In this document: positions 1 through 64,000 of the stretch, piece by piece
Position numbering within the stretch: the first letter of the stretch is position 1
Layout of the letters: every line of letters begins with the position of its first letter
Origin: Euglena gracilis
Lineage: Eukaryota
Direction: 5' to 3'
NCBI GenBank assembly: GCA_039621445.1
Contig: CP154954.1
Location: forward strand, 18,772,642-18,836,641
Length of the DNA stretch: 64,000 nt
Notes under the pieces: generated by a model
What the model was told of the DNA's origin: nothing
Databases searched by the model: none
What the model saw: only the letters and a program-made list of their open reading frames with translations
Made by a program: the position numbers and the translations under genes

Positions 1-90
1 ACCCTTCCATTCTTGTTCGGAAACACCTCTCTTACTTAGGCCAACTTCATTTTGGCGCAGAAGGGACAGTCAGGCGGTGCTGTCCTGTTC

Positions 91-150
91 GTACTCCAGT
101 GCCTTGTTCCCGTCCTGGTCCGTGCCGGGTTGCCATTTCCATAACTGCAC
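91..150 (-). CDS. DDB1: DDB1 exon 32 ([20 protein letters not shown]), 3' boundary uncertain
   Basis: AG acceptor; homology to VRLYEW. Confidence 0.78.
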
Positions 151-3100
151 CTGTGGGGAGGAATGAGCCATCACCATCCTTGTGCAGAATTGTCCGTCTC
201 ACTGCCAGCTTTCCTCAATCCGGAGAAATACGCAATCCCAATTCTCGTCAGCCGCAATTCACCTTCATTGGGTCCCAAACCAACAAAGGGTGCCGGAGGG
301 TACACACACATTTGCATTGCAGCCTGACAGCAGCTTGCCATTGAAAGCACAAAGGCAGAAGCACGCCCCTGTAGCGGAGGAAACGATGGCTGGCATCCAT
401 GCTAAGACCAGGGGAGGGGGAGGGGGAGTTCCTTCCCAGCCACCCACCGGACCACCTCCCCCGAGGGGTTTCCTCTATTTCTGGCGCGAAGAGCCAAAAT
501 TTTTTGGTCTCTAAAATTGACCCATCAAAAGTTGACCCCAAAAGGTTGGTCCCATTTCCATTTGAGAGACCAAATAGTGAGAAAGAATGGTTTCCCATCA
601 CTTTATCGTCATCATTTGTTGGCATTTGCATTTTAAATGGATGCAATAACCCCCAGATATAACCCAGGGATGGGATCTGATCTGATTTGTCAGCTTAAGG
701 GGGGGGGGTAAAAGGTGGGGGGGAAGCAGGGCAAGGAATTGCTGGTCTGTAATCCAACCAATCATTCCATACAATTTGACAAAAATGAAAAGATCACCAA
801 AAAAAAAACAATGCACAATGGACTGAATGATTCACCTTTGATATCCTTCTCAGCTACCAGCAGCAAGCGACTATCCTTCACTTCGAACACCAGCAAACGG
901 CCTCGGGAAGGCTCAGACTCTTCGGGCAAAACGTATGCAGTGCCTGAATATGCAGAGGCACGTGTGTGTGCGCGCACGTGCATGCATGTGTGCGTGTGTG
1001 TGTGTGCGTGCGTGCGTGTGTGTGTGCGTGCATGCGTGCGTGCGTGCGTGCGTGCGCGCATGCACATGCACAGGGGAAAATGGCTGAAAGAAATGACCAT
1101 TTATTGCAAAAACGGGTCGACTTTGGGGGGAAACCGTGACTTGCCAATGGTTGCTTTGATCTTAGGGGTAATAAAATAGGGTTGAATATTGACAAAAAAA
1201 AGCAAAAAAGCACATATGAGAGGGTAAAAGCATGTGTACATGGTGGTGTCCCAAACATGCCTCCGACAAAACGGAGCAGAAAGTTCAGCAGCAGAAAACC
1301 CAGCAGCAGAAAATCCAGCAGACAATTAGGGGGAGTTTCTCAATTCACCCTACATGTCCATAGGATGGGTACCCCCCCCCCTAATTGTCAACCCCCCCCT
1401 CCCATTAAGGGGGGGGGTCATATAGAGGGGGGAGGGTCACGTTACCCATTTCTGGTTTCCGGCTGGGTCCAGTTGGCAGCCGGCTGCCGCAGAAAATCCA
1501 GCAGCAGAAAAGTGGGGTCAGCAGTTCTGCTACATCAGCCAGCCCCAATGGAGTGTGAGGATCTGACTGTCATTGAAGAAAATCCTCCTCATGCAGCAGC
1601 AGAGCCAAGGTCCCCAGCAACTCCTCTCCCTTCACTTACACACCCCAACACCGCAAACTGCCGAAAAGCCACTAGAGAACAGAAAGTTCAGGAAGGCAAT
1701 CTGCCATTGAAAAGCCAGACAGAACCACTATTCGCACCATTTTTGGACCTGAGCATATCGCTGAAAGGTACCCGGCGTCGGTAACACACCGACGACAATG
1801 TACTCCACATCGTCGCCGTCGAAGGTGGTGGTCAGGATGGAGACCCCGTTCTCGTTGGCGTCCAGCTGGTACGTATTGAGGCCTGCGCGGCAGAACAGGG
1901 GTGCGAACCCCATTGGCTCGGACAGCGGAGGTGTGTGGCTGCGGGGAAGCCTGCTGCGCTTCCCCCTTCGCTCAAACCCCTCTGAGGCACGATGGGGAGC
2001 CACACGCAACTGGCCACAAAAACGGACAACAGGTGCTGGACCAGGCACTGTTTTCAGCAATCTGAGAGGGAGGAGGGATGCCCAGGGCGGTGCTTAAGCA
2101 AATAAAAAAAAACTCTGCTGTCCCAGCACACTCAATGCAAAATCCACCGGAAAATGGGAAAATAATTTGGGCATTTTTCGGCGACAACAGGTCGACATCG
2201 GGAAAAAAGTGATTCCTGGTGTCCTTGGACCATCGCTCATCCACCCAAATCATCAAAAGATGTGTGTTTGAACTGTTTAATTTTGGACCCTGTTCAAGTC
2301 CCAGTCTGGTTCTTGGCCGGCCCTATGGCCCAAAGGGGGGGGGGGCGGTCCTTAAGAAAATTAAAAAAAAAACTTTCCTGTCCCTTAAGGACCGCCCTGG
2401 GGATGCCTTGTCCTGTGGAGTGTTCACACATCCCGGCAGGTTTTCCGGGGGAAATGGCTACATTGGTTCAGCGGTGCCTTCCATGCCGGGGAGGGACTGT
2501 ACGCTATGCCATGACCCCCTCCCCCACAAAGGCCGACTGGATCCCAAATTCTCATTCATGATTTCTCATGGTTTTCTGTCATTTTCCGTGCCTACAAAAA
2601 AATAATCACCCATTGGCCCCATTGTGCAATTTCCAACTCTTTCAACTGAAATGGCATAGGTTTATTATCTTGCACCCCATGGCAAGATGGCAATACTGGA
2701 TTTTTGTTATAAAAGGTTGCACCTAACACAAAAGCATACACACGTGTCAATTAAGATCTTTCAATTGAGATCCCACAACAGTTGTTCGTGTCATGTGTGT
2801 GTGTGTTTGTGTGTGTGCGATTTTTTCTAAGTGTGTTGCAACTCTGGCCTGGACATAATGTGTGCCAAGGCTCAGATGCGGCAGGGTGAAAAGTGCTCGG
2901 CGAAAAGTACACCTTTTCACAAGAAAGTTGGGCAAAAGTTTGGCCCTGATGCCAAAACGCCCAACAACATACGATTACACCACATAATTAACAAGAACAT
3001 GACGTGCAATTCACCACATCTCAACCCCACATTCCTCAAACACTCCAGGGCACTAACTTCAGCTTGCTCTTTTGTGTGTGTGTGTCCTTTTTCCTCCACA

Positions 3101-6100
3101 CTTCCAACTTTGCGCCACAATTTTCTTTGAGCCACGAACTTTGTGGCATGAAGCAAAGAGCGAATAAAACAAAAACAAACCCCAAAAAAGATAAAAAGGA
3201 TGGGAGTAAATAAAACACATCTGTCCAAACCTTCAAAGATTAAACTACCAAAAGAAAAATTATCATCCAAAGAAATCTTGTTCGTGTTTCTCCATGATTT
3301 TCGTGAGCTTTCATGATTTTTTGTGTGTTTTGGGAAAACTCCATTTCGTGCTGATTTGTGCTTTGTCGTGTCAAGACAGAGGAAATCCCTGCGACCACCC
3401 AGGGGCAGGGTATTAAATGAGCGGGGAGGAGGTGCGGGTCGGACCCCCTTATACAAAGACTTTCTGGCGCAAAACACCAGAAAAGGTTGGGGGCTTAAGA
3501 AAAAAGTCTAAAAATTTCGTTTTCACAAGCAACCTTGAAAGATCGGCCAAAACATAACCAAAAAAATACCTTCCCCGGCGCAAAGCCCAGGAGAAGTGTT
3601 TTGGTTCCAAGGGAGTCCTGGATCCCCCTCCAGGATTCAAGGGGGGCCTCCTCCCCCACTTAATACCTGCGCGGGGAAGAGGGGGTTGAAAGATCCCTCC
3701 CCCTACCTGCAACAGTATTCCTCCCCAGGGGTGCGCTCAAAAAGATGGCCAGGCCCAACCCTGCTGGCACAGGCACACATTCAAAGGTGTGGTTGTTCAG
3801 GAGCCGCAGGAAATGGACCTCCTCCTCAATGTACAGCCCCTCCAGCATGGCTGTGGAGGAGGGGCAACCATGGTTGGGTGACCCCAGAAATGCGGGTCTG
3901 GCTCTCTGCATTCATTTGGTGGTTGGGGGGCCTTTTCCCCACCCGAACCAAACTGGGACAAAACTGGCTTAGGAATAATTGAAACTGCAAAAAAGAAAGT
4001 AAACTATGCAAAAAAAATGACCTTGTTGATGATTTTTGACCCAAAGTTTGGGGTGGGCAGCACTTTTTACTGGCTGCACACCTGGTGATTTTTCCCAGTC
4101 GAAATTCTCCCAACCTACTTCTGGGCAACGTTTCGGGAAAAGTTCACCTTGAAAATCCCCCCATAATCCCCAAAAAAGTTGGTTGGACAAAAGCCAAACC
4201 TGAGATTGGCAATGCAGACAGGCAGTATTTTTTAACCAATTGCAAAATTATCCTTAAAATTTGCCGTTTTTGAACAAAATTTTGTCAAATATTGGTGCCT
4301 TTGTTTTCTGTCATGACGGTCTTTTTGATACAATGCCTTTGCTGTGGGAAACGAAAGCCCAAGATTTGCCAAGATCGTCTAAAAATTCTGCCTCTGCCCC
4401 CTGGTTCGGAACGTTGTTGTTGGGTGGATTATCAGAATTGTGTAATTTAACAGCAGCCTGCAACTAAAAGCACCCCGGGGGGCCCATAGTTGTACACAGG
4501 GGGGGGGGGGTCGTATGGTAGGACCAGGGTCAGATTTTTCGACTTTTTGGTCCCGCCGCCAGGGAACCACGCGGTTTCCGGGCCACTGGCAGCGGATTCG
4601 GGAGGATGTGGGCTGATTTTTAGGAATAGGGTTAGGGTTAGGATTGGTGCGCCGAAAATCGTCCCTTTTCGGAGGTCCCATTTTGGGAAGACGTTCAGGT
4701 CACCCATCAGTTGAAAAAATGCTGGAATTCAGCCCAATTTCGACCGAACTCAGTCCGAAATGCGGCCCAACTTCTCCTTAAGTTCCGAAAAAGGAGAGTC
4801 CACCAGAGGTGCGGTCGGAACCGTAACCCTGTCCCCAACAATAACCCCGACTTCCGAAAGTAGGACTCGGGTCCCACCATACGACCCCCCCCCACCGCCT
4901 ACAACTATAGGGCCGCAAGTGGCTAGAAAAAGGTGCTGGATAGCTGGCTGGACCTCTCCCCGGGCAAGGGTGAGGTCCGGCTTTAGAAATTCCCTGATTC
5001 AGGTCCATAACTTCCTCACCAGAAATGTGCATGTCAGATTGTCAATCATCCTGTGAAAGAGACATTTCTGGTGAAACCATTTCTCGTAATGAATTACTTG
5101 ACCCAGAAAAAACTTTTTTCAGGGGGGTCAGATTGGGTCCAACAGAGGAGGGGGTCAAGTTTGGCGGTCCAGTTGGGCCAAGGGGGTCAATAGTTGGGGG
5201 GGGGGGTATCACAGGGGGGAGGCATTTTGGGGTGAGGTATTTTGTCCGAGTTTGGCCCATTTTGGAACCTGTTTAAACAAAAAAAAGACACTGCCATGGA
5301 TGGGTGTTAAAACTTGTCGATGGGTGGCAGGATTCAACATGGACCTGCCTTATATGTATTTACTTTTATACTTATATATTATACTTATGTATTTATTCAC
5401 TTTTACATTTTGTTTTTTAAACTTTCACCTCACATGTATTTAAAAGATGTACTTACCTCATGGCCAAAATGACCAGGAACGAAACCCCGGGCCAAACAAA
5501 AATGCCTCAAATCGGCCAAAAATGCAAATTTGAGCACTTTGCAGGCAAAAATGCCAAACCCCCTAGACTTCTTCAACCCATAGCGGCAGAGAGAGGAAAT
5601 TTCGGCTTCCTCGGGGCTGTTCCTGGGACCCGGCAGTACACCTTACACCTTGAAGGGGCAACAGGGAGCAGACCCCAATTGCAGAGCACACCATTGGACC
5701 CCAGCGGGTCAGAGGGGCCGCCAGCCGGCTGGCTGAGCACCGTGCCTTGTGCCGGCACCGTGTAGCCCGGGGACCTGCGGGTGGCGGGGACACGGGGGTG
5801 TCCGACCTGTAATTCCCCCAAATCCGGCGTTGTTGGGAATCCGGAGGTGGAGGAAATGCGGGGAGGGGGGGCGCTGTGCAACCGTCATAACAATTTTAAG
5901 GCGCCTTTAAAACCTTAAAATGCCTGAAAATTTCGGCCTGGCAGAAGTCTCCGATTAACAAAAATGAAATCGCAAAATCTCGGCTTCGGGAAGCAAATGA
6001 TTTCTGGCATCGCTGGAACACTGAGAATCCAGTCAAAACTCAAAAAAATGTGTGGTTTGACTTTTTGATTTTGGACCACGCATAATCAAACACGTCGGTT

Positions 6101-8052
6101 CGATGCCCGGAGAGCCCTTGGACCACCACGCCTTAAAAAGCCTTAAATGGCTTAAAATTTTGAAAAAAAATTGCCTTAAAAAATAATGCCTGCTGTATGG
6201 GAAGGCCTGATGGAGGGGGGGGGGTCGTTCATCACGGGGTGCTACTGATACCTTTCACACATGGAACGGTTCACCCCCTTTCGTTATCCTTGTGTGCAAT
6301 GCAATGGCCGCCATCCTGTCAGATTGGGGTGTACTTGGCAGAGAAGGCATGGTATTCAGCCTCGCCACCTTTGCTATTCCGCCAACTGCATTAGCGCCAA
6401 CGCCATAATCCTTGGAGTGGTGGCCATTCCTGAGCGAGATCCCTTCCCTCCCTTGGAACAGAAGTTGGGCAGGGTTGTGCTGGGGCTCAAGCACCAAAAG
6501 TCAAGCCAGGCATTTCAGCTGTTAGAGGCCGTTTAAAGCCATTTATTTTGTCTTTTTAGGGCGTTCAAGGCCCAGGCCATTTCTGGTCGTTTTGGGCCAT
6601 TTTGGGTCGTTTTGTGGACATTTCAGGGTGGTTTGGATCGTTTCAGGCAATTTTGGGCCATTTTAGGCTGTTTTGGGGTGCTTTAGCTAAGATGCCTGTG
6701 GTGAGGGTTAACCCACCTCAGGAAACCTCAGGAAACAGGTTGTGGCTGGCTGCACACCCAACCCCCTGAAGCCGGTCCCCTCCGGCTTGTGCGACGCCCC
6801 AGTCCACCACCCAACAGGGGGGGGGGGGTGCCGGAATTCCCGCAGAGCGTGGCGCAGAGGAGGGGGGGGGGGGGGCGGCACCGGCTGCTGAGGAGGGCGA
6901 ACGCCTGGGAGCTCTGATGGAAGACGATCTTGCGGGGCTGCTCCCCCAGCCAGGGGTCAAGATAGGGGGTGGGGGGGCACCCCCAACCCCACCCAAACAG
7001 TGGCGAGGTGTGGGTGACCAATTCTCAGCCCGGCATGAAGTGCCGGGCCGAAGGTTTTTGAGCCCCCAAACGACCAAACGTGCCAATTTCGGGACTTTTT
7101 GGGGCAAAAATTTGTCAAAAACGTAAAAAATTTTCGGCGAAAAGTGCTGGAAGGAAATATTTGGCCTTTGTGGGGGGTCCTGGGTATCCGGGTCGATCTG
7201 GGCCCCCCTTGGCAGGCGGGGGGTGGTCTACACCCCCCCTCTGGTCCAGGAGGGGGGGGGACACCCGACCTAAACCCCGAACACCATCCTTATGTCCTTA
7301 TGGCGAACCCTGCCCCCAGCGGCACGGTGCGGATGTGCAGCTTCTGGATGGCGTCGATGGTCCCTGTGACACAAGACAGAGCGCTGACAACAAGCTCTCT
7401 CTGACGACAAACTCGGGCGATGTCACCATAGTTTCACTTAGCGACGACCCCCAGGGGTGGGCACTTTCCCGCCCAAACCCACCCACACCCAACCCTCTCT
7501 TTCAAAAACCCCCCCCCCACACCCGCCTGGGGGGGGGGGGGGGTGCCCACCCACTCACCCACCCGAAACCCACCTGAAATCGGCGAAAACCCCTTGAAAT
7601 TTTTACAGCCAGGCCGACTGACCCATAGTGCACCCCATCCCATCCGTCCCCCGGGGGAGGGGTCCAGCAGCCAACCCACTCTTGAAAACCCCTCGGGGAG
7701 GGTCATGCAAGCGTTACATGAAACCATGGTGTCAACTTCATCGAGTGAATGCCACCTGGGCATCCCAGGATGAAAGGTGACAGAAGTGCACACCTACACC
7801 CCCCCAGATAGTGTCCCCGCCCTCCCCCCTCCTCGAGTAGAACCCCCCCAGTTTTTAACCGTGGACAAGAGAAGGGGAGAAAGTACCCCGAATAGAAGCC
7901 CCCGCTCCTCGGTTTTCAGCCAACGGTCCGAATACAAGCCCCGAGGGACTCCTATTCATAGGGGAGGTTACACGTACACAGAAACATGAAACATCCACAC
8001 ACGGCAAATACAATAAACACCACCCACACCCATCCGCGCGCGCGCGCGCGCG

Positions 8053-8106
<54 letters not shown>

Positions 8107-11100
8107 CACGCACACCCAAGACCAAGTTCTCCTCACAGATCAGAGCCAAGCAGCTGTCATGTTGGAGGTGTTGGCTGTTGAACTGGCACACAAACTGCAC
8201 CTCCTGCAAGAGAATAAGGAGTGAAAGACAGCGATGGACGTCCAGGGCGGTGCTCAACAAAATTAGAAAACCTCTGCTGTCCCAGCACATTCCAACTAAA
8301 TATCCAAATGTTCCCACCCATCAGAAGCCCTTTTGTTTCAAAACGGCTTTTCGGCAAAACGGCAAAAAATGCCGTTTCGCCGTTGGCAAAACGGCGAAAA
8401 AGCCAAAAGGCCGAAATGAAACACATACGGGTGGGAACATTGGAAAAAGGGCAAAAAAAAACTGGCAATTTATTGGCAAAACAAGTGGACGGCGTGTTTC
8501 TCCAGTCCGGCCCTAAGCCGGTTCTTCGGCCAAAGGTCCTCCAGGGCCAGTCCCTGACAGGAAAAAAAAAAACAGCCTGTCCCTTGTAGACCGCCCGCGG
8601 AGAGCTATGTGTGAGGAGAAAAAACTGATCACACCTTCAAATTCACATTGCTAAACAACAGCTTCCGATTGAGAGGCAGGGGGCGATATGAGAAGCATGG
8701 TGTAAATGCGTTATGGCTCCCGTCCAAACGAAGACTCCCAGTTTACCTGCTCAGCAGATTTCTTTAAGAAATGGGGGGAGAAACATGCGTTGCCCCGACT
8801 CCTTCACAAAGGGCATAGAGCATTGAAAAAAAAAATTGTGTTGTTGCATGGTGTTGTTGAAAAACAAACGACAGAGCTTCCAAAGCCACAATGGAGATGG
8901 GAATAAGGCCGATGCAGTAAAGTCAGACAGCATGGCATGTCTTCCACCGCAGTCTTTTCTCCCAACCTGATGGGTGATGGGAACGGTAACGGGGAAAAGA
9001 AAGGGGTGGGTAAGGTATTTTCACAAAAAATTTCTTTCTCAAAAAAGGGCGGTTCACAAAAAATTTCTGGCATTTCTGGCACGCCCGAACCCAACACCCT
9101 GGCCCCTGCCTGGGAGCCCCCCGGGGGTCCAACACAAGACCCCTCCCCGGTTAAAAAAAAAGCCCGATGGGGAAACCCCCAACCCCCTCCACTTGCACAT
9201 GTCAACCCCTGGCCGGAGGAGTAGATGACGGTGGGGCGGTCGCTGGTCACAAACACGTGCTGCTGGTGGGACGACGGCCCAGTACGGCCTCCAGCGCCCG
9301 AGGAGCCGGAGAGGAAGAGGGAGAGCGTGATGGGCTGCGACCCGATGGTGAGCCGCTTCTCCAGGTGCCTGCGAGGGGGTGGCGGCCGGGCGGCTTCTGC
9401 CGTGTGACGCCGCAAACCGCTGCCACCTTGTTATCCAAGTATTGCAACCACGTCCCAAAAAACACTGTCGACAAAAAAGATACTGGTTAACCACCCAAAC
9501 CCCCGAGGAACGCTGCCCAGGCAGTATTATTGAAGGAGCCTGAAAAAATCTTAAAACGTCCCTTAAAATATTTGGCAAAAGTGCCTTAAAATGCCTTGAA
9601 GTGCCTTAAAAAAAAATTGGACTGGCAGAATTTGATCGGACGAAATAACAATAAAATGAAAACGCAAAATCGGCAAAAAACAGCCCAACTCCGGGAATAA
9701 AATGAAATCTGGCATCGCTGTGATGTCTATCCAAACAAAAAAATGTTTTTTTCCGACTTTTTTTGATTTTGGACCACATACAAAGTCAAAAATGTTGGTT
9801 CCATGGTGGGACAGTCCTTGGACCGCACTGGAAAATAGCGCCTTAAAAATGCCTTAAAATGCCTTAAATTTTTGGGGGGAAAATGCTTTTAAAAACAAAG
9901 ATGCTGCCTGGTGACGACCTCCCTGGTGATGATGACGATGAATAATGAACCCCCAAAAGCCCCTCCAGTTCACTCCGATGAAGCAGGGCGGTCCTTGTCC
10001 CGTCCTACCACATTCAATGATAAATAATACCCCCCCAAATAACCTGGCCGGGTTCTTGCTCCTGGCGGGGGCCGAATAACCTGGCGGGGGGAGGGGCAAA
10101 AAAAGATGGTTCCAGTAACTTGGCGGGGTCCTTTTACATTCCTTACAGCGCTGAAAAAAGGGCCCAAATAACCTGGCGGGGGGGGCAGGGCCAAAAGTTG
10201 GTTCCAATCACCTGGCACCCCGCCAGGTTATTGGGGGGGGGGGGTTACTCAGGGAAAATGCATATGTGCCACACTTTGGCAAAACCGGGTCGACTTCAGG
10301 GGGAAACCCTGCTTTCTGGAATCGTTGGACCTTCACCCATCCACCCCCCCCAAAAAATCGGGAAATGCGGTTTTGTCACTTTAATTCACGACCCTGTTCG
10401 ACACCGGACTGGCCATCGGCCGGCCCTTCGGCCAAAGGGCGGCCCTAAAGGAAAAACCATCCCTCATGGACCGCCCTGCAATGAAGGATAAATTAACAAA
10501 ACAAAAACAATTTGACAAACAAATTCAAAAAACCAAATGATTTCCTAAATTATTTGTTTTGTCATAATCAGGGGCGATCACAATCCATGATTGGTGCATC
10601 TGTGATTGGATTTATGTCTTTTGTTATCTGACAAATTATTGATTTTCTTGGATTTTACGCAAATTGGATGGACTCATGATGTTGTTAGGGAACCTGGGTT
10701 CATTGCCTCTGGTACCAATCACCCCCAGGGGACAAAAAAATTTGCTGAAATTTGGAAAGTAGGGGGGGAAACTCAGGAAAGATCTGGGAAAGTGCAAACC
10801 AAATGCAGGCCATGGGCAAAAAAAAAAGTGTGTGAAAGTACGCCGCACGCCCTCTCCCTGCAATATCCCCCTGGCCTCAAATCTCCCAATAATAAGCGTT
10901 TATCATTTTGGGGTCATGTTCAGGCCAGCGACATGCGTCGTGCTCATTCACCGACCCAAGTGCGGTGCATTCAGGGGGCCGAGGGCATACAGCTTGACGG
11001 CCATGTCCTCCTGGGGGACGCTGTACACCAACAGGTTGCCGTCCCCCAGCCCGCACATCAGGTAGTTCAGCCCGTCGAAATTGCAGCACAACACGGACCG

Positions 11101-14100
11101 GGGCAGCACATCTGGAGGACCAGAAACGAGGGCAGTGGGCTCCTTCACGGAAAAGCGGGGAGTCCGCAGGGACCCCAGGGACTTTCAGTCAGTCCAAATG
11201 GAGGTAAGATTCACCCCCCCCCTCCAATGCCTCAAAAAAATTGCTGGAGAGTGCCAACTGACTTCGCCAAATGCTTGCTGATTGCGGATTGCTTCGTTGC
11301 GCTTTGTGCCAGCCCAAAATAAATAAATCACTACCTCCAATGTGCTTGTAAACCTGATGAAGCAGTCAGAGGGGCCAGAAAATTCTTTCAGCAATTTCGG
11401 CTGATTTTGGCTGGATTTTGGGTGGGTGGGTGGTTGACTCCCCGGGGGGGGGGGGGTTGAAAGAAGTGGGGGTGGGTTTGTGCCTGGGAAAAGGTGCCCC
11501 CGGGGAGGTCACTGAGTGAATCTCTGCTCCGGCCGGGCAAAAACCTGACCCATAGCGCAACAAGTCCAACTGTTCCAGCGGTGGTTGTCAGCTTTTTCGC
11601 TTGTGCAAACCATAGAAAAAAATATGGAAAGATGAAAACTCCAAAGACTGAAAACAAACATGTTAACCCATTATGAGAAAAAAAATATACCTGCATAATC
11701 TTTAGCCGGAAAACTTGAAAACAGCCCCCCCCCCCCTATATCCAACAAACACTTCAACGAGAAAAAATTTTTTGCAGTCTGAACAATTCGTGAAACACAG
11801 GTTGGTGGTGGGATTTTCAGGGATCCTCACATTTCCATGCTGGCCGAGGCCAAAATGTATCCGTGATTTTCCGTGATTCTCCGTGATTTTCCGTGATTTT
11901 CCGTGAATTTCCTGTTTCCGGAAAAGGTCAAAAGCCACATTCCTTCACGATACACCCTTGTCAAGAGTTCTGAAAACGCTTTCTTCAAAACGGCCGCTGA
12001 ATCAGACACAAAAGCAATGACGTTGCTTGGGACAATCCCCATGTTGCCCCGGCCTCGACAACAGCTGAAGCCACTTCCGATGCCCAACCCCCAAATTTGG
12101 CCCTTTGCAATCCAGCTGAACGCATGCCTCAACGTAGATCTTCCTTTGCATACCCACCAAAATGTTTATGATTGCATGCCCAGAACTGTCAGTCCATTCA
12201 TCAGTTCCTATCCACACCTGTATACGAAAATAAAAGGCGCACAGGAGGGGAAAAAACAACATTTTGTCCTTGAATTTTTTTTTGATTGCCCCCAAATGGG
12301 TTGCCAAAATCCTGTCAGCGGACCGCTATAGCGATTGACCCTTCTGGATGCAGCCTGGGCGGAAAGGTGGAAGGTCATTTCTGAATAGGCAAAAACCCAC
12401 ACACCCTCAACTTGTGTGTATTTCTGGAGAACCTCTAACACCTCTAATGCTTTCGTGGTCCAATTTTGTGACAGAATGGAGGAAAGCGGCCCACAAAACC
12501 ATCTGTGATTGTCTAAGTGAGGATTTGCTTCTTCACCGACTCCCAAAAATCCAACTGCTTCAGGGGTGTCTTGGCTAGGAAGAAAATCCATGATTATGTA
12601 AGGACAAACACACGTTCGGCCACAGCAACAAATGAATTTTCTACATTTTCACCTTTGCAACAGAAGGGCCCGGTTCAAACATTCAAGCATTCAAAAAGAA
12701 GGCCCAAAAAAATTTTCCGAATCCCCGCCTCATCCGTGAATTTCCGTGATTTTACGAGATTTCCGTGAAAATGGCCTTCTGCCCATTTCCGTGATCCTCC
12801 ATGAATTTCCGTGAATTTCCTTTTCAGGAAGTGTGAGGATCCCTGAATTTTCCTTCGAAGCAGTTCTTAGACAGGCATGCACTCCACCCACCAGTGGCCA
12901 ATGGCAGCTTGTACACCAAATCCAGGTTCGGGAGGGACAGGATGTTCAGGCTGACGTCCACCCATAGGCCCTGTGGGGTGTGATATTGTCGAAAGGGGGT
13001 TCCTTTGGGGGCCTGATCAGCGCTGGGGGCTGTTTCGCCAAACAGTCCTTGGCGAATGGGTTTTCCAAAAGCAGATGTTGCACTGGTTAAAGCCGGGCGA
13101 TGGTGCCCCTGTGGGAGGGGGGGCAGTGAATCTATTCACATCAATCCGACCTGCATGATCCAACCCGCTCAGAGGACGGGTTTGACAGAAGAAGACATTG
13201 AATAGAGCAGTTTTTGAGAAGTATATGCCCTCCCCTCGGGGTCGACCCACCCACTCGCCAAAAAAATGCCCAATTGAAATAACCTTGCAACACTGGACAA
13301 AACCCACCCACTCCCAACCTCCCAGGGTGGGGAGGGTCAATGCATCTTTGACAAGGGGCAGGGATTAGGGGGACCCCCCCCCTACCTCCCCCCGGGATCA
13401 ATTTCGAGGTTCCACAGAGATATTCAGCGCTTCATGCCAAAAAGGGCGGAAAACCTCAACTTGACTCCCGGGGAGAGAGGGGGAGGGCAGACTCACCCAC
13501 CCAACCCCTCCCCCTCCCTGCCTGGGGGTCCAACCTTTTGAAAAATCCCTGACAAGGGTGCTGCTCAGCAGACACACCGCCAACGTTACGGGACGCATGT
13601 AAAAGTTTCGTATTGCAAAATGTTTGATGTTGTTGACGTTGCAGACACAGACACGAACAGCACACCAACGCACAGTAATTAGCATGGGACTCCTGGTCCA
13701 AGGGGTGGATGTCGATGCAAGCAATCTCATGGGGAAGCTTGGTTTGCCTGTAAATGGAAGCAATATGTCCTTGCCCTGCAATTGCGGCGACTCAGGGGGT
13801 TATTTGCACATGACTTCTGCAAAACAGGGACTTCAACCCAGAATGCATCTTTACAAATATTAAAAACAAACATGGGGTGATGGTGCTTGGGGGGGCAAAC
13901 AACTCAACAGGTGTCCTGGTGCAGATGGCATTCCTCATTTCAAACAGTGATTACCACCAGCAACTGTGCCCTCAGAGATGGAGAAAGCAAAAAATCGCTG
14001 CTGTAAGAGCCCAAAAACAACAGGTGTCGGGCACCTGCTTCTTTACAACCCAGAAGGGGACGGGGCTGCACTGTGCAATGGGATGCCTGTCCACAGTGCC

Positions 14101-17100
14101 CCCCACAGTGGGGTCAGCTTGGGTCTCAAGATCCAATCCCGTCAAATTGCTCTCGAAAATGGCCATTTTCGGGCCGCCAAGCCAGGGGGGGGGGGGAATG
14201 CAACTTGGCCCTTCAAATTATGCAAAAAAATGCAAAAAAAACCGCAAAAAGATGCAGCTTGCATAAAACCCCTGAGAAAAGGCTGGAATACAACAGAGTT
14301 TTTGCCTAAAATCTGTAAAGATGTGAGAATGCCGGTGTGCCTGTCAATAATTCACAAAGAAGACCTCCTGGAAGACACTTCAAGCACTGAAGCTTTCAAA
14401 ATCAACATGAATCGTTCAGTCTAAGCAAATCGTCCCTCCAGGTCACCATTGAACATCAATAGCGGCGGCACGGCACGTTTCATTGCATAACGTGGAACGC
14501 AACTCGGTATCAACACCCCCAGCCAGGGCGGTCCTTAAGGAAATAAAAAAAAACACCAGCACACTCAGTGAAAAATACACAGGAAAATGGGCAAGAAATT
14601 TTGGCATTTACAGCGAGAACAGGTCGACATCAGGAAAAAAATTGGTTCCTGGCACCCTTGGACCATTGTCCATCCACCCAAATCATCAAAAACTGTGTTT
14701 TTCGACTGTTTAATTTTTGCCCCCCGTTCAAATCCCACTCTGGCCCTTGGTCGGCCCTTTGGCCGACCAAGCCGTTCGTTCAGCCTTGCTGGGTGCAGGG
14801 CGGTCCTTAAGGGACCGGAAAGCTTCTTTTTTATTTCCTTAAGGACCACCCCCCATTCATTCATTCGGCCAGGAATGAATGAATGGGGGGCGGTCCTTAA
14901 GGAAATGAAAAAAAGCTTTCCTGTCCTTTCCTGTCCCTTAAGGACCTCCCTGCACCCAGCAAGGCTGAACGAACATGGCGGCACACCCTTCTGCACAACA
15001 TTTGGATTCCACACATGAAGAAGTGTGTGCTTTCAACGTCAGCAGAGGTCTTTGAAATGACAAAAACAAGCTCGGAAAACATTCACTCCTCTGCAAAGCT
15101 CCCTTTTAATAGGGTGAAAGTATCAAAGACCCCAGGCAACTGCAGAGGGACCAGAGACAAAACATGACATGGCGACTACAAAAAAATTTATAGGGCAAAA
15201 TATTCTATGCAAAAAAATGCAAAAAAATGCAAATTTCGGAAAAACCTGATTATGCAAAAAAAATGCAAGTTATGCAAGTTGCATATTCACAGCACCACCC
15301 TCCCCAAAACCTGTTCCCTTGGGGTCATTGGGGCAGGTGCGGGGGAGGAGGCCCATACTTCTGCAGCACCAGCTGCTGCCCCTGTAGCTCCAGATAGAAC
15401 AGGGCGCCGCTGGTGCCCGCCAGCAGCAGCTGGCCCCCCAGGGCCAGGGGCTTTTTCAGGACCCGGGGGGAGGAGGGGGGGTCCGGACCCACCCACCCAC
15501 CCCCCCCCGGGGGGAGGCCCCCCCGGGGGGGGGGGGGGGGGCTGGGGGAGACCCACTTTTGGGGGTCGATTTTGGGTCTAAATAAAATTTTCGGCAAGAA
15601 GCACCAAAAAAAAAACCTGCCTCCAGAGTACCCACCCAACCCAACCCCCCACCCGTGGGGGCTTGGCCGGGACCCACCCACCCCCCCCCCCGGGTCACGA
15701 AACTTAAAAAATACGGATCCACCCCCTGGGAGGGGGGGTCAGGGGGCTCGGGGATCCACTTTGGGGGGCCAATTTTGGGGTCCAATTTTGATCGGCGCTT
15801 CGTGCCAAAAATCAAAAAACCTGTTTTCAGCAGAGTACCCACTTGCCCCAACCCCCCTCCCCCCTCCCCCGGGGGGCAGACCCACCCACCCACCCCCTCC
15901 CCAGGGTCACCAAACTGTAAAAAAAAAAAAAATCTCTGCCCAGGGCGTTGCAGCTCGCCAGGTTGATGGTGCACCCGCTTGGGCTGCTGGCCTGGGGGTT
16001 CGCTCCGGCCCAGGGCGGGAAGTGATTGGAATGGTTGCTCCGAAACACGAATGGGGACTCCAACTGCCAAATTATGGCCATTTTTTTCGACCGTTTTCCC
16101 TGTGGATTCTCATTGAGTGTGCTGGTTTGGAAGTTTTTTTTTGTTTTGCCTGAGGACCGCGGGACCCCCCCCCCGGGGGGTGGCAAAATGAAGCCTGGTG
16201 CTGGGGCAGGAATACTTTTCACATTTAGGGTCACCCTGCATTTAGCCAGAGGTGTGTGGGTCCAAGCACCCCAAATACGGGTCGGAAAAGAAAGTGAAGA
16301 CCGTGGCCCCTCCACCCAAAATGTCAGGGAATGGTTTTTTGATTTTCGACCCTGTTCGATGTCCGGAACGGCCGTTGCCGGCACGCCCCTGAGGCCCAAG
16401 GGCGGTCCTTGACAAAAAAAAGCATATCATCTTTTATGGACCCCCTGCTTGCACTATGGGGTGCCTGCCAGCAGCGTGCACACCCCTGCGGGGAGGGGGG
16501 GGGGCGGCGGATTTGGGTTCCCAGCCCCAGCCGACCCAGCCAATTTGAAAATGGCCATTTTCATGTCCCCGGCGCCGAAGGTGGGCGTGCTTTAGCACTG
16601 CCCACCCCAAAACCCAATCCCCAGGCTGAAAATGCCCTTCCCCCCTGCCCTGCCCATAGCACTCCCCATTCAACGTTCCATCAAATTTCACAGAAAAAAT
16701 GGCGAAAAATTCCAAATTTTTCGACGAGAATAGGTCAACATCACAACGTTTTTTTTAAAAAAACCACATTTCTCACCTTTTTTTGAATGTCTACCCCGTT
16801 CAAACTGAATTATAAAAAAAATCCTGTCCCTTGCGGACAAAGATTTCGGAAAAATTTTCGGAGAGGTGAAAAACTGAAATAAAAATAATAATAAAAAAAG
16901 CTCTCACATGGGGAAAAAAAACGCTTCCAACAAACCTTGAGGTGGTGGCCCTAGTCAGGCAAGTCAGGCAACTGTCAGATTGTTATCTGCAAAGAAAGGG
17001 AACCCCCGGTCCCATTCTTGGACCAAGCCTTTCGTTTGGCATGAGATCAGCCGGACACCCCGAGGGGTGACCTGAGTCAGAGGCATGGGCAGGGATGGTC

Positions 17101-20100
17101 TGACACATGTTCTCTGGGGGGCACCTCTCAAATGAAAGATAGGCGAGCACAAAAAAAATTAAATTGGAATTAAAACTTGAATTCATGGTGCGGATCAACT
17201 TTGTTTTAAAACAATGTCTTCTTCGACAAGTTGATGAGACATAAAAAGTCTTCAACTTCCACAAAACAGCCGAGTCCTTGGGGGATCCAGGTTCACATCC
17301 ACCCACCACTGCAAGGGTTACCTGAATTGTTTGTTTTCACTGGGCATCTACAAAAAAATCAAATGATGGTCTTGAGGCTGCATAAGAAGGATTGCAATTC
17401 CTGACAAATATACAGGGGGGGGCAAAAACTGCACACGGGCAGGTCAAAAACTGCACTGCAAAAAACTGCAAAAAACTGCAAAAAACTGCAAAAAACTGCA
17501 CATCAACAAAAAATAACAATAAACAAGCTGAAATGGTGTGCATATGCAAAACAACGTAAATTGTGACCACATGAGAACGCCCCAATTCACTTAACTTTTG
17601 CACAGCTTTGGAGCTGATGACAATAAAAATGAAAGCAATCACGGAGCCAAACAGCTAAATATGGAAAAAATGCACATACCCATATGCAGAAAGGTTCTAT
17701 GCTTTTAATTCTCGTATGGGATGTTCAGTTTTGGAACTTTCGGTCCATCACCTGGTGAACTTCACCCATGTCGCGATGCAAAAAATCTACAAAACTAAAA
17801 AAAATTACAACAACCATCACAAACTTTGAATACTGTCTTTAGGGGATTGCCAAATGGTCTGGGAATTTCTTGCAAATAAGAATGACTTCTTTGAAGCATT
17901 TGGCTTGTGTGATATTTGGCCAAAATGCTTGGGACAAGGCCCAATCTTCTACAGGAGCTCGTGCTCCTTTGCGTCTCCACGAATCTCGCAAACTCCAACT
18001 TCAACCAAAATTTGCACAAAAAAAAAACAGTTTTTGGATTTAGTCCCCGAATCCCAAAATAATAAGTTGAATCTGCTCAGGAGTGCGCAAATGACGATTG
18101 CCAATATAAGAATTGTGACATCTGTCACCACATGCACAAGTTGGAGATGGAGCGCTTTTGGTTGGGGAAAAATTGTGGCGTTGTCACCGAAACAATCTGT
18201 TTTTTGGAATGGTGGCTATAACAATTTCTGTTGTGTCGAGAGGCAAGGCAGTTGGCAAAACAGTTGGGGGCAAGACAACTGGTGGGATTACTGTAGACAA
18301 CACAACTCATGAAGATATTTTTTGAGAGAGACTTTTTCTTGAGAAACACCCTTCAAACAATATAATCCAGCGTAACAAGGCGCAGAGCACCAAGAAATGA
18401 GCACCTCAGGTTTCCTCAAAACTGAAATCAAAAAAAAACTGCAAAAAACTGCACGTGTGCAGTTTTTTCAGGAAAAAAGCTGCAAAAAACTGCAAAAAAC
18501 TGCAAAAAACTGCAAAAAACCCAAAATGTGAAAACTGCAAAAAACTGCAAAAACTGCACGGTGCATATTTTGCCCCTCCCTGCAAATATAGTTCACCAAA
18601 TGGAAAAATATGTCAATGACCCCGCCTGGTGCAGAAATTTTTTCAAGGAAGTGCAAAAAAGAAGGGGTGAGCTGACCCAAAAATTGAACCAAATTCTGAG
18701 AATCCCTGCAAAGCAATTTGTTATGATGCAATCTGAAAACTTTGGTTTGCATTAGATCTGTCACTTCTTTTTTTGGGATCTTGAACTTGCACCAAATATT
18801 TTTCACCCAAATCATATCTCTTGTATTTCTTCTCCATTTATGCTTGCTTTAATCTGCATTGAAACGACAAATAACCAAAAAAATTTCCCATATTCAAATT
18901 ATTTCCCCAAAATTTTCTCAATCTCTCCCATGAGCATGCAAACTTGACTCCTTTGTAAATAGGAAACCAAACAAATAATAACATAATTTTTTATATAACA
19001 CTAATGATAACACATCATTTCAGGAGGGCGGCGGGTGGAAAAAAAATATCATTTGAAATTTTGGGGGGAAATCTATAAATAACAACAAAAGCGCATTGTT
19101 CGAACAGGGAATTTCTTCATTTCTAGCGCAAATCTTCTTGAAATTGGCGCACCAGGTCAGAATTTGCAAACTCCAGTTGTAACAAAAGTTTGCCACAGTA
19201 AGCCAGCGGCAACGCCGCCAAGTCACCTGCACAAAGAAATGCGCCAGACTCTTGTTTTCGGCGGAGGCGATGTTGGTGCACAGCAGGGTGGGAAGGTCCG
19301 CCGCCAAGCCACCCAGCCTGGCTTCCTGACGGGCGAATATGCATATGCGAAAGCTTGCATCACTGCCAGCATTCTTGAAGGCCAGGTTCCTTTGCCCTTC
19401 CTTGCCCTCCACCTTTTCCTTACTGCGCAAAAATGCAGAAATTGAACTGATGCCGTCCTCCTCGTTCCTTCCCGACACAAGACTCCAGACATTTCTCCCC
19501 GAGACATTTCTCAAACCAACGGTTTCTAAGAGATGATACAACACAACAAAGGTTAGATTTCGAGGTGCAGCCCCCTGTGGGGCTCAGCCAGAGGAGGTAC
19601 CTTCCAAAGCTTCAAAGTAGTAATGTGCCACACTCAACGGTGCAATGCTGGACATTCAAACAGGAGCACCATATAAACCATCTTTTAAACAATAATACGG
19701 AGGAACTAATTCACAATCAAAAATCCCCTTTTGCTTGAATGGGGAAAACAAAAAATGCGAGAAAACTATTAATCTCCCTCTTACACACCCTTCCAGTGAA
19801 AGAACAATGAAACAAAAATTTTGGGCTGGAGGGAAAATGTGAATGTCATTGATAAATGCCACTGATGATAAAGGCCAAAAACCACACACAGGGGCATTTT
19901 GAACCATTTCAGGGGTCAGGATTTGACTTGATTAACAAATCCTTGAGGATTAGCAAATGATGGTGCAGAGATCCAACACAATGACAGCCACATTAAATAC
20001 CTTGTCATACAATTGTTAACCTACAGATGATTGTTTGACATTGATAAAACCTGCAATCAATGAGAAGAGGGTCACCCTATCCACAACCCTGCTGTCAATT

Positions 20101-23100
20101 ACTGGGCTTGAAAGCTCAGAGTCCATTGGGCTGTTGATGCCATTGGTGGGGGAGACAGGCAAAGACAGAGACCTCGATGGATTCCTCGTCCTCCATGCTG
20201 AGCACCTTGGTCTCGTTGATGAAGGAGAGCACCAGGCTTCTTTTTAAGACCCCCAGGGGAGGGGGGTCCCCCCTCCCACCCAGCCTGGTGCGGGACCCCC
20301 GGGGGGGACCCAAAAAATCGGGCTGTTTGCGAGCATTTCCCAAAAAAATTTCGGTGTTCGCGCGGAAACCCAAACCCTTGCCTCCGGCCCCGGACCCCCA
20401 ACCCCCCCCCGGGGGGGAGGTCTTCTGACTTAAAAACAAGCCTGGAGAGCACCAAATACTTCGCGTTCAGCACTGCCTCCCCCTCCGTCATGCTGTCTGG
20501 GGAGGGTTCCAGCAGGGACCACATTCCTGTGCAGGAGAGTTTTGGCAGGGAGAACTTTTAGCTTCCGACCTGCTCCACGCAAACCTGGTGGTTTTAAGCC
20601 GGGCTGAGAGCCCAGTTGGAGGCCAGGAAATGTGATCATGATCAAGTCGCTTCCCTGACCGCTTTGGTGGTGGCACACCAATTTGGGGGGAGGGCATTAT
20701 GAACAGCCCTGCCCCACCCCCCGCTCAGCCCTGGAAAAAATGGCTTGCTGGAAACACACTGCTGGTTGACCCCCCATCCTGGGGTCCTGCGGTGGTCCGT
20801 CACTGCTGTGGGGTGCAGCACGTAACCCTTCTGGCGGCCCTGGACCCCAGCAACCTCGCACCAGCAAACAACCACGGACCACCGCCTTGGAAGGTCAAGG
20901 AACCCCGGAGGGACCAGGCCACCGCCGGCGGGCGCGGCACACCCTTCACCCCCGTGAGCTGCAGCGAGGCCAGCTCGTTGATGCCGATGCCGTTGCGGAT
21001 GACGCGGAGGCTGCCGTCCTTGAACGCCCCGCTGCAGGTCACCACTTGCCCCTGCCGGGCATAGGCACAGGCCAGGGGGCATGGCGTCGGGAGCAGCAGT
21101 GGGGCTAGAGAAGCACTTCTCTGGTTCGGGTGTTCTTTAAGACCGGGGAGGGGGGAGGGGGGTCCCCATTGGCATTATCTATTTAAGGTCTAAAAACTTT
21201 TTTGGGCAAAAAGTGCCTGATGATGCCTTAAATGCCATAAAATGTTTAAAATTTTGGGTTGGCAGAACTTTCTCGAACCGAGCAAAAATGGAAGATGCAA
21301 AATATCGGCAAAAACATAGCCCAACTCTGGGGGGAAAAAATGATTTCTGGCATCGCTGGGACATTGGTCCAACCAAAAGTCAAAAAAACGTTGGTTTGAT
21401 TCCCAGGCAGCCCTTTGAACGCTGTGGAAAACAGCATCTAAAAAAGCCTCAAAAAATGCCTTAAACTGCCTCGAAATTTTGAAAAAAATACACCTGGTCC
21501 CCCACCCACCCAACAGAGGTAGGGGGTCCAGCGAACCCATCCACTTTGCTCCTTCCTCTCCCCCCCTCCCGGGGTCCGACAGTCCGAAACTTCCGTGCGC
21601 TGCCAAATCAGGCGTTGTTTGAGTCGTTGTTGGGAGGGGGGGGGTGTTCAGCCAGGCACCATTTGAGCCCCACCGTGTGGAGCGTGTGTTTTGGTCGTTC
21701 CCCTGCCACATATTGCGTGGTGTGTCCAACTTTCCTGTCGCTGTTTCACTGGTTGTTTTTTTTTAGAGACTGCCAGGTTCCAGGCCCTCCCCCGGGTGGG
21801 ATTGAACGAGGGGTGACCGAAAGAGGCCCATCCAGCACTGAAGGCGCAGGAGAATTCAGGTGAAAATGGCCAAACTGGATTGATTCTTGGTCATTTTGAC
21901 GCTCCTCCTAAGCATGGGGGGGGGGGTGCCTGCCGAGTCGCGGGCCAAAAAATGCCCAAAAATGGGTTTTCTGGGCTTCCGGAAGTGCCTTGGCCGACTG
22001 CCCAGGCACTTCTGGTTGTGTGCCCCCCTCCTGGGGGGGAGGAAGTCGGATGCCCAGGCAGGCACCCCCTTAGTTGCACTGAGGCTTCTTGTCTGTTAAT
22101 GGCCGGCGCTAACTTCGCTTCTGGCCCAGTTTGTGTGGTGAGGCAGGCACCCCCAGAGCATACAATTGCTTACCGACCCCCGGGGGGGGGAGGGGGGGGT
22201 CACTCCACTTTTTTAAAAACCAGTCAGTCACTCATTTTCAAAAAACCAGCCAGTCACTACCCCCCCCCCCGGGAGGGGGGGGTCGGCCACTCAGAAAAAC
22301 GGCCACTTTCCAGTCACTTTAGGCCATTTTAGGCCAAAAAAAATTTTCCGGCGCCTTCGGCGCCGGGGTCACTCAAGCCACTTTTGCCCACTCCTTGCCG
22401 ACCCCCCCCCGGGGGGGGAGGGGTCCGGGCCCAAAACCAGTCAGTCACTTTGAAAAAACCAGTCACCCACCCCCCGGGGGGGGGGGGGGTGGGACAGTGC
22501 TTAAGCAATTGTCTGCCCCGGAGGCAGGCACCACCCCCGGGGGTGGGGTCTGCCTCACGTTAAAATTGAGCCTGGCGCCCAAAGCCAAACAGAGGCTGTC
22601 TTATTTGCAGAACCTTCCACTGAAGCTGCGCTTTCAAACAGAACCCCTTTTGGAACTGATGGCGAACTGTCTGAATGCATCAGATGTCCTTTGATGCCCT
22701 AAAGAGCACAGACGATGCGACCAGGTGTCTTTTCGTGATCCAAAGGGGGATTCCATATGGGGGTCAGGCTGAATTTGACCAACCCTGGGGATGGGGATCT
22801 TGGGGTGTGAGTGGGCGGGTGGGTACTTTTCCCAAGGTTTGGCCATGTGCCCTACCCCCCCCCCCTAGAGGGTTGGATCTGGGTGCCGTGGAGGGCCTTC
22901 CGGGCGGGCATCCCCCACCCCCAGATTGGGGTCGGCCTTGCCCAACAATATCAGCCAGATAAGGCCAGCTTGGACAGGTCTGTCAACAACAACAAGGTTT
23001 TAAAAAAACCCATCTGACGAAAGTTAATGCAAAATCCACAGTTGGTTGCAAAAATGACCGTTTTCTGGCAAAGATGGGTCGACATCAGAAAAAAGCGGTG

Positions 23101-26100
23101 TTTGGCGTCCTTGAGGCATCGCCCATCCATCCAAAACATCAAAAAAATGCGGTTTTCGACTTTCGATGTTCCCATCCAAGCCCCAGACCGGCCGTTGCCC
23201 TGAGGCCTGAGGGCTGTCCTCAAGGGGCGGTCCTCACTACTGATTTTTCTAAAGCGCATTAAACAACCTTGAAAAAACCCAAAGTGTTTTGGCCAGAATG
23301 CCTTGCAGTGCATTGGTGCCCTCCCCCTTGACCGGATGGAGGGCAGTCCGGGACAATGTTGAACCATGGCTGCCAGAAGTCATGTTTTTTTCCGCAGTTG
23401 GCGTGTTTTTGCCGAGATTTTGCAGTTGCATTTTCGCTCGTAAAGAGGAAATCGAGCCAAAAGTTTTGTAATGCCATTTTGATCAAAATGAACCATTCTT
23501 GGCCTGGTGTGAAGCGCTGGGCCAAAGATTCCCCAACATCGACCCAAAATGCATTGATAGGCTCTTTTGGGCAAAAAAAAAGCCGAAATTGCCAAAAATT
23601 TTCAATGCAAAATGTCGGAAAGAAAACCGATTTGATTTGTGCCCAATTTTGACCGATTTGGGGGATCTCGGGTGCCCCCCCCCCCAAATTAACCCACTGT
23701 TGGTCTGAAACAACGGTCCAGACTCCCTCCCGAGGCGAATGCCAGAAAATGACTATTTTTAAACAAATTTCTTCCATTGGGCCCTCTGTTATTTCCGATG
23801 GGGGCGGCAACCTGCACTGGGGTTCGAATTGAGGAGGGCGGCATACCCAACGATGGTGCCGTTCCCTTTTGACCACAGGGAGAGTCTGGAAACCCCCCCA
23901 GTTCAGCGAGAACAGGTCGACATCAGGAAAAAAGTTGATTCCTGGCACCTTTGGGTCATCGTCCATCCGCCCAAATCATCAAAAACTGTGTTTTTCGACT
24001 GTTTAATTTTCGCCCCCGTTCAAGTCCCACTCTGGCCCTTGGTCGGCCCTTTGGCCGAAAGGGGGGGCGGTCCTTAAGGAAATTAAAAAAAAAACTTTCC
24101 TGTCCCTTAAGGACCGCCCTCTGGTGTGTGCGCGCGCGCGTGTGCGCGTGTGTGCGCGCACGCGTGTGTGTGGGTGTGGTGTGGGTGTGTGTGTGCACTC
24201 GCAGCGCACGGGGATGTGGAAAAGATCACTCAGAGTGGCTTGCACACCTGGCCCTGCCGGTCCAGATCCACAACCACAAAATCAACAATGGGGCCGAGGT
24301 TGGTGAAGCTCTCCAGGGTTTCAATGGCACTCCCACCCCCTGAACAGCAAAAGGGGACCCTCAATGCGCGCCTTTCTGGGCGAAAACAAAAATTGAACTA
24401 AGCCAGGGGTGGCCCCCGAAGTTGGCCTTTTCGGCCTTTTGCACATGGCCCAAAACTCTGAACATCCAAACTTGATGATTGGCCCCCTAGCCTGAACTTC
24501 AATCATCAGATGCACATTCTCCTAAAAACAACCTCTGGCAGGGCAGGTTTGAGCCCCCCCCCCCTCACAGTTGGTCAAATTCAGCCTGGCCTATTGGCAT
24601 TGGAAAGCATTGATACCTCCCCACCAAAATGGAGCATCTCTGGTGAAAAAAAAGAACGTTGTATCCACCCAAAACTTGTCCTCTTTTTCCCAGGGCGGTC
24701 CTTAAGCAAAAAAAAAAAAATCCCGTCCCGGCACAGCCGAGAAATTTTTTTGAAAATCCATGACCGAAAAGTGGCCGTATTTTGCCCGAAACGGGTCAAC
24801 TTCGGGAAAAAAAGTGATTCCTGGCACTTTTGGAACATCGCCCATCCGCCCATAGCGTCAAAAAATGCGTTTTTCGACTTTTTGGTTTTCGACCCCCGTT
24901 CAAGTCCCGGTCGATCCTTGGTCGGGGGGGCGGTCCTTAAGGGGCGGTCCTTAACGAAAAAAAAAAAAAAAAACTTCCCGTCCCTTATGGACCGCCCTGC
25001 TTTTTCCTGAATGACATCAGCGTCTGGCTCCAACATCAGGGGGGGGGGCTTCACATTTGGGTGGCAAAACCAAACCCCCTGGGGGGGCTGAATATTTGGG
25101 GGGGGGATACCCCCTGGTGGGAGGGGCAGTGTCAGCCACCCCGGAATCCAAGGAAAATTTGACACAAACGTGAAAAAGGGCAAAAAATGTTTCTGTCGCC
25201 TTCGACGCCGGATCACTTTGGTGGTCTTTTGCCGACCCCCCCCCTCCCCACAGACATCTTGAGGCTATAATCACAATTGTCTGACCAACCAAATCTCGAA
25301 AACTCTTTTTTAACTTTCACGTCGAAAATAGAAAAGTTCGATGCCTGGGCCACTCTTGGACCATCCTTGGAGACTAGTGGTTTAAAAAACAAGTCACTTT
25401 GAATAAACCTCAAGCAGTGACAAGGTTTCACTCCGTTGTTCAGAAATCTGAAAAATAATTTCTTCAAAAAATTAGCTTGGAGGCCACCTGAAATGATTTT
25501 GGGATCGATCTGTGACTTCGAAAATCGTGCCCAAACGATGACCCGGTCATGGAATTTGGCTGCTGAATTTATTATTTGGAGGATTCAGGGAATTCCTTAA
25601 GACAGCGGGAGGGGTCAGGGAGAAAAATTCTTTCCAATTTTGGAACATGTTAAAACTGTGAATTTGGTACAAGAGCAATTCTGACCCTGAATGCATCCTG
25701 ACCCTGAAAAAAAGTTGGGACGTCAAAATATGCATCATGACCCTGAAAAAAAGTTGGGAGGTCAAAATATGCAAAATATGATTAAAATACACATTATCCC
25801 AAATTTTTACAACGTAAAAGCTGAAAACTATGCAAATGAGAAATTGCAATAATCTAGATAATGCAAAAGAAATGCAAATGATGCAACTTGCATAACCCCC
25901 CAGGCATTATTGTTTAAAGCGCCTGAAAAAACCTTAAAATGGGCCTCACAAATTTTGGCCAAAATGACTTAAATTAGAACTTTGGACCGGGAGACTCCAA
26001 CCGAGAGGAGCTGTCTGCCCCTTGGACCTAAAGGCGGTCCTCAAGGGGCGGTCCGGAAGGGAAAAAAAAACTTCCCATCCCTCATGGACTGCCTGGCAAA

Positions 26101-29100
26101 AAATAAGCGCACTCTGGAGAGAGCCAACTCTGGACATTGTCCATCCAACCAAATCTCAAGAATGAGTTTTTCGACCTTTTTTGATTTTGGACCACGTGCA
26201 AAATCAACAACGTTTGGTTCGATGCCCAGGCAGCCCTTGGAGTGCCCTGGAAAATGGTGCCTTAAAATGCCTTAAAAAGCCTTAGAAGGCTTTAACACGC
26301 CTTGGAATGCCTGGAAGTTTTGAAAAAAAATACGGTAAAAAATAATGCCTGATAACCCCCCTCCTGCAGATGCCCCCCAAAAATAATCTAAACCCCCAAA
26401 TGGAGGGCACATACCAGGCTGCGATGCCAGGCGAACCAGTTGGGAGTCCGTAAATGCCCCACCAACAAATACCATAGAGGAGCCCAGGAAAGACAAGCAA
26501 GACGGAATGCAAGTCTGCAGAGGTGCGACCAGGGTGAAAAAAGTGCGGACCAACGAGACCGCCTTTTCGATGCACCTCATCACATACTATCGCCCTGGTA
26601 ATATGGGTAACTGCATTGGGGCTGAAAAGAAGCTAATTCAATTTCAAAAAAATATTTGGGTATTATTATTATTATTATTGGAGCCAAACCTTCTGGCACC
26701 CAATGCCAACATTTCAGAGACATTTTTTTGCACAGAAAAGGAAGCATGTATTTTGATTTAAATGCGAAGCCTTGGGGTATTGGTTTCATGGGATGGGTCC
26801 CGCGATGATGACAATTTTCAAGTTGGTCCAATTTTCTCTCTACCCTGAAAGCTTTGACCCCAACCTTCATAAATCCTGGAACGCCAATTGGATGCATGGA
26901 GGCCAGGGTTGGGGTTGTTGTTCAGTTTGGGGATGAGGTGAGGGTTTGGACTTCTGAAGGATTACCATCGGGACCGAATGGCCGCCCGAAATTGTTTCAC
27001 AGAATTTTTGGGGTATGTGCAGCCCATGGGGTGCAGCACGCCAAGTTGGATGACTGTTCGGCAGCTCCCAACTAAACCCCCCCCCAATTAGAAGCCCCCC
27101 CCCAAATAACAACCCCCCCCAAATAGAAGCCCCCCCCCCTCAGGTTTCCCGCCAAAAATCCAAATAACAGCCCCCCCCCCCCCCCCGGCGAAGCCGGGGG
27201 GAAATTTGACGAAAAAAATTCCGAAAAATGGTGAAAAACTCGAAAATTCTCCACGAAAAAAGGTCGACATTGGGAACAAAAGTGATATCTAGTATCCTTG
27301 AAACATGGCCTATCCACCCAAAAACTAAAATAAATGCGTCTTGCAATTTTTTAAACTTGGACCCCGTTCGATCCCGGATCGACCGCCGGCCGAAGTTTTT
27401 CCTTTAGACAAAGGGTACCCAATTAGAAGCCCCCCCCCCTCGGGTTTTCCGCAGAGTGACCGAATAGTAGCCCCGGGGGGCTTCTAATTGGGGGGGGGTT
27501 ATATGGCCCCCCCAGGGGGGGGGGCATGTAATTGGGAGAGGGGGGTCCAAAAAAAATTTTGTGTTATTGATGGAATAGGGTTAGGGTTAAGAGGTAGGAT
27601 TAGGGTTAGGCCTAACTTATAGCCTGAAGTTAGGCCGAATTCGTAACCCTAACCTTACTCCATCATTAACACAAAAAAAATTTTGGACCCCTCTCCCAAA
27701 TACATGGCCCCCTGGGGGGGGGGCCATGTGGTTGGGAGCTGCCAACTGTTCTTGGGGTGGGCACGCTGGTGGATTGCTACTCCACTCCCCAGTTGCAAAA
27801 GGCATGCACTGCTGTGCATTTCAGTCCATTTCCCTCTGGCAAGAATTAGGCAAGAATTTGAGGAAAACTATGACCATTTTTTTTGTCAGGATGTATGCTG
27901 ACCATTTATCCCTCAGGGTGGGTGTGCAGACTTCATTCCAGCATGCAGATTTTGTCTGGGACTGCAGCTCTTGAGGAAGAAATGATTCTGTTGACAAAGA
28001 AGCGTTCTGTTCAAAATGTTTTGTTTTGGTTTTGGAAGAATGTTTGCCCTCAAAAAACACCTGAAATCGTTTTATGAAAAACACAGTTGTGCGGACATGT
28101 ACTTTTTTCATGCATCATTCGACAAAGAGCGAAAATCTGGGGTCATGCAAGTGCCTATATTTTTTTTGATCGGGGCCATGGGGGGGAAACTTTGGACATA
28201 AGGGAGCGTGGTGTTCTGAAATAAAAAATATCATAGGCAACCTTCAACAACTTCCAGGGCATTCCTCAAATACCCTCCTGAATCCAGTGACCCATGCCAT
28301 GCCAGAAGCACACACGGGGGGGGAGGGCATAATTTTCTAGGTGTCTTTAAAAAACCTTAAAACCGTTTACAGCTAACGGCGCAAGAATTGGCCCGAGCTG
28401 GCAGGATATTTGGCCCTCCCCCTTATCATTTTGGCCCATGGGCTCAAATGATTTGGCCCGAAGCGGCAAATATTTTGGCCCCAGGTTGGCAATATATTTG
28501 GCCCCTGCAGCCCTAAAATTTGGCCCCATCCTGTATGGAGATAGTTTTTTATGTGGGGCCAAAATTTTTAATTCCAAGGGCCAAAATTCTAAGGCCGGGG
28601 GCCAAAATTCTAAGGGCGGGGGCCAAATATATTGCATAGCTGGGGCCAAAATTTAAATTTTGGGGGCCAAAATTCTAGGTCCCTGGGCCAAAATTGCCGC
28701 CAATTAGCTGTAAAACCTGTGGGGAAAAAATGCCCAAAAAATGCCTTCAAATACTTTGAAATGCCTTTAAAACCCTCAAAAAAATCATCCGGCAAAATTT
28801 TTCGTCTGACCGAGCAAAAATGAAATCACAAAATCTCGGCACAAACAAGCCAGAGTTAGAAAGGAAAATGATTTCTGGCATCCTGGAACATTGTTTGTCC
28901 ACCCAAACTCAAAAAAAAACATGGTTTTCGGCTTTTTGGGTTTTGACCCCTTTCTCGGAGGGCCCCTGTCCCCAGAAAAATGGAAATTTAAACAGCCTTT
29001 AAAAACATTAAATGTTCAAAAAAATATCTTTAAAAAACTTCACAAATTAAAAAAAAACTTTCACCTTAAAATCAATCGGGTGTCCACTCCCAATTTGGGG

Positions 29101-30584
29101 GGGGTCGATTTTTGGGTCCTTTGAGCCACAAATAGAGGAACCCCCCCTCTGGGGGCACCCACTGGACACAACCCTCCCCCTGGGGGTCACCAACAATTTT
29201 AAAAAGAACCTCTAGGCACTACAAAGGTGAAGAATCCTTATTGACCAGACATCAACATACCTCTCCAATAACATCCAAATGTAACTCAACATTATCTTCA
29301 ATCGCTGCCAGCATCACAATGAACAGTCGCCCAGCTTGATCTCCAAGGAGAAATCTGGAAAAGCAGCAAAAACATCGTGGAATAATTGGTACGGAATTAA
29401 TTACCACCATTTTCCATTTTCCGATGACTTCTGGTATTTTAGGCTCTTCCAGTGTGGTTGAAACCTCTTGAGGCATTGGGATGAGAATCATCACAGGCTT
29501 CTATTTAAGGGACACCCATGATCCCAGAAAAAACACCGATAGACTGAACCAGGTGAAACGGCAGATAAAACCCAGGCAGATAAAACCCCCCCAAAAAAGA
29601 CACAAAAAAACATGAACAAAGGCGCAAAAAAAAACACAACTAAACACAAAAAAAGCAAATTTGATTTGTGCATAAAAAAACATGCTTTTTTGTGAATTAA
29701 GCATGATTTTTGTGATTTTGGGGACACACTGATGCCAAAAAACATTCAATTTATCAGCCAAGAAAAATGTCAAATGTCAAAAAAACTGACAATTATTTTG
29801 CTTTTTGAGAAGAACTTGAATCAGAATTTTTCAACACAAAAAGGAAAAATCGAAAACCCCCCCGCTGAGACCCCACCTTGCATGATTCTTGACCTGCAGC
29901 CACAAATCGGTGGACCCCACTGGTGAGCACCCAGACCAATCCTCAGTGTAAGAAAATTTTGTCCCAGAACCAAAAACCAACAAAAAATATACAAAAACCC
30001 CGAAATATCTCTGCAAAACCAGGTCGACATTGGGGGAAAATAATACCTTGGACCATTGCCCGTCAACCCGAAACAGCACCAAAAAATCAAACAGCACTTT
30101 TCTCCGACTTTGCAAAAATTTTGACCCCCTGGACGGGCCTTGAATTGAAGACCGCCCATTCTGTCTGGGAAGCCACACCTCTGGTTGTCTATGCGGCACC
30201 ACGCCCGGATGACGGAGGTGCTGCAGCCCACCGCGGTGCGGCTGCAGATGGACTTGGTGTATGTCCCGCTGTGGTAAGTGAGCAGCTCCTCCCCGATGAT
30301 GAGCAGGCCTCCCAGAGGCGGCGGGACCTGCAACGAGATGGCCGCCGTGTGCTGCAGGCATGTGCATGTACTGCTTCCCAAATTTCCTGCTGTTTGGTTT
30401 TGGTCGTTTGTCTTTGGTTTGGCAAGACTGAATCTTTTTCACTGCGCACATCCGCCCTCTATAATAACAGCTTCTGTTGCGTTGTTGGATGCCAGAAAAT
30501 GCGCAATCTTGTGTTATTTTTGACTGCAATTTCGAGTGACTTGTTTTGTTGACTGCACAAAACGCCCTTAGAGGGATTGGGGGA

Positions 30585-30656
<72 letters not shown>

Positions 30657-33600
30657 TATTAAATATGTACATGTATCATATATGGCACAAAGTGGGGCCC
30701 CCATACCTGGGGTATGGGGGTGGTATGGGGTATGGGGTATGGGGTATGGGGTATGGGGTATGGGGTATGGGGTATGGGGTATGGGGAAAAAGGTGAGGTT
30801 TATTTTTTTGCCGGGGGGGGGTCCGGGGGGGGGGGGGGGAGCCCCCCCCGGGCACTCGAAAAGTCATACGTTGCGCGATTAGCTTGCAAAAGAGGTCCGT
30901 GATTAAGATGAGGTTTATTTTGGGGGTTATTGGGGTATGGGGTATGGGGTATGGGGTATGGGGTATGGGGTATGGGGTATGGGGTATGGGGTATGGGGTA
31001 TGTGGTATGGGGGTGATATGGGGGCCCACTTTGTGCCATGACTCACATATATTCCATCTGCGCTATTAAATATATACATATATTTCATCTGCGCTTAAAG
31101 ACCACACTGATCCCTGGGGGGTCGACCCCTATCTCCACCTTGGTGGATGGGGGGGTTTCCTGATTTCTGGCATGCTTGGATCCGGGGGGGGGGGGGCGAC
31201 TTGAAGCTCCCCCCAGGTACCAGGCCATTGCTTAAGGCAGGGCGGTCCTAACAGAAATAAAAAAAGAAAGAAAAAACTCTCCACTGTCCAGCACTCAAAA
31301 TACAGGAAAATGGTCAAGGAAATTTGGCATTTTTTTTGGCAAAAACAGTCAACTTTAGGGGGGGAAAAACTGATTCCTGGCCTCCTTGGACCAGTGCCCA
31401 TCCACCCTAAGCATCAGAAAATGTGATTTTCGCCTTTCTCATTTTTGACCCCATTCAAGTCCCAGTCCGGCCGCTGGTCGGCCCTTTGGCTGAAAGGGGG
31501 AGTCCTTAAGAAAATAAAAAAAAACACTCCTGTCCCTTGAGGACTGCCCTGGGTTAGGACCCCCCCCGGGAGGGGTCCAGAGGTTCCCCCTCCCGGGGGG
31601 GGGGGGGGCTAGGTTCCCCCCAACTGGGAAAAAAAATTCCTCCGGCGCTGCGCACCAAGTTGGAAATGAGGTTTTCAATGGTTTTTTGGCTGATTTTGTT
31701 CGCAAAAACCCAAAAATGCCAAAGATGGGGATTTTGGCTGGTTTTGGGGGTCCCAAATAATTTTCTGCGCTTCGCGATGGTCACTGGGAAAAGTTTTTCC
31801 ACCAGCCAGCCCTGCTAGCAGACCCCCCCCAGGGTCCACTAGGATTTCCACCAGCCAAATTTGGACAAGCTGCAGTCCAGTCCCCCGGGGGGAGGGTGTG
31901 CTGCGAACGAAAGGCCTGGCAGGTACCCCCGCAAAAAGGCAAAAAAAAGCCCAAATCCAGCTGGGTTGGAAGTTTTCAGCCAAAATAGGAGGTGACCCAA
32001 AGCCACCCCTATTTTTGCCTCCTTTTTTCAAAAAAAGTTCCAGTCCAGTCCAAACCTTATTTCAATGGACCCGGCTGGGAGTTGCTGGTTGGGAAAAAAG
32101 TGCTGGCTGGTTGGACCCAGGAATATTTTTTATTATTATTTTATTTTTAAGGCACCTGAAAAATATATTTAAAAACCTTGAAATTTTCGTTCTGCCCAGA
32201 TGCCCAGATGGCTCTTGAACCGCCTTAAAGATGGATGCCTTAAAAAATTCTTAAAATTCTCAATATGCCTCAAAAAACCTCAAAAAAAAAAACTCAAAAA
32301 AAACCCCCAAAAAACTTTAAAATTTTTGAAAATTTCGACTTGAAAAAATAACAATGCCTGGTGGGACCCTCCAGCTTAAGAAACCCTGTGTCAACCCCAC
32401 CTCCCAGGGGGTTGACTGCCTGGCTTTTTTGGAGTGACTGGCTGGTTGTTTTTTTGGCTCCTGGACCCCCTCCCTGTGAAAGCCAATATCACAAGAGAAT
32501 TTTTTCTCCTGGAGATGGCAAAAAGCAGAATTCTTCTCAAAAGTTTCCATACTTGTCCATTGCTAAACTTTGTTTCCTTATGTTTGGCGATTTTTCACTT
32601 TATTGCATATTTTTCCTACCATTTCAAAATTACATTTTCAGGCATTAAACCCGCCCCAAATAGTATCCCCCCAAATAATATTCCTCCCAAATAACATTCC
32701 TCAACTTCAGCCGCCCAAATAATACTCCCCCCCCCATTTTGCACAGAGCGCCACAGAAACAAAGGAGTTTTCCTGGGAGCTGGGACCGTATTTTTTGTGC
32801 AAGGCTTACATGAATTCCACCATGTTCAGATTGAAAACAGACCGGAAAATACCAAAAGGTGCAATTTGAGATGTCGTTTTGATGGTGTTCGACATGGAGA
32901 CAGTGCATTTCACAATCAAGATTTTACACCCGAAAACCCAGGGAAAAAATCGCCAAATAATCCCGCCCTGAGGGTGGACTTCGGCGCACCAAATGATATT
33001 CCCGACGGGTGGAATTATTTGGGAGGTTATTTGCATTTTTTTTGCCATTTTGGACTCATGTTCCTTCAAAAAATTCATTTTTCCTAAAAAAAATCAAAAA
33101 ATCTTTTTCCTTGAATGTCTTCATGAGAACCCACATATGTCTTTTCAACTGTGATGCAACCAAATGCGAAGCAGCCGTGAGAACAACAATGGCTTTTCTT
33201 TGACGATCAAATTTTCGTTGCACGGAATTTCCAAAAATAATTTAAACTCAAAGAATAAACCCCCCACCAAATTACAAACTTAATTATGCAAAAAAGCCAG
33301 TAATTAACCCCCCAGGTCACCAATCTTAAATAAATCTGGGGTTGGGACCCCCTCCCACCTGCCTCGATACCGAAGGGCTTCCCACACATCCCTGCGGTTT
33401 CTGGGATTCCCTTTCAGCCCTGGCCGGACCATGCAGCTTATCGTTTGGGCAAAACAAACCTCTCAATCATGCAAAAACGCAAATACAATCACGATTTGTA
33501 TTTGTCATCCCAACGGATCATCCCAACACATACCGGTATGAGCAGCGACGCGGTGTTTTCCACGTTGTGTTGCACAAATGGGTGATCCACCAGGTCTTTG

Positions 33601-36600
33601 TCAGCCACCATGATGTTGTAGGCCTTGACATGCCTGCAGGCAAATGTGAGGTGTGCAAAGGTGATGGAAATCAAAAATTTCCCATCATTCCTTTTCCCAT
33701 CATCTGTCCCCCCAAATGCCCTGAGTATGTTCGAGCTTCAGGGGTGATCTCGTGTCTCATAAAAGGAAGGGGGATATTCACATTTTTGGGCCGGGAAACC
33801 TAGATGCTTTTGGTTTAAAGCACAAAGGACAACAACTGTTTTTCCAAAGTAAGGCGTCCCATCATTATTTTCCCTTGGAACTGTTTCAATTGAATCACAT
33901 TTAGCCGTCAATTTCCCCTCATTCCCGTCAGTTTGATGTTACCGCGGGGTCCCATTCGCATTCGGAACATACATCTCTTTAAGGACCCCGGGGGGGGGTT
34001 GCTGGGCTAGGGCTAGAAATTTGGGCTGGCTAGAAATTTGGGCTGGCTAGCCCGCCCCCCCCCCCTGGGGGGGGGGGCTGGACCCCGGCTGGACCCGAAC
34101 CGGGGCGAGCTGGACTGAAATCGGAAAAATGCCCAAAAATGACCTGCAGAACACAGTTGAAAAAATGATGCATCTGAAACCCCCCCAAAATGCCCCAAAC
34201 GCCCCCAAAACCCCATTTTTGGCCACTTTTGAACACAGTTTTTCAAAAAATTTCGGCGCTTTGCGCCGAAAAATTTTTGGGCTGGACCCCCAAAAAGGGG
34301 CTGGCTAGCTAGAGTCTAAAAAGCTGGGTAAGGCTGCCTGCAACTCTCTTTTGGGACCGGTGCTGGGTTTTTGACTTGGTGACCAAGGGCGCATTCCGAA
34401 TCATACATCTCTCTGAGGTTTTGCGAACCCCCCCCGGGGGGGGGCGGCTGCAGCCAGCCCCGATTTGGGCCCAGCCCAGCCGCAGCAGCCCCCTCCCCCC
34501 CCCCGGGGGGGGGGTCCCTGGGGGACCACAAACCTGTGCTGCCTTTTTTCCGTTTTTTTACTTTCGGACCGCCCTGTCCTCCACAAAGTCCACACCCCCT
34601 TCTTCAGCATGGGCCGATCATGTGAATGTTCTGAGTTCATTGCCTTCGGGTTTGGCTTCAGGTGGCGCACCAGAGCACAAGAATAAGAGCTCAAGCTCAT
34701 CCCGGGGGGGGGTCCGGCCAGAAGCCTGTTTCCTGTTCCCAAATTTTCCTGCCTTAGAGCTGGGGGGAGGGGCAAAGCGAAGCCCTCTGGGTAACCTTTG
34801 TCACAATGTTGATGGTGTGATGTGATCCCCCGATTTGGGTTGGAAGTTGGGTTTTGTGGTGGCTGTATGCCCCTCGACGCGTTACAGCTAGCCCTCGGAA
34901 TTGGGGCTCCAGTTTGGCCGAAGTTAAGACCTTTTTGCCCCCAGACTTCTTTTCAAGACCCCCAAGCCCATCCACTCGGCCCAGTGCGGGACCCACCCCG
35001 ATTTTTGCCCATTTGGCGTGAGTTAAAACCAGCATTTTTTGAGATCCAAACTCTCTGAGGACACCATTGTTTATATATGACTATAGAAGCCACACCTGTT
35101 CCCTTTTGTGTCCTCGTACAGAAAGGCCACCGTGTTTGTGGACCAGGGGTCGGTTGAGGAGGAGGAGGACGCAGATGACGTGGCAGCAGGGTTCACAGCG
35201 GCCGGCTTTTCCAAGAAATGCAAAAAAAAACAACAAAACCAAAGGTCAGGGAGGGGATCAAAATCCATGGACGGTCCTGAAGGTTTAAAAAAAGAATCCT
35301 GTCCCATCTCATTCAACGCAAAATTCCACGTGGGACAGGATTTTCCCCCTTGTTTTCGGTAAAGACAGCCCTTTGAGGATCTCAGACCGAAGGGTTGGCC
35401 AAGGGCCGGTCCGGGGTCGAACAGGGTCAAATACTTATATTTATATACAATTAGAAAAATATATTTCTTTTTATACGCTATAAACAAATATACAACATTT
35501 AAAATTCGCGTTTTTTTAACCTGTTTGCAATGCGGACAAAAATACAACAAAATTATGGCAGACGAAAATTGCGGGGGAAAATACTACAAGAAACAAATTA
35601 TGGGAAATTTTTGATTTTGAAAAAACAACAACAAAAATTCAAATTTTTCGAGAAAGTGGTGGTAATTTCTTTCAGTTGAAATGAAGATTTTTTAAAGCAT
35701 GTCACTCAAAATCCCAGGGGGTGGTTAAAATGGACTTCTGGTGGTGTTTTTTGTGAGTTTTCAATTCACAAAAAAACCCCAAGAATTGACAACATTGCAC
35801 CTTGTCTATTTGTGCATGACCACCCTTGGGAGTGGCTCCCCCAAAGGGCATAGGGAAAATGCACTGGACAAGAATTTTGGGGGAAAACCGGGGTAATTTC
35901 CCATAATTTTTATCTCTTGTAATTTTTGTCTGTGCTGTATGGACGGGCGATGGTCAAAGATGCCAGAAATCACTTTCCCCCCCAAAGTTGACCCCCGTTT
36001 GCGCCAAAACGTGGCCATTCTTTTCCGCCCATGGTTCCTGTGTATTTTTGGACCGCCCTGCAGACCACCTTTCCACCCACCACCCTTAACTTCCCGGTCA
36101 GACTGCATTGTGAACCTAGCCAATTGCGTCAGTGTGTGTGCGCGTGTGTGTGTGTGTGTGTGTTGTGTACAATCCATCAAAGGTGGTGTGACTGCCATTT
36201 GTGCGGTTTACGCTTAATACCAAAAACAATTACCTTTCCATCACACCAGATTCTGCTTTTGAATCTCCAAAGCACAAAGACAGCCACAGTTCCCGACTCT
36301 GCAAGAAGCACATGTCAAAGAGCTTGTGCTCCTCCACCCGAAGGTTGAATGCGTCCTTGAGCTGACACTGCCCGGCACTGTTGGCGATGGGAATCACTTT
36401 GAGCAACCCCTGAAGTGGAAAGCAGTGGCATGGTCCACACCAAGAGCACTTCCGTTGCTTTTGCAATCTGAGCCCCCGAAAAAAGATGCCCTCCCGACAC
36501 ATTCAATTAAATAAAACACAAAAAAAAGGGAAATTGACTCGGCAAAAACATTTTGACATTGAAAAAAATGATTTCTAACATTCTTGGACAATCGCCACCC

Positions 36601-39600
36601 ACCCAAAACATCCAAAATGTGCTTTACAACTGATTGGCTACCCAGTACCCCCCCCCCGGGGGGTCCTTAAGCAGAAGCCTGATACTCCCCCTGACCCTGT
36701 TTTTAAAATCAAGTGCCAACCCTCCCCAAATCTGCCGCTGGTTCCCCTGCGCCACAGGCGCTTGTCAGCTTGCGAGCAGCGGAGCCGCTGTCTCTGACTT
36801 GCCGGGACCGGACGCGGGCTGGTGCGGGATCCACGGCGAATGTGAAGAGAATGGCGTTAAAGTTTCTTCCGCCGCCTTTGGCACGACGTCATCCCCCCCC
36901 CCAAGGAGGGGGAGGGGTTTGGCCAAAACCAGTCAGTCATTTTGGGGGGGAAAAAACAATTAGTCAGGCCTCCCCTGGGAGGGGTGGGGTTGGCCTGCGC
37001 GCCAAGGTGGAAATGAGGTTTTTAATAGGTTTTTGGCTGATTTTGTTCCAAAAATTCCCAAAAATGGCCAAAAACGGACATTTTTGGCCATTTTGGGGGT
37101 CCCAAAATTTTTTTTCCACTAGCTAGCCATGATAGCAGACCCCCCCCCCGGGGGGGGGGTCTGCTATAAATCCCAATAGCCAAATTTGGACTAGCTGCAG
37201 TCCAACCCCCGCCGGGGGGGGGGGGGTACTGCAATCCCTTAAGCAGAAGCCTGGGTAGGATTGGCCTGCCGAAAATTGGCCCTTTTTTTGGGGGACAAAG
37301 GTAGGGTGGAAGTTAGGTGACAAAGATTTAAAAAAATAACGCCGTCGACTGTGAAAGGTTGCCATGCATACGGCACGACATACCTCGTAGAGGTGCAAAG
37401 CAATCAAAGTGCCGGCTTCATTTATAAGCCCAATTCGAGGTATTTCAACTTTCCGCCCTGTGAGAAAGCAAACCAACTCCGGAGGTTAGTGCTGTTGTCC
37501 ACATTTGATGTTGGGTTAGGGTTAAGGTCAAGGGTGAGGTTTAAGGGTAGGGTTGGTGAACATGGGTGTTGCTCAATGACCCCCCCCTGTCTGCACTGTG
37601 GCTATTAGTTTGGTGCCTTTGAATGGCTAAGGGCAGGGAGCGCATGAAGCATCCTCGGACCCCGACACCCCGGACCTCATGATGCCATTGTCGTCCCCAA
37701 GTCTGGTGGAATCTCCCAATTGGCACGTTCGTTCCCCACATTTCAGTCAACTGTGATTTGTCCTTCAGTCTGCGTCTTGATGTGGATTTGGAGGACGACG
37801 ATTTGGACTTGTCTGAATCCGAAATGTGCTCACCCAACCGTCTGAAAAGGGGAGGTACAGGTTCATCAATTGCCCCATGGGCCTGGCGGGGCTGGGCTGC
37901 AGGGTCGGCCTGCTGCCGGGGGGGATGGGGCGCAGGAGCCCTGGGAGGACGACTTAGCCCCCGAGAATGTTGCCAACACAGAAGGGATTTTGTTATTTGA
38001 GGGGGAGGTGCGGGGGGGGGCGGACCCCCCCCCGCCTATGCCAAAGTGAGCCACAAAAATAACTTAGCCCCCGAGTATATTGCCAACACAGAAGAGATTT
38101 TGTTATTTGAGGCTCGGGTGGGGGTGGAGAGGGAGTTTTCTGCCCCTCGTAATGCAGAATGCTTGCATTTCTAAAAGATTTTCATGTAATCCCTGTTTCA
38201 TCATTGATTTTTTACCCCTCCGGACCCCCATCAAGGGCCCACCGACCCCCACCGACCAAAGATTTCCATCTGAGGGTGTTTATGTTGGTGTAAGGCACTT
38301 GTTTGGACCCATCCGGACCATTTCCAGGTGATTTGGGCCCGCCGCAGACCATTTTTATGACCACCGACCAGCCACCGACTAGTTTGCATAGGATTTTGTT
38401 CATCGGGGGGGGGGTTAAAAGTCGGCGGTTTTGACCCGTTAGTACATTAGAGTGGGTATTTCGCCAACTAGTCGGCCGACTACCCACTACCCCCTCCCAC
38501 CCCGTCTCGCCGACTGGCTACCGACCAATTAGTCGGCCGACTTATCGGCCGAATAATCGGCCGACTACCCACTAACCCCCCCCCCAGTCTACCGCCATGC
38601 GCCGCTCTTGTGGCCCAGAACCTGTTGGGGTGTTTTTGGGCCGGTTTTTTGTCAGAAAATTGATTTTTTCGAAAAATCTCGACAATGAAGCAAAATGAAA
38701 GAAAATTGCGTGGTGACCAAAAACGAAGCCCTTGAAATGCCCTATCCAACCACGCTTGACTTTCCCCCCAGCTCTTCGCCGAGCCTGAGGTACAGCTGTT
38801 TTTGGCCAATTTTTGGCCCATTTCTTCGGCCTGTTTTCAGTCAATAAAAATGGAATGAAATATTTGCCCAAAACCATGGGGGTGTACCCCCTGCAACCCC
38901 CCCCCCGCGACCCCCCCCCCGCGACCCGCACATGGAGGGTTTCCGCATCCTAGCAAGGGCCAAAAAAATGGCACCTTAGGAATTGTCACCCAAATTTGGA
39001 ATCAAAACTACCAAAAAATGTGTGATAAATTCCTAATTAGATCATTTTTTGGACCAAAAGTTCTAAAAATAGGTCATATGTGACGTTGTATGTGAGGTCA
39101 CATTGGTCACATATGACCCGGCCATAGTTGGCAGCTTGCTTTTTTTTTTGGACGCTATTGTTTTGTTTTTTTTCATTTTAACAATGTTTTTTTTTGAAAA
39201 AAAACAAAAAATGCCAACAAGGTTTTGTTTGAAAAATTTTTGAATGTATATTTTCAATCATTTTTGGCAAGTTTTGGGTCATTTTTGCCAAAAATTTCCT
39301 TACACAAAAAATGAAAAAAAAGTCATAAAGTTGCATTTTTTTTGCATTTTTGGATGTTTTTTTTGGCAATTTTTGAACTTAGTAGGATTTGAAGTATGCT
39401 TTTGGTATTTCACAACGAGTTTTTTTCAATGAAATTTTCCTTTTGTTTATTTTTGATGGTTTTTTTGGCGTTTTTTTTTCCAAAAAAAACACGTTGTTTT
39501 GGTTTTTTTAAAAAAAAACAAAAAAACACCAACTATGGACCCAGCAAAACTGCCACGTTCCCCCCGCGACCCTTGGACCCAAAAAAAAACCTGTTTTCCA

Positions 39601-42600
39601 GCCGAAAATGAGCATGTTACCCCCCCCCAGCCCCCCGTTTTTGCCCCGAAACCCACACATTTTGGGTCATTTCTGGTTTAAAAAACTCGAAAAAAATCGA
39701 AAAAATTCGCCCTAGACTTTGGAAAGGAATGCCAATTCTAGACCTACAATGGGAGGCTCAAGGGTCAAACAACAAAATGGGAATGGTTTCAAAGAGATAC
39801 ACCATGAATCCATGGGGACCAACTCGGGAGGACATTTTGTCAGGTCTGAACGTAGGGGACGTCATTCATCCCTTCTTCTGGCCTGGCGCTGACCCCGGAG
39901 TCCAGCTCTGAGGCTGAAAAATTTGGGCTGGCTGGAAAAAGGCTGCTGACCCCCCCCATAGGGCCCCAGGCTGGAGCTTGGCCCTACCCGGGGTCCAACC
40001 GGGTATCAAAAAATCGAAATCGCAAAAATGTCCAACAAAAACTGCCAACTATGCAAAAATTGATTTTTTGACCCCCAAAATGTCCTGGACAGCTTTTTTC
40101 CGACCCATTTTTGCCCCTTTTTGACCACCCTTTGTTCCCCTAACCACCCTTTTTGAAAACGAGAACTCCGTTACTGTTCAATCCGTTACTGCGCAGCTGC
40201 CTCTGGGAGGCTGGAAAAAAAAACTGTGCAATTGGGGTCCCCCAATTTGAGCCCCCCCCCCCCCTGCAGTTGAACTCCCTTGGCACGGGACGGGACCCCC
40301 CTAGAGAATCGTCAGCAACCCCCAGTCACCTCATGCTTCACCCCTTGTGCAAATCACTTACACCCTGATTTTTTTGGATGATCATTTTTTTTGCTCGTCT
40401 CGGGGGGAATGGCATCTTCTCTGTGCAAAGAAAGAGGGTAAGGCTCAATGTATTTCCATGTTCCACAATTTTTTGATGATCAATGCAAGGAAAGGTTCTC
40501 TTGCAAGGCTCAATGTACTTTTACGTTGGTGGGTTTTGACGATAAGCGTGTTACGCTTTTAAGTCGATAGTGGTTGTGCACCAGGGCGTTGATTTTGAAT
40601 TTGACCCCACCCCCGGGGGTGGGGGGGTCCAGCCAACCAGCCTTTTTCCAGTCCCCCCCATCAACGAGATTTGTGTGGCGTGGTCTGGGTGAAAATGTTT
40701 GCCTCCCCGAATCGGCATCATACGTAACTTCAGGCACTTTTGGGCAATTCTTTGTCAAACTTTTTTTGAAACAAAGCGCCGGAAGGAAAATTTTGACCAC
40801 TTTGAGGGGGGTACTAATTTCTTTCAGGGCGGTCCTTAATGAAAATTTTCCCATCCCGGAACATTCAATGAAAAATTCATAGGAAAAAAAGACGAAAAAT
40901 GGCCAGATTTTGGCAAATATGGGTCGACTTCGGGAATAAAATATGGGTCGACTTCGGGAATAAAAAGTGATATCTGGCATCCACAGACCATCGCCCATCC
41001 GCCCAAAAACGTCAAAAAATGCGTCTTTCGTCTTTTTGATTTTTGACCCCATTCGATCCCAGATCGGCCGTTGGCCGGCCCTTTGGCCTGAGGGCAGTCC
41101 ACAAGGGGCAATCCTTCAGGGAAAAAAAAACGTCCCGTCCCTTATGGACCGCCTTGCCTAATTTCCACCCCCCCCCTGTGTCAGGACCCCCCTTGGCAGG
41201 TGGGACGGGGGATGAGGGTCTGGACCCCACTCCAGTCCTGCTCCCCTTGTACGCCCTATCAACCGCTGTTCCTTTTCTGACCCACACCGAAAACAAACAA
41301 GCAAGAAATATCCCAGTGCTGCGCATGGGAAAGAGGCATTTCCCATCCCACATGGTTTCTTACATTTAGCGTCTCAAATGTTTGCCTACGGCTGGAAAAA
41401 ATACTTGCCCCAACCTGTCAAAATTGTTGTCTAGAGTCCTCAAAAAAAACTTGCTCAATTTTTGCACTGCGCCCCAAAAATATTTGCACTTGTTCCGAAA
41501 AATTTGCACTCTGCCATTTTATGTTTGCAGAATGAAAAAAAGCCTTGCACTGGACAATGGAAAAGGATCCACATCGAGAAATTTCGAAAGGCAAATGTGC
41601 AAAACACCCGATCCAAGCACAAAATTTTTCGGAACGGAGGCAACTATCCTCGGGACAAGGTGCAAACATCTTTGAGATAACAGGAAATGCAAAAATATGC
41701 GGTGTGAAGTGCGAAAAATTCAGGCGTTAAGTGAAAGCCAGACCCCGCCCCACCGCCCCTCAGTTAGTTGCACTAAGGCTTCTTGTCTGTTTATGGCCAG
41801 CACTGACTTCGTAGCTTAATTTGTGTGGTGAGTGGCCAGGGACCGCGCCCCCCTCCCCCTCGGGCCAGCCAGTCAGCATCTTTTTTTTCAGCCCAGCAGG
41901 CATCATTTTTAAGGCGCCTTGAAAACCCTGGAAAAAAATCATTCAGGCAAAATGAGCAAAAATGAGGATGGCCATTGCCATCATCATTGCCTTTGCAAAA
42001 TAGAACCTTGAAATATCCCAAAAGGCCGTTAAAAAAAAAGCAAAAAACCTTTACAAATGGCTTGAAAAAAAAATGTAAACTTTCGCCTTAAAAAAGCCTG
42101 AAGCCAGGCGGCGCACCCTCCCCCAAGGGGTGGGGATGAGCAGTGATTAAGTTATTGCGATTGCGGCCCAAAGCCAGGCAGGACGGAAGAATTTAGTGAA
42201 AAAAGTATTTTTCAAATGGCCAAAAATGGGCCATTTTCGAGGGCGCTTTGGTGTGTTCACGTCGAATTTTCGGCCAAAAAAATCCAACGCAGCGAGATTT
42301 GAGCTTTGTTGCCAACCCACTGGACCCCCACCCCTGAAAGTGCCAAACGGTAGACTGGGGGGGGGGGGTAGTGGGTTGTCGGCCGACTACCCAATTGGTC
42401 GGCCGACTAGTCGGCCGACTACCCATTCTAATGTACTAACGGGGGTGCCAAACGGTAGACTGGGGGGGGGGGGTAGTGGGTGGTCGGCCGACTAGTCGGC
42501 CGACCACCCAATTGGTCGGCCGACTAGGCCTGGTCGGCAGCTAGTCGGCGAGACAGGGGGGGGGGTAGTGGGTGGTCGGCCGACCAGTCGGCCGACCACC

Positions 42601-45600
42601 CACTCTAATGTAGTTACGGGCCAGTCTCGCCGACTTTTAAGCCCCCCCCCCTGAGAAAAAACTTTTGTCCAAATCACCCCAAAACCAGTCAAAACCCACC
42701 CAAATGGCTCCAGAACCCCCCAATCGGGGGTGAATATGCAAAAAACTGGGGGCAAAATGTCCATTTTGGGCCACTTTTGGCAAAAGAACACCTCTCCCCA
42801 TTGGGTTTTCAATATAAGTCAAAATTTGCACAAAAAGGACTTAGCCCTCCAAGTATATTGCCAACATAGAAGGGATTTTGTTATTTGAGGGGGGGGGTTC
42901 GGGGGGGGGGGGGGCGGAGCCCCCCCCCCCCCCCCCTGTGCCAAAATGAGCCACAAAAACGACTTAACCCCGGAGTATGTTGCCAACATAGAAGGGATTT
43001 TGTTATTTGAGGGGGTGGTGCGGGGGCGGAGCCCCCCCCCCCCGCCAATGCCAAAATGAGCCACAAAACGACTTAGCCCCCGAGTATGATGCCAACACAG
43101 AAGGGATTTTGTTATTTGAGGCTTGGATGGGGGTGGAGGGGGGAGTTTTCAGCCTGTCGTGATGCAGAATGCTTGCATTTCTAAAGGATTTTCATGTAAT
43201 CCCTGTTTCGTCATTGGTTTTTTACCCTCCGGACCCCATCAAGGGCCCACCGACCCCCCACCGACCAAAGATTTCCATCTGAGGGTGTTCCTGTTGGTGT
43301 AAGGCACTTATTTGGACCCATCCGGACCATTTCCGGGTGGTTTGGACCCGCCACAGACCATTTTTATGACCACCGACAAGCCACCGACCAGTTTGCATAC
43401 AATTTTCTTCATAAAAAGTCGGCGAGACTGGCCTGTAACTACATTAGAGTGGGTGGTCGGCCGACTAATCCGCCGACCACCCACTACCCCCCCCCCCCGT
43501 CTCGCCGACTAGCTGCCGACCAGGCCTAGTCGGCCGACCAGTTGGGTGGTTGGCCGACTAGTCGGCCGACCACCCAGGACCCCCCCCCCAGTCTACCGCC
43601 TAGAGCCACTAACGGGTCAAAACCGCCGACTTTTAAGCCCCCCCTGGAAAAAAACTTTTGTCCAAATCACCTCAACGCCAGTCAAAACCCACCCAAATGG
43701 CTCCAGAACCCCCCAGTCGGGGGTGAATATGCAAAAAAATTGCGGGAAAAATGTCCATTTTGGGCCACTTTTGGCAAAAGAACACCTCTCCCCATTGGGT
43801 TTTCAATATAAGTCAAAAATTGCACAAAAAGGACTTAGCCCTCCAAGTATATTGCCAACATAGAAGGGATTTTGTTATTTAAACCGGCGTTTGAGACGCC
43901 GGGTTCAGGACAGAACCGGCGTCCCCCCCCACGGGTTTTATGGACGCCGGTTCTGTCCTAAAACCCGGCGTTAAGAACGCCGGTTTTGTCCAAAACCCGG
44001 CGTCCGGTTTTCACTCCTAAAAATGTCACCAAAAGTGCCCAAAAGTGGCCCTAAGGTGCTGGTATGACTGTTTCAACCATGCAGGACAATGAATTTTGCC
44101 ATTTGGGGACCACTGGGGTGGATATCCAAATTTGGTGGAAATTGGCCCAGATTTGGAAATAGAGTACCGTGCGGCGTGGAAAGGTCCGATGAGCACCGCT
44201 GGTCGTCTGTTGAAAAGAGCTTTCGATCGAGGGGTAACTTGGTACCCTATCGTTGCACGCAGCCCAAGATACGCTCGCGATCGTCGGATCGGCCAGAATC
44301 TGAGTCGAAATTTGTGGTAATTTTCAGTGATTTTTGGTTTAAGATGCTGAATAAACCTTACAGAAACGTTTTTTCTCTTCGAATCGACCACCTGAGGGGT
44401 CCTAGGGGGAGTAATGGCACGAAGCCGGGACCCCTAACCCCCCCCCCCTACCCCCTAACCCCCCCCCCAACCCCTAACCCCCCCCTACCCCCTAACCCCC
44501 CCCCCTACCCCCCAAAGCCCCCCCCCCACCCCCTAACCACCCCCCTACACATATGGCACGAAGTGGGGAATGGGCAGGGGGTAGGGTGGGGTTGGGGGGG
44601 TTAGGGGGTGGGGGGGGGGTTTGGGGGGGGTTGGGGGGTAGGGGGGGGGTTAGGGGGTAGGGGGGGGTTAGGGGGTAGGGGGGGGGTTAGGGGGGGTGAG
44701 GGGGGGTTAGAGGGGGGGGGGATTTTTTGTCCAAAACCATGTTTTTTGGCCTCCTGGACCTGGAAACACCATTTTTGCGCCCCAAAAAAGTTAAAAATCG
44801 AAAAAAAATTTGTCCAAAACAATTCTTTTTTTGCCTAGTGGACCTGGAAAAACTGTTTTTTTTTACCCAAAATGAACGTTTTTTGACCCCCTGGCCCCGC
44901 TCTTTCCTCAAAAAAAATTTCCAAATTTGGGATTGTGTTATTTTGGTTCTGGGGGGGGGTTCGGGGGGGGGCAGAGCCCCCCCCGCCGTGCCGGACAGTT
45001 GCATACGACCCGCTCTTTCATCAAAAAATTCGGTGTTACTCTGCTTCTGGTGGGGTTGGGGGGTAGGGGGGGGTTAGGGGGTAGGGGGGGGGTTAGGGGT
45101 TAGGGGGGGGGTTAGGGGGTAGGGGGGGGGTTAGGGGGGGGTTAGGGGGGGGTTTGGGGGGAGGGGGGGTTAGGGGGGGGGTTAGGGGGGGGGGTTAGGG
45201 GGTAGGGGGGGGGTTAGGGGTCCCGGCTTCGTGCCATTACTCCCCCCCTACCCCCTAACCCCCCCCCCTACCCCCTAACCCCCCCCCCCTACCCCCCAAC
45301 CCCACCAGAAGCAGAGTAACACCGAATTTTTTGATGAAGGAGCGGGTCGTATGCAACTGTCCGGCACGGCGGGGGGGGGGGCTCCGCCCCCCCCCCCCAA
45401 ACCCCCCCCCAGAACCAGAATAACACAATCCCAAATTTGGAAATTTTTTTGAGGAAAGAGCGGGTCGTATGCAACTGTCCGGCACGGCGGGGGGGGGGGG
45501 GCTTCTCCCCCCCCCGAACCCCCCCTCCCAGAACCAAAATAACACAATCCCAAATTTGGAAAATTTTTTTGAGGAAAGAGCGGGGCCAGGGGGTCAAAAA

Positions 45601-48600
45601 ACGTTCATTTTGGGTAAAAAAAAAACAGTTTTTCCAGGTCCAGTAGGCAAAAAAAGAATGGTTTTGGACAAATCTTTTTCGATTTTTAACTTTTTTGGGG
45701 CGCAAAAATGGTGTTTCCAGGTCCAGGAGGCCAAAAAACATGGTTTTGGACAAAAAAATCCCCCCCCCCTCTAACCCCCCCCCACCCCCCCTAACCCCCC
45801 CCCTACCCCCTAACCAGGTTTTGAATAGTGCTGAGCTCTTAATAAGCGCGCACCCACCCCTTCATTGACCCCTCCATACATACCGGCCCACTCCATGGAG
45901 CTCTTTTGCCTGAAATCCATGGGTTTTGTGCCAGAAATGGGGGGGCCGGTGGGTCGCAAAACGCTCATTTTCGGCTCAAAAACAGTTTTTCCGGGTCTGG
46001 GAGGCCTAAAAACATCGTTTCGGGCAAAAAAAATTTTTTCGATTTTTTTCGCCTTTTTTGACCCGGTTTTGACCCAAAGTCAATGGGTCGGCGGCCCAAA
46101 ACGAGGCGCTGGCAGGTCGAAAAACGGTCGTTTTCGGCTCAAAAACAGTTTTTCCGGGTCCGGGAGGCCAAAAAACATCGTTTTGGGCAAAAAAAAAATT
46201 TTCGATTTTTTTCGACTTTTTTGACCCGGTTTTGACCCAAAGTCAATGGGTCGGCGGCAAGGTTGACGGCTTGTTTTTTTTTGAAACAAAAAAAACATGT
46301 TTTTTTTAAAAAAATATGTTTTTTTTAAAAAAAACAAAAAAAACGTCATGGAGGGTTTGGGGGAAAAATTTTTTGCAATGTTTTTTTTGGGAAAAAGTGC
46401 ATTTTTTATCTCTACAACATTCATTTTTTTCGGTTGAAAGCATGATTTTTCGCACCAGAAAACACAGATTTGGAAATACTTTCACACATTTGAAAAAAAA
46501 AAACTTCACAGGGGGTGTTCCCCCCATGACCCCCCTCCCCCAACCCGACCTAAGACCCGTTTCGGCCATTTTTTCTGAAAAACTTGGCCGGTGATGCCTA
46601 ATTTGACAAAATATTCCGGTAGATTTCCTAATTTTCCTATTTTTGGATTCCTATTTTGGAGCATAAAAAGGATTTTTTCCCAAAAATTCGTTTTCGGTGA
46701 TTTCTAATCTGGCCACCGAAAATGTGACCCCCCCTCGTGACCCCCCCCCCTGTGACCCCCCCCCGTGACCCCCCCCCTCGTGACCCGAACCACCCGCGAA
46801 AAATTTTCTTCAAAAAAATGGTCATTTCGCAAGGAAAAAGGTCAATTTTTGCTTTTTCAAAAAAAAACATGTTTTTTTTGTGTTTTTTTAAAAAAAACAT
46901 GTTTTTTTGTTTTTAAAAAAAAAACAAAAAAAACGTCAACCCTGGTCGGCGGCCCAAAACGGGGCGCTGGCGGGTCGAAAAACGCTCGTTTTCGGCTCAA
47001 AAACAGTTTTTCCGGGTCCGGCAGGCCAAAAAACATCGTTTCGGGCAAATTTTTTTTTGATTTTTTTCGACTTTTTTGGCCGAAAACGGCTAAATCGAAC
47101 AGTGGAAAAAGTGTACAAAATGGCCTAAAATGGCCTAAATTGGCCGAAAAACGCCCGTATCTCGGGCTACGCGGGGAGTTGTGGGGAAACCATAATCCCA
47201 GTACATAGAGCGTCCCAGGGGCTTCAATTTAGGTCTCTGGACATTTCCTTTGATTTTGCATCATTTTCGAGAAATTTTGAAAACATTGGTTTTTTGACCC
47301 CCCACCCCCCGAAAACGGCCAAGTCGAACAGTGGGAAAAGTGTACAAAACGGCCATCTGGGCCAAAAACGGCCGTATCTCGGGCTAGGCGGGGAGTTGCG
47401 GGGAAATCAAAATACCAGTAGATGGGGCGTTCCAAGGGCTTCAAATTAGGTCTCCGGACATTTCCTTTGATTTGGCTTCATTTTGGAGATATTTTGAAAT
47501 TTGACATTTTTTGGCCGAAATGGCAGAGTCCAAAGGGGGGGGGGCTTATCCAGGTGGGGCGGGTATCCTACCCAGTTTGGACCCCTTCGCGCGTGAATAA
47601 CTCGGGCCTGGCGGGGAGTTGGGGGTCAACTCCGGGTGATTCGGAAACTAGGAATCCAGTCGCTCGCGACTGAAAAAAAAAAATCCGGGAACGGGGCCGG
47701 GATCATGGTGATAATCCGTCGGTTCTCTGGTGGCCCCGACCCGGGGGCGGGGGGAGGGGGGGGGTCGAGGGGGGGGGTTCGCCGGTGGTATGCTTCGCTC
47801 TTACCCATAAAGGGATAAGAGCGCAGCGCCCCCCCCCTAACCCCCCCCCTACCCCCTAACCCCCCCCCCTACCCCCTAACCCCTCCCCTACCCCCTAACC
47901 CCCCCCCTGACCCCCCCCCTACCCATTCCCCACTTCGTGCCATATGTGCCTAGGGGGCACCACAGTTGTGAAATTAGGATTTCCCAGTGACAGAAAATAA
48001 GAGCTCCAGGCGGCATGGCTGAATTTGGTGGTGACCGCCAGTCGTCTGTTGAAAAGAGCTTTCGATTGAGGGGTGACTTTGTACCTAGACGATTGACACA
48101 GCCAGAAATACCCTCGCGATCGCCGGAATTTGGTGAAATGGAAAGTGGCGTGACATTGCAGATCAGTGGTCCGAGATTGGTCCTGGGAGTGTCCTTTGAC
48201 CGAAGGTTGGGGACGCCGGTTCTGTCCTGAACCCGGCGTCTCTAAAACGCCGCTTTAAACAAGGGGTGGCGGACGCCGGTTCTGTCCAAAACCCGGCGTC
48301 CGGAACGCCGGGTTTTGGACAGAACCGGCGTCCGCCACCCCTTGTTTGTAGTAGAGGGGGGGGGGTGCGGGGGGGGGGGCCCAGAGCCCCCCACCGCCTG
48401 TGCCAAAGTGAGCCACAAAAACGACTTAGCCCCCGAGTATGTTGCCAACATAGAAGGGATTTTGCTATTTGAGGGGGGGGGTGCGGGGGGCAGAGCCCCC
48501 CCCCGCCCAAAATGGAAAAATGTCCATTTTGGGCCACTTTTGGCAAAAGAACACCTCCCCATTGGGTTTTCAATATGAGTCAAAATTTCGCACAAAAAGG

Positions 48601-51600
48601 ACTTAGCCCTCCAAGTATGTTGCCAACATAGAAGGGATTTTTTTATTTGAGGGGGAGGTGCGGGGTGGGGCGGAGCCCCCCCCGCCTATGCCAAAGTGAG
48701 CCACAAAAACGACTTAGCCCCCGAGTATGTTGCCAACACAGAAGAGATTTTGTTATTTGAGGCTCGGATGGGGGTGGAGGGGGGAGTTTTCTGCCTCTCA
48801 TGATGCAGAATGCTTGCATTTCTAAAGGATTTTCATGTAATCCCTGTTTCATTGATTTTTTACCCCTCCGGACCCCCATCAAGGGCCCACCGACCCCCGC
48901 CGACCAAAGATTTCCATCTGAGGGTGTTTATGTTGGTGTAAGGCACTTATTTGGACCCATCCGGATTATTTCCGGGTGATTTGGGCCCGCCACAGACCAT
49001 TTTTATGACCACCGACTAGTTTGCATAGGATTTTGTTCATCGGGGGGGGGGGCTTAAAAGTCGGCGGTTTTGACCCGTTAGTACATTAGAGTGGGCAGTC
49101 GGCTGACTAGTCAGCCGACTGCCCACAACCCCCCCCCCCCACCCCGTCTCGCCGACTAGTTACCGACCCGGCCTAGTCGGCCGACCAATTGGGTAGTCGG
49201 CCGACTACCCACTACCCCCCCCCCCAGTCCACCGCCATGCGCCACCCCTGGAGCCAGCACCCCTCCAGCCAGCACCTTTTTTTCCGACCGGCTTGCAGGA
49301 CCCCAGGGGCAGGGTTTGATATAAGGACAGGTGGGGGGGTGGTCCGGACCCCCCCCCCCCCCTGCGGGCCAGGAGGGGGGTGGGGGGGGGGGGCACCCCC
49401 CCACCTAAACAGTGGCGCGGTCCGGGTGACTGAATTTCGGCCCGGCGCAAAGCGCCGGGCCGAAAATTTTTGGCCCCCCAAAACGACCACAAGTGCCATT
49501 TTGGGCACTTTTTGGGCAAAAATTTACCAAAAATGCAAAAAATTTTCGGCGCAAAGCGCTGGAGGAAAAAATTGACCCTTTTTTGGGGGGGGGGTCCCGG
49601 GTGCCCTCCCAGGGTCGGTCCGGACCCCCTGGCAGGTTTGGTTTGGTTTGGTAGTGCCCCGCATTGCTGCGCAGTGCCTCCAGCCGTGGGCGTACACAAG
49701 CACCACGCAGGAGGGCACCCCCGGAGCCCGGGCATGAAGCAGGGGAAGGAAGCCCTGCAGGAGAGGGAGGTGATTGGGGGTCGTCACGGGCTGCAGGACG
49801 GGCGGGGGGAAACCATCGAGGCCCAATCGGAGGGGGGTTGGGGATCACAGTACGCTGTAGGGGTACTCACTCATCGGGGAGGGGGCCTGACAGGGGTTCG
49901 TGGTCCCCGGGCCTCCTACCTTTTTTCTCTCTTTGATTTTGGTCTGCCGTGCCCTACTCTCAGAGACCCCGGTTCCTCTCGGCTTTAGGCCAGCTCTGCT
50001 ACATCCTCCGGGTCATCTCAGCTCGTACCACAACAGGCATGCCCCACTCCCCCCTGTGTAAGTGACAGTCAAAAGTCGAGATCATTAAGCCACTATCTGT
50101 AGAACTGCGGGTCCGCTGGGTGGCCACAGTGGGATCTTACAAAGGGGGGGGGAACGGTGCGGGGGCACACGCTAGTGTGCACGGGGGGTCAGCGGCACCG
50201 CCTGGCGGGTTGGTCGCGCTGCGTGGCGAGGGCAGACAGCGGCCCACGCAGCCACACAATGGGGGGGTTGGATAGCATTGCTGTCGAGTTGGTTGGACCG
50301 AGGCACAGAGGACACCACGGGGGGATCATGTGGACGAGGGGCTTTTCAGAGAAATCTGGTAATCTCCCAACCCCCACCTGGAGGCTGTTTACCTGGATAT
50401 GAGTTGTTCTGGGGGGGCTATAGGTTCAGTGGTAGGGCGCTCTAGGGATGAGTTGGGAAGTCCCCTGGCAGGTGGGGGGGGGGTGGTCCAGACCCCCCCC
50501 TGCGGGCCAGGAGGGGGGGGGGGGTGGGGGACACCCCCCCACCTAAACCATGTACGCCCTCCTTATATCAAACCCTGCCCAGGGGTCCTCACATTCCCTG
50601 GTCAAAACAATAATCAACAATGGATCACTAAGAAGCTTAGGGAAATGGTTTCGGCAAAAACCCGAAAAAAAAATACCGAAAAATCACAAATGCAAGTTTT
50701 CAATCTTACCACCCCCAAACGAAACAAAATGACAGGGACGTTTTGGAAGGCAAATGGCAGAACATTCTGACAAAAAAAAGAGCAAAAATTGGGTTTTTTG
50801 GGGCCTGCCGATCACGAAAATCAGGTGTAGGTCAGCACACCATGTGCTGAGAAGCCAAGCCCAGTGGGGGGAGTTGCAAAGTCGAGGGGACTTTGGGGGG
50901 GGTGCCCTTGCATCACCTTCCCAATTTCTGATTTCTGCTGTAATCTATTCACGGCTATCATGGAAAGATGCACGGGATGAGAAAAAAGTTTGGTGAATGG
51001 GAAATTTGAGGGGGGGGAAAATGATGGGACATGGGGCAAAAAATTCGGATGGGAGGGGGGAACATGGGTGATTTTGGATGACGAGCAACCGGTTTTGACA
51101 ACGTGGGCAGAAATTTTGGGACGGTTGGGGGACAAAATAATGTGAGTGTCTGTCAATGAAAGGAAATTCAATATGAAAGGAAGGGAAACGTTTAACGAAT
51201 GCTGAGGAACTTGGAGACTTGGGATCCAAAGGAGGGTTGAAACAAAAATCATTTTTGACCGGGGGGTTCCACCCAGGGCTTCGATGGTCCAAACATACCA
51301 TGCCCCCCCTGATAGTGTCCCCCCCCCCCCGATAGTGTCCCATACCCCTGCCTTGGGACCCGGCCGGCCGGTCCTAAAGAAATTTTATTGACCCCCCCGA
51401 TAGTGCCCCCCCCCCCCGATAGTGTCCCATGCCCGCCCCTTGGTTGGGCCGGGTATGGGACACTGTCGGGGGGGGGGGGCATGGTAAACCTATTTCCTGG
51501 GCCAAATTTGTCATGAATTTCTACTGGCGTGAACAGAACTCAGGTGGAATCATTTCCAAGATCATCCAATCACCTCCGTTTGATCCCACAACTCTCTGCC

Positions 51601-53433
51601 AGTGCCAAAATCCCTTGTGTCAAGCCATGTGTTTTGCCCAGGCGTTTGATAAAGATTAAATGTCACCTGGGGGCCATCAGGTGGGTGTTTACGAACCACA
51701 AGAAAAAAAGCCACTGGCTCCCCCAGGGGGGGGTCCGGGAGTCTCCCCAAAATTCCATCCCCAGCGCTGCGCACCAAGGTGAAAATAAAATGATGTGTTT
51801 TTGTCTGAGCCTGTCTGATTGTTCCAAATTTTTTTGGTAATCCCGCAAATTGCCAAAAAATCAGCATTTTTGGCAGGTGTATTGGGGGCCGGTCACTGGG
51901 AAAATTTTTTCAGTAGAAAAATAGTCAATTAAAACCTGGAAAGGAAAAACCCGGAAAGGAGTGTGTGATAGTTGTCTAAAGTCCTTTGGGAGTCAGCAAG
52001 TTGACTCTCCCCAATGGTGGTGACTTCCACTAAAAGCAAAGAAAACCCAGAATAAGGCAACAGGGGGAAACACACCAATCTTGTCAACCAAATCGCCGTT
52101 TGCCCTCGTTCGCACTTCACCTGCTGCATATTCCAGAACACAAAAAGAATAGCGCTCAAAAACCAAAAATAGAAGGTCCTTTTGCTCTCCCTGCACAATG
52201 GAAACAAAAGAAGAAACACCCACAGCCGGCAAAAAAAAGTTTCCCCAACCTGTTTCTCCAACCAACCAAAATTTTTGCTCAGCACCTTCAAAAAAAAAAC
52301 GGTCTCAAGGGTCTCAAAAATTTAGCTCTGGGTCCAAAAAGTATTTGCACTTGTTCAGAAAAAAGTTGGACTCCGTCATTTTGTTTTTTCTCTGGAAAAG
52401 GGCCTCCCTCTGCACCAATGGAAAAAGGTTGATGGAAAAGGGTTGGGGTTGCAAAGGGCAACTGTGCAAAGCACCCAATCCAAATGCAAAAAATTTGGAA
52501 CGGAGGAAAATATTTTTAGGATTAGGTGCAAACTTTTCAAAATGAAATACAAACAAATTGGTGGTGTGTGCAAACTGTTTTGAGATAGAGTGCAAAAAAA
52601 TTGACCGGAAATGCAAAAATATATGGTGTGAAGTGCGAAAAAGTCGGTTGTTAGGTGTAAAAAAAACCCTGAAAAGCTTACACTTAGTGTCTGAAATGTT
52701 TGCCCACGGCTGGCAAAAATATTTGCCCCAACCCGAAAATTTTTTTGCCCAGCGTCCTCAAAAAAAATTGCCCAAAAGTCCCAAAAATATTTGCACTTGT
52801 TCGGAAAAAATCTGCACTCCGTCAATTGATCTTTGCTCAATGAAAAAGAGCCCCACACTGGACAATGGAAAAAGTTCCACACTGATTGAAGGTTCTGATG
52901 CGAAAACTGTGTCCAGAACGCCGGTTCGGGCGTAAAGCTGTGGCCCAGAACGCGGCGCTGTCTTGGCAACCGCCAGACATTAGCAATACAGACTGAAATC
53001 CAGTAATGTCTGGAGAATTCAAGACAGGAAAATGGGTTGGAAGCTGGAATTCGGTTCAAAGCCAGGCTCACCCCCATGGCAGGAAAAAGTGGGCAGGACA
53101 AGGCATTGTAAAGCCGCTTTCAGGTCCCGAAAACCTTGGTCAGGGAGGCATCAAATGTCAAACGAGAAAGCGAAACGAACCAATGGTCTGTATGTCTGCA
53201 TGAAGATGATCCTCCCATACAAAGGAATGTCCAAAATGGGTTGTAGCCCTTCTGAGGCAACGGTGTGGATGTTCAGGCGGGTGCACTTGCTACAGATAGA
53301 TGGGAGAAAACAGCTCAAGTCTTTTGGCAAACCTCACAATCAAGTTCAGGTCAGTGGGAGATGTGAAATTGGATGTCAAGCAGCGGGTTGCAGCCGTTGG
53401 TTTGTGGGCTGTAACCACATAGTTGAAAGCCAT
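91..53433 (-). CDS. DDB1: DNA damage-binding protein 1 (DDB1), 32 exons in window, 3' end outside window
   Basis: Exons are colinear with DDB1 as recalled: [125 protein letters not shown]. Splice phases were checked by hand. Confidence 0.96.
310..368 (-). CDS. DDB1: DDB1 exon 31 ([19 protein letters not shown])
   Basis: AG/GT boundaries. Confidence 0.9.
836..943 (-). CDS. DDB1: DDB1 exon 30 ([21 protein letters not shown]...VAEKDIK)
   Basis: AG/GT boundaries. Confidence 0.93.
961..1068. repeat. (GT)/(GCGT) compound microsatellite
   Basis: Seen directly. Confidence 0.9.
1790..1882 (-). CDS. DDB1: DDB1 exon 29 ([30 protein letters not shown])
   Basis: AG/GT boundaries. Confidence 0.92.
2083..2399. 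mobile_element. MITE, CAGGGCGGTCC family
   Basis: 16-bp TIR with 1 mismatch; TSD GGGATGCC. Confidence 0.9.
3779..3850 (-). CDS. DDB1: DDB1 exon 28 ([23 protein letters not shown])
   Basis: AG/GT boundaries. Confidence 0.88.
5692..5774 (-). CDS. DDB1: DDB1 exon 27 ([27 protein letters not shown]), variable loop
   Basis: AG/GT boundaries, phases fit both neighbours; weak homology. Confidence 0.7.
6882..6945 (-). CDS. DDB1: DDB1 exon 26 ([21 protein letters not shown])
   Basis: Starts within a TSD; GT donor. Confidence 0.88.
6951..7312. mobile_element. MITE-like element acting as DDB1 nonconventional intron 25
   Basis: Imperfect TIR CAGGG(G/T)TC...ATA; TSD CCCCCAGC at 6943-6950 and 7313-7320; body resembles 49310-50577. 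Confidence 0.9.
7316..7363 (-). CDS. DDB1: DDB1 exon 25 ([16 protein letters not shown])
   Basis: AG acceptor; ends within a TSD. Confidence 0.9.
8035..8115. repeat. (CG)n(CA)n microsatellite
   Basis: Seen directly. Confidence 0.95.
8116..8203 (-). CDS. DDB1: DDB1 exon 24 ([11 protein letters not shown]...[11 protein letters not shown])
   Basis: AG/GT boundaries. Confidence 0.9.
8635..8670 (-). CDS. DDB1: DDB1 exon 23 ([12 protein letters not shown])
   Basis: Matches NHKLVFSNVNLK; GT donor; non-AG acceptor inferred. Confidence 0.85.
9215..9368 (-). CDS. DDB1: DDB1 exon 22 ([15 protein letters not shown]...[14 protein letters not shown])
   Basis: AG acceptor; nonconventional donor inferred. 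Confidence 0.88.
9984..10478. mobile_element. MITE, CAGGGCGGTCC family, with nested element at about 10025-10248
   Basis: TSD CGATGAAG/CAATGAAG; nested element carries AATAACCTGGC repeats. Confidence 0.8.
10952..11111 (-). CDS. DDB1: DDB1 exon 21 ([27 protein letters not shown]...)
   Basis: AG/GT boundaries. Confidence 0.92.
11818..12845. mobile_element. 1-kb non-autonomous TIR element
   Basis: 19-bp TIR CAGGGATCCTCACA(T/C)TTCC; subterminal CCGTGATTTT 10-mer arrays; TSD unclear. Confidence 0.75.
12892..12970 (-). CDS. DDB1: DDB1 exon 20 ([26 protein letters not shown])
   Basis: AG/GT boundaries. Confidence 0.9.
13666..13747 (-). CDS. DDB1: DDB1 exon 19 ([27 protein letters not shown])
   Basis: AG/GT boundaries. 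Confidence 0.92.
14524..14952. mobile_element. MITE, CAGGGCGGTCC family, with internal foldback duplication
   Basis: TSD CCCCCAGC/CACCCAGC. Confidence 0.8.
15359..15439 (-). CDS. DDB1: DDB1 exon 18 ([26 protein letters not shown])
   Basis: Starts within a TSD; GT donor in phase with exon 19. Confidence 0.85.
15445..15938. mobile_element. MITE-like element acting as DDB1 nonconventional intron 17
   Basis: Ends CAGGGGCTTTTT...AAAAAATCTCTG; TSD CCCAGGGC at 15437-15444 and 15939-15946. Confidence 0.85.
15942..15988 (-). CDS. DDB1: DDB1 exon 17 ([15 protein letters not shown])
   Basis: Homology to the NISVASCN region; flanked by non-canonical introns. Confidence 0.78.
17012..17071 (-). CDS. DDB1: DDB1 exon 16 ([20 protein letters not shown])
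   Basis: AG acceptor; 3' boundary uncertain by a few nt. Confidence 0.85.
19227..19325 (-). CDS. DDB1: DDB1 exon 15 ([19 protein letters not shown]...FFVQ)
   Basis: AG/GT boundaries. Confidence 0.88.
20173..20227 (-). CDS. DDB1: DDB1 exon 14 ([18 protein letters not shown])
   Basis: Starts within a TSD; GT donor. Confidence 0.85.
20233..20444. mobile_element. MITE-like element acting as DDB1 nonconventional intron 13
   Basis: 16-bp TIR CAGGCTT(C/G)TTTTTAAG; TSD GAGAGCAC at 20225-20232 and 20445-20452. Confidence 0.9.
20448..20526 (-). CDS. DDB1: DDB1 exon 13 (MWSLL...AKYLV)
   Basis: AG acceptor; ends within the TSD of a nonconventional intron. Confidence 0.85.
20943..21051 (-). CDS. DDB1: DDB1 exon 12 ([36 protein letters not shown])
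   Basis: AG/GT boundaries; highly conserved motif. Confidence 0.95.
24248..24339 (-). CDS. DDB1: DDB1 exon 11 ([26 protein letters not shown])
   Basis: AG/GT boundaries; highly conserved motif. Confidence 0.93.
24691..24999. mobile_element. MITE, CAGGGCGGTCC family
   Basis: TIR; TSD CTTTTTCC. Confidence 0.9.
26415..26514 (-). CDS. DDB1: DDB1 exon 10 ([29 protein letters not shown])
   Basis: AG/GT boundaries. Confidence 0.92.
27075..27729. mobile_element. Two adjacent foldback MITEs
   Basis: TIR pair CCCCCAATTAGAAGCCCCC (about 27075-27500) and TIR pair ATGGCCCCCCCAGGGGG (about 27503-27728). Confidence 0.6.
28370..28710. mobile_element. TA-flanked MITE (Tc1/mariner-like)
   Basis: TA-CAGCTAA...TTAGCTG-TA; internal inverted GGCCAAAAT repeats. 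Confidence 0.65.
29261..29354 (-). CDS. DDB1: DDB1 exon 9 ([15 protein letters not shown]...DVIGE)
   Basis: AG/GT boundaries. Confidence 0.92.
30179..30327 (-). CDS. DDB1: DDB1 exon 8 ([19 protein letters not shown]...WCRIDNQ)
   Basis: AG/GT boundaries. Confidence 0.92.
30587..30658. repeat. (TA)n microsatellite
   Basis: Seen directly. Confidence 0.95.
30677..31044. mobile_element. Element with ATGGCACAAAGT ends and (TATGGGG)n arrays
   Basis: TSD ACATGTAT/ACATATAT. Confidence 0.75.
31221..31918. mobile_element. CAGGCC...GGCCTG MITE hosting a nested CAGGGCGGTCC copy (about 31238-31551)
   Basis: TSD CCAGGTAC/GCAGGTAC. Confidence 0.75.
33534..33633 (-). CDS. DDB1: DDB1 exon 7 ([14 protein letters not shown]...[11 protein letters not shown])
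   Basis: AG/GT boundaries. Confidence 0.9.
35096..35214 (-). CDS. DDB1: DDB1 exon 6 (LEKPAAV...[12 protein letters not shown]), 5' boundary uncertain
   Basis: Homology at [10 protein letters not shown] donor in phase with exon 7. Confidence 0.75.
36305..36409 (-). CDS. DDB1: DDB1 exon 5 (GLLKVIPI...[16 protein letters not shown]), 3' boundary uncertain
   Basis: AG acceptor and clear homology; no convincing in-frame GT donor. Confidence 0.8.
37384..37457 (-). CDS. DDB1: DDB1 exon 4 ([24 protein letters not shown])
   Basis: AG/GT boundaries, phase consistent. Confidence 0.9.
44409..47948. mobile_element. 3.5-kb composite element with ATGGCACGAAG ends and telomere-like arrays
   Basis: TSD CCTAGGGG; empty site present in the inverted host copy near 59735. 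Confidence 0.75.
49310..50577. mobile_element. MITE with perfect 18-bp TIR carrying a nested insertion
   Basis: TIR CAGGGTTTGATATAAGGA; TSD CCCAGGGG at 49302-49309 and 50578-50585. Confidence 0.9.
49638..50461 (-). mobile_element. Probable 5'-truncated non-LTR retroelement
   Basis: 12-bp direct repeat CCCCTGGCAGGT on both sides; (CCAAA)n tail; degenerate CPLC motif. Confidence 0.55.
52076..52190 (-). CDS. DDB1: DDB1 exon 3 ([21 protein letters not shown]...ANGDLVDKI)
   Basis: AG/GT boundaries; followed by a 14.6-kb intron. Confidence 0.92.
53181..53289 (-). CDS. DDB1: DDB1 exon 2 ([36 protein letters not shown])
   Basis: AG/GT boundaries, phase consistent. Confidence 0.92.
53333..53433 (-). 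CDS. DDB1: DDB1 exon 1 ([33 protein letters not shown])
   Basis: ATG at 53433; followed by a 43-nt GT-AG intron. Confidence 0.92.
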
Positions 53434-56400
53434 TGGCCCCAAAAGTAGGCCTGTCCAACTGCAATAATAATCACACTGTTGCTGTGACACAAAGCAAGGA
53501 ACCTTCGGATGACCTGATGGCTGGGTTGGGCAGGCATTATTTTAAATGGTGCAGGGGGGGCTTTGCAGGTTTCCTGGCCACCAGAGCAAAACAGTATCAA
53601 TGGAAGGTTTGGAAGGAGAAATAAAAGCGAACAAATTGGAGTCAACTGATAAAATGTTCTGGGGTGATGTGTAAGCCTCTGGGTGGCAAAATGTTGTCCA
53701 CCTGGGGGGCAGGTAACTCCCAACCCTAACCGTATTCCTTCCCATGACCCTTTACAGACCCAGAAGAGAGAAATCTCAAAAAAAAAGGGGATTCTTTTGT
53801 GCGCCTCAAAAATAATGCCTCGTGGGGGTCCTCAAATTTGGTTCATTTGCACCAACACAGAGGCCGACCCCGGGGGGGGGTCCAACATGGGAGATCAGGC
53901 AGCAGACTTTGACAAGGGGTGAAGGACTCTGTGTTTTTTGGGTGATTATGGGGTTATTGAAGGAGCAGGGGGGCGACTGCAGTACAGTTGGGGTTTTTTG
54001 GGGACCCCCCCCTCCCCCCCCCCCGTACAGTTGGGATTTTTGGGACCCCCACCCCCCCGAGACAGATGAAAATTTTGACACCAAAAATGGCCTTTTTAGA
54101 CCAAAAAAAGGTCCTAAAATTTTTTGGCCAATTTTTGAGGGGGGTTGGCAGTAAGTTGGGACCCCAGGACCCCCCCCCTGTGTTGAGACAGTACAGCAAA
54201 AAGTGCCAAAAAAATGCAAAAAAAAACTGACCTCGGGACCGGACCCCCCCTCCCCCCCCACCTGCCAAAGCTCCAGGGTTAGGGCAATATGGCCATGGCA
54301 TGGCGATGTTGCCCTAACCCTACTCCCCATAATCCCACAATCACCCATAATCCCCATAATCACCCAAAAAATAGGGCGTCGTGCGACAACCGAAAAGGCC
54401 GTCGTGCGAAAACAGATAAGTGCCCGAGTTCACCGCAAGAGCACTTTTTGGCCAAAAATGGTTAGGGTCAGGATGCATCGCACAACAACGGCCCCTACAG
54501 GATACCAGCTACCCCAAAGAGCCGCCCAACCAGGGTCACCCTCACCCCCCCCCTCAAATAACCAAAACTTTTTGGCAATTTGGTTTATCCCCCCCAAAGT
54601 GGCCATTTCCCTTCAGCAACAAAAGGCGCAGAAGGCCAAAATTTGCCCCCCCCCTCCTGGGTGGCCATTTTGGGGTCCCACGGTGCCTGGAGGGCGGCCA
54701 CTTTGAGCGGGGGGGGGGTGAGGGTTATACACATCGGGGGACCCTCGCTCGGCGCCTCGCTCGGGTCCCCCCATCTTTTTAACCCTGGTTGGGCGGCTCT
54801 TTGCAGCGTTTTTTGGACGGGGGGGCAAAAATTTTGAAATGAGTGTGCAAAAATTTTTGGGAAGGGAGGCAGAAAAAAGGAGAGACCGGGCAAAATATAG
54901 TGAGTGTTAGCTGTAAGATTCTCATGCAAACAGTTGCACCCTTCCCGCTCAACATCGTTATATTTGCCGCTCCCGGGTACTCAGTGAACCCAATGTGCCA
55001 ATACGGCAGGGCCATATTCCACAAACCCTAACCCTATCCCCCCCTTCAAAAAATAACCACAAAAACCACCCAAAACGGCTGAAAGAGACCCCAAGGGAAA
55101 GCATTCTGGCCGTTCCAAGGGCGTCGTGCGATAACCAAAAGGGGGGGGGGTGTCGTGCGATAACAGACAAGTACCGTTGATTTTTACTGTTTAGGCATTC
55201 ATCCGCACCTCTCATTCTTTCCCCAAACACAGTTGAAGGTTTTTTTTGTAGGGTATCAAACAAATTTCCTTCTGGAGAGCTGTCTGCAACATTCTGTGAA
55301 ATTTCAATTGTTATTATTTGGATTTGGATTGATGATCACATTTATTTGTCGTATTTCTGTTAATTTATGCTGATTCTGTTGAACGTTTCCTTTTCACATT
55401 AACGGAAAAAAATTCTTTTACAGTTGGCAAAAGTTTCGGATCTCAAGGGCAAAAGTGATGGGATTTGTGGCAAAAAAATTGACCCGGGTGGCAAAATATT
55501 TTTTGGAACCCTGGCAAAAGTGAGGGGTCCAGGAGGCACTGTATTTTGGGACGGGGCAGAATTTGGAGGGGTTAGCTATAACCCCACTAACCCTACTCCT
55601 TCAAAACCCCATCATACCCCATTTCTGACCTCAAGGGAACCGACTTGTGAAATTTGGAGATGGCAGTTGTTTATCTAACAAGTTCCCAAAATCCCTTGCC
55701 AAACCATTTTGGGCCTCAGATTAACTGCTTTTCGGGTGTTTTTGGATGTTTCTTTGTGTAAAACTGTTTTGATATTTTTGAAAAAATCACTGTTTGTTCC
55801 AAATAAAAAGTGTTCTTACCCACCCGTTTTGCATTTTCTTGGCGTTTCAACCACACAGTCCCCTTTGGGATGAAGTGGATCAAACAAATCACATTCGCCA
55901 TATACACGTGGGCTGCAGCATGGGAAAATCACGGTCAAAAATGTGTGGGAACATCATGAAATCCACCAAATGGTGGGGCATTTGCTGGACTTTGTGGAAG
56001 TTACGATTTCTGAAAGTAAATAGGCCAAAATGGTCGGATTTGGGCTGGCCAGGGCAAATTTGGGGTCAAGCAAAAGAAGTTGTTTTCATAATTGACTTTT
56101 TTGGGAGGGGCTTTTTGCAGTTTCAAATTTTTTTGGCACCCATTCCAGCCAGGGGGCCCCATTCGGGTCAACCTGCAGCCCATTTCCAGCCTGCCCAATT
56201 TTCGAGTTGCGCTTGCGCTGTTCCCAAATGCGCAAACAAGAACAAAAGAAATAATTATTGCCTGACTGTTTTTTATCCTTGTTGATGGTTTGCAGTGATT
56301 GCTGCATGCTGCATTTGTGTGAACGTGAACCTTAATGGAGCAAGGCAGCAAGCCACACGAGAAGGATGGGGTGCCAAGGGTAATGTTGAATGACGATAAT

Positions 56401-56477
56401 TTCATTAGGATTTCCCAAAGCATGTCCCTTTTTGCAACTCTTTTTATTTGAGAAACATTTCCCGATCGCAGGGCATC

Positions 56478-56549
56478 GGTCTTATAGTGTAGCGGTTAGC
56501 ACATGGGATTCTGATTCCCATAACCCCGGTTCGAATCCGGGTAGGACCT
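56478..56549 (+). tRNA. tRNA-Gln (anticodon CTG)
   Basis: 72-nt cloverleaf: acceptor stem GGTCTTA/TAGGACC, D arm GTGT/GCAC, anticodon arm TGGGA-TTCTGAT-TCCCA, T arm CCCGG-TTCGAAT-CCGGG. Confidence 0.95.
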
Positions 56550-56551
56550 GG

Positions 56552-56557
56552 TTTTTT
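56552..56557 (+). terminator. Pol III oligo-T terminator
   Basis: T6 run 2 nt after the tRNA. Confidence 0.7.
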
Positions 56558-57846
56558 GCACTTTTTTTGCCCCAACGGGGTATTCCTAATTGCATGAAAC
56601 AGCATCCGAATCACATCCCCTGGCCGCATCCGACCGGCCTGCCCACTCCAAACCATCTCTGCCTAACCCTTACTTCCCCTTCCCCTGAACCTATCTCCTA
56701 CCTTAACCTATCTCCTATCTTTGACACAATCAGATACACACTCGCTTAACTGCGCCTGCCCGAAAGAGCCACAGACCGTATGCTCTTATCCACGTGATAA
56801 TTCACCCTGTCTCTGGTGCCCTCACACCCCCCTCTCTTTTTCCCCTCCTCTACCTTTCACACTGGTCCTCTGGACCATCACACATAAACCTGCACTCCCA
56901 AACCCCCAACCTTGAGCTTTGCTCAAGCATCCGCTCCCTCACTCGTGCTTGGTATTTGTACATACTCCTAACCATCTAGCACTTCCCTTGAACGCGCCAC
57001 TTCTGTACATAGCCTTGCTCTCCTGAACTCGTCAAATCCAGTGAACTCCCCTAATAAGTGCACGAGTGCGCACTTAGCGCTTATTTGGGCACTGCACACT
57101 TTTTTCGGCAAAGCCAAAAATGCTCACTTTCCCCCAAGGTTGACGGCTTGTTTTTTTTTGAAACAAAAAAAAACATGTTTTTTTAAAAAAAAATATGTTT
57201 TTTCAAAAAAACAAAAAAATGTCATGGAGGGTTTGGGGGAAAATTTTTTGCAGTGTTTTTTTTTTGGAAAAAAGTTCATTTTTTATTTCTGCAGCATTCA
57301 TTTTTTGATTTTTTGGGGTTGAAAGCATGATTTTTTGCACCAGAAAACACAGATTTGGAAATATTTTCACACATAAAAAAACTTTAGAGGGGGTATTCCC
57401 CCTGTGACCCCCCCCCCGACCCGACCTGAAACCGTGTTTGGGCCGATTTCGAGACATTAAAAGTCTTAAATCTTCGCCCAAAACACGGTTTCAACCAAGA
57501 ACAGTGTTTTGGGCCAATAACATTCCCCATTGTATGGGTAGGCGGAGGTTTGGTGCTTGTGCTTATTTTCTATTTGAAAATGTCTCAGATTCAAAATTTC
57601 GAAGATTTGGAAAAAAAACTGAATCGGACAACCTTCTCCTGCAGATCAATTTTCAAATACTGTCACTGAGAACCAAAAGGAAAACGAAGGAATGCTGGGG
57701 TGCTGTGTGAGTGAATTGTGTTTAACAAGAAGGTTCCCAAAATCAAAACAGCGGAATAGATGAAAATATCGAACTTAAGAAATAAAGTTTTGGAGCAGCA
57801 AAATGAATTGTCAGCTTGGGTCATTGGCAGATGGCCGGGCCTGCTT

Positions 57847-58024
57847 GCCATACATCAACTCTGGCTTCGGCCGCTTATTCTGCATGTAGGTCATGAATGA
57901 GTGGAGGTCGAGCTGGCCTCTCTGCTGGGCGTCCACTGCCTCAAACATCCGGTCGATGTCCACATCATGGCTCGGGTAATTCAGGTAGCGGCACAGCCGC
58001 TGCAGCTCGGCCCGATCCAACTCA
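57847..58024 (-). CDS. EF-hand protein exon (ELDRAELQRLCRYL...FEAVDAQQRGQLDLHSFMTYMQ), 3' boundary approximate
   Basis: Completes the loop DTDGSGELDRAE and contains a second EF-hand-like loop. Confidence 0.8.
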
Positions 58025-58537
58025 AAGCGCAGATCCATCAGCACCGAACCATCAAAAAAAGATTGATTGAGATAATTCCAAACTGGGGTGAGAAATTTGG
58101 CACGAGAAGATTGAAACAAACCTGGAACTGGGAGGTATTTTGTCTATAAAAAAAAAACTTCAAAATAAAAATGGGTGACACCATTATCCAATTTTGCCAC
58201 AAAATTTGTCCTTCTTTTCATTTTTCTTGTGCAACCCATCCTCCCAACCATATCTTTTTCAACAAAAACAATGAGGAAAATTCATCTGATGACCTTTAAT
58301 TGTCCATCATCAGATGCCATTCGTAGGAACTTCATTTTCTTTTCCAACTTTCCTACCGCCTCCCTCCGTCTACCAACTACAGCTGCCGGTGCTGCTGCTG
58401 CTGGTGCTACGTATCCTCCCCACAGTCTCTTCCGTCAATGCTTCTGATTTTCAAGCCATTTAACACGACACCTCACATCTCCTCACGCCAGCACCTGAAA
58501 CGATGGTCCCACACCTCCGCCGATGGATCCACTGGCG

Positions 58538-58714
58538 CCACTGCCATCCGTGTCAAACGTCACGAACTGGCAGAGCACATGGTCGTAGTCGTCCTGCGAC
58601 ATCCCGTACTGGGTCCAGGGGCGGCTGGGGTCGACCTTGACAGTGGCCACCGGGGCCGGGACTGGCATGGGGGCAGGGGGAACCCCCAGGCTGGGGGCGG
58701 CTGGCGTTGCCTTG
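58538..58714 (-). CDS. EF-hand protein exon (Pro/Ala-rich segment then ...QFVTFDTDGSG), 5' boundary approximate
   Basis: GC3-rich codons; first half of an EF-hand loop. Confidence 0.75.
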
Positions 58715-59295
58715 CTTGCATTGGATATTTCCACCCAAAAATTAGGATTACCCCAAAATTTGAAGTTGGATAGGATTGCCACGCAAAATTTGAAGTTTAC
58801 ACCTAAACTTAGGCATATCCCTTCCAAAAATTAGATATCACACCCAAAGATCGGCAGTGCTCCCCCAAGATTTGGAGTTTGCTTCCCAAATTACCATCCG
58901 TACTATTCCCCCCCCCTCGTACTCTTCCCATCCCCGGTTTGGAAAGAGTACGATGGTGGGGCACTTTTTCCCACGGGGCCACCATGCTTCAAACGATTTC
59001 CTTTGAGGTCCATGGGAAGAGTACGGGGGGGGGGGACATAGTCCCCCCCCCGTACTATTCCCCACCGTACTCTTCCCATGGGGCTCAGAAGGCGCCCAAG
59101 GAGGGGAAGAGTTCAGGGGGAGGCATGGTAGGCATTTGTCACTCAAAGTTAGGAATTGGCCAACAAATTAGGCATTTGCCTCTCAAATTTCAGTAAAATT
59201 TTCACCCGAAATTTGGCATTTGCCACTCAAAATTAGGAATTTATACATGCAATTAGGAATTTCCACTCAAATTCAAGAATTGGCACACTAAAATT

Positions 59296-60260
59296 TACTA
59301 CAAAAAAGGGGTGGCGGACGCCGGTTCTGTCCAAAACCCGGCGTTCCAAACGCCGGTTCCGTCCTTCGGACGGAACCGGAACCGGCGTTTGGAACGCCGG
59401 GTTTTGGAGAACCGGCGTCCGCCACCCCTTGTTTAAAGCGGCGTTTTAGAGACGCCGGGTTCAGGACAGAACCGGCGTCCCCACCCTTCGGTCAAAGGAC
59501 ACTCCCAGGACCAATCTCCGACTACTTATCTGCAATGTCACGCCACCTTGCATTTCACCAAATTCCGGCGATCGCGAGGGTATTTCTGGCTGTGTCGATC
59601 GTCTGGGTACAAACTCACCCCTCAATCGAAAGCTCTTTTCATCAGACGACTGGCGATCACCACCAAATTCAGCCACGCCGCCTGGAGCTCTTACTTTCTG
59701 TCACTGGGAAATCCTAATTTCACAACTCTGGTGCCCCCCGGGACCCCTCAGGTGGTCGCTTCGAAGAGAAGAAACGTTTCTGTAAGGTTTATTCAGCATC
59801 TTAAACCAAAAATCACTGAAAACTACCACAATTTTCGACTAAGATTCTGGCCGATCCGACGATCGCGAGCGTATCTCTGGCTGCGTGCAACGTTAGGGTA
59901 CCAAGTTACCCCTCGATCGAAAGCTCTTTTCAACAGACGACCAGCGGTGCTCATCAGATCTTTCCACGCCGCACGGTACTCTTTATCAAAATCTGGGCCA
60001 ATTTCACCAAATTTGGACATCCACCCCACTGGTCCCCAAATGGCAAAAATCATTGTCCTACATGGTTAAAACAGTCATACCAGGAGCTTTGGGCCACTTT
60101 TGGGCACTTTTGGTGGCATTTTTAGGAATGAAAATCGGACGCCGGGTTTTGGACAAAACCGGCGTTCCTAACGCCGGGTTTTAGGACAGAACCGGCGTCC
60201 GAAAACCCGTGGGGGGGGACGCCGGTTCTGTCCTGAACCCGGCGTCTCAAACGCCGGTTT
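59296..60260. mobile_element. Hairpin-ended repeat, intact copy (interrupted inverted copy at 43881-48353)
   Basis: Colinear reverse-complement match to 43881-44400 plus 47958-48353. Confidence 0.7.
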
Positions 60261-60369
60261 AAGAATTTGCCTCTCAAAATTTGGAACTGGAATACCAAAT
60301 TAGGCATTTGCCACCCGAAACAAGCTTAACAACCTGAGCCGGCTTCGATCGCCCCAGCCGTGTGCTCCC

Positions 60370-61140
60370 CAAAAGGATTTGCCCCTAAAACGAGCTGGAC
60401 ACGCAAGGGATTTTGTTATTGGGGAGCCTCCAACAGTTGAGCAACACAAGGGATTTGGCCACCAAAACGACTTGGCAACACAAGGGATTTTGTTATTTTG
60501 GGGCACTTGAACAGTTGAGCAACACAAGGGATTTGCCCCCCCCCCCAAACGGGTTTGAAACACAAGGGATATGCCCCTAAAACGACCTGGCAACACAAGG
60601 GATATTGTTATTTTGGGGCCCTCAAACAGTTGAGCAACACAAGGGATTTGCCCCCCTCCCAAATGGGTTTGAAACACAAGGGATGTGCCCCTCATATGAG
60701 CAACGTAAGGGAGTTGCCCCTCAAAACGGGTTTGAATTACAAGGGATTTTCTCCCCAAAACGACTTGGCAACACAAGGGATTTTGTTATTTTGGGCCCTC
60801 AAACAGTTGAGCAATACGAGGGATTACCCCCCAAAACAGGTTTGAAACACAAGGGATTTGCCCCCGAAAACGACCTGGCAACACCAGCTATTTTGTTATT
60901 TTGGGGCCCTCGAACAGTTGAGCAACATGAGGGATTTGCGCCCCCCCCCCCCAAATGGGTTTGAAACACAAGGGATGTGCCCGTAAAACGACCTAGAAGA
61001 GTTGAGCAACGCAAGGGGTTTGCCCTCAAAACAGGTTTGAATTACAAGGGATTTCCTCCCCAAAACGACTTGGCAACACAAGGGATTTTGTTATTTTGGG
61101 GCCCTCGAAGAGTTGGGCAAAAGGGATTTGGCAACACAAG
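60370..61140. repeat. Degenerate tandem repeat (CAACACAAGGGATTT core)
   Basis: Motif recurs many times; resembles the 110-bp unit in opposite orientation. Confidence 0.8.
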
Positions 61141-62466
61141 GCTTTTGACCTCAAAATTACAAAATCCCTCATTTTACCAAGTGTTTTTGGGTGTATTTTG
61201 GCATAAATAACCAATATTAGTATTTTTTTCCTTTTTTTTGCATTTGAAGGCCTAAAAAATCAAAAAAACCCCGAAAACTTTTGATAGGGGGGGGGCAAGG
61301 TCGTGGGGTGGGCCGACCCTAGGGTCGCTCATCCTAGGGTCAGCCCACGACCCTAGGATGAGCGACCCTAGTGTCGGCCCACTCCACGTCCGGGGGGGGG
61401 GTCCAACCTTAGCGACCTTAGCGACCCTAGCAACCCTAGGGTCGTAGTGGGCCGACCCTAGGGTCGGCCCACAACCCCCCCCCCCATGCCAGATCCGGGA
61501 GCCGTCTTCCGGCGCAAGGTCCGTGTGCCAGTTCAGATAGGCGGACCACTTTGCCGCATTCCACGACGAGCTGGCACTGTCGTCGGCAGTCCCCATATCC
61601 TCCAACTTCAGCTTCCGCTTGAGAGGCAGATTGGCGATCTGGAGGAATGCTAGCATGCAGTGGCAAGTCTTCTGGGGCAATTGATGAACCTGTACCTCCC
61701 CGTTTCAGATGGTTGGGTGAGCACATTTCGGATTCAGACAAGTCCAAATCGTCGTCCTCCAAATCCACATCAAGACGCAGACTGAAGGACAAATCACAGT
61801 TGACTGAAATGCGGGGAACGAACGTGCCAATCGGGAGATTCCACCAGACTTGGGGACGACAATGGCATCATGAGGTCCGGGGTGTCGGGGTTGCGCTCCC
61901 TGCCCTTAGCCATTCGCCTACTGCCGATGGAAGACGAACAACGTCATTCTCCAGAGGCACAGAGTCAGCACTGCCAACGGAGCCCACAGGGGGGGGGTCC
62001 CGCGGGACCCCCCTGTCGAGTTGCGAACTCAACCCTACCGGTCGAGTTTGGTCATTTACAGGGGGGGGGGCTTGCAGGACCCCTGTCAAGTTCCGAACTG
62101 ATTGGAATCCAATTTTTTTTTGATTTCCCCCCCGTCCAACCACTTCTGTCTGCCATCGCTCACGGTTGGCCGCGCCCATCAAGGCCGCAAAGTTTTTGTG
62201 TGGGGTGAAGTTGGAGGGCTCTGTGGGACCACATGTTCTATGGGGAAGCCTCTGAATTTGTGTAACACTTTTAAGCTAAAATCGGCGTTCAAACGGGGGA
62301 CCCCTGTCCACACCAGGAATCGTGATTGAACCCGATTTTTCTGATAGTAATTGCAATTTTACACCCATGCGATCACACCCACTCCCGATCCGGGCCAAAG
62401 TATCTTTGTCCCACACCCATTCTAAAGTGGGTCAAGGCAGAGGGGGACATTGTGGGGGGGGGATGC

Positions 62467-63960
62467 CGGCGCAAGGCGGTAGACTGGGGGTAGTCGGCCG
62501 ACTAGTCGGCCGACTACCCAATTGGTCCACCGACTAGTCCTAGTCGGTAGCTAGTCGGCGAGACAGGGGGGGGGGTAGTGGGTAGTCGGCCAACTAGTCG
62601 GCCGACTACCCACTCTAATGTACTAACGGGTCAAAACCGCCGACTTTTAAGCCCCCCCCCCATGAACAAAATCCAATGCAATCTAGTCGGTGGCTAGTCG
62701 GCGGTCATAAAAATGGTCTGTGGCGGGCCCAAATCACCCGGAAATGGTCCGGATGGGTCCAAATAAGTGTCTTACGCCTAAATAAACACCCCCAGATGGA
62801 AATCTTTGGTCAGTGGGGGGTCGGTGGGCCCTTGGTGGGGGTCCGGAGGGGTAAAAAACCAATGATGAAACAGGGATTACATTAAAATCCTTTAGAAATG
62901 CAATCTGCAATCTGCGTTTTGCATCACGAGAGGCAGAAAACTCCCCCCTCCACCCCAATCCGAGACTCAAATAACAAAATCCCTTCTGTGTTGGCAACGT
63001 ACTCGGGGGCTAAGTCGTTTTTGTGGCTCACTTTGGCATAGGCGGGGGGGGCTCCGCCCCCCCCGCACCCCCCCCCTCAAATAACAAAATCCCTTCTATG
63101 TTGGCAACATACTCGGGGGCTAAGTCGTTTTTGTGGCTCACTTTGGCATAGGCGGGGGGGGGCGCCCCCCAACCCCCCCCCAAAAAACAAAAACCCTCCT
63201 CTGTTCGCAACATACTCGGGGGCTAAGTCGTTTTTGTGGCTCACTTTGGCATAGGCGGGGGGGCTCCGCCCCCCCCGCACCCCCCCCCCTCAAATAACAA
63301 AATCCCTTCTCTGTTGGCAACATATTCGGGGGGTAAGTCGTTTTTGTGGCTCACTTTGGCATAGGCGGGGGGGGCTCCGCCCCCCCCGCACCCCCCCCCT
63401 CAAATAACAAAATCCCTTCTGTGTTGGCAACATACTCGGGGGCTAAGTCGTTTTTGTGGCTTACTTTGGCATAGGCGGGGGGGGGCGTCGCCCGCCCCCC
63501 ACCCCCCCCCCAAATAACAAAATCCCTTCTATGTTGGCTATAGACTTGGGGGATAAGAACCTTTTTTTGTGCAAATTTTGACTTATACTGAAAATTCAAT
63601 GGGGAGAGGTGTACTTTTGTCAAAAGTGGCCCAAAATGGACATTTTCCCCCAATTTTTTTGCATATTCACCCCCGATTGGGGGGTTCTGGAGCCATTTGG
63701 GTCGGTTTTGACCGGCGTTGAGGTGATTTAGACTTTTTTTTTTACCAGGGGGGGGGGGGGGGCTTAAAAGTCGGCGGTTTTGACCCGTTAGTACATTAGA
63801 GTGGGTAGTCGGCCGACTAGTCGGCCGACTACCCACTACCCCCCCGCCGACTAGCCACCGACCAATTAGTCGGCCGACTAGTCGGTGGACCAATTGGGTA
63901 GTCGGCCGACTAGTCGGCCGACTACCCACTACCCCCCCCCCAGTCTACCGTTTGGCACTG
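62467..63960. mobile_element. 1.5-kb TIR element with CTAGTCGGCCGACTAG palindrome arrays
   Basis: TIR core CGGTAGACTGGGGG; flanking GGGATGC duplication; inverted copies in DDB1 intron 3. Confidence 0.7.
62968..63540. repeat. Tandem repeat of about 110 bp, about 5 copies
   Basis: Unit start CAAATAACAAAATCCC at 62968, 63078, 63181 (variant), 63291, 63401, 63511. Confidence 0.9.
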
Positions 63961-64000
63961 GGGATGCCCCCCCCTCCCACAATGTTTCCGCCCCCCCACT

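Follow-up and report, generated by a model that had tools for sequence, protein, structure and literature searches.

Transposon insertions with 8-bp target-site duplications as putative nonconventional introns in the DDB1 gene of Euglena gracilis

The origin and mechanism of the nonconventional introns of euglenids have been an open question since the 1990s. Members of the class leave the RNA as circles, once the conventional introns have been removed. These introns have no GT-AG borders; they carry CAG at positions +4 to +6 and CTG at -8 to -6, their ends can pair, direct repeats occur at their junctions, the spacers next to the stem measure 3 and 5 nt, and a MITE-like origin has been proposed for them (passages of PMC3935182; PMC4770533; PMC12501133). 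The splice code is given as 5'-N3CDG-/-CH'GN5-6|R, with experimentally defined spacers (strictly 3 nt at the donor, and 5 nt with a tolerance of +1 at the acceptor); it fits 61.2% of the nonconventional introns of E. agilis and not the rest (passages of PMC12501133). The genome-wide consensus for E. gracilis has CCAGG at +3 to +7 and CCTG at -9 to -6 (passages of PMC11170887), and a newly gained intron in E. agilis gapC is bordered by 8-nt direct repeats (passages of PMC4770533). A MITE origin, repeats resembling target-site duplications and the placing of the cuts 3 nt before CAG and 5 nt after CTG have all been described in earlier work; as a 2013 paper noted, transposable elements had not yet been identified in euglenids, and the MITE-like origin has so far been a hypothesis drawn from inverted repeats.

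Transposons that act as introns are known from other systems. Introners of Micromonas and Aureococcus (Huff 2016, cited in a passage of PMC11170887) and the elements of dinoflagellates and Amoebophrya (PMC11282704) are DNA transposons in which the duplication and the terminal sequence together lead to exact removal from RNA, and an exon insertion becomes an intron at once; they are spliceosomal, one splice site comes from the duplication, and in Amoebophrya the duplications are 3-5 nt long. Maize Ds is reported to be removed through cryptic GT-AG sites (Giroux 1994, cited in a passage of PMC3935182). In E. gracilis itself, Merlin elements make 8-bp duplications, but their inverted repeats end in 5'-GG and their transposase is of the DDE_Tnp_IS1595 type (passages of PMC8101967).

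Here we describe three elements (E1, E2 and E3) that interrupt coding exons of the DNA-repair gene DDB1 in a window of 64,000 nucleotides of E. gracilis DNA. They share the border, spacer and direct-repeat features of nonconventional introns listed above; unlike in the earlier descriptions, we find repeated families that also lie outside exons, flanking repeats of 8 bp, and an hAT transposase remnant whose element has the same terminal pentanucleotide. The locus gives the MITE hypothesis concrete evidence, with the same CAG...CTG families occurring as nonconventional introns in exons and as plain repeats in ordinary introns. We consider it likely that E1-E3 are hAT MITEs that inserted into exons with 8-bp duplications and are removed by nonconventional splicing with spacers of 3 and 5 nt.

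Three insertions in the coding exons of DDB1

DDB1 leaves the window at its start, at residue 943 of 1205. Over these 943 codons and 32 exons it is identical to the transcript-derived protein P0001 (eukprot EG_transcript_838), a match at the protein level that a spliced MITE-bearing allele and an insertion-free allele would produce alike. GT-AG borders are possible for 25 of the 31 introns and impossible for six, three of which are E1, E2 and E3. A preliminary description of this DNA, made from the letters alone, had claimed that the three start with CAG, end with CTG and sit between perfect 8-bp repeats, and direct reading of the sequence confirms this (Table 1). It had also claimed that taking out the element plus 8 nt restores the protein in frame; an in-silico splice of this kind gives P0001 exactly, and no other removal works. 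Across the three sites P0001 has the two peptides, of 20 and 10 residues, that the description had given. Inserts with their duplication measure 370, 502 and 220 nt, none divisible by 3, so that retaining any of them would disrupt the reading frame.

The use of GT-AG sites at these junctions, named beforehand as something that would speak against the claim, has no register in which it could occur: the registers that yield the same mRNA (9, 9 and 12 for E1, E2 and E3) include neither GT-AG nor GC-AG. Nor do the ends of E1-E3 build GT-AG sites together with the duplication, as in spliceosomal introners. Junction repeats do not exceed 5 nt at the 25 GT-AG introns, versus 8, 8 and 11 nt at E1, E2 and E3, the repeat of E3 reaching 11 nt through chance adjacency. 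All three show the motif and spacers of the N3-CDG ... CH'G-N5-6|R code, E3 having a pyrimidine at the purine-preferred site, and the CAGG termini of the DDB1 elements agree with the genome-wide consensus for E. gracilis.

Terminal inverted repeats, previously reported for all three, are clear in E3 (16/17; CAGGCTT(C/G)TTTTTAAG) and weak in E2 (9/12) and E1 (8/12). The elements are transposon insertions, as had been said, but the word intact somewhat overstates the condition of E1 and E2, given their weak inverted repeats and internal deletion or duplications; the duplication within E2 spans ~205 bp.

Among the six non-GT-AG introns, four match the published code, namely E1-E3 and the intron after residue 705 (8671..9214), and two do not, a limit to the interpretation in the preliminary description. 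The fourth has an inverted repeat (CAGGGGTTGACATG / CAGGGGGCGATATG) and is probably an older insertion. Its flanking 8-mers agree at just 4/8 positions, and as a decayed 8-bp case it is suggestive and was left out of the support. The introns at 15989-17011 and 35195-36293 were considered as further cases and rejected, as they lack the complementary code and have repeats of 0-1 nt.

Table 1. Positions in the window of DDB1, its putative nonconventional introns and the transposon-derived elements
Feature	Position	Strand	Details
Euglena gracilis DDB1	88..53433	-	32 exon blocks, exact P0001 match; 31 introns resolved
Family A MITE, inverted repeat CAGGGCGGTCCTTAAG	2083..2399		8-bp duplication GGGATGCC, in GT-AG intron
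E1 target-site duplication, left copy	6943..6950		CCCCCAGC, direct sequence reading
E1, 362-bp MITE (family B), nonconventional intron	6951..7312	-	register GGG-CAG...CTG-GCTGG|G
E1 target-site duplication, right copy	7313..7320		CCCCCAGC, direct sequence reading
Fourth code-fitting nonconventional intron (after residue 705)	8671..9214	-	GGC-CAG...CTG-CCTCTC|A, N6
Family A MITE	9984..10478		flanks CGATGAAG / CAATGAAG, 7/8 match
1028-bp non-autonomous hAT derivative	11818..12845		perfect 14-bp inverted repeat CAGGGATCCTCACA, starts CAGGG, encloses decayed transposase remnant
Decayed hAT (DUF659-type) transposase fragment	11932..12487	-	stops and frameshift; motifs DEWTD, FVSDSA
Family A MITE	14524..14952		flanks CCCCCAGC / CACCCAGC, 7/8 match
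E2 target-site duplication, left copy	15437..15444		CCCAGGGC, direct sequence reading
E2, 494-bp element, nonconventional intron	15445..15938	-	register GGG-CAG...CTG-GCCCT|G
E2 target-site duplication, right copy	15939..15946		CCCAGGGC, direct sequence reading
1170-bp element, inverted repeat CAGGG(G/A)GGGGCAAA	17413..18582		8-bp duplication CAAATATA, in GT-AG intron
E3 target-site duplication, left copy	20225..20232		GAGAGCAC, direct sequence reading
E3, 212-bp MITE, nonconventional intron	20233..20444	-	register CTC-CAG...CTG-GTGCT|C
E3 target-site duplication, right copy	20445..20452		GAGAGCAC, direct sequence reading
Family A MITE	24691..24999		8-bp duplication CTTTTTCC, in GT-AG intron
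451-bp element, inverted repeat CAGGCATTATT	25901..26351		perfect 9-bp (not 8-bp) flanking repeat ATAACCCCC
Family B sister of E1	49310..50577		perfect 18-bp inverted repeat, 8-bp duplication CCCAGGGG, inside 14.6-kb GT-AG intron

Related families and the length of the flanking repeat

E1 has a sister copy at 49310-50577, itself holding a nested insertion at 49637-50461; the two are 77% identical, are flanked by different 8-bp duplications, and their homology at the right end stops exactly at CTG. Family A is present in at least five paired copies in the window. The terminus CAGGG is common to families A, B and D, to E1, to the left end of E2 and to the element around the transposase remnant, while E3 and the element at 25901 begin with CAGGC. 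No second copy of E2 was found within the window, and at 29494, 34942 and 36681, where inverted repeats resemble that of E3, neither clean pairs nor duplications turned up. A search of metagenomes with the 16-nt inverted repeat of family A matched 103 loci, none of them with similarity beyond the 16-mer, and these are therefore chance matches.

The length of the flanking repeat was determined by scanning the whole window for elements that run from CAG to CTG, have inverted repeats matching at 8/12 or more positions and are directly abutted by a repeat of k bp. Seven matches were obtained for k=8, two for k=9, one for k=6 and none for k=7 or k=10-12; in 20 shuffles the scan at k=8 returned 0 or 1 each (mean 0.25). 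Four of the seven lie inside ordinary GT-AG introns. When inverted repeats were sought on their own (at least 12/14, giving 31 pairs), the flanking 8-mers were perfect repeats in five pairs and matched at 7/8 in two, and a perfect repeat was seen once in register 9 and never in registers 5, 6, 7, 10 or 11. Taken together, the window holds seven perfect 8-bp duplications and two at 7/8, and apart from a single 9-bp case no other length is overrepresented. Scanning for inverted repeats with flanking repeats was uninformative when no constraints were set, the output being dominated by homopolymers and microsatellites.

Superfamily of the elements

Inside a DDB1 intron lies a decayed transposase remnant (11932..12487), and the element enclosing it has no clean duplication (2/8; 5/6 in a 6-nt register). 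Homologs of the ORF at 12487-11932 were found with E values of 2e-16 to 6e-14, two of three having DUF659, a domain assigned to hAT transposases (passages of PMC3985635; PMC5751038). The homolog P0005 has DUF659 above the gathering score; ten long relatives of P0005, missed by a word-based search and recovered by an exhaustive one, all have DUF659 at E<=0.001, and five have Dimer_Tnp_hAT above gathering. No ORF of the window itself reaches the DUF659 cut-off (17.4 vs 34.7 bits). Five ORFs from 11391-12945 were scanned; they include neither an intact transposase nor a dimerisation domain, and the only transposase remnant among them is hAT-type.

Termini of hAT elements follow the motif YARNG, and their target consensus is nTnnnnAn. 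With hAT MITEs and Ds-type elements, those of the window share the 8-bp duplication, short inverted repeats (beginning with CAGGG in part of them), non-coding sequence, a size of 0.2-1.3 kb and the presence of several copies; the decayed transposase appears related as well, through DUF659 and through relatives that have Dimer_Tnp_hAT. They differ in that the window holds no autonomous element with inverted repeats matching those of the MITEs, and in that its nine duplications depart from the nTnnnnAn pattern. We suggest that the superfamily of E1-E3 is most likely hAT, on the grounds of how long the duplications are, of the terminal CAGGG and of a remnant with a different inverted repeat. The preliminary description had called the elements hAT-like and had proposed a search for an hAT transposase ORF bounded by the same inverted repeats; the name is made likely by these features, whereas the ORF turned out to be a decayed remnant bounded by CAGGG, the one part of its inverted repeat that it has in common with the MITE families.

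This difference between the inverted repeats, like the missing target consensus, would also fit MITEs of another superfamily (Merlin, P or an undescribed one) with 8-bp duplications, spliced as proposed. Merlin families with such duplications occur in E. gracilis, and the one 9-bp repeat in the window falls within their range of 8-9 bp (passages of PMC8101967). We nonetheless hold another superfamily to be unlikely: the conserved terminal 5'-GG described for Merlin in the same passages is replaced here by CAG/CTG ends with the repeat directly abutting, and the sole remnant among the five scanned ORFs is hAT-type and CAGGG-bounded. It is far less probable still that repair of double-strand breaks while the introns were gained, and not a transposase, left the 8-nt repeats behind, the interpretation given for the repeat at the gapC intron (passages of PMC4770533). 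The same CAG...CTG inverted repeat with 8 bp recurs at copies of repeated families in ordinary introns, the 8-mer differing each time; repeats of 6, 7, 10 or 11 bp are not in excess, and a fixed length is not expected of repair microhomologies.

Proposed removal from RNA and the 3 + 5 spacing

We propose that non-autonomous DNA transposons (MITEs) would have entered the coding exons of DDB1, each duplicating an 8-bp target, and that a non-spliceosomal machinery would recognise their pairable CAG...CTG ends in the pre-mRNA and make its cuts 3 nt ahead of CAG and 5 nt past CTG. As 3 and 5 nt add up to one 8-bp duplication, the RNA would lose precisely the element and one copy, and the frame from before the insertion would return; E1-E3 would not destroy DDB1 because nonconventional splicing would remove them from the pre-mRNA. 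The sum itself, put forward in the preliminary description, is sound, since the spacer rule is experimental and published (passages of PMC12501133), and that description was also right that a transposon origin had been suggested earlier, the MITE idea being in the prior literature. The proposed pathway differs from the cryptic GT-AG sites of maize Ds, and it differs from introners in having no GT-AG borders, in cuts measured from the terminal stem and in an 8-bp duplication. Neither the name hAT nor a link between 8 bp and 3+5 appears in the searched sections and passages of Milanowski et al. 2014, 2016 and Nomura et al. 2025; the explicit link to an 8-bp hAT duplication is likewise absent from the texts searched, and looking in the literature for hAT in combination with Euglena or with nonconventional introns gave nothing relevant.

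No splicing would take place at these sites if the DDB1 of the window were an allele or paralogue that was disrupted recently and is not expressed, with the transcript coming from an insertion-free copy; the transcript is linked to the locus at the protein level, and the inserts are frame-breaking if retained. We believe this to be quite improbable, as all 943 codons in 32 exons agree with P0001, the 25 GT-AG introns are intact, three independent disabling insertions without further decay would be unlikely, and each of E1, E2 and E3 fits an experimentally defined code (passages of PMC12501133). In addition, the duplication at the fourth code-fitting intron has decayed, which points to long-term tolerance of such insertions. 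The agreement of 3+5 with 8 could also reflect survival of spliced hAT-like MITEs, the spacing having arisen for other reasons, so that only those transposons whose duplications chanced to be 8 bp long could have lasted in exons. Such a filter is possible, if doubtful; in its favour, two of the six non-GT-AG introns of DDB1 lack both the code and a repeat of 8 bp, the code leaves part of the E. agilis introns unexplained, and the 3' spacer tolerates 6 nt (passages of PMC12501133). The contrary reading, to which we give about an even chance of being right, is that euglenid nonconventional splicing is an RNA-level system of precise excision fitted to hAT geometry, in which the sum of the two spacers would be tied, causally or through evolution, to the length of the duplication. 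Both predict the same sequences, and the difference between them is the direction of causality alone.

If nonconventional splicing is fitted to the 8-bp duplication in this way, any hAT-type MITE would be neutral from the moment it entered an exon, whatever its orientation, which would explain how nonconventional introns reach 72% of E. agilis introns; the excised RNA circle would hold exactly one copy of the duplication at its junction. Were the relation 3+5=8 to hold genome-wide, it would put a name to the transposon superfamily, explain the measured spacer rule and reduce the question of origin to simple tests.

The predicted minimum-free-energy folds of the three RNAs differ in their ends. 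In E2, CAG is not paired with CTG; the ends of E1 are paired in a register shifted from the canonical CAG/CTG, and those of E3 are paired from CAG/CTG outward (z = -2.55).

The DDB1 gene and its non-GT-AG introns

The window consists of nuclear DNA from Euglena gracilis or from a strain almost identical to it. A search with one exon translation retrieved eukprot EG_transcript_838 (P0001, the transcript-derived protein used here as splice reference), which is 1205 aa long and carries DDB1-type Pfam domains; its residues 1-943 match exactly 32 minus-strand exon blocks running from 53433 down to 88. When each donor and acceptor register that reproduces P0001 was enumerated for all 31 introns, GT-AG borders were permitted in 25 and excluded in six (see table). 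Junction repeats at the 25 GT-AG introns measure 0-5 nt. The gene, whose product is only 1205 aa long, occupies upwards of 53 kb; one GT-AG intron, 37460-52077, spans 14.6 kb and is dense with repeats.

The preliminary description had placed three CAG...CTG elements, E1, E2 and E3, between 8-bp repeats, and direct reading confirms this observation: each begins with CAG and ends with CTG, with a copy of CCCCCAGC (E1), CCCAGGGC (E2) or GAGAGCAC (E3) on either side. Removing the element plus 8 nt, as had been proposed, does yield the P0001 sequence across all three sites. It is from this match at the protein level that we read the splicing of E1-E3, and their removal from the RNA of this allele is predicted. 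The terminal inverted repeats ascribed to all three are strong in E3 (16/17), but weak in E1 (8/12) and E2 (9/12). The E3 inverted-repeat motif occurs four times in the window, where 0.10 occurrences would be expected; E2 has no second copy there. Two tandem internal units of ~205 bp each (15478-15923) are 71% identical, and E2 has thus been enlarged through internal duplication; it is the weakest transposon case among the three.

Non-GT-AG introns of DDB1, and further CAG...CTG elements abutted by perfect 8-bp repeats
Feature	Position	Strand	Junction repeat (nt)	Borders	First exon base	Fit to splice code
Intron	35195-36293	minus	1			
Intron, E3 element	20233-20444	minus	11	CTC-CAG..CTG-GTGCT	C	motif and spacers fit; exon starts with pyrimidine
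Intron	15989-17011	minus	0			
Intron, E2 element	15445-15938	minus	8	GGG-CAG..CTG-GCCCT	G	fits
Intron after residue 705	8672-9215	minus	1	GGC-CAG..CTG-CCTCTC	A	fits, with N6
Intron, E1 element	6951-7312	minus	8	GGG-CAG..CTG-GCTGG	G	fits
Element within GT-AG intron	2083-2399					
Element within GT-AG intron	17413-18582					
Element within GT-AG intron	24691-24999					
Element within GT-AG intron	49310-50577					

Eight-base-pair duplications and element families

The window was scanned for elements that start with CAG, end with CTG, carry an inverted repeat of at least 8/12 and abut a perfect direct repeat of k bp. For elements of up to 4000 bp, matches numbered 63 at k = 3, 21 at k = 4, 15 at k = 5, one at k = 6, none at k = 7, seven at k = 8, two at k = 9 and none at k = 10-12; raising the limit to 6000 bp gave 18 at k = 5 and three at k = 6, with k = 7, 8, 9 and 10 the same. 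Each of 20 shuffles produced 0 or 1 match at k = 8 (mean 0.25). Three of the seven matches at k = 8 form nonconventional introns (E1-E3), and the other four lie within GT-AG introns. A stricter scan, seeded on inverted repeats of at least 12/14, returned 31 pairs, with 8-mer flanks perfect in five and 7/8 identical in two (9984-10478 and 14524-14952); among the 31, registers 5, 6, 7, 10 and 11 held no perfect flanking repeat and register 9 held one (25901-26351). The remaining pairs are mostly inner segments of longer palindromes.

The elements group into families. Family A, with the inverted repeat CAGGGCGGTCCTTAAG, is represented in the window by five or more paired copies and by solo ends; family B comprises E1 and 49310-50577, which share 77% identity over 262 bp. 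In this sister of E1 the inverted repeat is perfect over 18 bp and the duplication, CCCAGGGG, differs from that of E1, and at the right end the homology of the two terminates exactly at CTG. Taken together, the repeat scans and the family copies with 8-bp duplications establish that E1-E3 and their relatives are mobile-element insertions carrying 8-bp target-site duplications. CCCAG or CTGGG occurs in 4/9 duplications examined (which include the sites at 6943, 15437, 49302 and 14516) as compared to 1.45% of window 8-mers (binomial P ~5e-6), suggesting that the elements may prefer targets resembling their own CAGGG/CCCTG end.

Some copies show further rearrangement. The family B copy contains, at 49626-50472, a nested insertion of ~825 bp (49637-50461) that lies between copies of an 11-bp direct repeat, CCCCTGGCAGG, and shows no obvious inverted repeats. 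In or beside the family A copy at 14524-14952 there is an inverted duplication (14781-14967) that includes flank, agccttgctgggtg plus repeat versus repeat plus cacccagcaaggct. The CAGGCATTATT-type element at 25901-26351 is flanked by a perfect repeat of 9 bp, not 8 bp (ATAACCCCC), and ends related to its repeat lie at 4219, 6192, 53531 and 53820.

Superfamily of the elements

The classical mark of hAT transposons is an 8-bp duplication combined with a short inverted repeat that begins with CAGGG. Duplications of 8 bp are also produced by E. gracilis Merlin elements, whose inverted repeats terminate in 5'-GG (PMC8101967), in contrast to the CAG/CTG termini here. The preliminary description had suggested looking for an hAT transposase ORF bounded by the same TIRs as the MITEs (non-autonomous DNA transposons). 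In the window, a decayed ORF with stops and a frameshift (12487-11932, minus strand) is enclosed by a 1028-bp element (11818-12845, within GT-AG intron 11115-12894) with a perfect 14-bp inverted repeat, CAGGGATCCTCACA, but only CAGGG is common to this repeat and the MITE families. The element holds no intact transposase, and its flanks lack a clean 8-bp duplication (2/8 identical). Short tandem repeats of the CACGGAAAAT type flank the transposase remnant internally.

The best ORF of the remnant matches Pfam DUF659 weakly (E 0.0038, 17.4 bits, cut-off 34.7), and its homologs score E 2e-16 to 6e-14. One of these, P0005, lies above the DUF659 gathering score and has 129 relatives by exhaustive search. 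In the 10 scanned out of 19 relatives of at least 428 residues, DUF659 was found at E<=0.001 in all ten (above gathering in four) and Dimer_Tnp_hAT above gathering in five. DUF659 has been attributed to hAT transposases (PMC3985635; PMC5751038), and the atlas neighbours belong to clusters described as DUF659, ZBED1 RNase-like and hAT-like RNase-H. These similarities support reading the remnant as a probable decayed fragment of a DUF659-type hAT transposase, which would give the hAT assignment independent backing.

Splice code and duplication length

Using knock-ins, Nomura et al. (2025) defined the code 5'-N3CDG-/-CH'GN5-6, followed by R as first exon base; the 3-nt donor spacer tolerates no length change, while the 5-nt acceptor spacer tolerates +1 (PMC12501133). 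All six non-GT-AG DDB1 introns were compared with this code. At a CAG...CTG element with an 8-bp duplication, splicing by it would excise N3, the element and N5, which equals the element plus one duplication copy; the 3+5=8 arithmetic of the preliminary description is thus right, the published spacers summing to the duplication length. The CAGG...CCTG termini in the window are also those of the genome-wide E. gracilis consensus, CCAGG at +3..+7 and CCTG at -9..-6 (PMC11170887). In predicted RNA folds the two ends of E3 pair, and the canonical register is absent from E1 and E2, which in such G+C-rich RNA is weak evidence either way.

The interpretation of the E1, E2 and E3 introns as hAT-like MITEs, with 3+5=8, is supported, and they belong among the euglenid nonconventional introns of MITE origin. 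That such an origin had been suggested before is correct: it was first proposed in 2013/14 (PMC3935182) and restated since (PMC6221363; PMC12621601; discussion of PMC12501133), and a 2024 review treats CAG/CTG as a TIR and labels the repeats at the junctions 'TSD-like' (PMC11282704). Milanowski et al. (2016) described a gapC intron newly acquired by E. agilis with direct repeats of eight nucleotides, which they interpreted as traces of double-strand-break repair (PMC4770533). In a term search of the main texts of these intron papers neither hAT nor a duplication of 8 bp came up, and a search of one literature library pairing hAT with nonconventional introns or Euglena found nothing relevant. 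Nomura et al. set 'slidable' introns aside, and an 8-nt peak may already be present in the sliding-distance distributions of PMC12501133 (supplementary figure S3A and figure 1B). What seems to be added here is the presence of the same families within and outside exons, the sharp mode at 8 bp, the hAT remnant with the same terminus (CAGGG only) and the equality of 3+5 with the duplication length.

The introns after residues 172 and 517 (the pair 35195-36293 and 15989-17011) behave differently from the code: the former fits only formally, its middle bases being non-complementary, and the latter offers no register, so that neither shows the complementary N3-CDG/CHG-N5-6 arrangement, and the junction repeats are 0-1 nt. 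Intron 15989-17011 carries an inverted repeat, CCGGGGGTTC / CCTGGGGGTTC, placed 2 nt from each border.

Follow-up and report, generated by a model that had tools for sequence, protein, structure and literature searches.

A nonconventional intron of the Euglena gracilis DDB1 gene and a transposon-like sibling in a conventional intron of the same gene

One family of short sequences with TIRs, here called family A, occurs twice in the DDB1 gene of Euglena gracilis, once as an intron that splits the coding sequence (intron 25) and once as an insertion in non-coding DNA (within conventional intron 3), which raises the question of whether the intron is a former transposon, the insertion a displaced intron, or the resemblance something else. 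A MITE origin of the nonconventional (NC) introns of euglenids is a published hypothesis (2014, PMC3935182). According to the 2014 paper, euglenid genomes had until then yielded no transposable element, and a 2025 genetics paper (PMC12501133), as far as its accessible text goes, still calls the origin of NC introns unclear. So far, the evidence for it has come only from within introns, in the form of inverted repeats and junction repeats, and a family with both an exon-splitting intron and a non-coding member with intact TIR and TSD is the kind of evidence that was missing; the literature that we covered, which holds few subscription-journal papers or supplements, names no family with both intron and non-intron members. 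We consider it very probable that intron 25 began as a short non-autonomous TIR DNA transposon and that a second family-A copy independently entered intron 3, which would give direct support to the old idea that NC introns started as transposon insertions.

The window, meaning the whole stretch of 64,000 nucleotides analyzed here (assembly GCA_039621445.1, contig CP154954.1, positions 18,772,642 to 18,836,641), carries the DDB1 gene on its minus strand. Residues 1-943 of the transcript-derived protein P0001 (eukprot EG_transcript_838, the prefix of which denotes E. gracilis) are matched exactly by 32 minus-strand exon segments, and at least one exact register against this protein was found at 31/31 exon junctions. 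A GT-AG register is present in 25/31 introns; the six without one are introns 5, 13, 16, 17, 22 and 25, and an orthologue (P0002) that is 88.8% identical to P0001 (1007/1134) has no indel at any of these six positions. Three of the 31 introns stand out by the direct repeats at their borders, which measure 8 nt in introns 25 and 17 and 11 nt in intron 13 (8 nt plus overlap with the termini), vs 0 to 5 nt in the other 28. Coordinates are collected in Table 1.

Table 1. Positions of the DDB1 features and TIR elements discussed in the text (numbered from the first letter of the window).
Feature	Position	Strand	Description
Exon 25	7314..7364	-	P0001 residues 747-763, protein-exact segment
Exon 26	6881..6949	-	P0001 residues 762-784, protein-exact segment
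NC intron 25	6946..7315	-	370 nt, register per published code, flanking exons P0001-exact
Family-A body forming intron 25	6951..7312	+	362 bp, termini CAGGG...CCCTG
TSD copy CCCCCAGC	6943..6950	.	Gene strand: 5 nt intronic, 3 nt in exon 26
Second TSD copy CCCCCAGC	7313..7320	.	Gene strand: 5 nt in exon 25, 3 nt intronic
Best-conserved family-A core in intron 25	6995..7148	+	81% identical to 49409-49560
Conventional intron 3	37458..52075	-	14,618 nt (14.6 kb), GTGTGT...TCTCACAG; contains sibling element
Sibling family-A element	49310..50577	+	1268 bp, same orientation as intron-25 copy
Sibling TSD copy CCCAGGGG	49302..49309	.	Exact 8-mer
Sibling second TSD copy CCCAGGGG	50578..50585	.	Exact 8-mer
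Sibling-only segment	49638..50473	+	836 bp, unique in window
NC intron 17 body	15445..15938	-	CAG...CTG, perfect 8-bp repeat (plus strand CCCAGGGC)
NC intron 13 body	20233..20444	-	TIR CAGGCTT[G/C]TTTTTAAG 15/16, perfect 8-bp repeat (plus strand GAGAGCAC)
Family-B element	2083..2399	.	In conventional intron 28; TIR CAGGGCGGTCCTTAAG, TSD GGGATGCC 8/8
Intron-lodged element, same build	9984-10478		TSD 7/8
Intron-lodged element, same build	14524-14952		TSD 7/8
Intron-lodged element, same build	17413-18582		TSD 8/8
Intron-lodged element, same build	24691-24999		TSD 8/8

The sequence at the position of intron 25 is bordered by a perfect 8-bp direct repeat, CCCCCAGC. Nine registers fit within this repeat, all of which give the same mRNA and are valid against P0001, and 0/9 have GT/GC-AG borders; intron 25 is therefore a euglenid NC intron. 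It holds 0 canonical registers for splicing of the introner type, which takes place at GT/GC-AG sites that the element makes together with its TSD. An NC splicing code has been derived from E. gracilis knock-in genetics (PMC12501133). In this code a spacer of 3 nt separates the 5′ border from CDG, one of 5-6 nt separates a complementary CH'G from the 3′ border, and the downstream exon starts with a purine. One register of intron 25 shows this spacing and this purine, namely GCTGG/GGG CAG...CTG GCTGG/G with a slash at each border (that is, N3-CAG and CTG-N5 followed by R), although the 8-nt repeat leaves the register ambiguous, so that the fit speaks for compatibility with these cut sites and is not proof of them. 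Features that euglenid NC introns as described (Milanowski et al., 2014, PMC3935182, and 2016, PMC4770533; Nomura et al., 2025, PMC12501133) share with intron 25 are missing GT-AG borders, CAG at +4 to +6, CTG at -8 to -6, ‘slidable’ junction repeats, a purine as first exon base and coexistence with conventional introns in one gene; pairing of the ends, another feature of the class, may occur in intron 25 as well. As a member of this class, intron 25 adds a relative that lies outside any exon and has an intact TIR and TSD.

Removal of exactly 370 nt restores the peptide seen in P0001 and in its 89%-identical orthologue P0002. The span 6943-7320, given as the intron in the earlier note, locates it correctly, but it holds both copies of CCCCCAGC, and the excised piece amounts to the 362-bp body plus 8 nt. 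The peptide HIRSVPLGE also runs uninterrupted across this position in L001, a distant genomic relative from a metagenome scan with P0001 residues 718-811 that gave 597 pattern matches and two confirmed loci, of which L001 alone was used; at 41% and 39% identity both loci are remote, and neither looks like a euglenid sequence. Judged from sequence, intron 25 is a true intron, its excision resting on the two transcript-derived proteins and its exact cut positions on the published code. Its ends may pair: the end duplex was calculated at -16.8 kcal/mol, vs a mean of -10.6 for the 25 conventional introns, whose range (-2.9 to -23.3) includes this value, and the MFE fold brings both ends together, with a whole-intron z of -1.87 and 4/100 shuffles folding as well.

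Inside the direct repeat, the intron has the anatomy of a transposon. Its right TIR matches the family TIR at 15/18 positions, while the left is more decayed, agreement between left and right being 11/16; the best-conserved core includes a hairpin, GCCCGGC...GCCGGGC. The sibling in intron 3 is better preserved. Its 18-bp TIR, CAGGGTTTGATATAAGGA, is exact at 49310-49327 and recurs reverse-complemented at 50560-50577 (18/18), it is flanked by exact copies of CCCAGGGG, and it is absent from the P0001 coding sequence, lying within an intron with ordinary GT-AG borders (GTGTGT...CACAG). TSDs of family A are thus 8/8 in both copies with different 8-mers. As in MITEs, there are TIRs, a TSD of fixed length whose sequence differs between copies, and elements that are short and non-coding. 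The window holds no ORF of more than 275 codons, Pfam searches with 10 ORFs, 3 of them in the sibling, returned 0 families at E <= 0.1, and Rfam and ARAGORN gave no match in either family-A copy, a tRNA-Gln elsewhere in the window being the only hit.

The two copies are colinear from TIR to TIR. With blastn, 6943-7320 and 49310-50577 align in two colinear same-strand HSPs, the first joining positions 24-274 to 73-327 (262 columns, 77.1%, E 5.4e-53) and the second joining 273-354 to 1166-1260 (95 columns, 72.6%, E 3.4e-11). Sibling positions 328-1165 (49637-50474) have no counterpart in intron 25, and in all the sibling holds 836 bp plus about 45 bp that intron 25 lacks. The 836-bp segment is bounded by a 12-bp direct repeat, CCCCTGGCAGGT, at 49626-49637 and 50462-50473, and was either inserted into the sibling or lost from the lineage of intron 25; it shows neither a TIR nor a tRNA and occurs once in the window, and none of the three overlapping ORFs (153-192 aa) has a match in Pfam. 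Once this segment (49638-50473) had been cut out, as the earlier note proposed, a global MAFFT alignment of the two copies was identical in 280/361 aligned columns. The gapped motif AAACAGTGGCG...AAAATTTTCGGCG is found at two places in the window and no others, one in each copy (0 expected, 100 shuffles). Family A is represented there by two full copies and four weak core-like fragments, and the motif gave 0 matches in the metagenome scan. A protein-space search with the translated intron 25 frame gave 13 candidates, 0 of them at E <= 0.001.

Chance similarity between stretches of low-complexity intron sequence rich in G and C homopolymers would be a trivial explanation, as G and C runs are common in both copies and many short, low-scoring matches between them are homopolymer-driven. 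Its probability is close to nil. Apart from the E value of the first HSP, the Smith-Waterman score is 233, whereas 200 dinucleotide-preserving shuffles averaged 25.6 (sd 3.3) and never exceeded 37, outside runs of at least four equal bases 122/147 columns are identical (83%), and the alignment is colinear from one TIR to the other, so this explanation is refuted. What the earlier note had read from the letters, namely an intron body colinear with an element that has a perfect 18-bp TIR and 8-bp TSD, the placing of that element in a conventional intron, and the numbering as introns 25 and 3, was borne out by these results, and the similarity is not confined to homopolymer runs. Colinearity, TIR/TSD anatomy and the location in intron 3 together support the claim that one family has a member that splits an exon as an intron and another that is inserted in non-coding DNA. 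With an identity of no more than about 77% between the copies and one badly decayed TIR in intron 25, nothing shows recent activity.

The same build recurs elsewhere in the gene. Besides the sibling, five intron-lodged elements have CAGG termini and 8-bp duplications (8/8 or 7/8), and the free copies carry different 8-mers, each duplicated, four at 8/8 and two at 7/8; such distinct flanks are expected because staggered DNA cleavage yields them. Among the NC introns, intron 17 has the same architecture as intron 25 and belongs to a different family, and intron 22, which slides by only 1 nt, also removes CAG...CTG plus 3 + 5 nt. Altogether, the combination of tip and 8-bp repeat was seen in nine elements of at least four sequence families. 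The length of the repeat is specific: among CAG-ended TIR pairs, exact flanking repeats were found five times at length 8, never at 6, 7 or 10, and once each at 5 and 9, and seven of the 50 CAGG...CCTG pairs whose TIRs match at 12/16 or better have flanks of at least 7/8, vs 0 in a shifted-flank control. The model does not cover everything. In NC introns 5 and 16 both the 8-bp repeats and the code are absent, so it does not fit all NC introns of DDB1; in introns 13 and 22 the exon begins with a pyrimidine where the code prefers a purine, which counts against the model; and no siblings of NC introns 13, 17 and 22 are present in the window.

A recently gained NC intron, that of E. agilis gapC, is likewise bordered by direct repeats of 8 nt (PMC4770533), in line with the transposon reading. 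An 8-nt repeat can also arise without transposition. The study of this gapC intron proposes a double-strand-break origin and attributes high break-rejoining activity to Euglena. For intron 25, break repair would have captured a family-A piece as filler, with the 8-nt repeats left by fill-in of staggered ends. The captured piece, however, spans exactly from the CAGGG tip to the CCCTG tip, and this geometry recurs across families with the repeat length fixed at 8. Random filler would not stop precisely at TIR tips, and break-repair capture is therefore disfavored; we regard it as very unlikely.

Insertion of a transposon, the reading that we prefer, suggests the following course of events. A family-A element with termini CAGGG...CCCTG would have inserted into a then-continuous exon and duplicated 8 bp of the target, after which the pre-mRNA would carry the element. 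The NC splicing system would recognize the TIR tips, CAG and CTG, as paired ends and cut beyond them, at a distance of 3 nt from CAG and of 5 nt from CTG. The two spacers would together represent the length of the TSD; as 3 + 5 equals 8, excision at the RNA level would remove the element plus one TSD copy. With the body and exactly one 8-nt TSD equivalent gone, the reading frame from before the insertion would be restored. The same equality may explain why most NC introns are ‘slidable’. A better-preserved copy would have inserted independently into intron 3. The transposon probably came first and the intron second. No paralogous empty site for either copy is present in the window, and no orthologous one was found.

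The order of events could also be the reverse, with the excised NC intron leaving as a circular RNA that was reverse-spliced, reverse-transcribed and recombined, so that the copy in intron 3 would be a transposed intron. Both copies lie in one gene in the same orientation, and according to a review (PMC11282704) NC introns are released as RNA circles of full length, which would suit such a route. On the other hand, an RNA-borne copy would bring along the 3 + 5 nt of its source without duplicating a new target, whereas the sibling is flanked by an exact 8-mer of its own that differs from that of intron 25, and each of the five further elements lodged in introns is likewise flanked by a duplicated 8-mer of its own. 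The sibling also contains the 836 bp and about 45 bp that are missing from its supposed source. This direction appears very unlikely indeed, and insertion at the DNA level followed by use as an intron is the order that we favor.

How far the sibling is ‘free’ is a separate matter. It may itself be excised as an NC intron nested in intron 3, or interrupt an exon of some overlapping transcript that is not annotated; both possibilities bear on the sibling's status alone and leave a transposon origin untouched. In the DDB1 orientation the sibling also fits the published code (CCCCT/GGG-CAG...CTG-CCCCT/G, that is N3-CAG...CTG-N5 before G), so ‘free’ describes its location and not a proven difference in behavior. 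Its end duplex of -43.8 kcal/mol is the strongest end pairing among all elements, and open frames of 83-105 codons cross its reconstructed empty site. Spanning ORFs of similar length, however, occur at other intronic sites too, and ORFs across reconstructed empty sites do not separate exonic from intronic ones; on its left the sibling adjoins a dispersed repeat, on its right A-rich sequence of low complexity. In E. gracilis, according to the accessible text of PMC6221363, conventional introns are removed before NC introns, and a nested copy should then leave with the lariat. We thus think it unlikely that the sibling acts as an intron or splits such an exon, and it is probably simply discarded with the lariat of intron 3.

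If the geometry seen here holds generally, the NC splicing code would be the RNA image of the DNA geometry of one transposon superfamily, with the CAG/CTG as TIR tips and the spacers as a split TSD. We put this forward tentatively, as something short of probable. It would follow that every CAGG-tipped copy with an 8-bp TSD that inserts into a transcribed exon comes as a finished intron and can be excised exactly, that most NC introns of euglenids (in E. agilis, 72% of all introns are NC) are fossil insertions of one superfamily, and that intronic and intergenic copies are the same kind of object, only without a function. More boldly, the excision machinery might descend from, or co-opt, the element's own end-recognition protein. 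Whatever becomes of these proposals, the origin question is made countable, as all copies of such families can be sorted by location.

Among known systems, the introners of Micromonas and dinoflagellates and the non-canonical introns of Amoebophrya resemble family A in being like TIR/TSD DNA transposons that are introns on arrival, with splice signals supplied by the element ends and the duplication (PMC11282704, accessible part); for Amoebophrya, TIRs and TSDs of 3-5 nt are given in the available text of Farhat et al. (2021; PMC7789003). Family A differs from introners in its 8-bp TSD, in its CAG/CTG-spacer code in place of GT-AG spliceosomal sites, and in showing one intron member in the window rather than a burst of near-identical introns. 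Introns made by Ds in maize (Giroux et al., 1994, cited in PMC3935182) differ as well, since they use cryptic spliceosomal sites and not a system that reads the TIR. As to the superfamily, Merlin is the one with 8-bp TSDs that has been reported in E. gracilis, with a conserved DDE and near-perfect TIRs (Lopes et al., 2021; PMC8101967). In the accessible part of that paper both E. gracilis Merlin families have 8-bp TSDs, and the window elements fall within the 8-9 bp expected of Merlin; the Merlin TIRs, however, end in 5′-GG, whereas the window elements begin with 5′-CAGG. MITEs of the hAT superfamily share with family A the 8-bp TSD, the short TIRs, the lack of coding capacity and the small size. 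An 8-bp TSD together with a CAGGG tip looks hAT-like, and hAT-like elements or Merlin are the transposase superfamilies pointed to for an autonomous partner and perhaps for a splicing factor. The CAGGG start of the family-A TIR presumably corresponds to Ac/Ds-type termini. The target preference of hAT elements, nTnnnnAn, is a weak feature, and the nine TSDs do not follow it (T at position 2 in 1/9, A at position 7 in 2/9); CCCAG/CTGGG is contained in 4/9 of them.

One transposon family is present in this window both as an intron of the DDB1 gene and as an insertion outside exons, as an earlier note had claimed from the sequence alone, and this family (family A) is alone in the window in having both kinds of member. 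With 6943-7320 as the query, blastn returned two same-strand HSPs in order along the sibling element at 49310-50577 (262 columns, 77.1%, E 5e-53; 95 columns, 72.6%, E 3e-11), which bears out the proposed colinearity, and the 836 bp (49638-50473) that the note suggested removing are the same 836 bp that separate the two HSPs in the longer element. The Smith-Waterman score is 233 vs 25.6 ± 3.3 (maximum 37) in 200 dinucleotide shuffles, and since 122 of 147 columns outside homopolymer runs of at least 4 are identical, similarity confined to homopolymers is ruled out. The 18-bp terminal inverted repeat (TIR) and 8-bp target-site duplication (TSD) ascribed to the sibling are both exact. The span 6943-7320 does mark the intron-25 element; it also takes in both copies of the exact 8-bp repeat, so the body itself is shorter (see table). 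At its right end this body agrees with the family TIR in 15 of the 18 positions; its left end is more decayed. The additional 836 bp of the sibling have a 12-bp direct repeat on both sides and a single occurrence in the window; they may be an insertion into the sibling or a deletion in the other lineage. Only two full copies of family A were seen in the window, ~23% diverged, and metagenome and protein-space searches returned no others. A GC-rich hairpin (GCCCGGC...GCCGGGC) lies in the core of both copies (7030-7052 and 49441-49463), and one stem pair is changed on both sides between them (A-U vs G-C), an anecdote from two sequences.

The gene model starts from the 54-residue translation of 9203-9364 (minus strand), which weakly matches human DDB1 (PDB) and, in a large protein collection, matches two full-length, transcript-derived euglenid proteins, P0001 and P0002. 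P0001 is eukprot 'EG_transcript_838' (1205 aa), the 'EG_' prefix of which we take to mean Euglena gracilis. By tblastn and an exact-word chain, its residues 1-943 are covered by 32 exon segments on the minus strand, in a chain that starts at 53433 and reaches 88. Every donor/acceptor pair giving exactly P0001 was enumerated for all 31 introns; at least one such register exists in 31/31, and a GT...AG register is available in 25 and absent in 6 (introns 5, 13, 16, 17, 22 and 25). The register listing agrees with the earlier numbering (25 at ~6943-7320, 3 around 49310-50577), and intron 3, a conventional intron, does span the sibling.

None of the nine registers of intron 25 is compatible with GT/GC-AG, and excising exactly 370 nt yields a peptide identical to P0001. 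Across this site P0002 (88.8% identical overall) has no indel, and L001, a distant genomic relative, reads HIRSVPLGE, unbroken. The nonconventional (NC) intron signature 5'-N3-CDG-/-CH'G-N5-6|R was set by knock-in genetics in E. gracilis, with a 5' spacer of strictly 3 nt and a 3' spacer of 5 nt, 6 being tolerated (Nomura et al., 2025, PMC12501133). Written on the gene strand, intron 25 agrees with this code in full, as GCTGG|GGG-CAG...CTG-GCTGG|G; given the 8-nt repeat, the agreement is a sign of compatibility and does not prove where the cuts fall. The properties of intron 25 are those of euglenid NC introns. Its end pairing is within the range of conventional introns and the whole-intron fold is unremarkable (z = -1.87).

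The NC spacers of 3 and 5 nt total 8 nt, which is also the TSD length. Should an element whose tips are CAG...CTG insert and make an 8-bp TSD, one cut 3 nt ahead of CAG and another 5 nt beyond CTG would take out the element together with one TSD equivalent and restore the original exon. In a 2024 review, CAG/CTG occupy +4 to +6 and -8 to -6, and the repeats are called 'TSD-like' (PMC11282704); the equation of spacer sum with TSD length was not found in the portions of the NC-intron literature available to us. Intron 22, which slides by 1 nt only, independently has CAG...CTG with 3 + 5 nt removed.

Each copy is flanked by its own exactly duplicated 8-mer, a pattern more in keeping with staggered cuts made in DNA by a transposase as the source of the copies. 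Re-insertion of an excised intron via RNA is extremely improbable: it would bring the donor's 3 + 5 nt without a target duplication, whereas the copies have their own duplicated 8-mers. Filler DNA captured in break repair, as suggested for the 8-nt repeat of E. agilis gapC (PMC4770533), is very unlikely here, as it leaves unexplained that the bodies stop exactly at the TIR tips and that several families do so. No empty site was found in the window for either family-A copy. The sibling, too, conforms to the NC code; because conventional introns leave first in E. gracilis (PMC6221363), it is probably discarded along with intron 3.

Border repeats are 8, 8 and 11 nt in NC introns 25, 17 and 13 vs 0 to 5 nt in the other 28 introns; the 11-nt repeat of intron 13 is 8 nt plus a chance overlap with the tips, and all three introns have perfect 8-bp duplications. 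Together with six elements of the same build lodged in conventional introns, they represent at least 4 sequence families. TIR-bearing CAG...CTG pairs with exact flanking repeats number five at length 8, none at 6, 7 and 10, and one each at 5 and 9. Among 50 CAGG...CCTG pairs with a TIR of at least 12/16, seven have flanks matching at 7/8 or better, vs 0 in the shifted control. End pairing is -30 to -44 kcal/mol in the intron-lodged copies, -11.5 to -25.1 in the NC introns and -10.6 on average in the 25 conventional introns. Against the model, or unexplained by it, NC introns 5 and 16 have neither 8-bp repeats nor the N3-CDG/CH'G-N5 code, and the first base of the downstream exon is a pyrimidine at introns 13 and 22. 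The same holds for the ordinary end pairing and fold of intron 25, for the small number and divergence of the family-A copies, and for the lack of an empty site. Introns 5 and 16 may be older or compound.

Introns 5 (35195-36292) and 16 (15989-17011) both hold nested fragments of a second MITE family (family B), and intron 16 also has a fragment resembling the end of intron 13. Family B (TIR CAGGGCGGTCCTTAAG, ~310-500 bp, 8-bp TSD) is abundant, with copies spread over this gene's conventional introns; internally it has the A/T-run and 'TTTTCGGCG' style in common with family A.

Coordinates of introns, elements and repeats in the window
Feature	Coordinates	Strand	Length	Remarks
Intron-25 body	6951-7312		362 bp	between CCCCCAGC copies; starts CAGGG, ends CCCTG
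Intron 3	37458-52075	minus	14,618 nt	GTGTGT...CACAG
Same-build elements (six)	2083-2399; 9984-10478; 14524-14952; 17413-18582; 24691-24999; 49310-50577			inside conventional introns
Family B	2083-2399; 9984-10478; 14524-14952; 24691-24999
Family-B fragments	near 23902-24120; 31238-31551; 40825-41156
Dispersed repeat	37949-38604; 42952-43609; 48591-49245; 62467-63135		~650 bp	intron 3 and upstream of gene

The 8-bp TSD and CAGGG tips of these elements look hAT-like. The hAT target preference was not seen in the nine TSDs. CCCAG/CTGGG occurs in 4/9 TSDs vs 1.45% of window 8-mers (binomial 5e-6, for a motif picked post hoc), and may reflect a preferred target that looks like the tip of the element itself. 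The target CCCCCAGC is common to intron 25 and to the element at 14524-14952. Also documented in E. gracilis are Merlin elements, which have DDE transposases and 8-bp TSDs and are described as ending in GG (PMC8101967); the elements here lack GG ends. The window has no ORF longer than 275 codons, and the 10 ORFs tested gave no Pfam match.

A MITE-like origin of NC introns was proposed in 2014 (PMC3935182) and restated in 2016, 2018, 2024 and 2025; so far the proposal has always been based on intron-internal features. Intron 25 belongs among transposon-derived introns and euglenid NC introns, both already known. The full-text literature searched, which comprised few subscription-journal papers and no supplements, names no transposon family of euglenids in which some copies are NC introns and others are not introns. 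The family-A pair is direct evidence for the standing hypothesis of a MITE origin.

Copies of the ~650-bp dispersed repeat are 83-89% identical and carry arrays of the palindrome TCGGCCGA; one stops 65 bp short of the sibling element. Conventional introns 29 and 24 contain long (CA/GT)n microsatellites, at ~950-1100 and ~7990-8075 respectively. A tRNA-Gln(CTG) gene at 56478-56549 (+), ~3 kb upstream of the DDB1 start codon, is the sole Rfam/ARAGORN match in the window. The open frame at 57814-58143 (-), which reads ...DIDRMFEAVDAQQRGQLDLHSFMTYMQ..., has the look of an EF-hand exon belonging to a neighbouring gene.

What the first reader, a model, noticed from the sequence alone, without database searches (positions are those of the whole stretch)
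58025..58537. Independent test of the 3+5 rule in the EF-hand gene
Cutting 3 nt before CAG (58534) and 5 nt after CTG (58030) joins GG+T and yields a canonical EF-hand loop DTDGSGELDRAE. The ends pair as CAG(TGG)ATCCATCGGC with GCTGATGGATCTG. The TSD has fully decayed, so the junction is unambiguous here.
Basis: partly seen in the sequence, partly recalled or inferred. Interest (0 to 1): 0.72.

Follow-up and report, generated by a model that had tools for sequence, protein, structure and literature searches.

The report
Known Euglena-type intron, junction one base off

Summary
The window is euglenid nuclear DNA, probably Euglena gracilis. Its closest protein is an E. longa transcript product. 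On the minus strand, two exons of a U-box/EF-hand gene (58713-58537 and 58023-57846) flank a 513-nt AT-richer intron without GT-AG ends.

RNA from 4 runs of 4 studies joins the exons (2 contigs, 14+1 reads). The intron is real and DTDGSGELDRAE is restored.

Relative to CAG/CTG that is 2+6 or 1+7, not 3+5.

Two caveats apply:
- The transcripts differ from the window by about 2%, so they come from other alleles or copies. A synonymous C/T difference at 58024 would rescue 3+5.
- Three different junctions give the same protein, so the junction is not "unambiguous".

The "3+5 rule" is already published as the Euglena nonconventional splicing code, 5'-N3CDG-/-CH'GN5-6|R (PMC12501133). This is an ordinary member of a known class.

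In passing: the window holds MITE-like elements with CAG...CTG ends and intact 8-bp target-site duplications. This hAT-like signature fits 3+5=8.

The parts
58537..58713 (-). Upstream exon of the U-box/EF-hand gene (encodes ...KVDPSRPWTQYGMSQDDYDHVLCQFVTFDTDGSG). The 3' end is at 58537, or 58536 if the junction slides by 1.
   Evidence: RNA contigs X4 record 10 and X12 record 6 cover 58536-58713. tblastn of P0001 aa 89-121 gives 88% identity, E 1e-14.
58024..58536 (-). Nonconventional intron, 513 nt, as supported by RNA. 58023-58535 fits equally well. Ends are GC..TT (or CC..TG), with no GT-AG.
   Evidence: table 5: joint from 58022 to 58536, skips 513, both=1; X4 1 contig, X12 1 contig, X21 14 reads (14 starts), X24 1 read.
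57846..58023 (-). Downstream exon (ELDRAELQRLCRYLNYPSHDVDIDRMFEAVDAQQRGQLDLHSFMTYMQNKRPKPELMYG): the rest of EF-hand 1 and all of EF-hand 2.
   Evidence: RNA contigs cover 57846-58022. tblastn of P0001 aa 120-183, E 3e-31. Pfam EF-hand_7 E 7e-4 on this exon alone, below the cut-off.
58532..58534 (-). CAG motif near the intron's 5' end.
58030..58032 (-). CTG motif near the intron's 3' end.
58519..58532 (-). 5' arm of the terminal helix (continuous 14-bp register).
   Evidence: MFE pair table; register energies.
58029..58042 (-). 3' arm of the terminal helix.
58714..58721 (-). 3' end of the preceding intron: ATG CAAGC | A. TG lies at -7/-6, followed by a 5-nt spacer; the intron ends in a pyrimidine and the exon starts with a purine.
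   Evidence: Transcripts leave the window sequence at 58713 (loose ends in X4 and X12); sequence.
57830..57845 (-). 5' end of the following intron: exon ...TATGGC(A) then AG CAG GCCCGGCC. CAG lies 2 nt after the last aligned exon base, or 3 nt if the next exon begins with A.
   Evidence: Loose end at 57846 in X4. The continuation translates to ISKKQYE.., like P0001 aa 184 onward. Sequence.

Best explanation
58023/4-58535/6 (minus strand) is a nonconventional euglenid nuclear intron. It sits inside the Gly codon at position 6 of the first EF-hand loop of a U-box/EF-hand protein gene.

Shown:
- It lacks GT-AG ends.
- Its ends are held together by a 13-14-bp helix next to CAG...CTG.
- It is removed from mature RNA, with little or no retention.
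- The mRNA reads ...GGC AGT GGC|GAG TTG..., restoring DTDGSGELDRAE.

Inferred:
- It is removed by the still-unidentified structure-guided machinery that cuts at fixed short distances outside the terminal helix (published code N3-CDG...CH'G-N5-6|R), not by U1/U2-type splice-site recognition.
- It began as an insertion of a hAT-like MITE (CAG...CTG termini, 8-bp target-site duplication). The duplication has since decayed.

The product seen is not the 3+5 product of the window sequence. There are three ways to account for it:
- (a) The cut here is 2+6. This gives pyrimidine|purine at both junctions (C|G...T|G).
- (b) The machinery reads the more stable continuous helix, whose outermost pair is 58532-58029. 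The cut is then 3+6|A relative to that helix.
- (c) The expressed alleles carry C instead of T at 58024, a synonymous CpG/TpG difference. The intron is then a 'slidable' 3+5 intron.

My odds are (a)+(b) about 0.55, (c) about 0.35, and other causes (for example a 1-nt indel in the spacer of the expressed allele) about 0.1.
For: RNA evidence:
- A joint from 58022 to 58536 skipping 513 nt appears in all 4 runs laid, which come from 4 studies.
- Support is one X4 contig (177 and 178 nt on the two sides), one X12 contig, 14 X21 reads from 14 start positions, and 1 X24 read.
- Depth in the mostly intronic bin 58180-58549 is 0.15/0.42 in X21, against 2.3-7.1 in the exon bins.

Protein evidence:
- The E. 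longa protein P0001 reads DVDGSGELDRVE without a break.
- The in-script spliced translation aligns to P0001 aa 63-183 with 94 of 121 identities and no gap at the junction.
- P0001 carries U-box (42.9 bits) and EF-hand_7 (69.5 bits) domains.

Terminal helix.

A compatible variant: an unspliced X12 contig of another allele has A>G (minus strand) at 58528, turning A-U into G.U within the helix.

Literature:
- Splicing code, spacer lengths and purine preference: PMC12501133.
- E. gracilis consensus CCAGG at +3..+7 and CCTG at -9..-6: PMC11170887.
- Pyrimidine|purine at both junctions and CA/TG at +4,+5/-7,-6: PMC3935182.

Transposon context: 4 of 23 clean CAG...CTG inverted-repeat pairs in the window have at least 7 of 8 identical flanking 8-mers, against 0 of 23 in a control shifted by 10 nt.
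Against: - The RNA is not demonstrably from this locus. Contigs differ from the window at 7-8 of 355 exon bases. At 57968, 0 of 17 X21 reads carry the window's base (this is His in the window, Arg in the reads and in P0001).
- The exons that flank these two in the transcripts are not in the window. The 30-mers and 17-mers from the loose ends find 0 matches, and tblastn finds no exon for P0001 aa 184-445. The window copy may therefore be a gene fragment, or it may have very long introns.
- In PMC12501133, changing the 5' spacer by +/-1 abolished functional transcripts. That argues against a 2-nt 5' spacer, option (a).
- C at the acceptor exon start performed worst in the same paper. That argues against option (c).
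- The closing triplet of the continuous helix (GUG/UGC) is not CDG/CH'G. That argues against option (b).
- No second copy of the intron is in the window and its flanks match at 2 of 8, so the transposon origin of this particular intron is inferred only from its class.
- One search lists only the best 15 joints (9 are not shown) and needs at least 3 reads. A minor GG|T product from the window's own haplotype could have gone unseen.
Confidence: 0.85

Rival explanations
1. The window allele is cut 3 nt before CAG and 5 nt after CTG, giving GG|TGAG. The GGC|GAG reads come from other alleles whose first acceptor-exon base is C, which makes them slidable 3+5 introns.
For:
- The 5' spacer was intolerant to +/-1 in the knock-in tests.
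- The transcripts are clearly from non-identical alleles: 9 variable exon sites, 5 of them synonymous third positions.
- 58024 is a third codon position, and C there would be part of a CpG, so C/T is a likely polymorphism.
Against: - No listed joint gives GG|T in any of the 4 runs.
- It needs a difference at exactly this base. Sites where nearly all reads differ from the window are 3 of 355 exon bases.
- It gives purine|pyrimidine at the donor and a pyrimidine at the acceptor exon start. Both go against the reported preferences.
Confidence: 0.3
2. The window copy is a non-functional or unexpressed partial duplicate (two exons plus the intron). All RNA comes from a paralogous full-length gene elsewhere. 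What is seen is still an intron by descent, but this locus is not spliced at all.
For: - Neither neighbouring exon of the transcripts is in the window: there are 57.8 kb downstream and 5.3 kb upstream, and 0 matches.
- Published E. gracilis intron lengths reach only about 8.2 kb in a draft-based set.
- 0 of 17 reads match the window at 57968.
- The window is dense in repeats.
Against: - Both exons are open and 78-92% identical to the E. longa protein, with no frameshift or stop.
- 3 of 21 X21 reads carry the window's base at 57877 and 1 of 14 at 58563.
- The flanking intron ends look like intact nonconventional splice sites.
- Low-depth intron contigs about 97% identical show that the alleles share the same intron.
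Confidence: 0.25
3. It is a conventional spliceosomal intron with non-canonical ends.
For: Euglena has GC-AG introns.
Against: - No AG at the 3' end under any RNA-compatible border (TT or TG).
- No match to the E. gracilis 5' consensus GTGTG.
- A strong terminal helix is typical of nonconventional introns and mostly absent from GT-AG introns.
- The two conventional introns of the neighbouring gene (52190-53179 and 53290-53332) show clean GT..AG in the same data.
Confidence: 0.03

Closest known systems
Nonconventional (NC) nuclear introns of euglenids and their splicing code 5'-N3CDG-/-CH'GN5-6|R (PMC12501133; earlier PMC3935182, PMC4770533, PMC11170887)
   Same: - No GT-AG ends.
- CAG near the 5' end and CTG near the 3' end, which can pair, extended by a helix that brings the splice sites together.
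- Purine at the acceptor exon start and pyrimidine|purine at both junctions under the 58537|58536...58024|58023 borders.
- A 6-nt 3' spacer is allowed by the code.
- It sits in a gene whose neighbouring introns also have NC-type ends.
   Different: - With the window sequence and the RNA product, the 5' spacer is 2 nt (or 1), not 3.
- The thermodynamically preferred helix does not use the CAG:CTG pairing.
- Excision as a circle was not tested.
hAT-superfamily MITEs: 8-bp target-site duplication and short inverted ends often starting CAG (PMC3517528), and transposon-derived introns or 'introners' (PMC11282704)
   Same: - The intron ends in CAG...CTG inverted repeats.
- The window holds MITE-like elements with the same termini and intact 8-bp duplications: 17413-18582, 24691-24999 and 49310-50577 at 8 of 8, and 9984-10478 at 7 of 8.
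- 3+5 = 8 means that excision at RNA level removes the element plus exactly one duplication length.
   Different: - The focal intron has no recognisable duplication (2 of 8) and no other copy in the window.
- No transposase was found in the 10 longest of 34 ORFs of 170 aa or more.
- The hAT assignment rests on duplication length and end sequence only.
Bulge-helix-bulge introns of archaeal and eukaryotic tRNA, cut by the tRNA splicing endonuclease (recalled, from no call)
   Same: As a working analogy only: the cut sites are set by distance from a helix formed by the intron ends, not by sequence at the junction, and the intron can be released as a circle.
   Different: There is no 3-4-3 bulge-helix-bulge motif here. 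The enzyme for euglenid NC introns is unknown. This is not proposed as membership.

Membership tests
Euglenid nonconventional intron | Absent from mature mRNA | tested here: met
   The joint appears in 4 of 4 runs. The RNA comes from alleles or copies about 98% identical to the window.
Euglenid nonconventional intron | No GT/GC-AG (or AT-AC) borders | tested here: met
RNA-compatible borders are GC..TT or CC..TG.
Euglenid nonconventional intron | Stable helix that brings the two splice sites together | tested here: met
   A 14-bp helix in the MFE fold. End duplex of -29.3 kcal/mol, in the top 1.3% of 3000 random pairs.
Euglenid nonconventional intron | CA(G) at +4..+6 pairing with (C)TG at -8..-6 | tested here: inconclusive
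   The motifs are present. Relative to the RNA-supported borders they sit at +3..+5 / -9..-7 or at +2..+4 / -10..-8. They would sit at the canonical positions only if the expressed alleles have C at 58024.
Euglenid nonconventional intron | Pyrimidine|purine at both junctions (PMC3935182) | tested here: met
C|G at 58537|58536 and T|G at 58024|58023.
Euglenid nonconventional intron | Released as a full-length circular RNA, not a lariat | not tested
   Known to me only from the text and reference list of PMC11282704. No back-splice joint was sought.
Nomura code 5'-N3CDG-/-CH'GN5-6|R | Exactly 3 nt between the donor junction and CDG | tested here: not met
   2 or 1 nt with the window sequence and the observed mRNA. 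It would be met only under the allele-difference rival.
Nomura code 5'-N3CDG-/-CH'GN5-6|R | CH'G followed by 5-6 nt and then a purine at the exon start | tested here: met
   CTG + CGCTTT | G for the 58024|58023 border.
hAT-like MITE insertion | 8-bp target-site duplication flanking the inverted ends | tested here: not met
   2 of 8 for the focal intron. It is met by other elements in the window.
hAT-like MITE insertion | Further copies of the element | tested here: not met
   blastn of the intron against the 64-kb window finds only A-rich matches of 22 nt or less. The rest of the genome is not held.
EF-hand calcium-binding loop | 12-residue loop D-x-D-x-S-G-x-L-x-x-x-E within an EF-hand pair | tested here: met
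   The spliced translation reads DTDGSGELDRAE and aligns to P0001 119-130. EF-hand_5 (30.9 bits, cut-off 25.9) has its best stretch at P0001 115-134; that stretch does not pass the E-value threshold on its own. The loop consensus is recalled. The spliced peptide itself was not run against Pfam, because joined sequence may not be typed into a tool.

The most novel reading that the evidence does not exclude
The fixed 3+5 geometry of euglenid nonconventional splicing may be the RNA-level counterpart of precise excision of hAT-like MITEs. The 3 and 5 nt add up to the 8-bp target-site duplication that such elements still carry intact in this same window.

The focal intron would then be an old, decayed insertion in which the two cuts have slid together by one base (2+6) while the sum stays at 8. 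That would mean the machinery follows local pyrimidine|purine context or helix register, not a strict 3-nt donor ruler.

My searches found the MITE hypothesis and one 8-nt direct repeat at a young intron (PMC4770533). They found no paper linking NC introns to hAT elements or to the sum 3+5 = 8.
Probability: 0.3. Interest if true: 0.5.

Novelty: already known. Interest (0 to 1): 0.25.

Why it matters
For the gene, the result shows that two separate ORF pieces encode one continuous EF-hand pair of a U-box/EF-hand protein.

For the rule, the lesson is cautionary. A peptide-level fit cannot fix a nonconventional splice junction to the base, and allelic variation of about 2% is enough to blur a one-base test.

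If the 2+6 cut is real in an allele with the window's sequence, it is a natural exception to the strict 3-nt donor spacer found in knock-in experiments. It would point to junction context or helix register as a second determinant of the cut.

The intact 8-bp duplications around CAG...CTG elements in the same window give concrete candidates for the long-suspected transposon source of these introns.

Tried and rejected
- The look-up of sequencing runs listed no RNA holder on record. Rows X1-X19 are guessed RNA with small shares. I laid two of them plus two raw RNA runs instead.
- The window's own genome is not held, so other copies or alleles could not be sought.
- Two metagenome scans with exon stretches next to the junction found nothing. 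These were meant to catch a genomic allele or a transcript.
- I searched the window for the neighbouring exons of the transcripts with 30-mers and 17-mers from the loose ends. There were 0 matches.
- I searched for the 3' partner of the following intron. No convincing CTG partner lies in 40000-57846, and the 14-mer search gave only chance-level hits: 6 against 7.6 expected.
- Pfam on the upstream exon alone returned 0 families.
- Pfam on the 10 longest of 34 ORFs of 170 aa or more found no transposase. The only hit was a weak, sub-threshold DDB1/CPSF1-type match.
- The fold of the whole intron is not unusually stable.
- The search of earlier findings returned nothing on two look-ups.
- Reads gave no strand information: the mate ratios are inconsistent between the two minus-strand genes.
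- Considered and rejected: RNA editing as the source of C for T. It is not needed, because C58537 supplies the base.
- Considered and rejected: a 3+6 cut. It shifts the frame and gives a stop.
- Considered and rejected: a 4+4 cut. It puts Val at the invariant Gly.
The supplementary figures and datasets of PMC12501133 may hold the frequency of 2-nt donor spacers, which would sharpen the odds between options (a) and (c).

Full report
**What is in the sequence**

On the minus strand the text reads ...GAC ACG GAT GGC AGT GG C GCC AGT GGA TCC ATC GGC... at 58553-58519. It reads ...GGT GCT GAT GGA TCT GCG CTT TGA GTT GGA TCG G... at 58045-58012.

- CAG is at 58534-58532 and CTG at 58032-30.
That translates as DTDGSGELDRAE.
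- The 8-mers outside CAG and CTG agree at 2 of 8 positions.
- Intron GC is 0.43 against 0.68 and 0.58 for the exons. The exon frame, read through, stops 19 codons into the intron.

**Whose gene it is**

The downstream ORF piece finds one protein, P0001. It is 445 aa, 92% identical over 84% of the query, with E 5e-38. Its accession prefix, GGOE01, is used for Euglena longa transcripts (one passage of 10.1101/573709).

P0001 has a U-box domain and EF-hand pairs. It reads ...CQFVTFDVDGSGELDRVELQRL... without interruption.

tblastn places P0001 aa 89-121 at 58644-58546 and aa 120-183 at 58038-57847. Nothing else in the window matches convincingly. The exons joined in a script align to P0001 aa 63-183 with 94 of 121 identities and no gap at the junction.

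The window therefore comes from a close relative of E. longa, most likely E. gracilis. That is an inference: the runs carry a coded species label.

**RNA test**

I laid two contig sets (X4, X12) and two raw RNA-seq runs (X21, X24), from four studies, on 49300-60370.

- All four show one joint at this intron: from 58022 to 58536, skipping 513 nt. One base fits either side.
- Support is one X4 contig with 177/178 nt on the two sides, one X12 contig, 14 X21 reads from 14 start positions, and 1 X24 read.
- Depth over the intron is close to nil once the 14 exon bases in that bin are allowed for.

On the minus strand the mRNA is ...GGC AGT GGC GAG TTG.... The removed stretch is 58024-58536 or 58023-58535. 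No GG|T joint is among the 15 listed; 9 weaker joints are not shown, and a joint needs at least 3 reads.

The peptide is the same, because GGC and GGT both encode Gly. Protein logic allows three junctions, 58538|58024, 58537|58023 and 58536|58022. So the junction was never 'unambiguous', and the RNA-supported one is itself slidable by one base.

**Caveat on the RNA**

The transcripts are not identical to the window.

- Contigs differ at 7-8 of 355 exon bases.
- At 57968, 0 of 17 X21 reads carry the window's base.
- At 57877, 3 of 21 do, and at 58563, 1 of 14.
- Of the nine variable sites, five are synonymous third positions and four change the residue. At 57968 the window has His where the reads and P0001 have Arg.
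- At least three expressed haplotypes exist.
- Low-depth unspliced contigs in X12 show the same intron at about 97% identity. One of them has a 1-nt indel that I could not place, and an A>G change at 58528 that keeps the helix (A-U becomes G.U).
- The exons next to these two in the transcripts are not in the window. The window copy may be a fragment, or it may have introns longer than 57.8 kb.

The junction could therefore be a 3+5 cut in alleles that carry C at 58024. That would be a synonymous difference at a CpG, and the window's own allele may never have been sampled.

**What it is and how it works**

Everything fits the nonconventional introns of euglenids.

- PMC3935182 (passages and section 12) describes variable non-GT-AG borders, a helix that brings the ends together, and CA/TG at +4,+5 / -7,-6. 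It also reports pyrimidine|purine at both junctions, frequent direct repeats at the borders, and a proposed MITE origin.
- PMC11170887 (passages and section 10) gives the E. gracilis consensus: CCAGG at +3..+7 and CCTG at -9..-6.
- PMC12501133 (abstract and sections 8, 9, 11) defines the code genetically as 5'-N3CDG-/-CH'GN5-6|R. It finds a donor spacer intolerant to +/-1, an acceptor spacer tolerant to +1, and a purine preferred at the acceptor exon start. C was worst there, and T was tolerated in one of two introns.

The trans-acting machinery is unknown.

**Reconciling the observed product**

There are three options:

- **(a) A 2+6 cut relative to CAG/CTG.** It gives C|G and T|G, which is pyrimidine|purine at both junctions, and an allowed N6|R acceptor. 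It breaks the 3-nt donor spacer.
- **(b) The continuous 14-bp helix is what is read.** It pairs 58532-58519 with 58029-58042. Three nt outside it on the donor side and six on the acceptor side give exactly GGCG|AG, the observed mRNA, with A at the exon start. Its closing triplet is not CDG/CH'G.
- **(c) An allele difference at 58024**, as described above.

Each option collides with one published preference. I put (a)+(b) at about 0.55 and (c) at about 0.35.

**Neighbouring splice sites of the same gene**

- The preceding intron ends ATG CAAGC|A. That is TG at -7/-6, a 5-nt spacer, and pyrimidine|purine.
- The following intron starts, after the last aligned exon base A57846, with AG CAG G. CAG is 2 nt away, or 3 if the next exon begins with A.
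- In the same data the neighbouring minus-strand gene (52075-53482) shows two clean GT..AG introns.

**Origin**

The window holds 109 CAG...CTG pairs with an adjacent contiguous stem of at least 7 effective bp, counted over both strands. Ten locally shuffled versions give 16-32.

On the plus strand, 32 pairs have a stem of at least 8 bp with at most one G.U. I dropped 9 of them because their stems were more than 70% one base. That left 23 clean pairs.

- Three of the 23 have identical 8-mers just outside CAG and CTG: 17413-18582, 24691-24999 and 49310-50577.
- One has 7 of 8: 9984-10478.
- A control shifted 10 nt outward gives none at 7 or more.

One family shares the end CAGGGCGGTCC. It gives 11 hits in the window, and two of its members are 73% alike over 224 nt.

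An 8-bp duplication with short inverted ends starting CAG is the signature of hAT elements and their MITEs (passages of PMC3517528). Removing 3 nt, the element and 5 nt restores exactly the pre-insertion sequence of such an insertion.

The focal intron has lost its duplication (2 of 8) and has no other copy in the window. Its transposon origin is therefore inferred from its class only.

The literature I read proposes MITEs and reports one 8-nt repeat at a recently gained intron (PMC4770533). My searches found no paper that names hAT or the sum 3+5 = 8. Supplements were closed.

**Verdict**

This is a real, ordinary member of a known intron class. The protein-level prediction is right. The base-level junction is not supported by the RNA, and the 'rule' is already published. 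Interest is low. The 2+6 exception and the hAT-like elements are modest leads.

Noticed in passing
window 9984-10478, 24691-24999, 31238-31551; further ends at 2389, 14524, 14796, 34566, 36050, 40825: A MITE-like family with inverted ends CAGGGCGGTCC...GGACCGCCCTG. The flanking 8-mers match at 7 of 8, 8 of 8 and 5 of 8, so the target-site duplication is 8 bp, a hAT-like signature. Two members are 73% alike over 224 nt.
   Followed up: partly
window 17413-18582 and 49310-50577: Two more CAG...CTG inverted-repeat elements with perfect 8-bp flanking repeats (CAAATATA and CCCAGGGG). The ends of the second element (49300-49669 and 50410-50779) have very high RNA contig depth, with many internal-deletion and strand-switch joints next to G/C runs. 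It looks like a high-copy element.
   Followed up: partly
window 52075-53482 (minus strand): A neighbouring expressed gene with two conventional GT..AG introns (52190-53179, 990 nt; 53290-53332, 43 nt). It is carried on contigs of 3158 and 3550 nt that continue outside the laid stretch. Its function was not looked up.
   Followed up: no
window 57846 and 58713 (minus-strand gene): The exons that precede and follow the two EF-hand exons in the transcripts are nowhere in the 64-kb window. Either the introns are very long (over 57.8 kb downstream) or this is a partial gene copy.
   Followed up: partly
window 57968 and 58563: The window haplotype has His (CAT) where all 17 reads and the E. longa protein have Arg. 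It has Val where 13 of 14 reads have Met, and here the E. longa protein agrees with the window. Several haplotypes or copies of the gene are expressed.
   Followed up: partly
window 44431-45303 and 47829-47921: Arrays of G-rich telomere-like units (GGGGTTAGGG / CCCCCTAA variants) in both orientations, inside a block of inverted and tandem repeats.
   Followed up: no
window 8807-9430 (minus strand): An ORF piece with a weak, sub-threshold Pfam match to the second beta-propeller of RSE1/DDB1/CPSF1 (E 2.9e-5, 23.9 bits against a cut-off of 30). It may be an exon of another gene.
   Followed up: no
window 42445-43880, 48345-49207, 62467-63958: Large dispersed and tandem repeat blocks (110-nt and 213-nt units), including the palindromic unit TAGTCGGCCGAC, at 84-95% identity. 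The window is repeat-dense apart from about 49300-59300.
   Followed up: no
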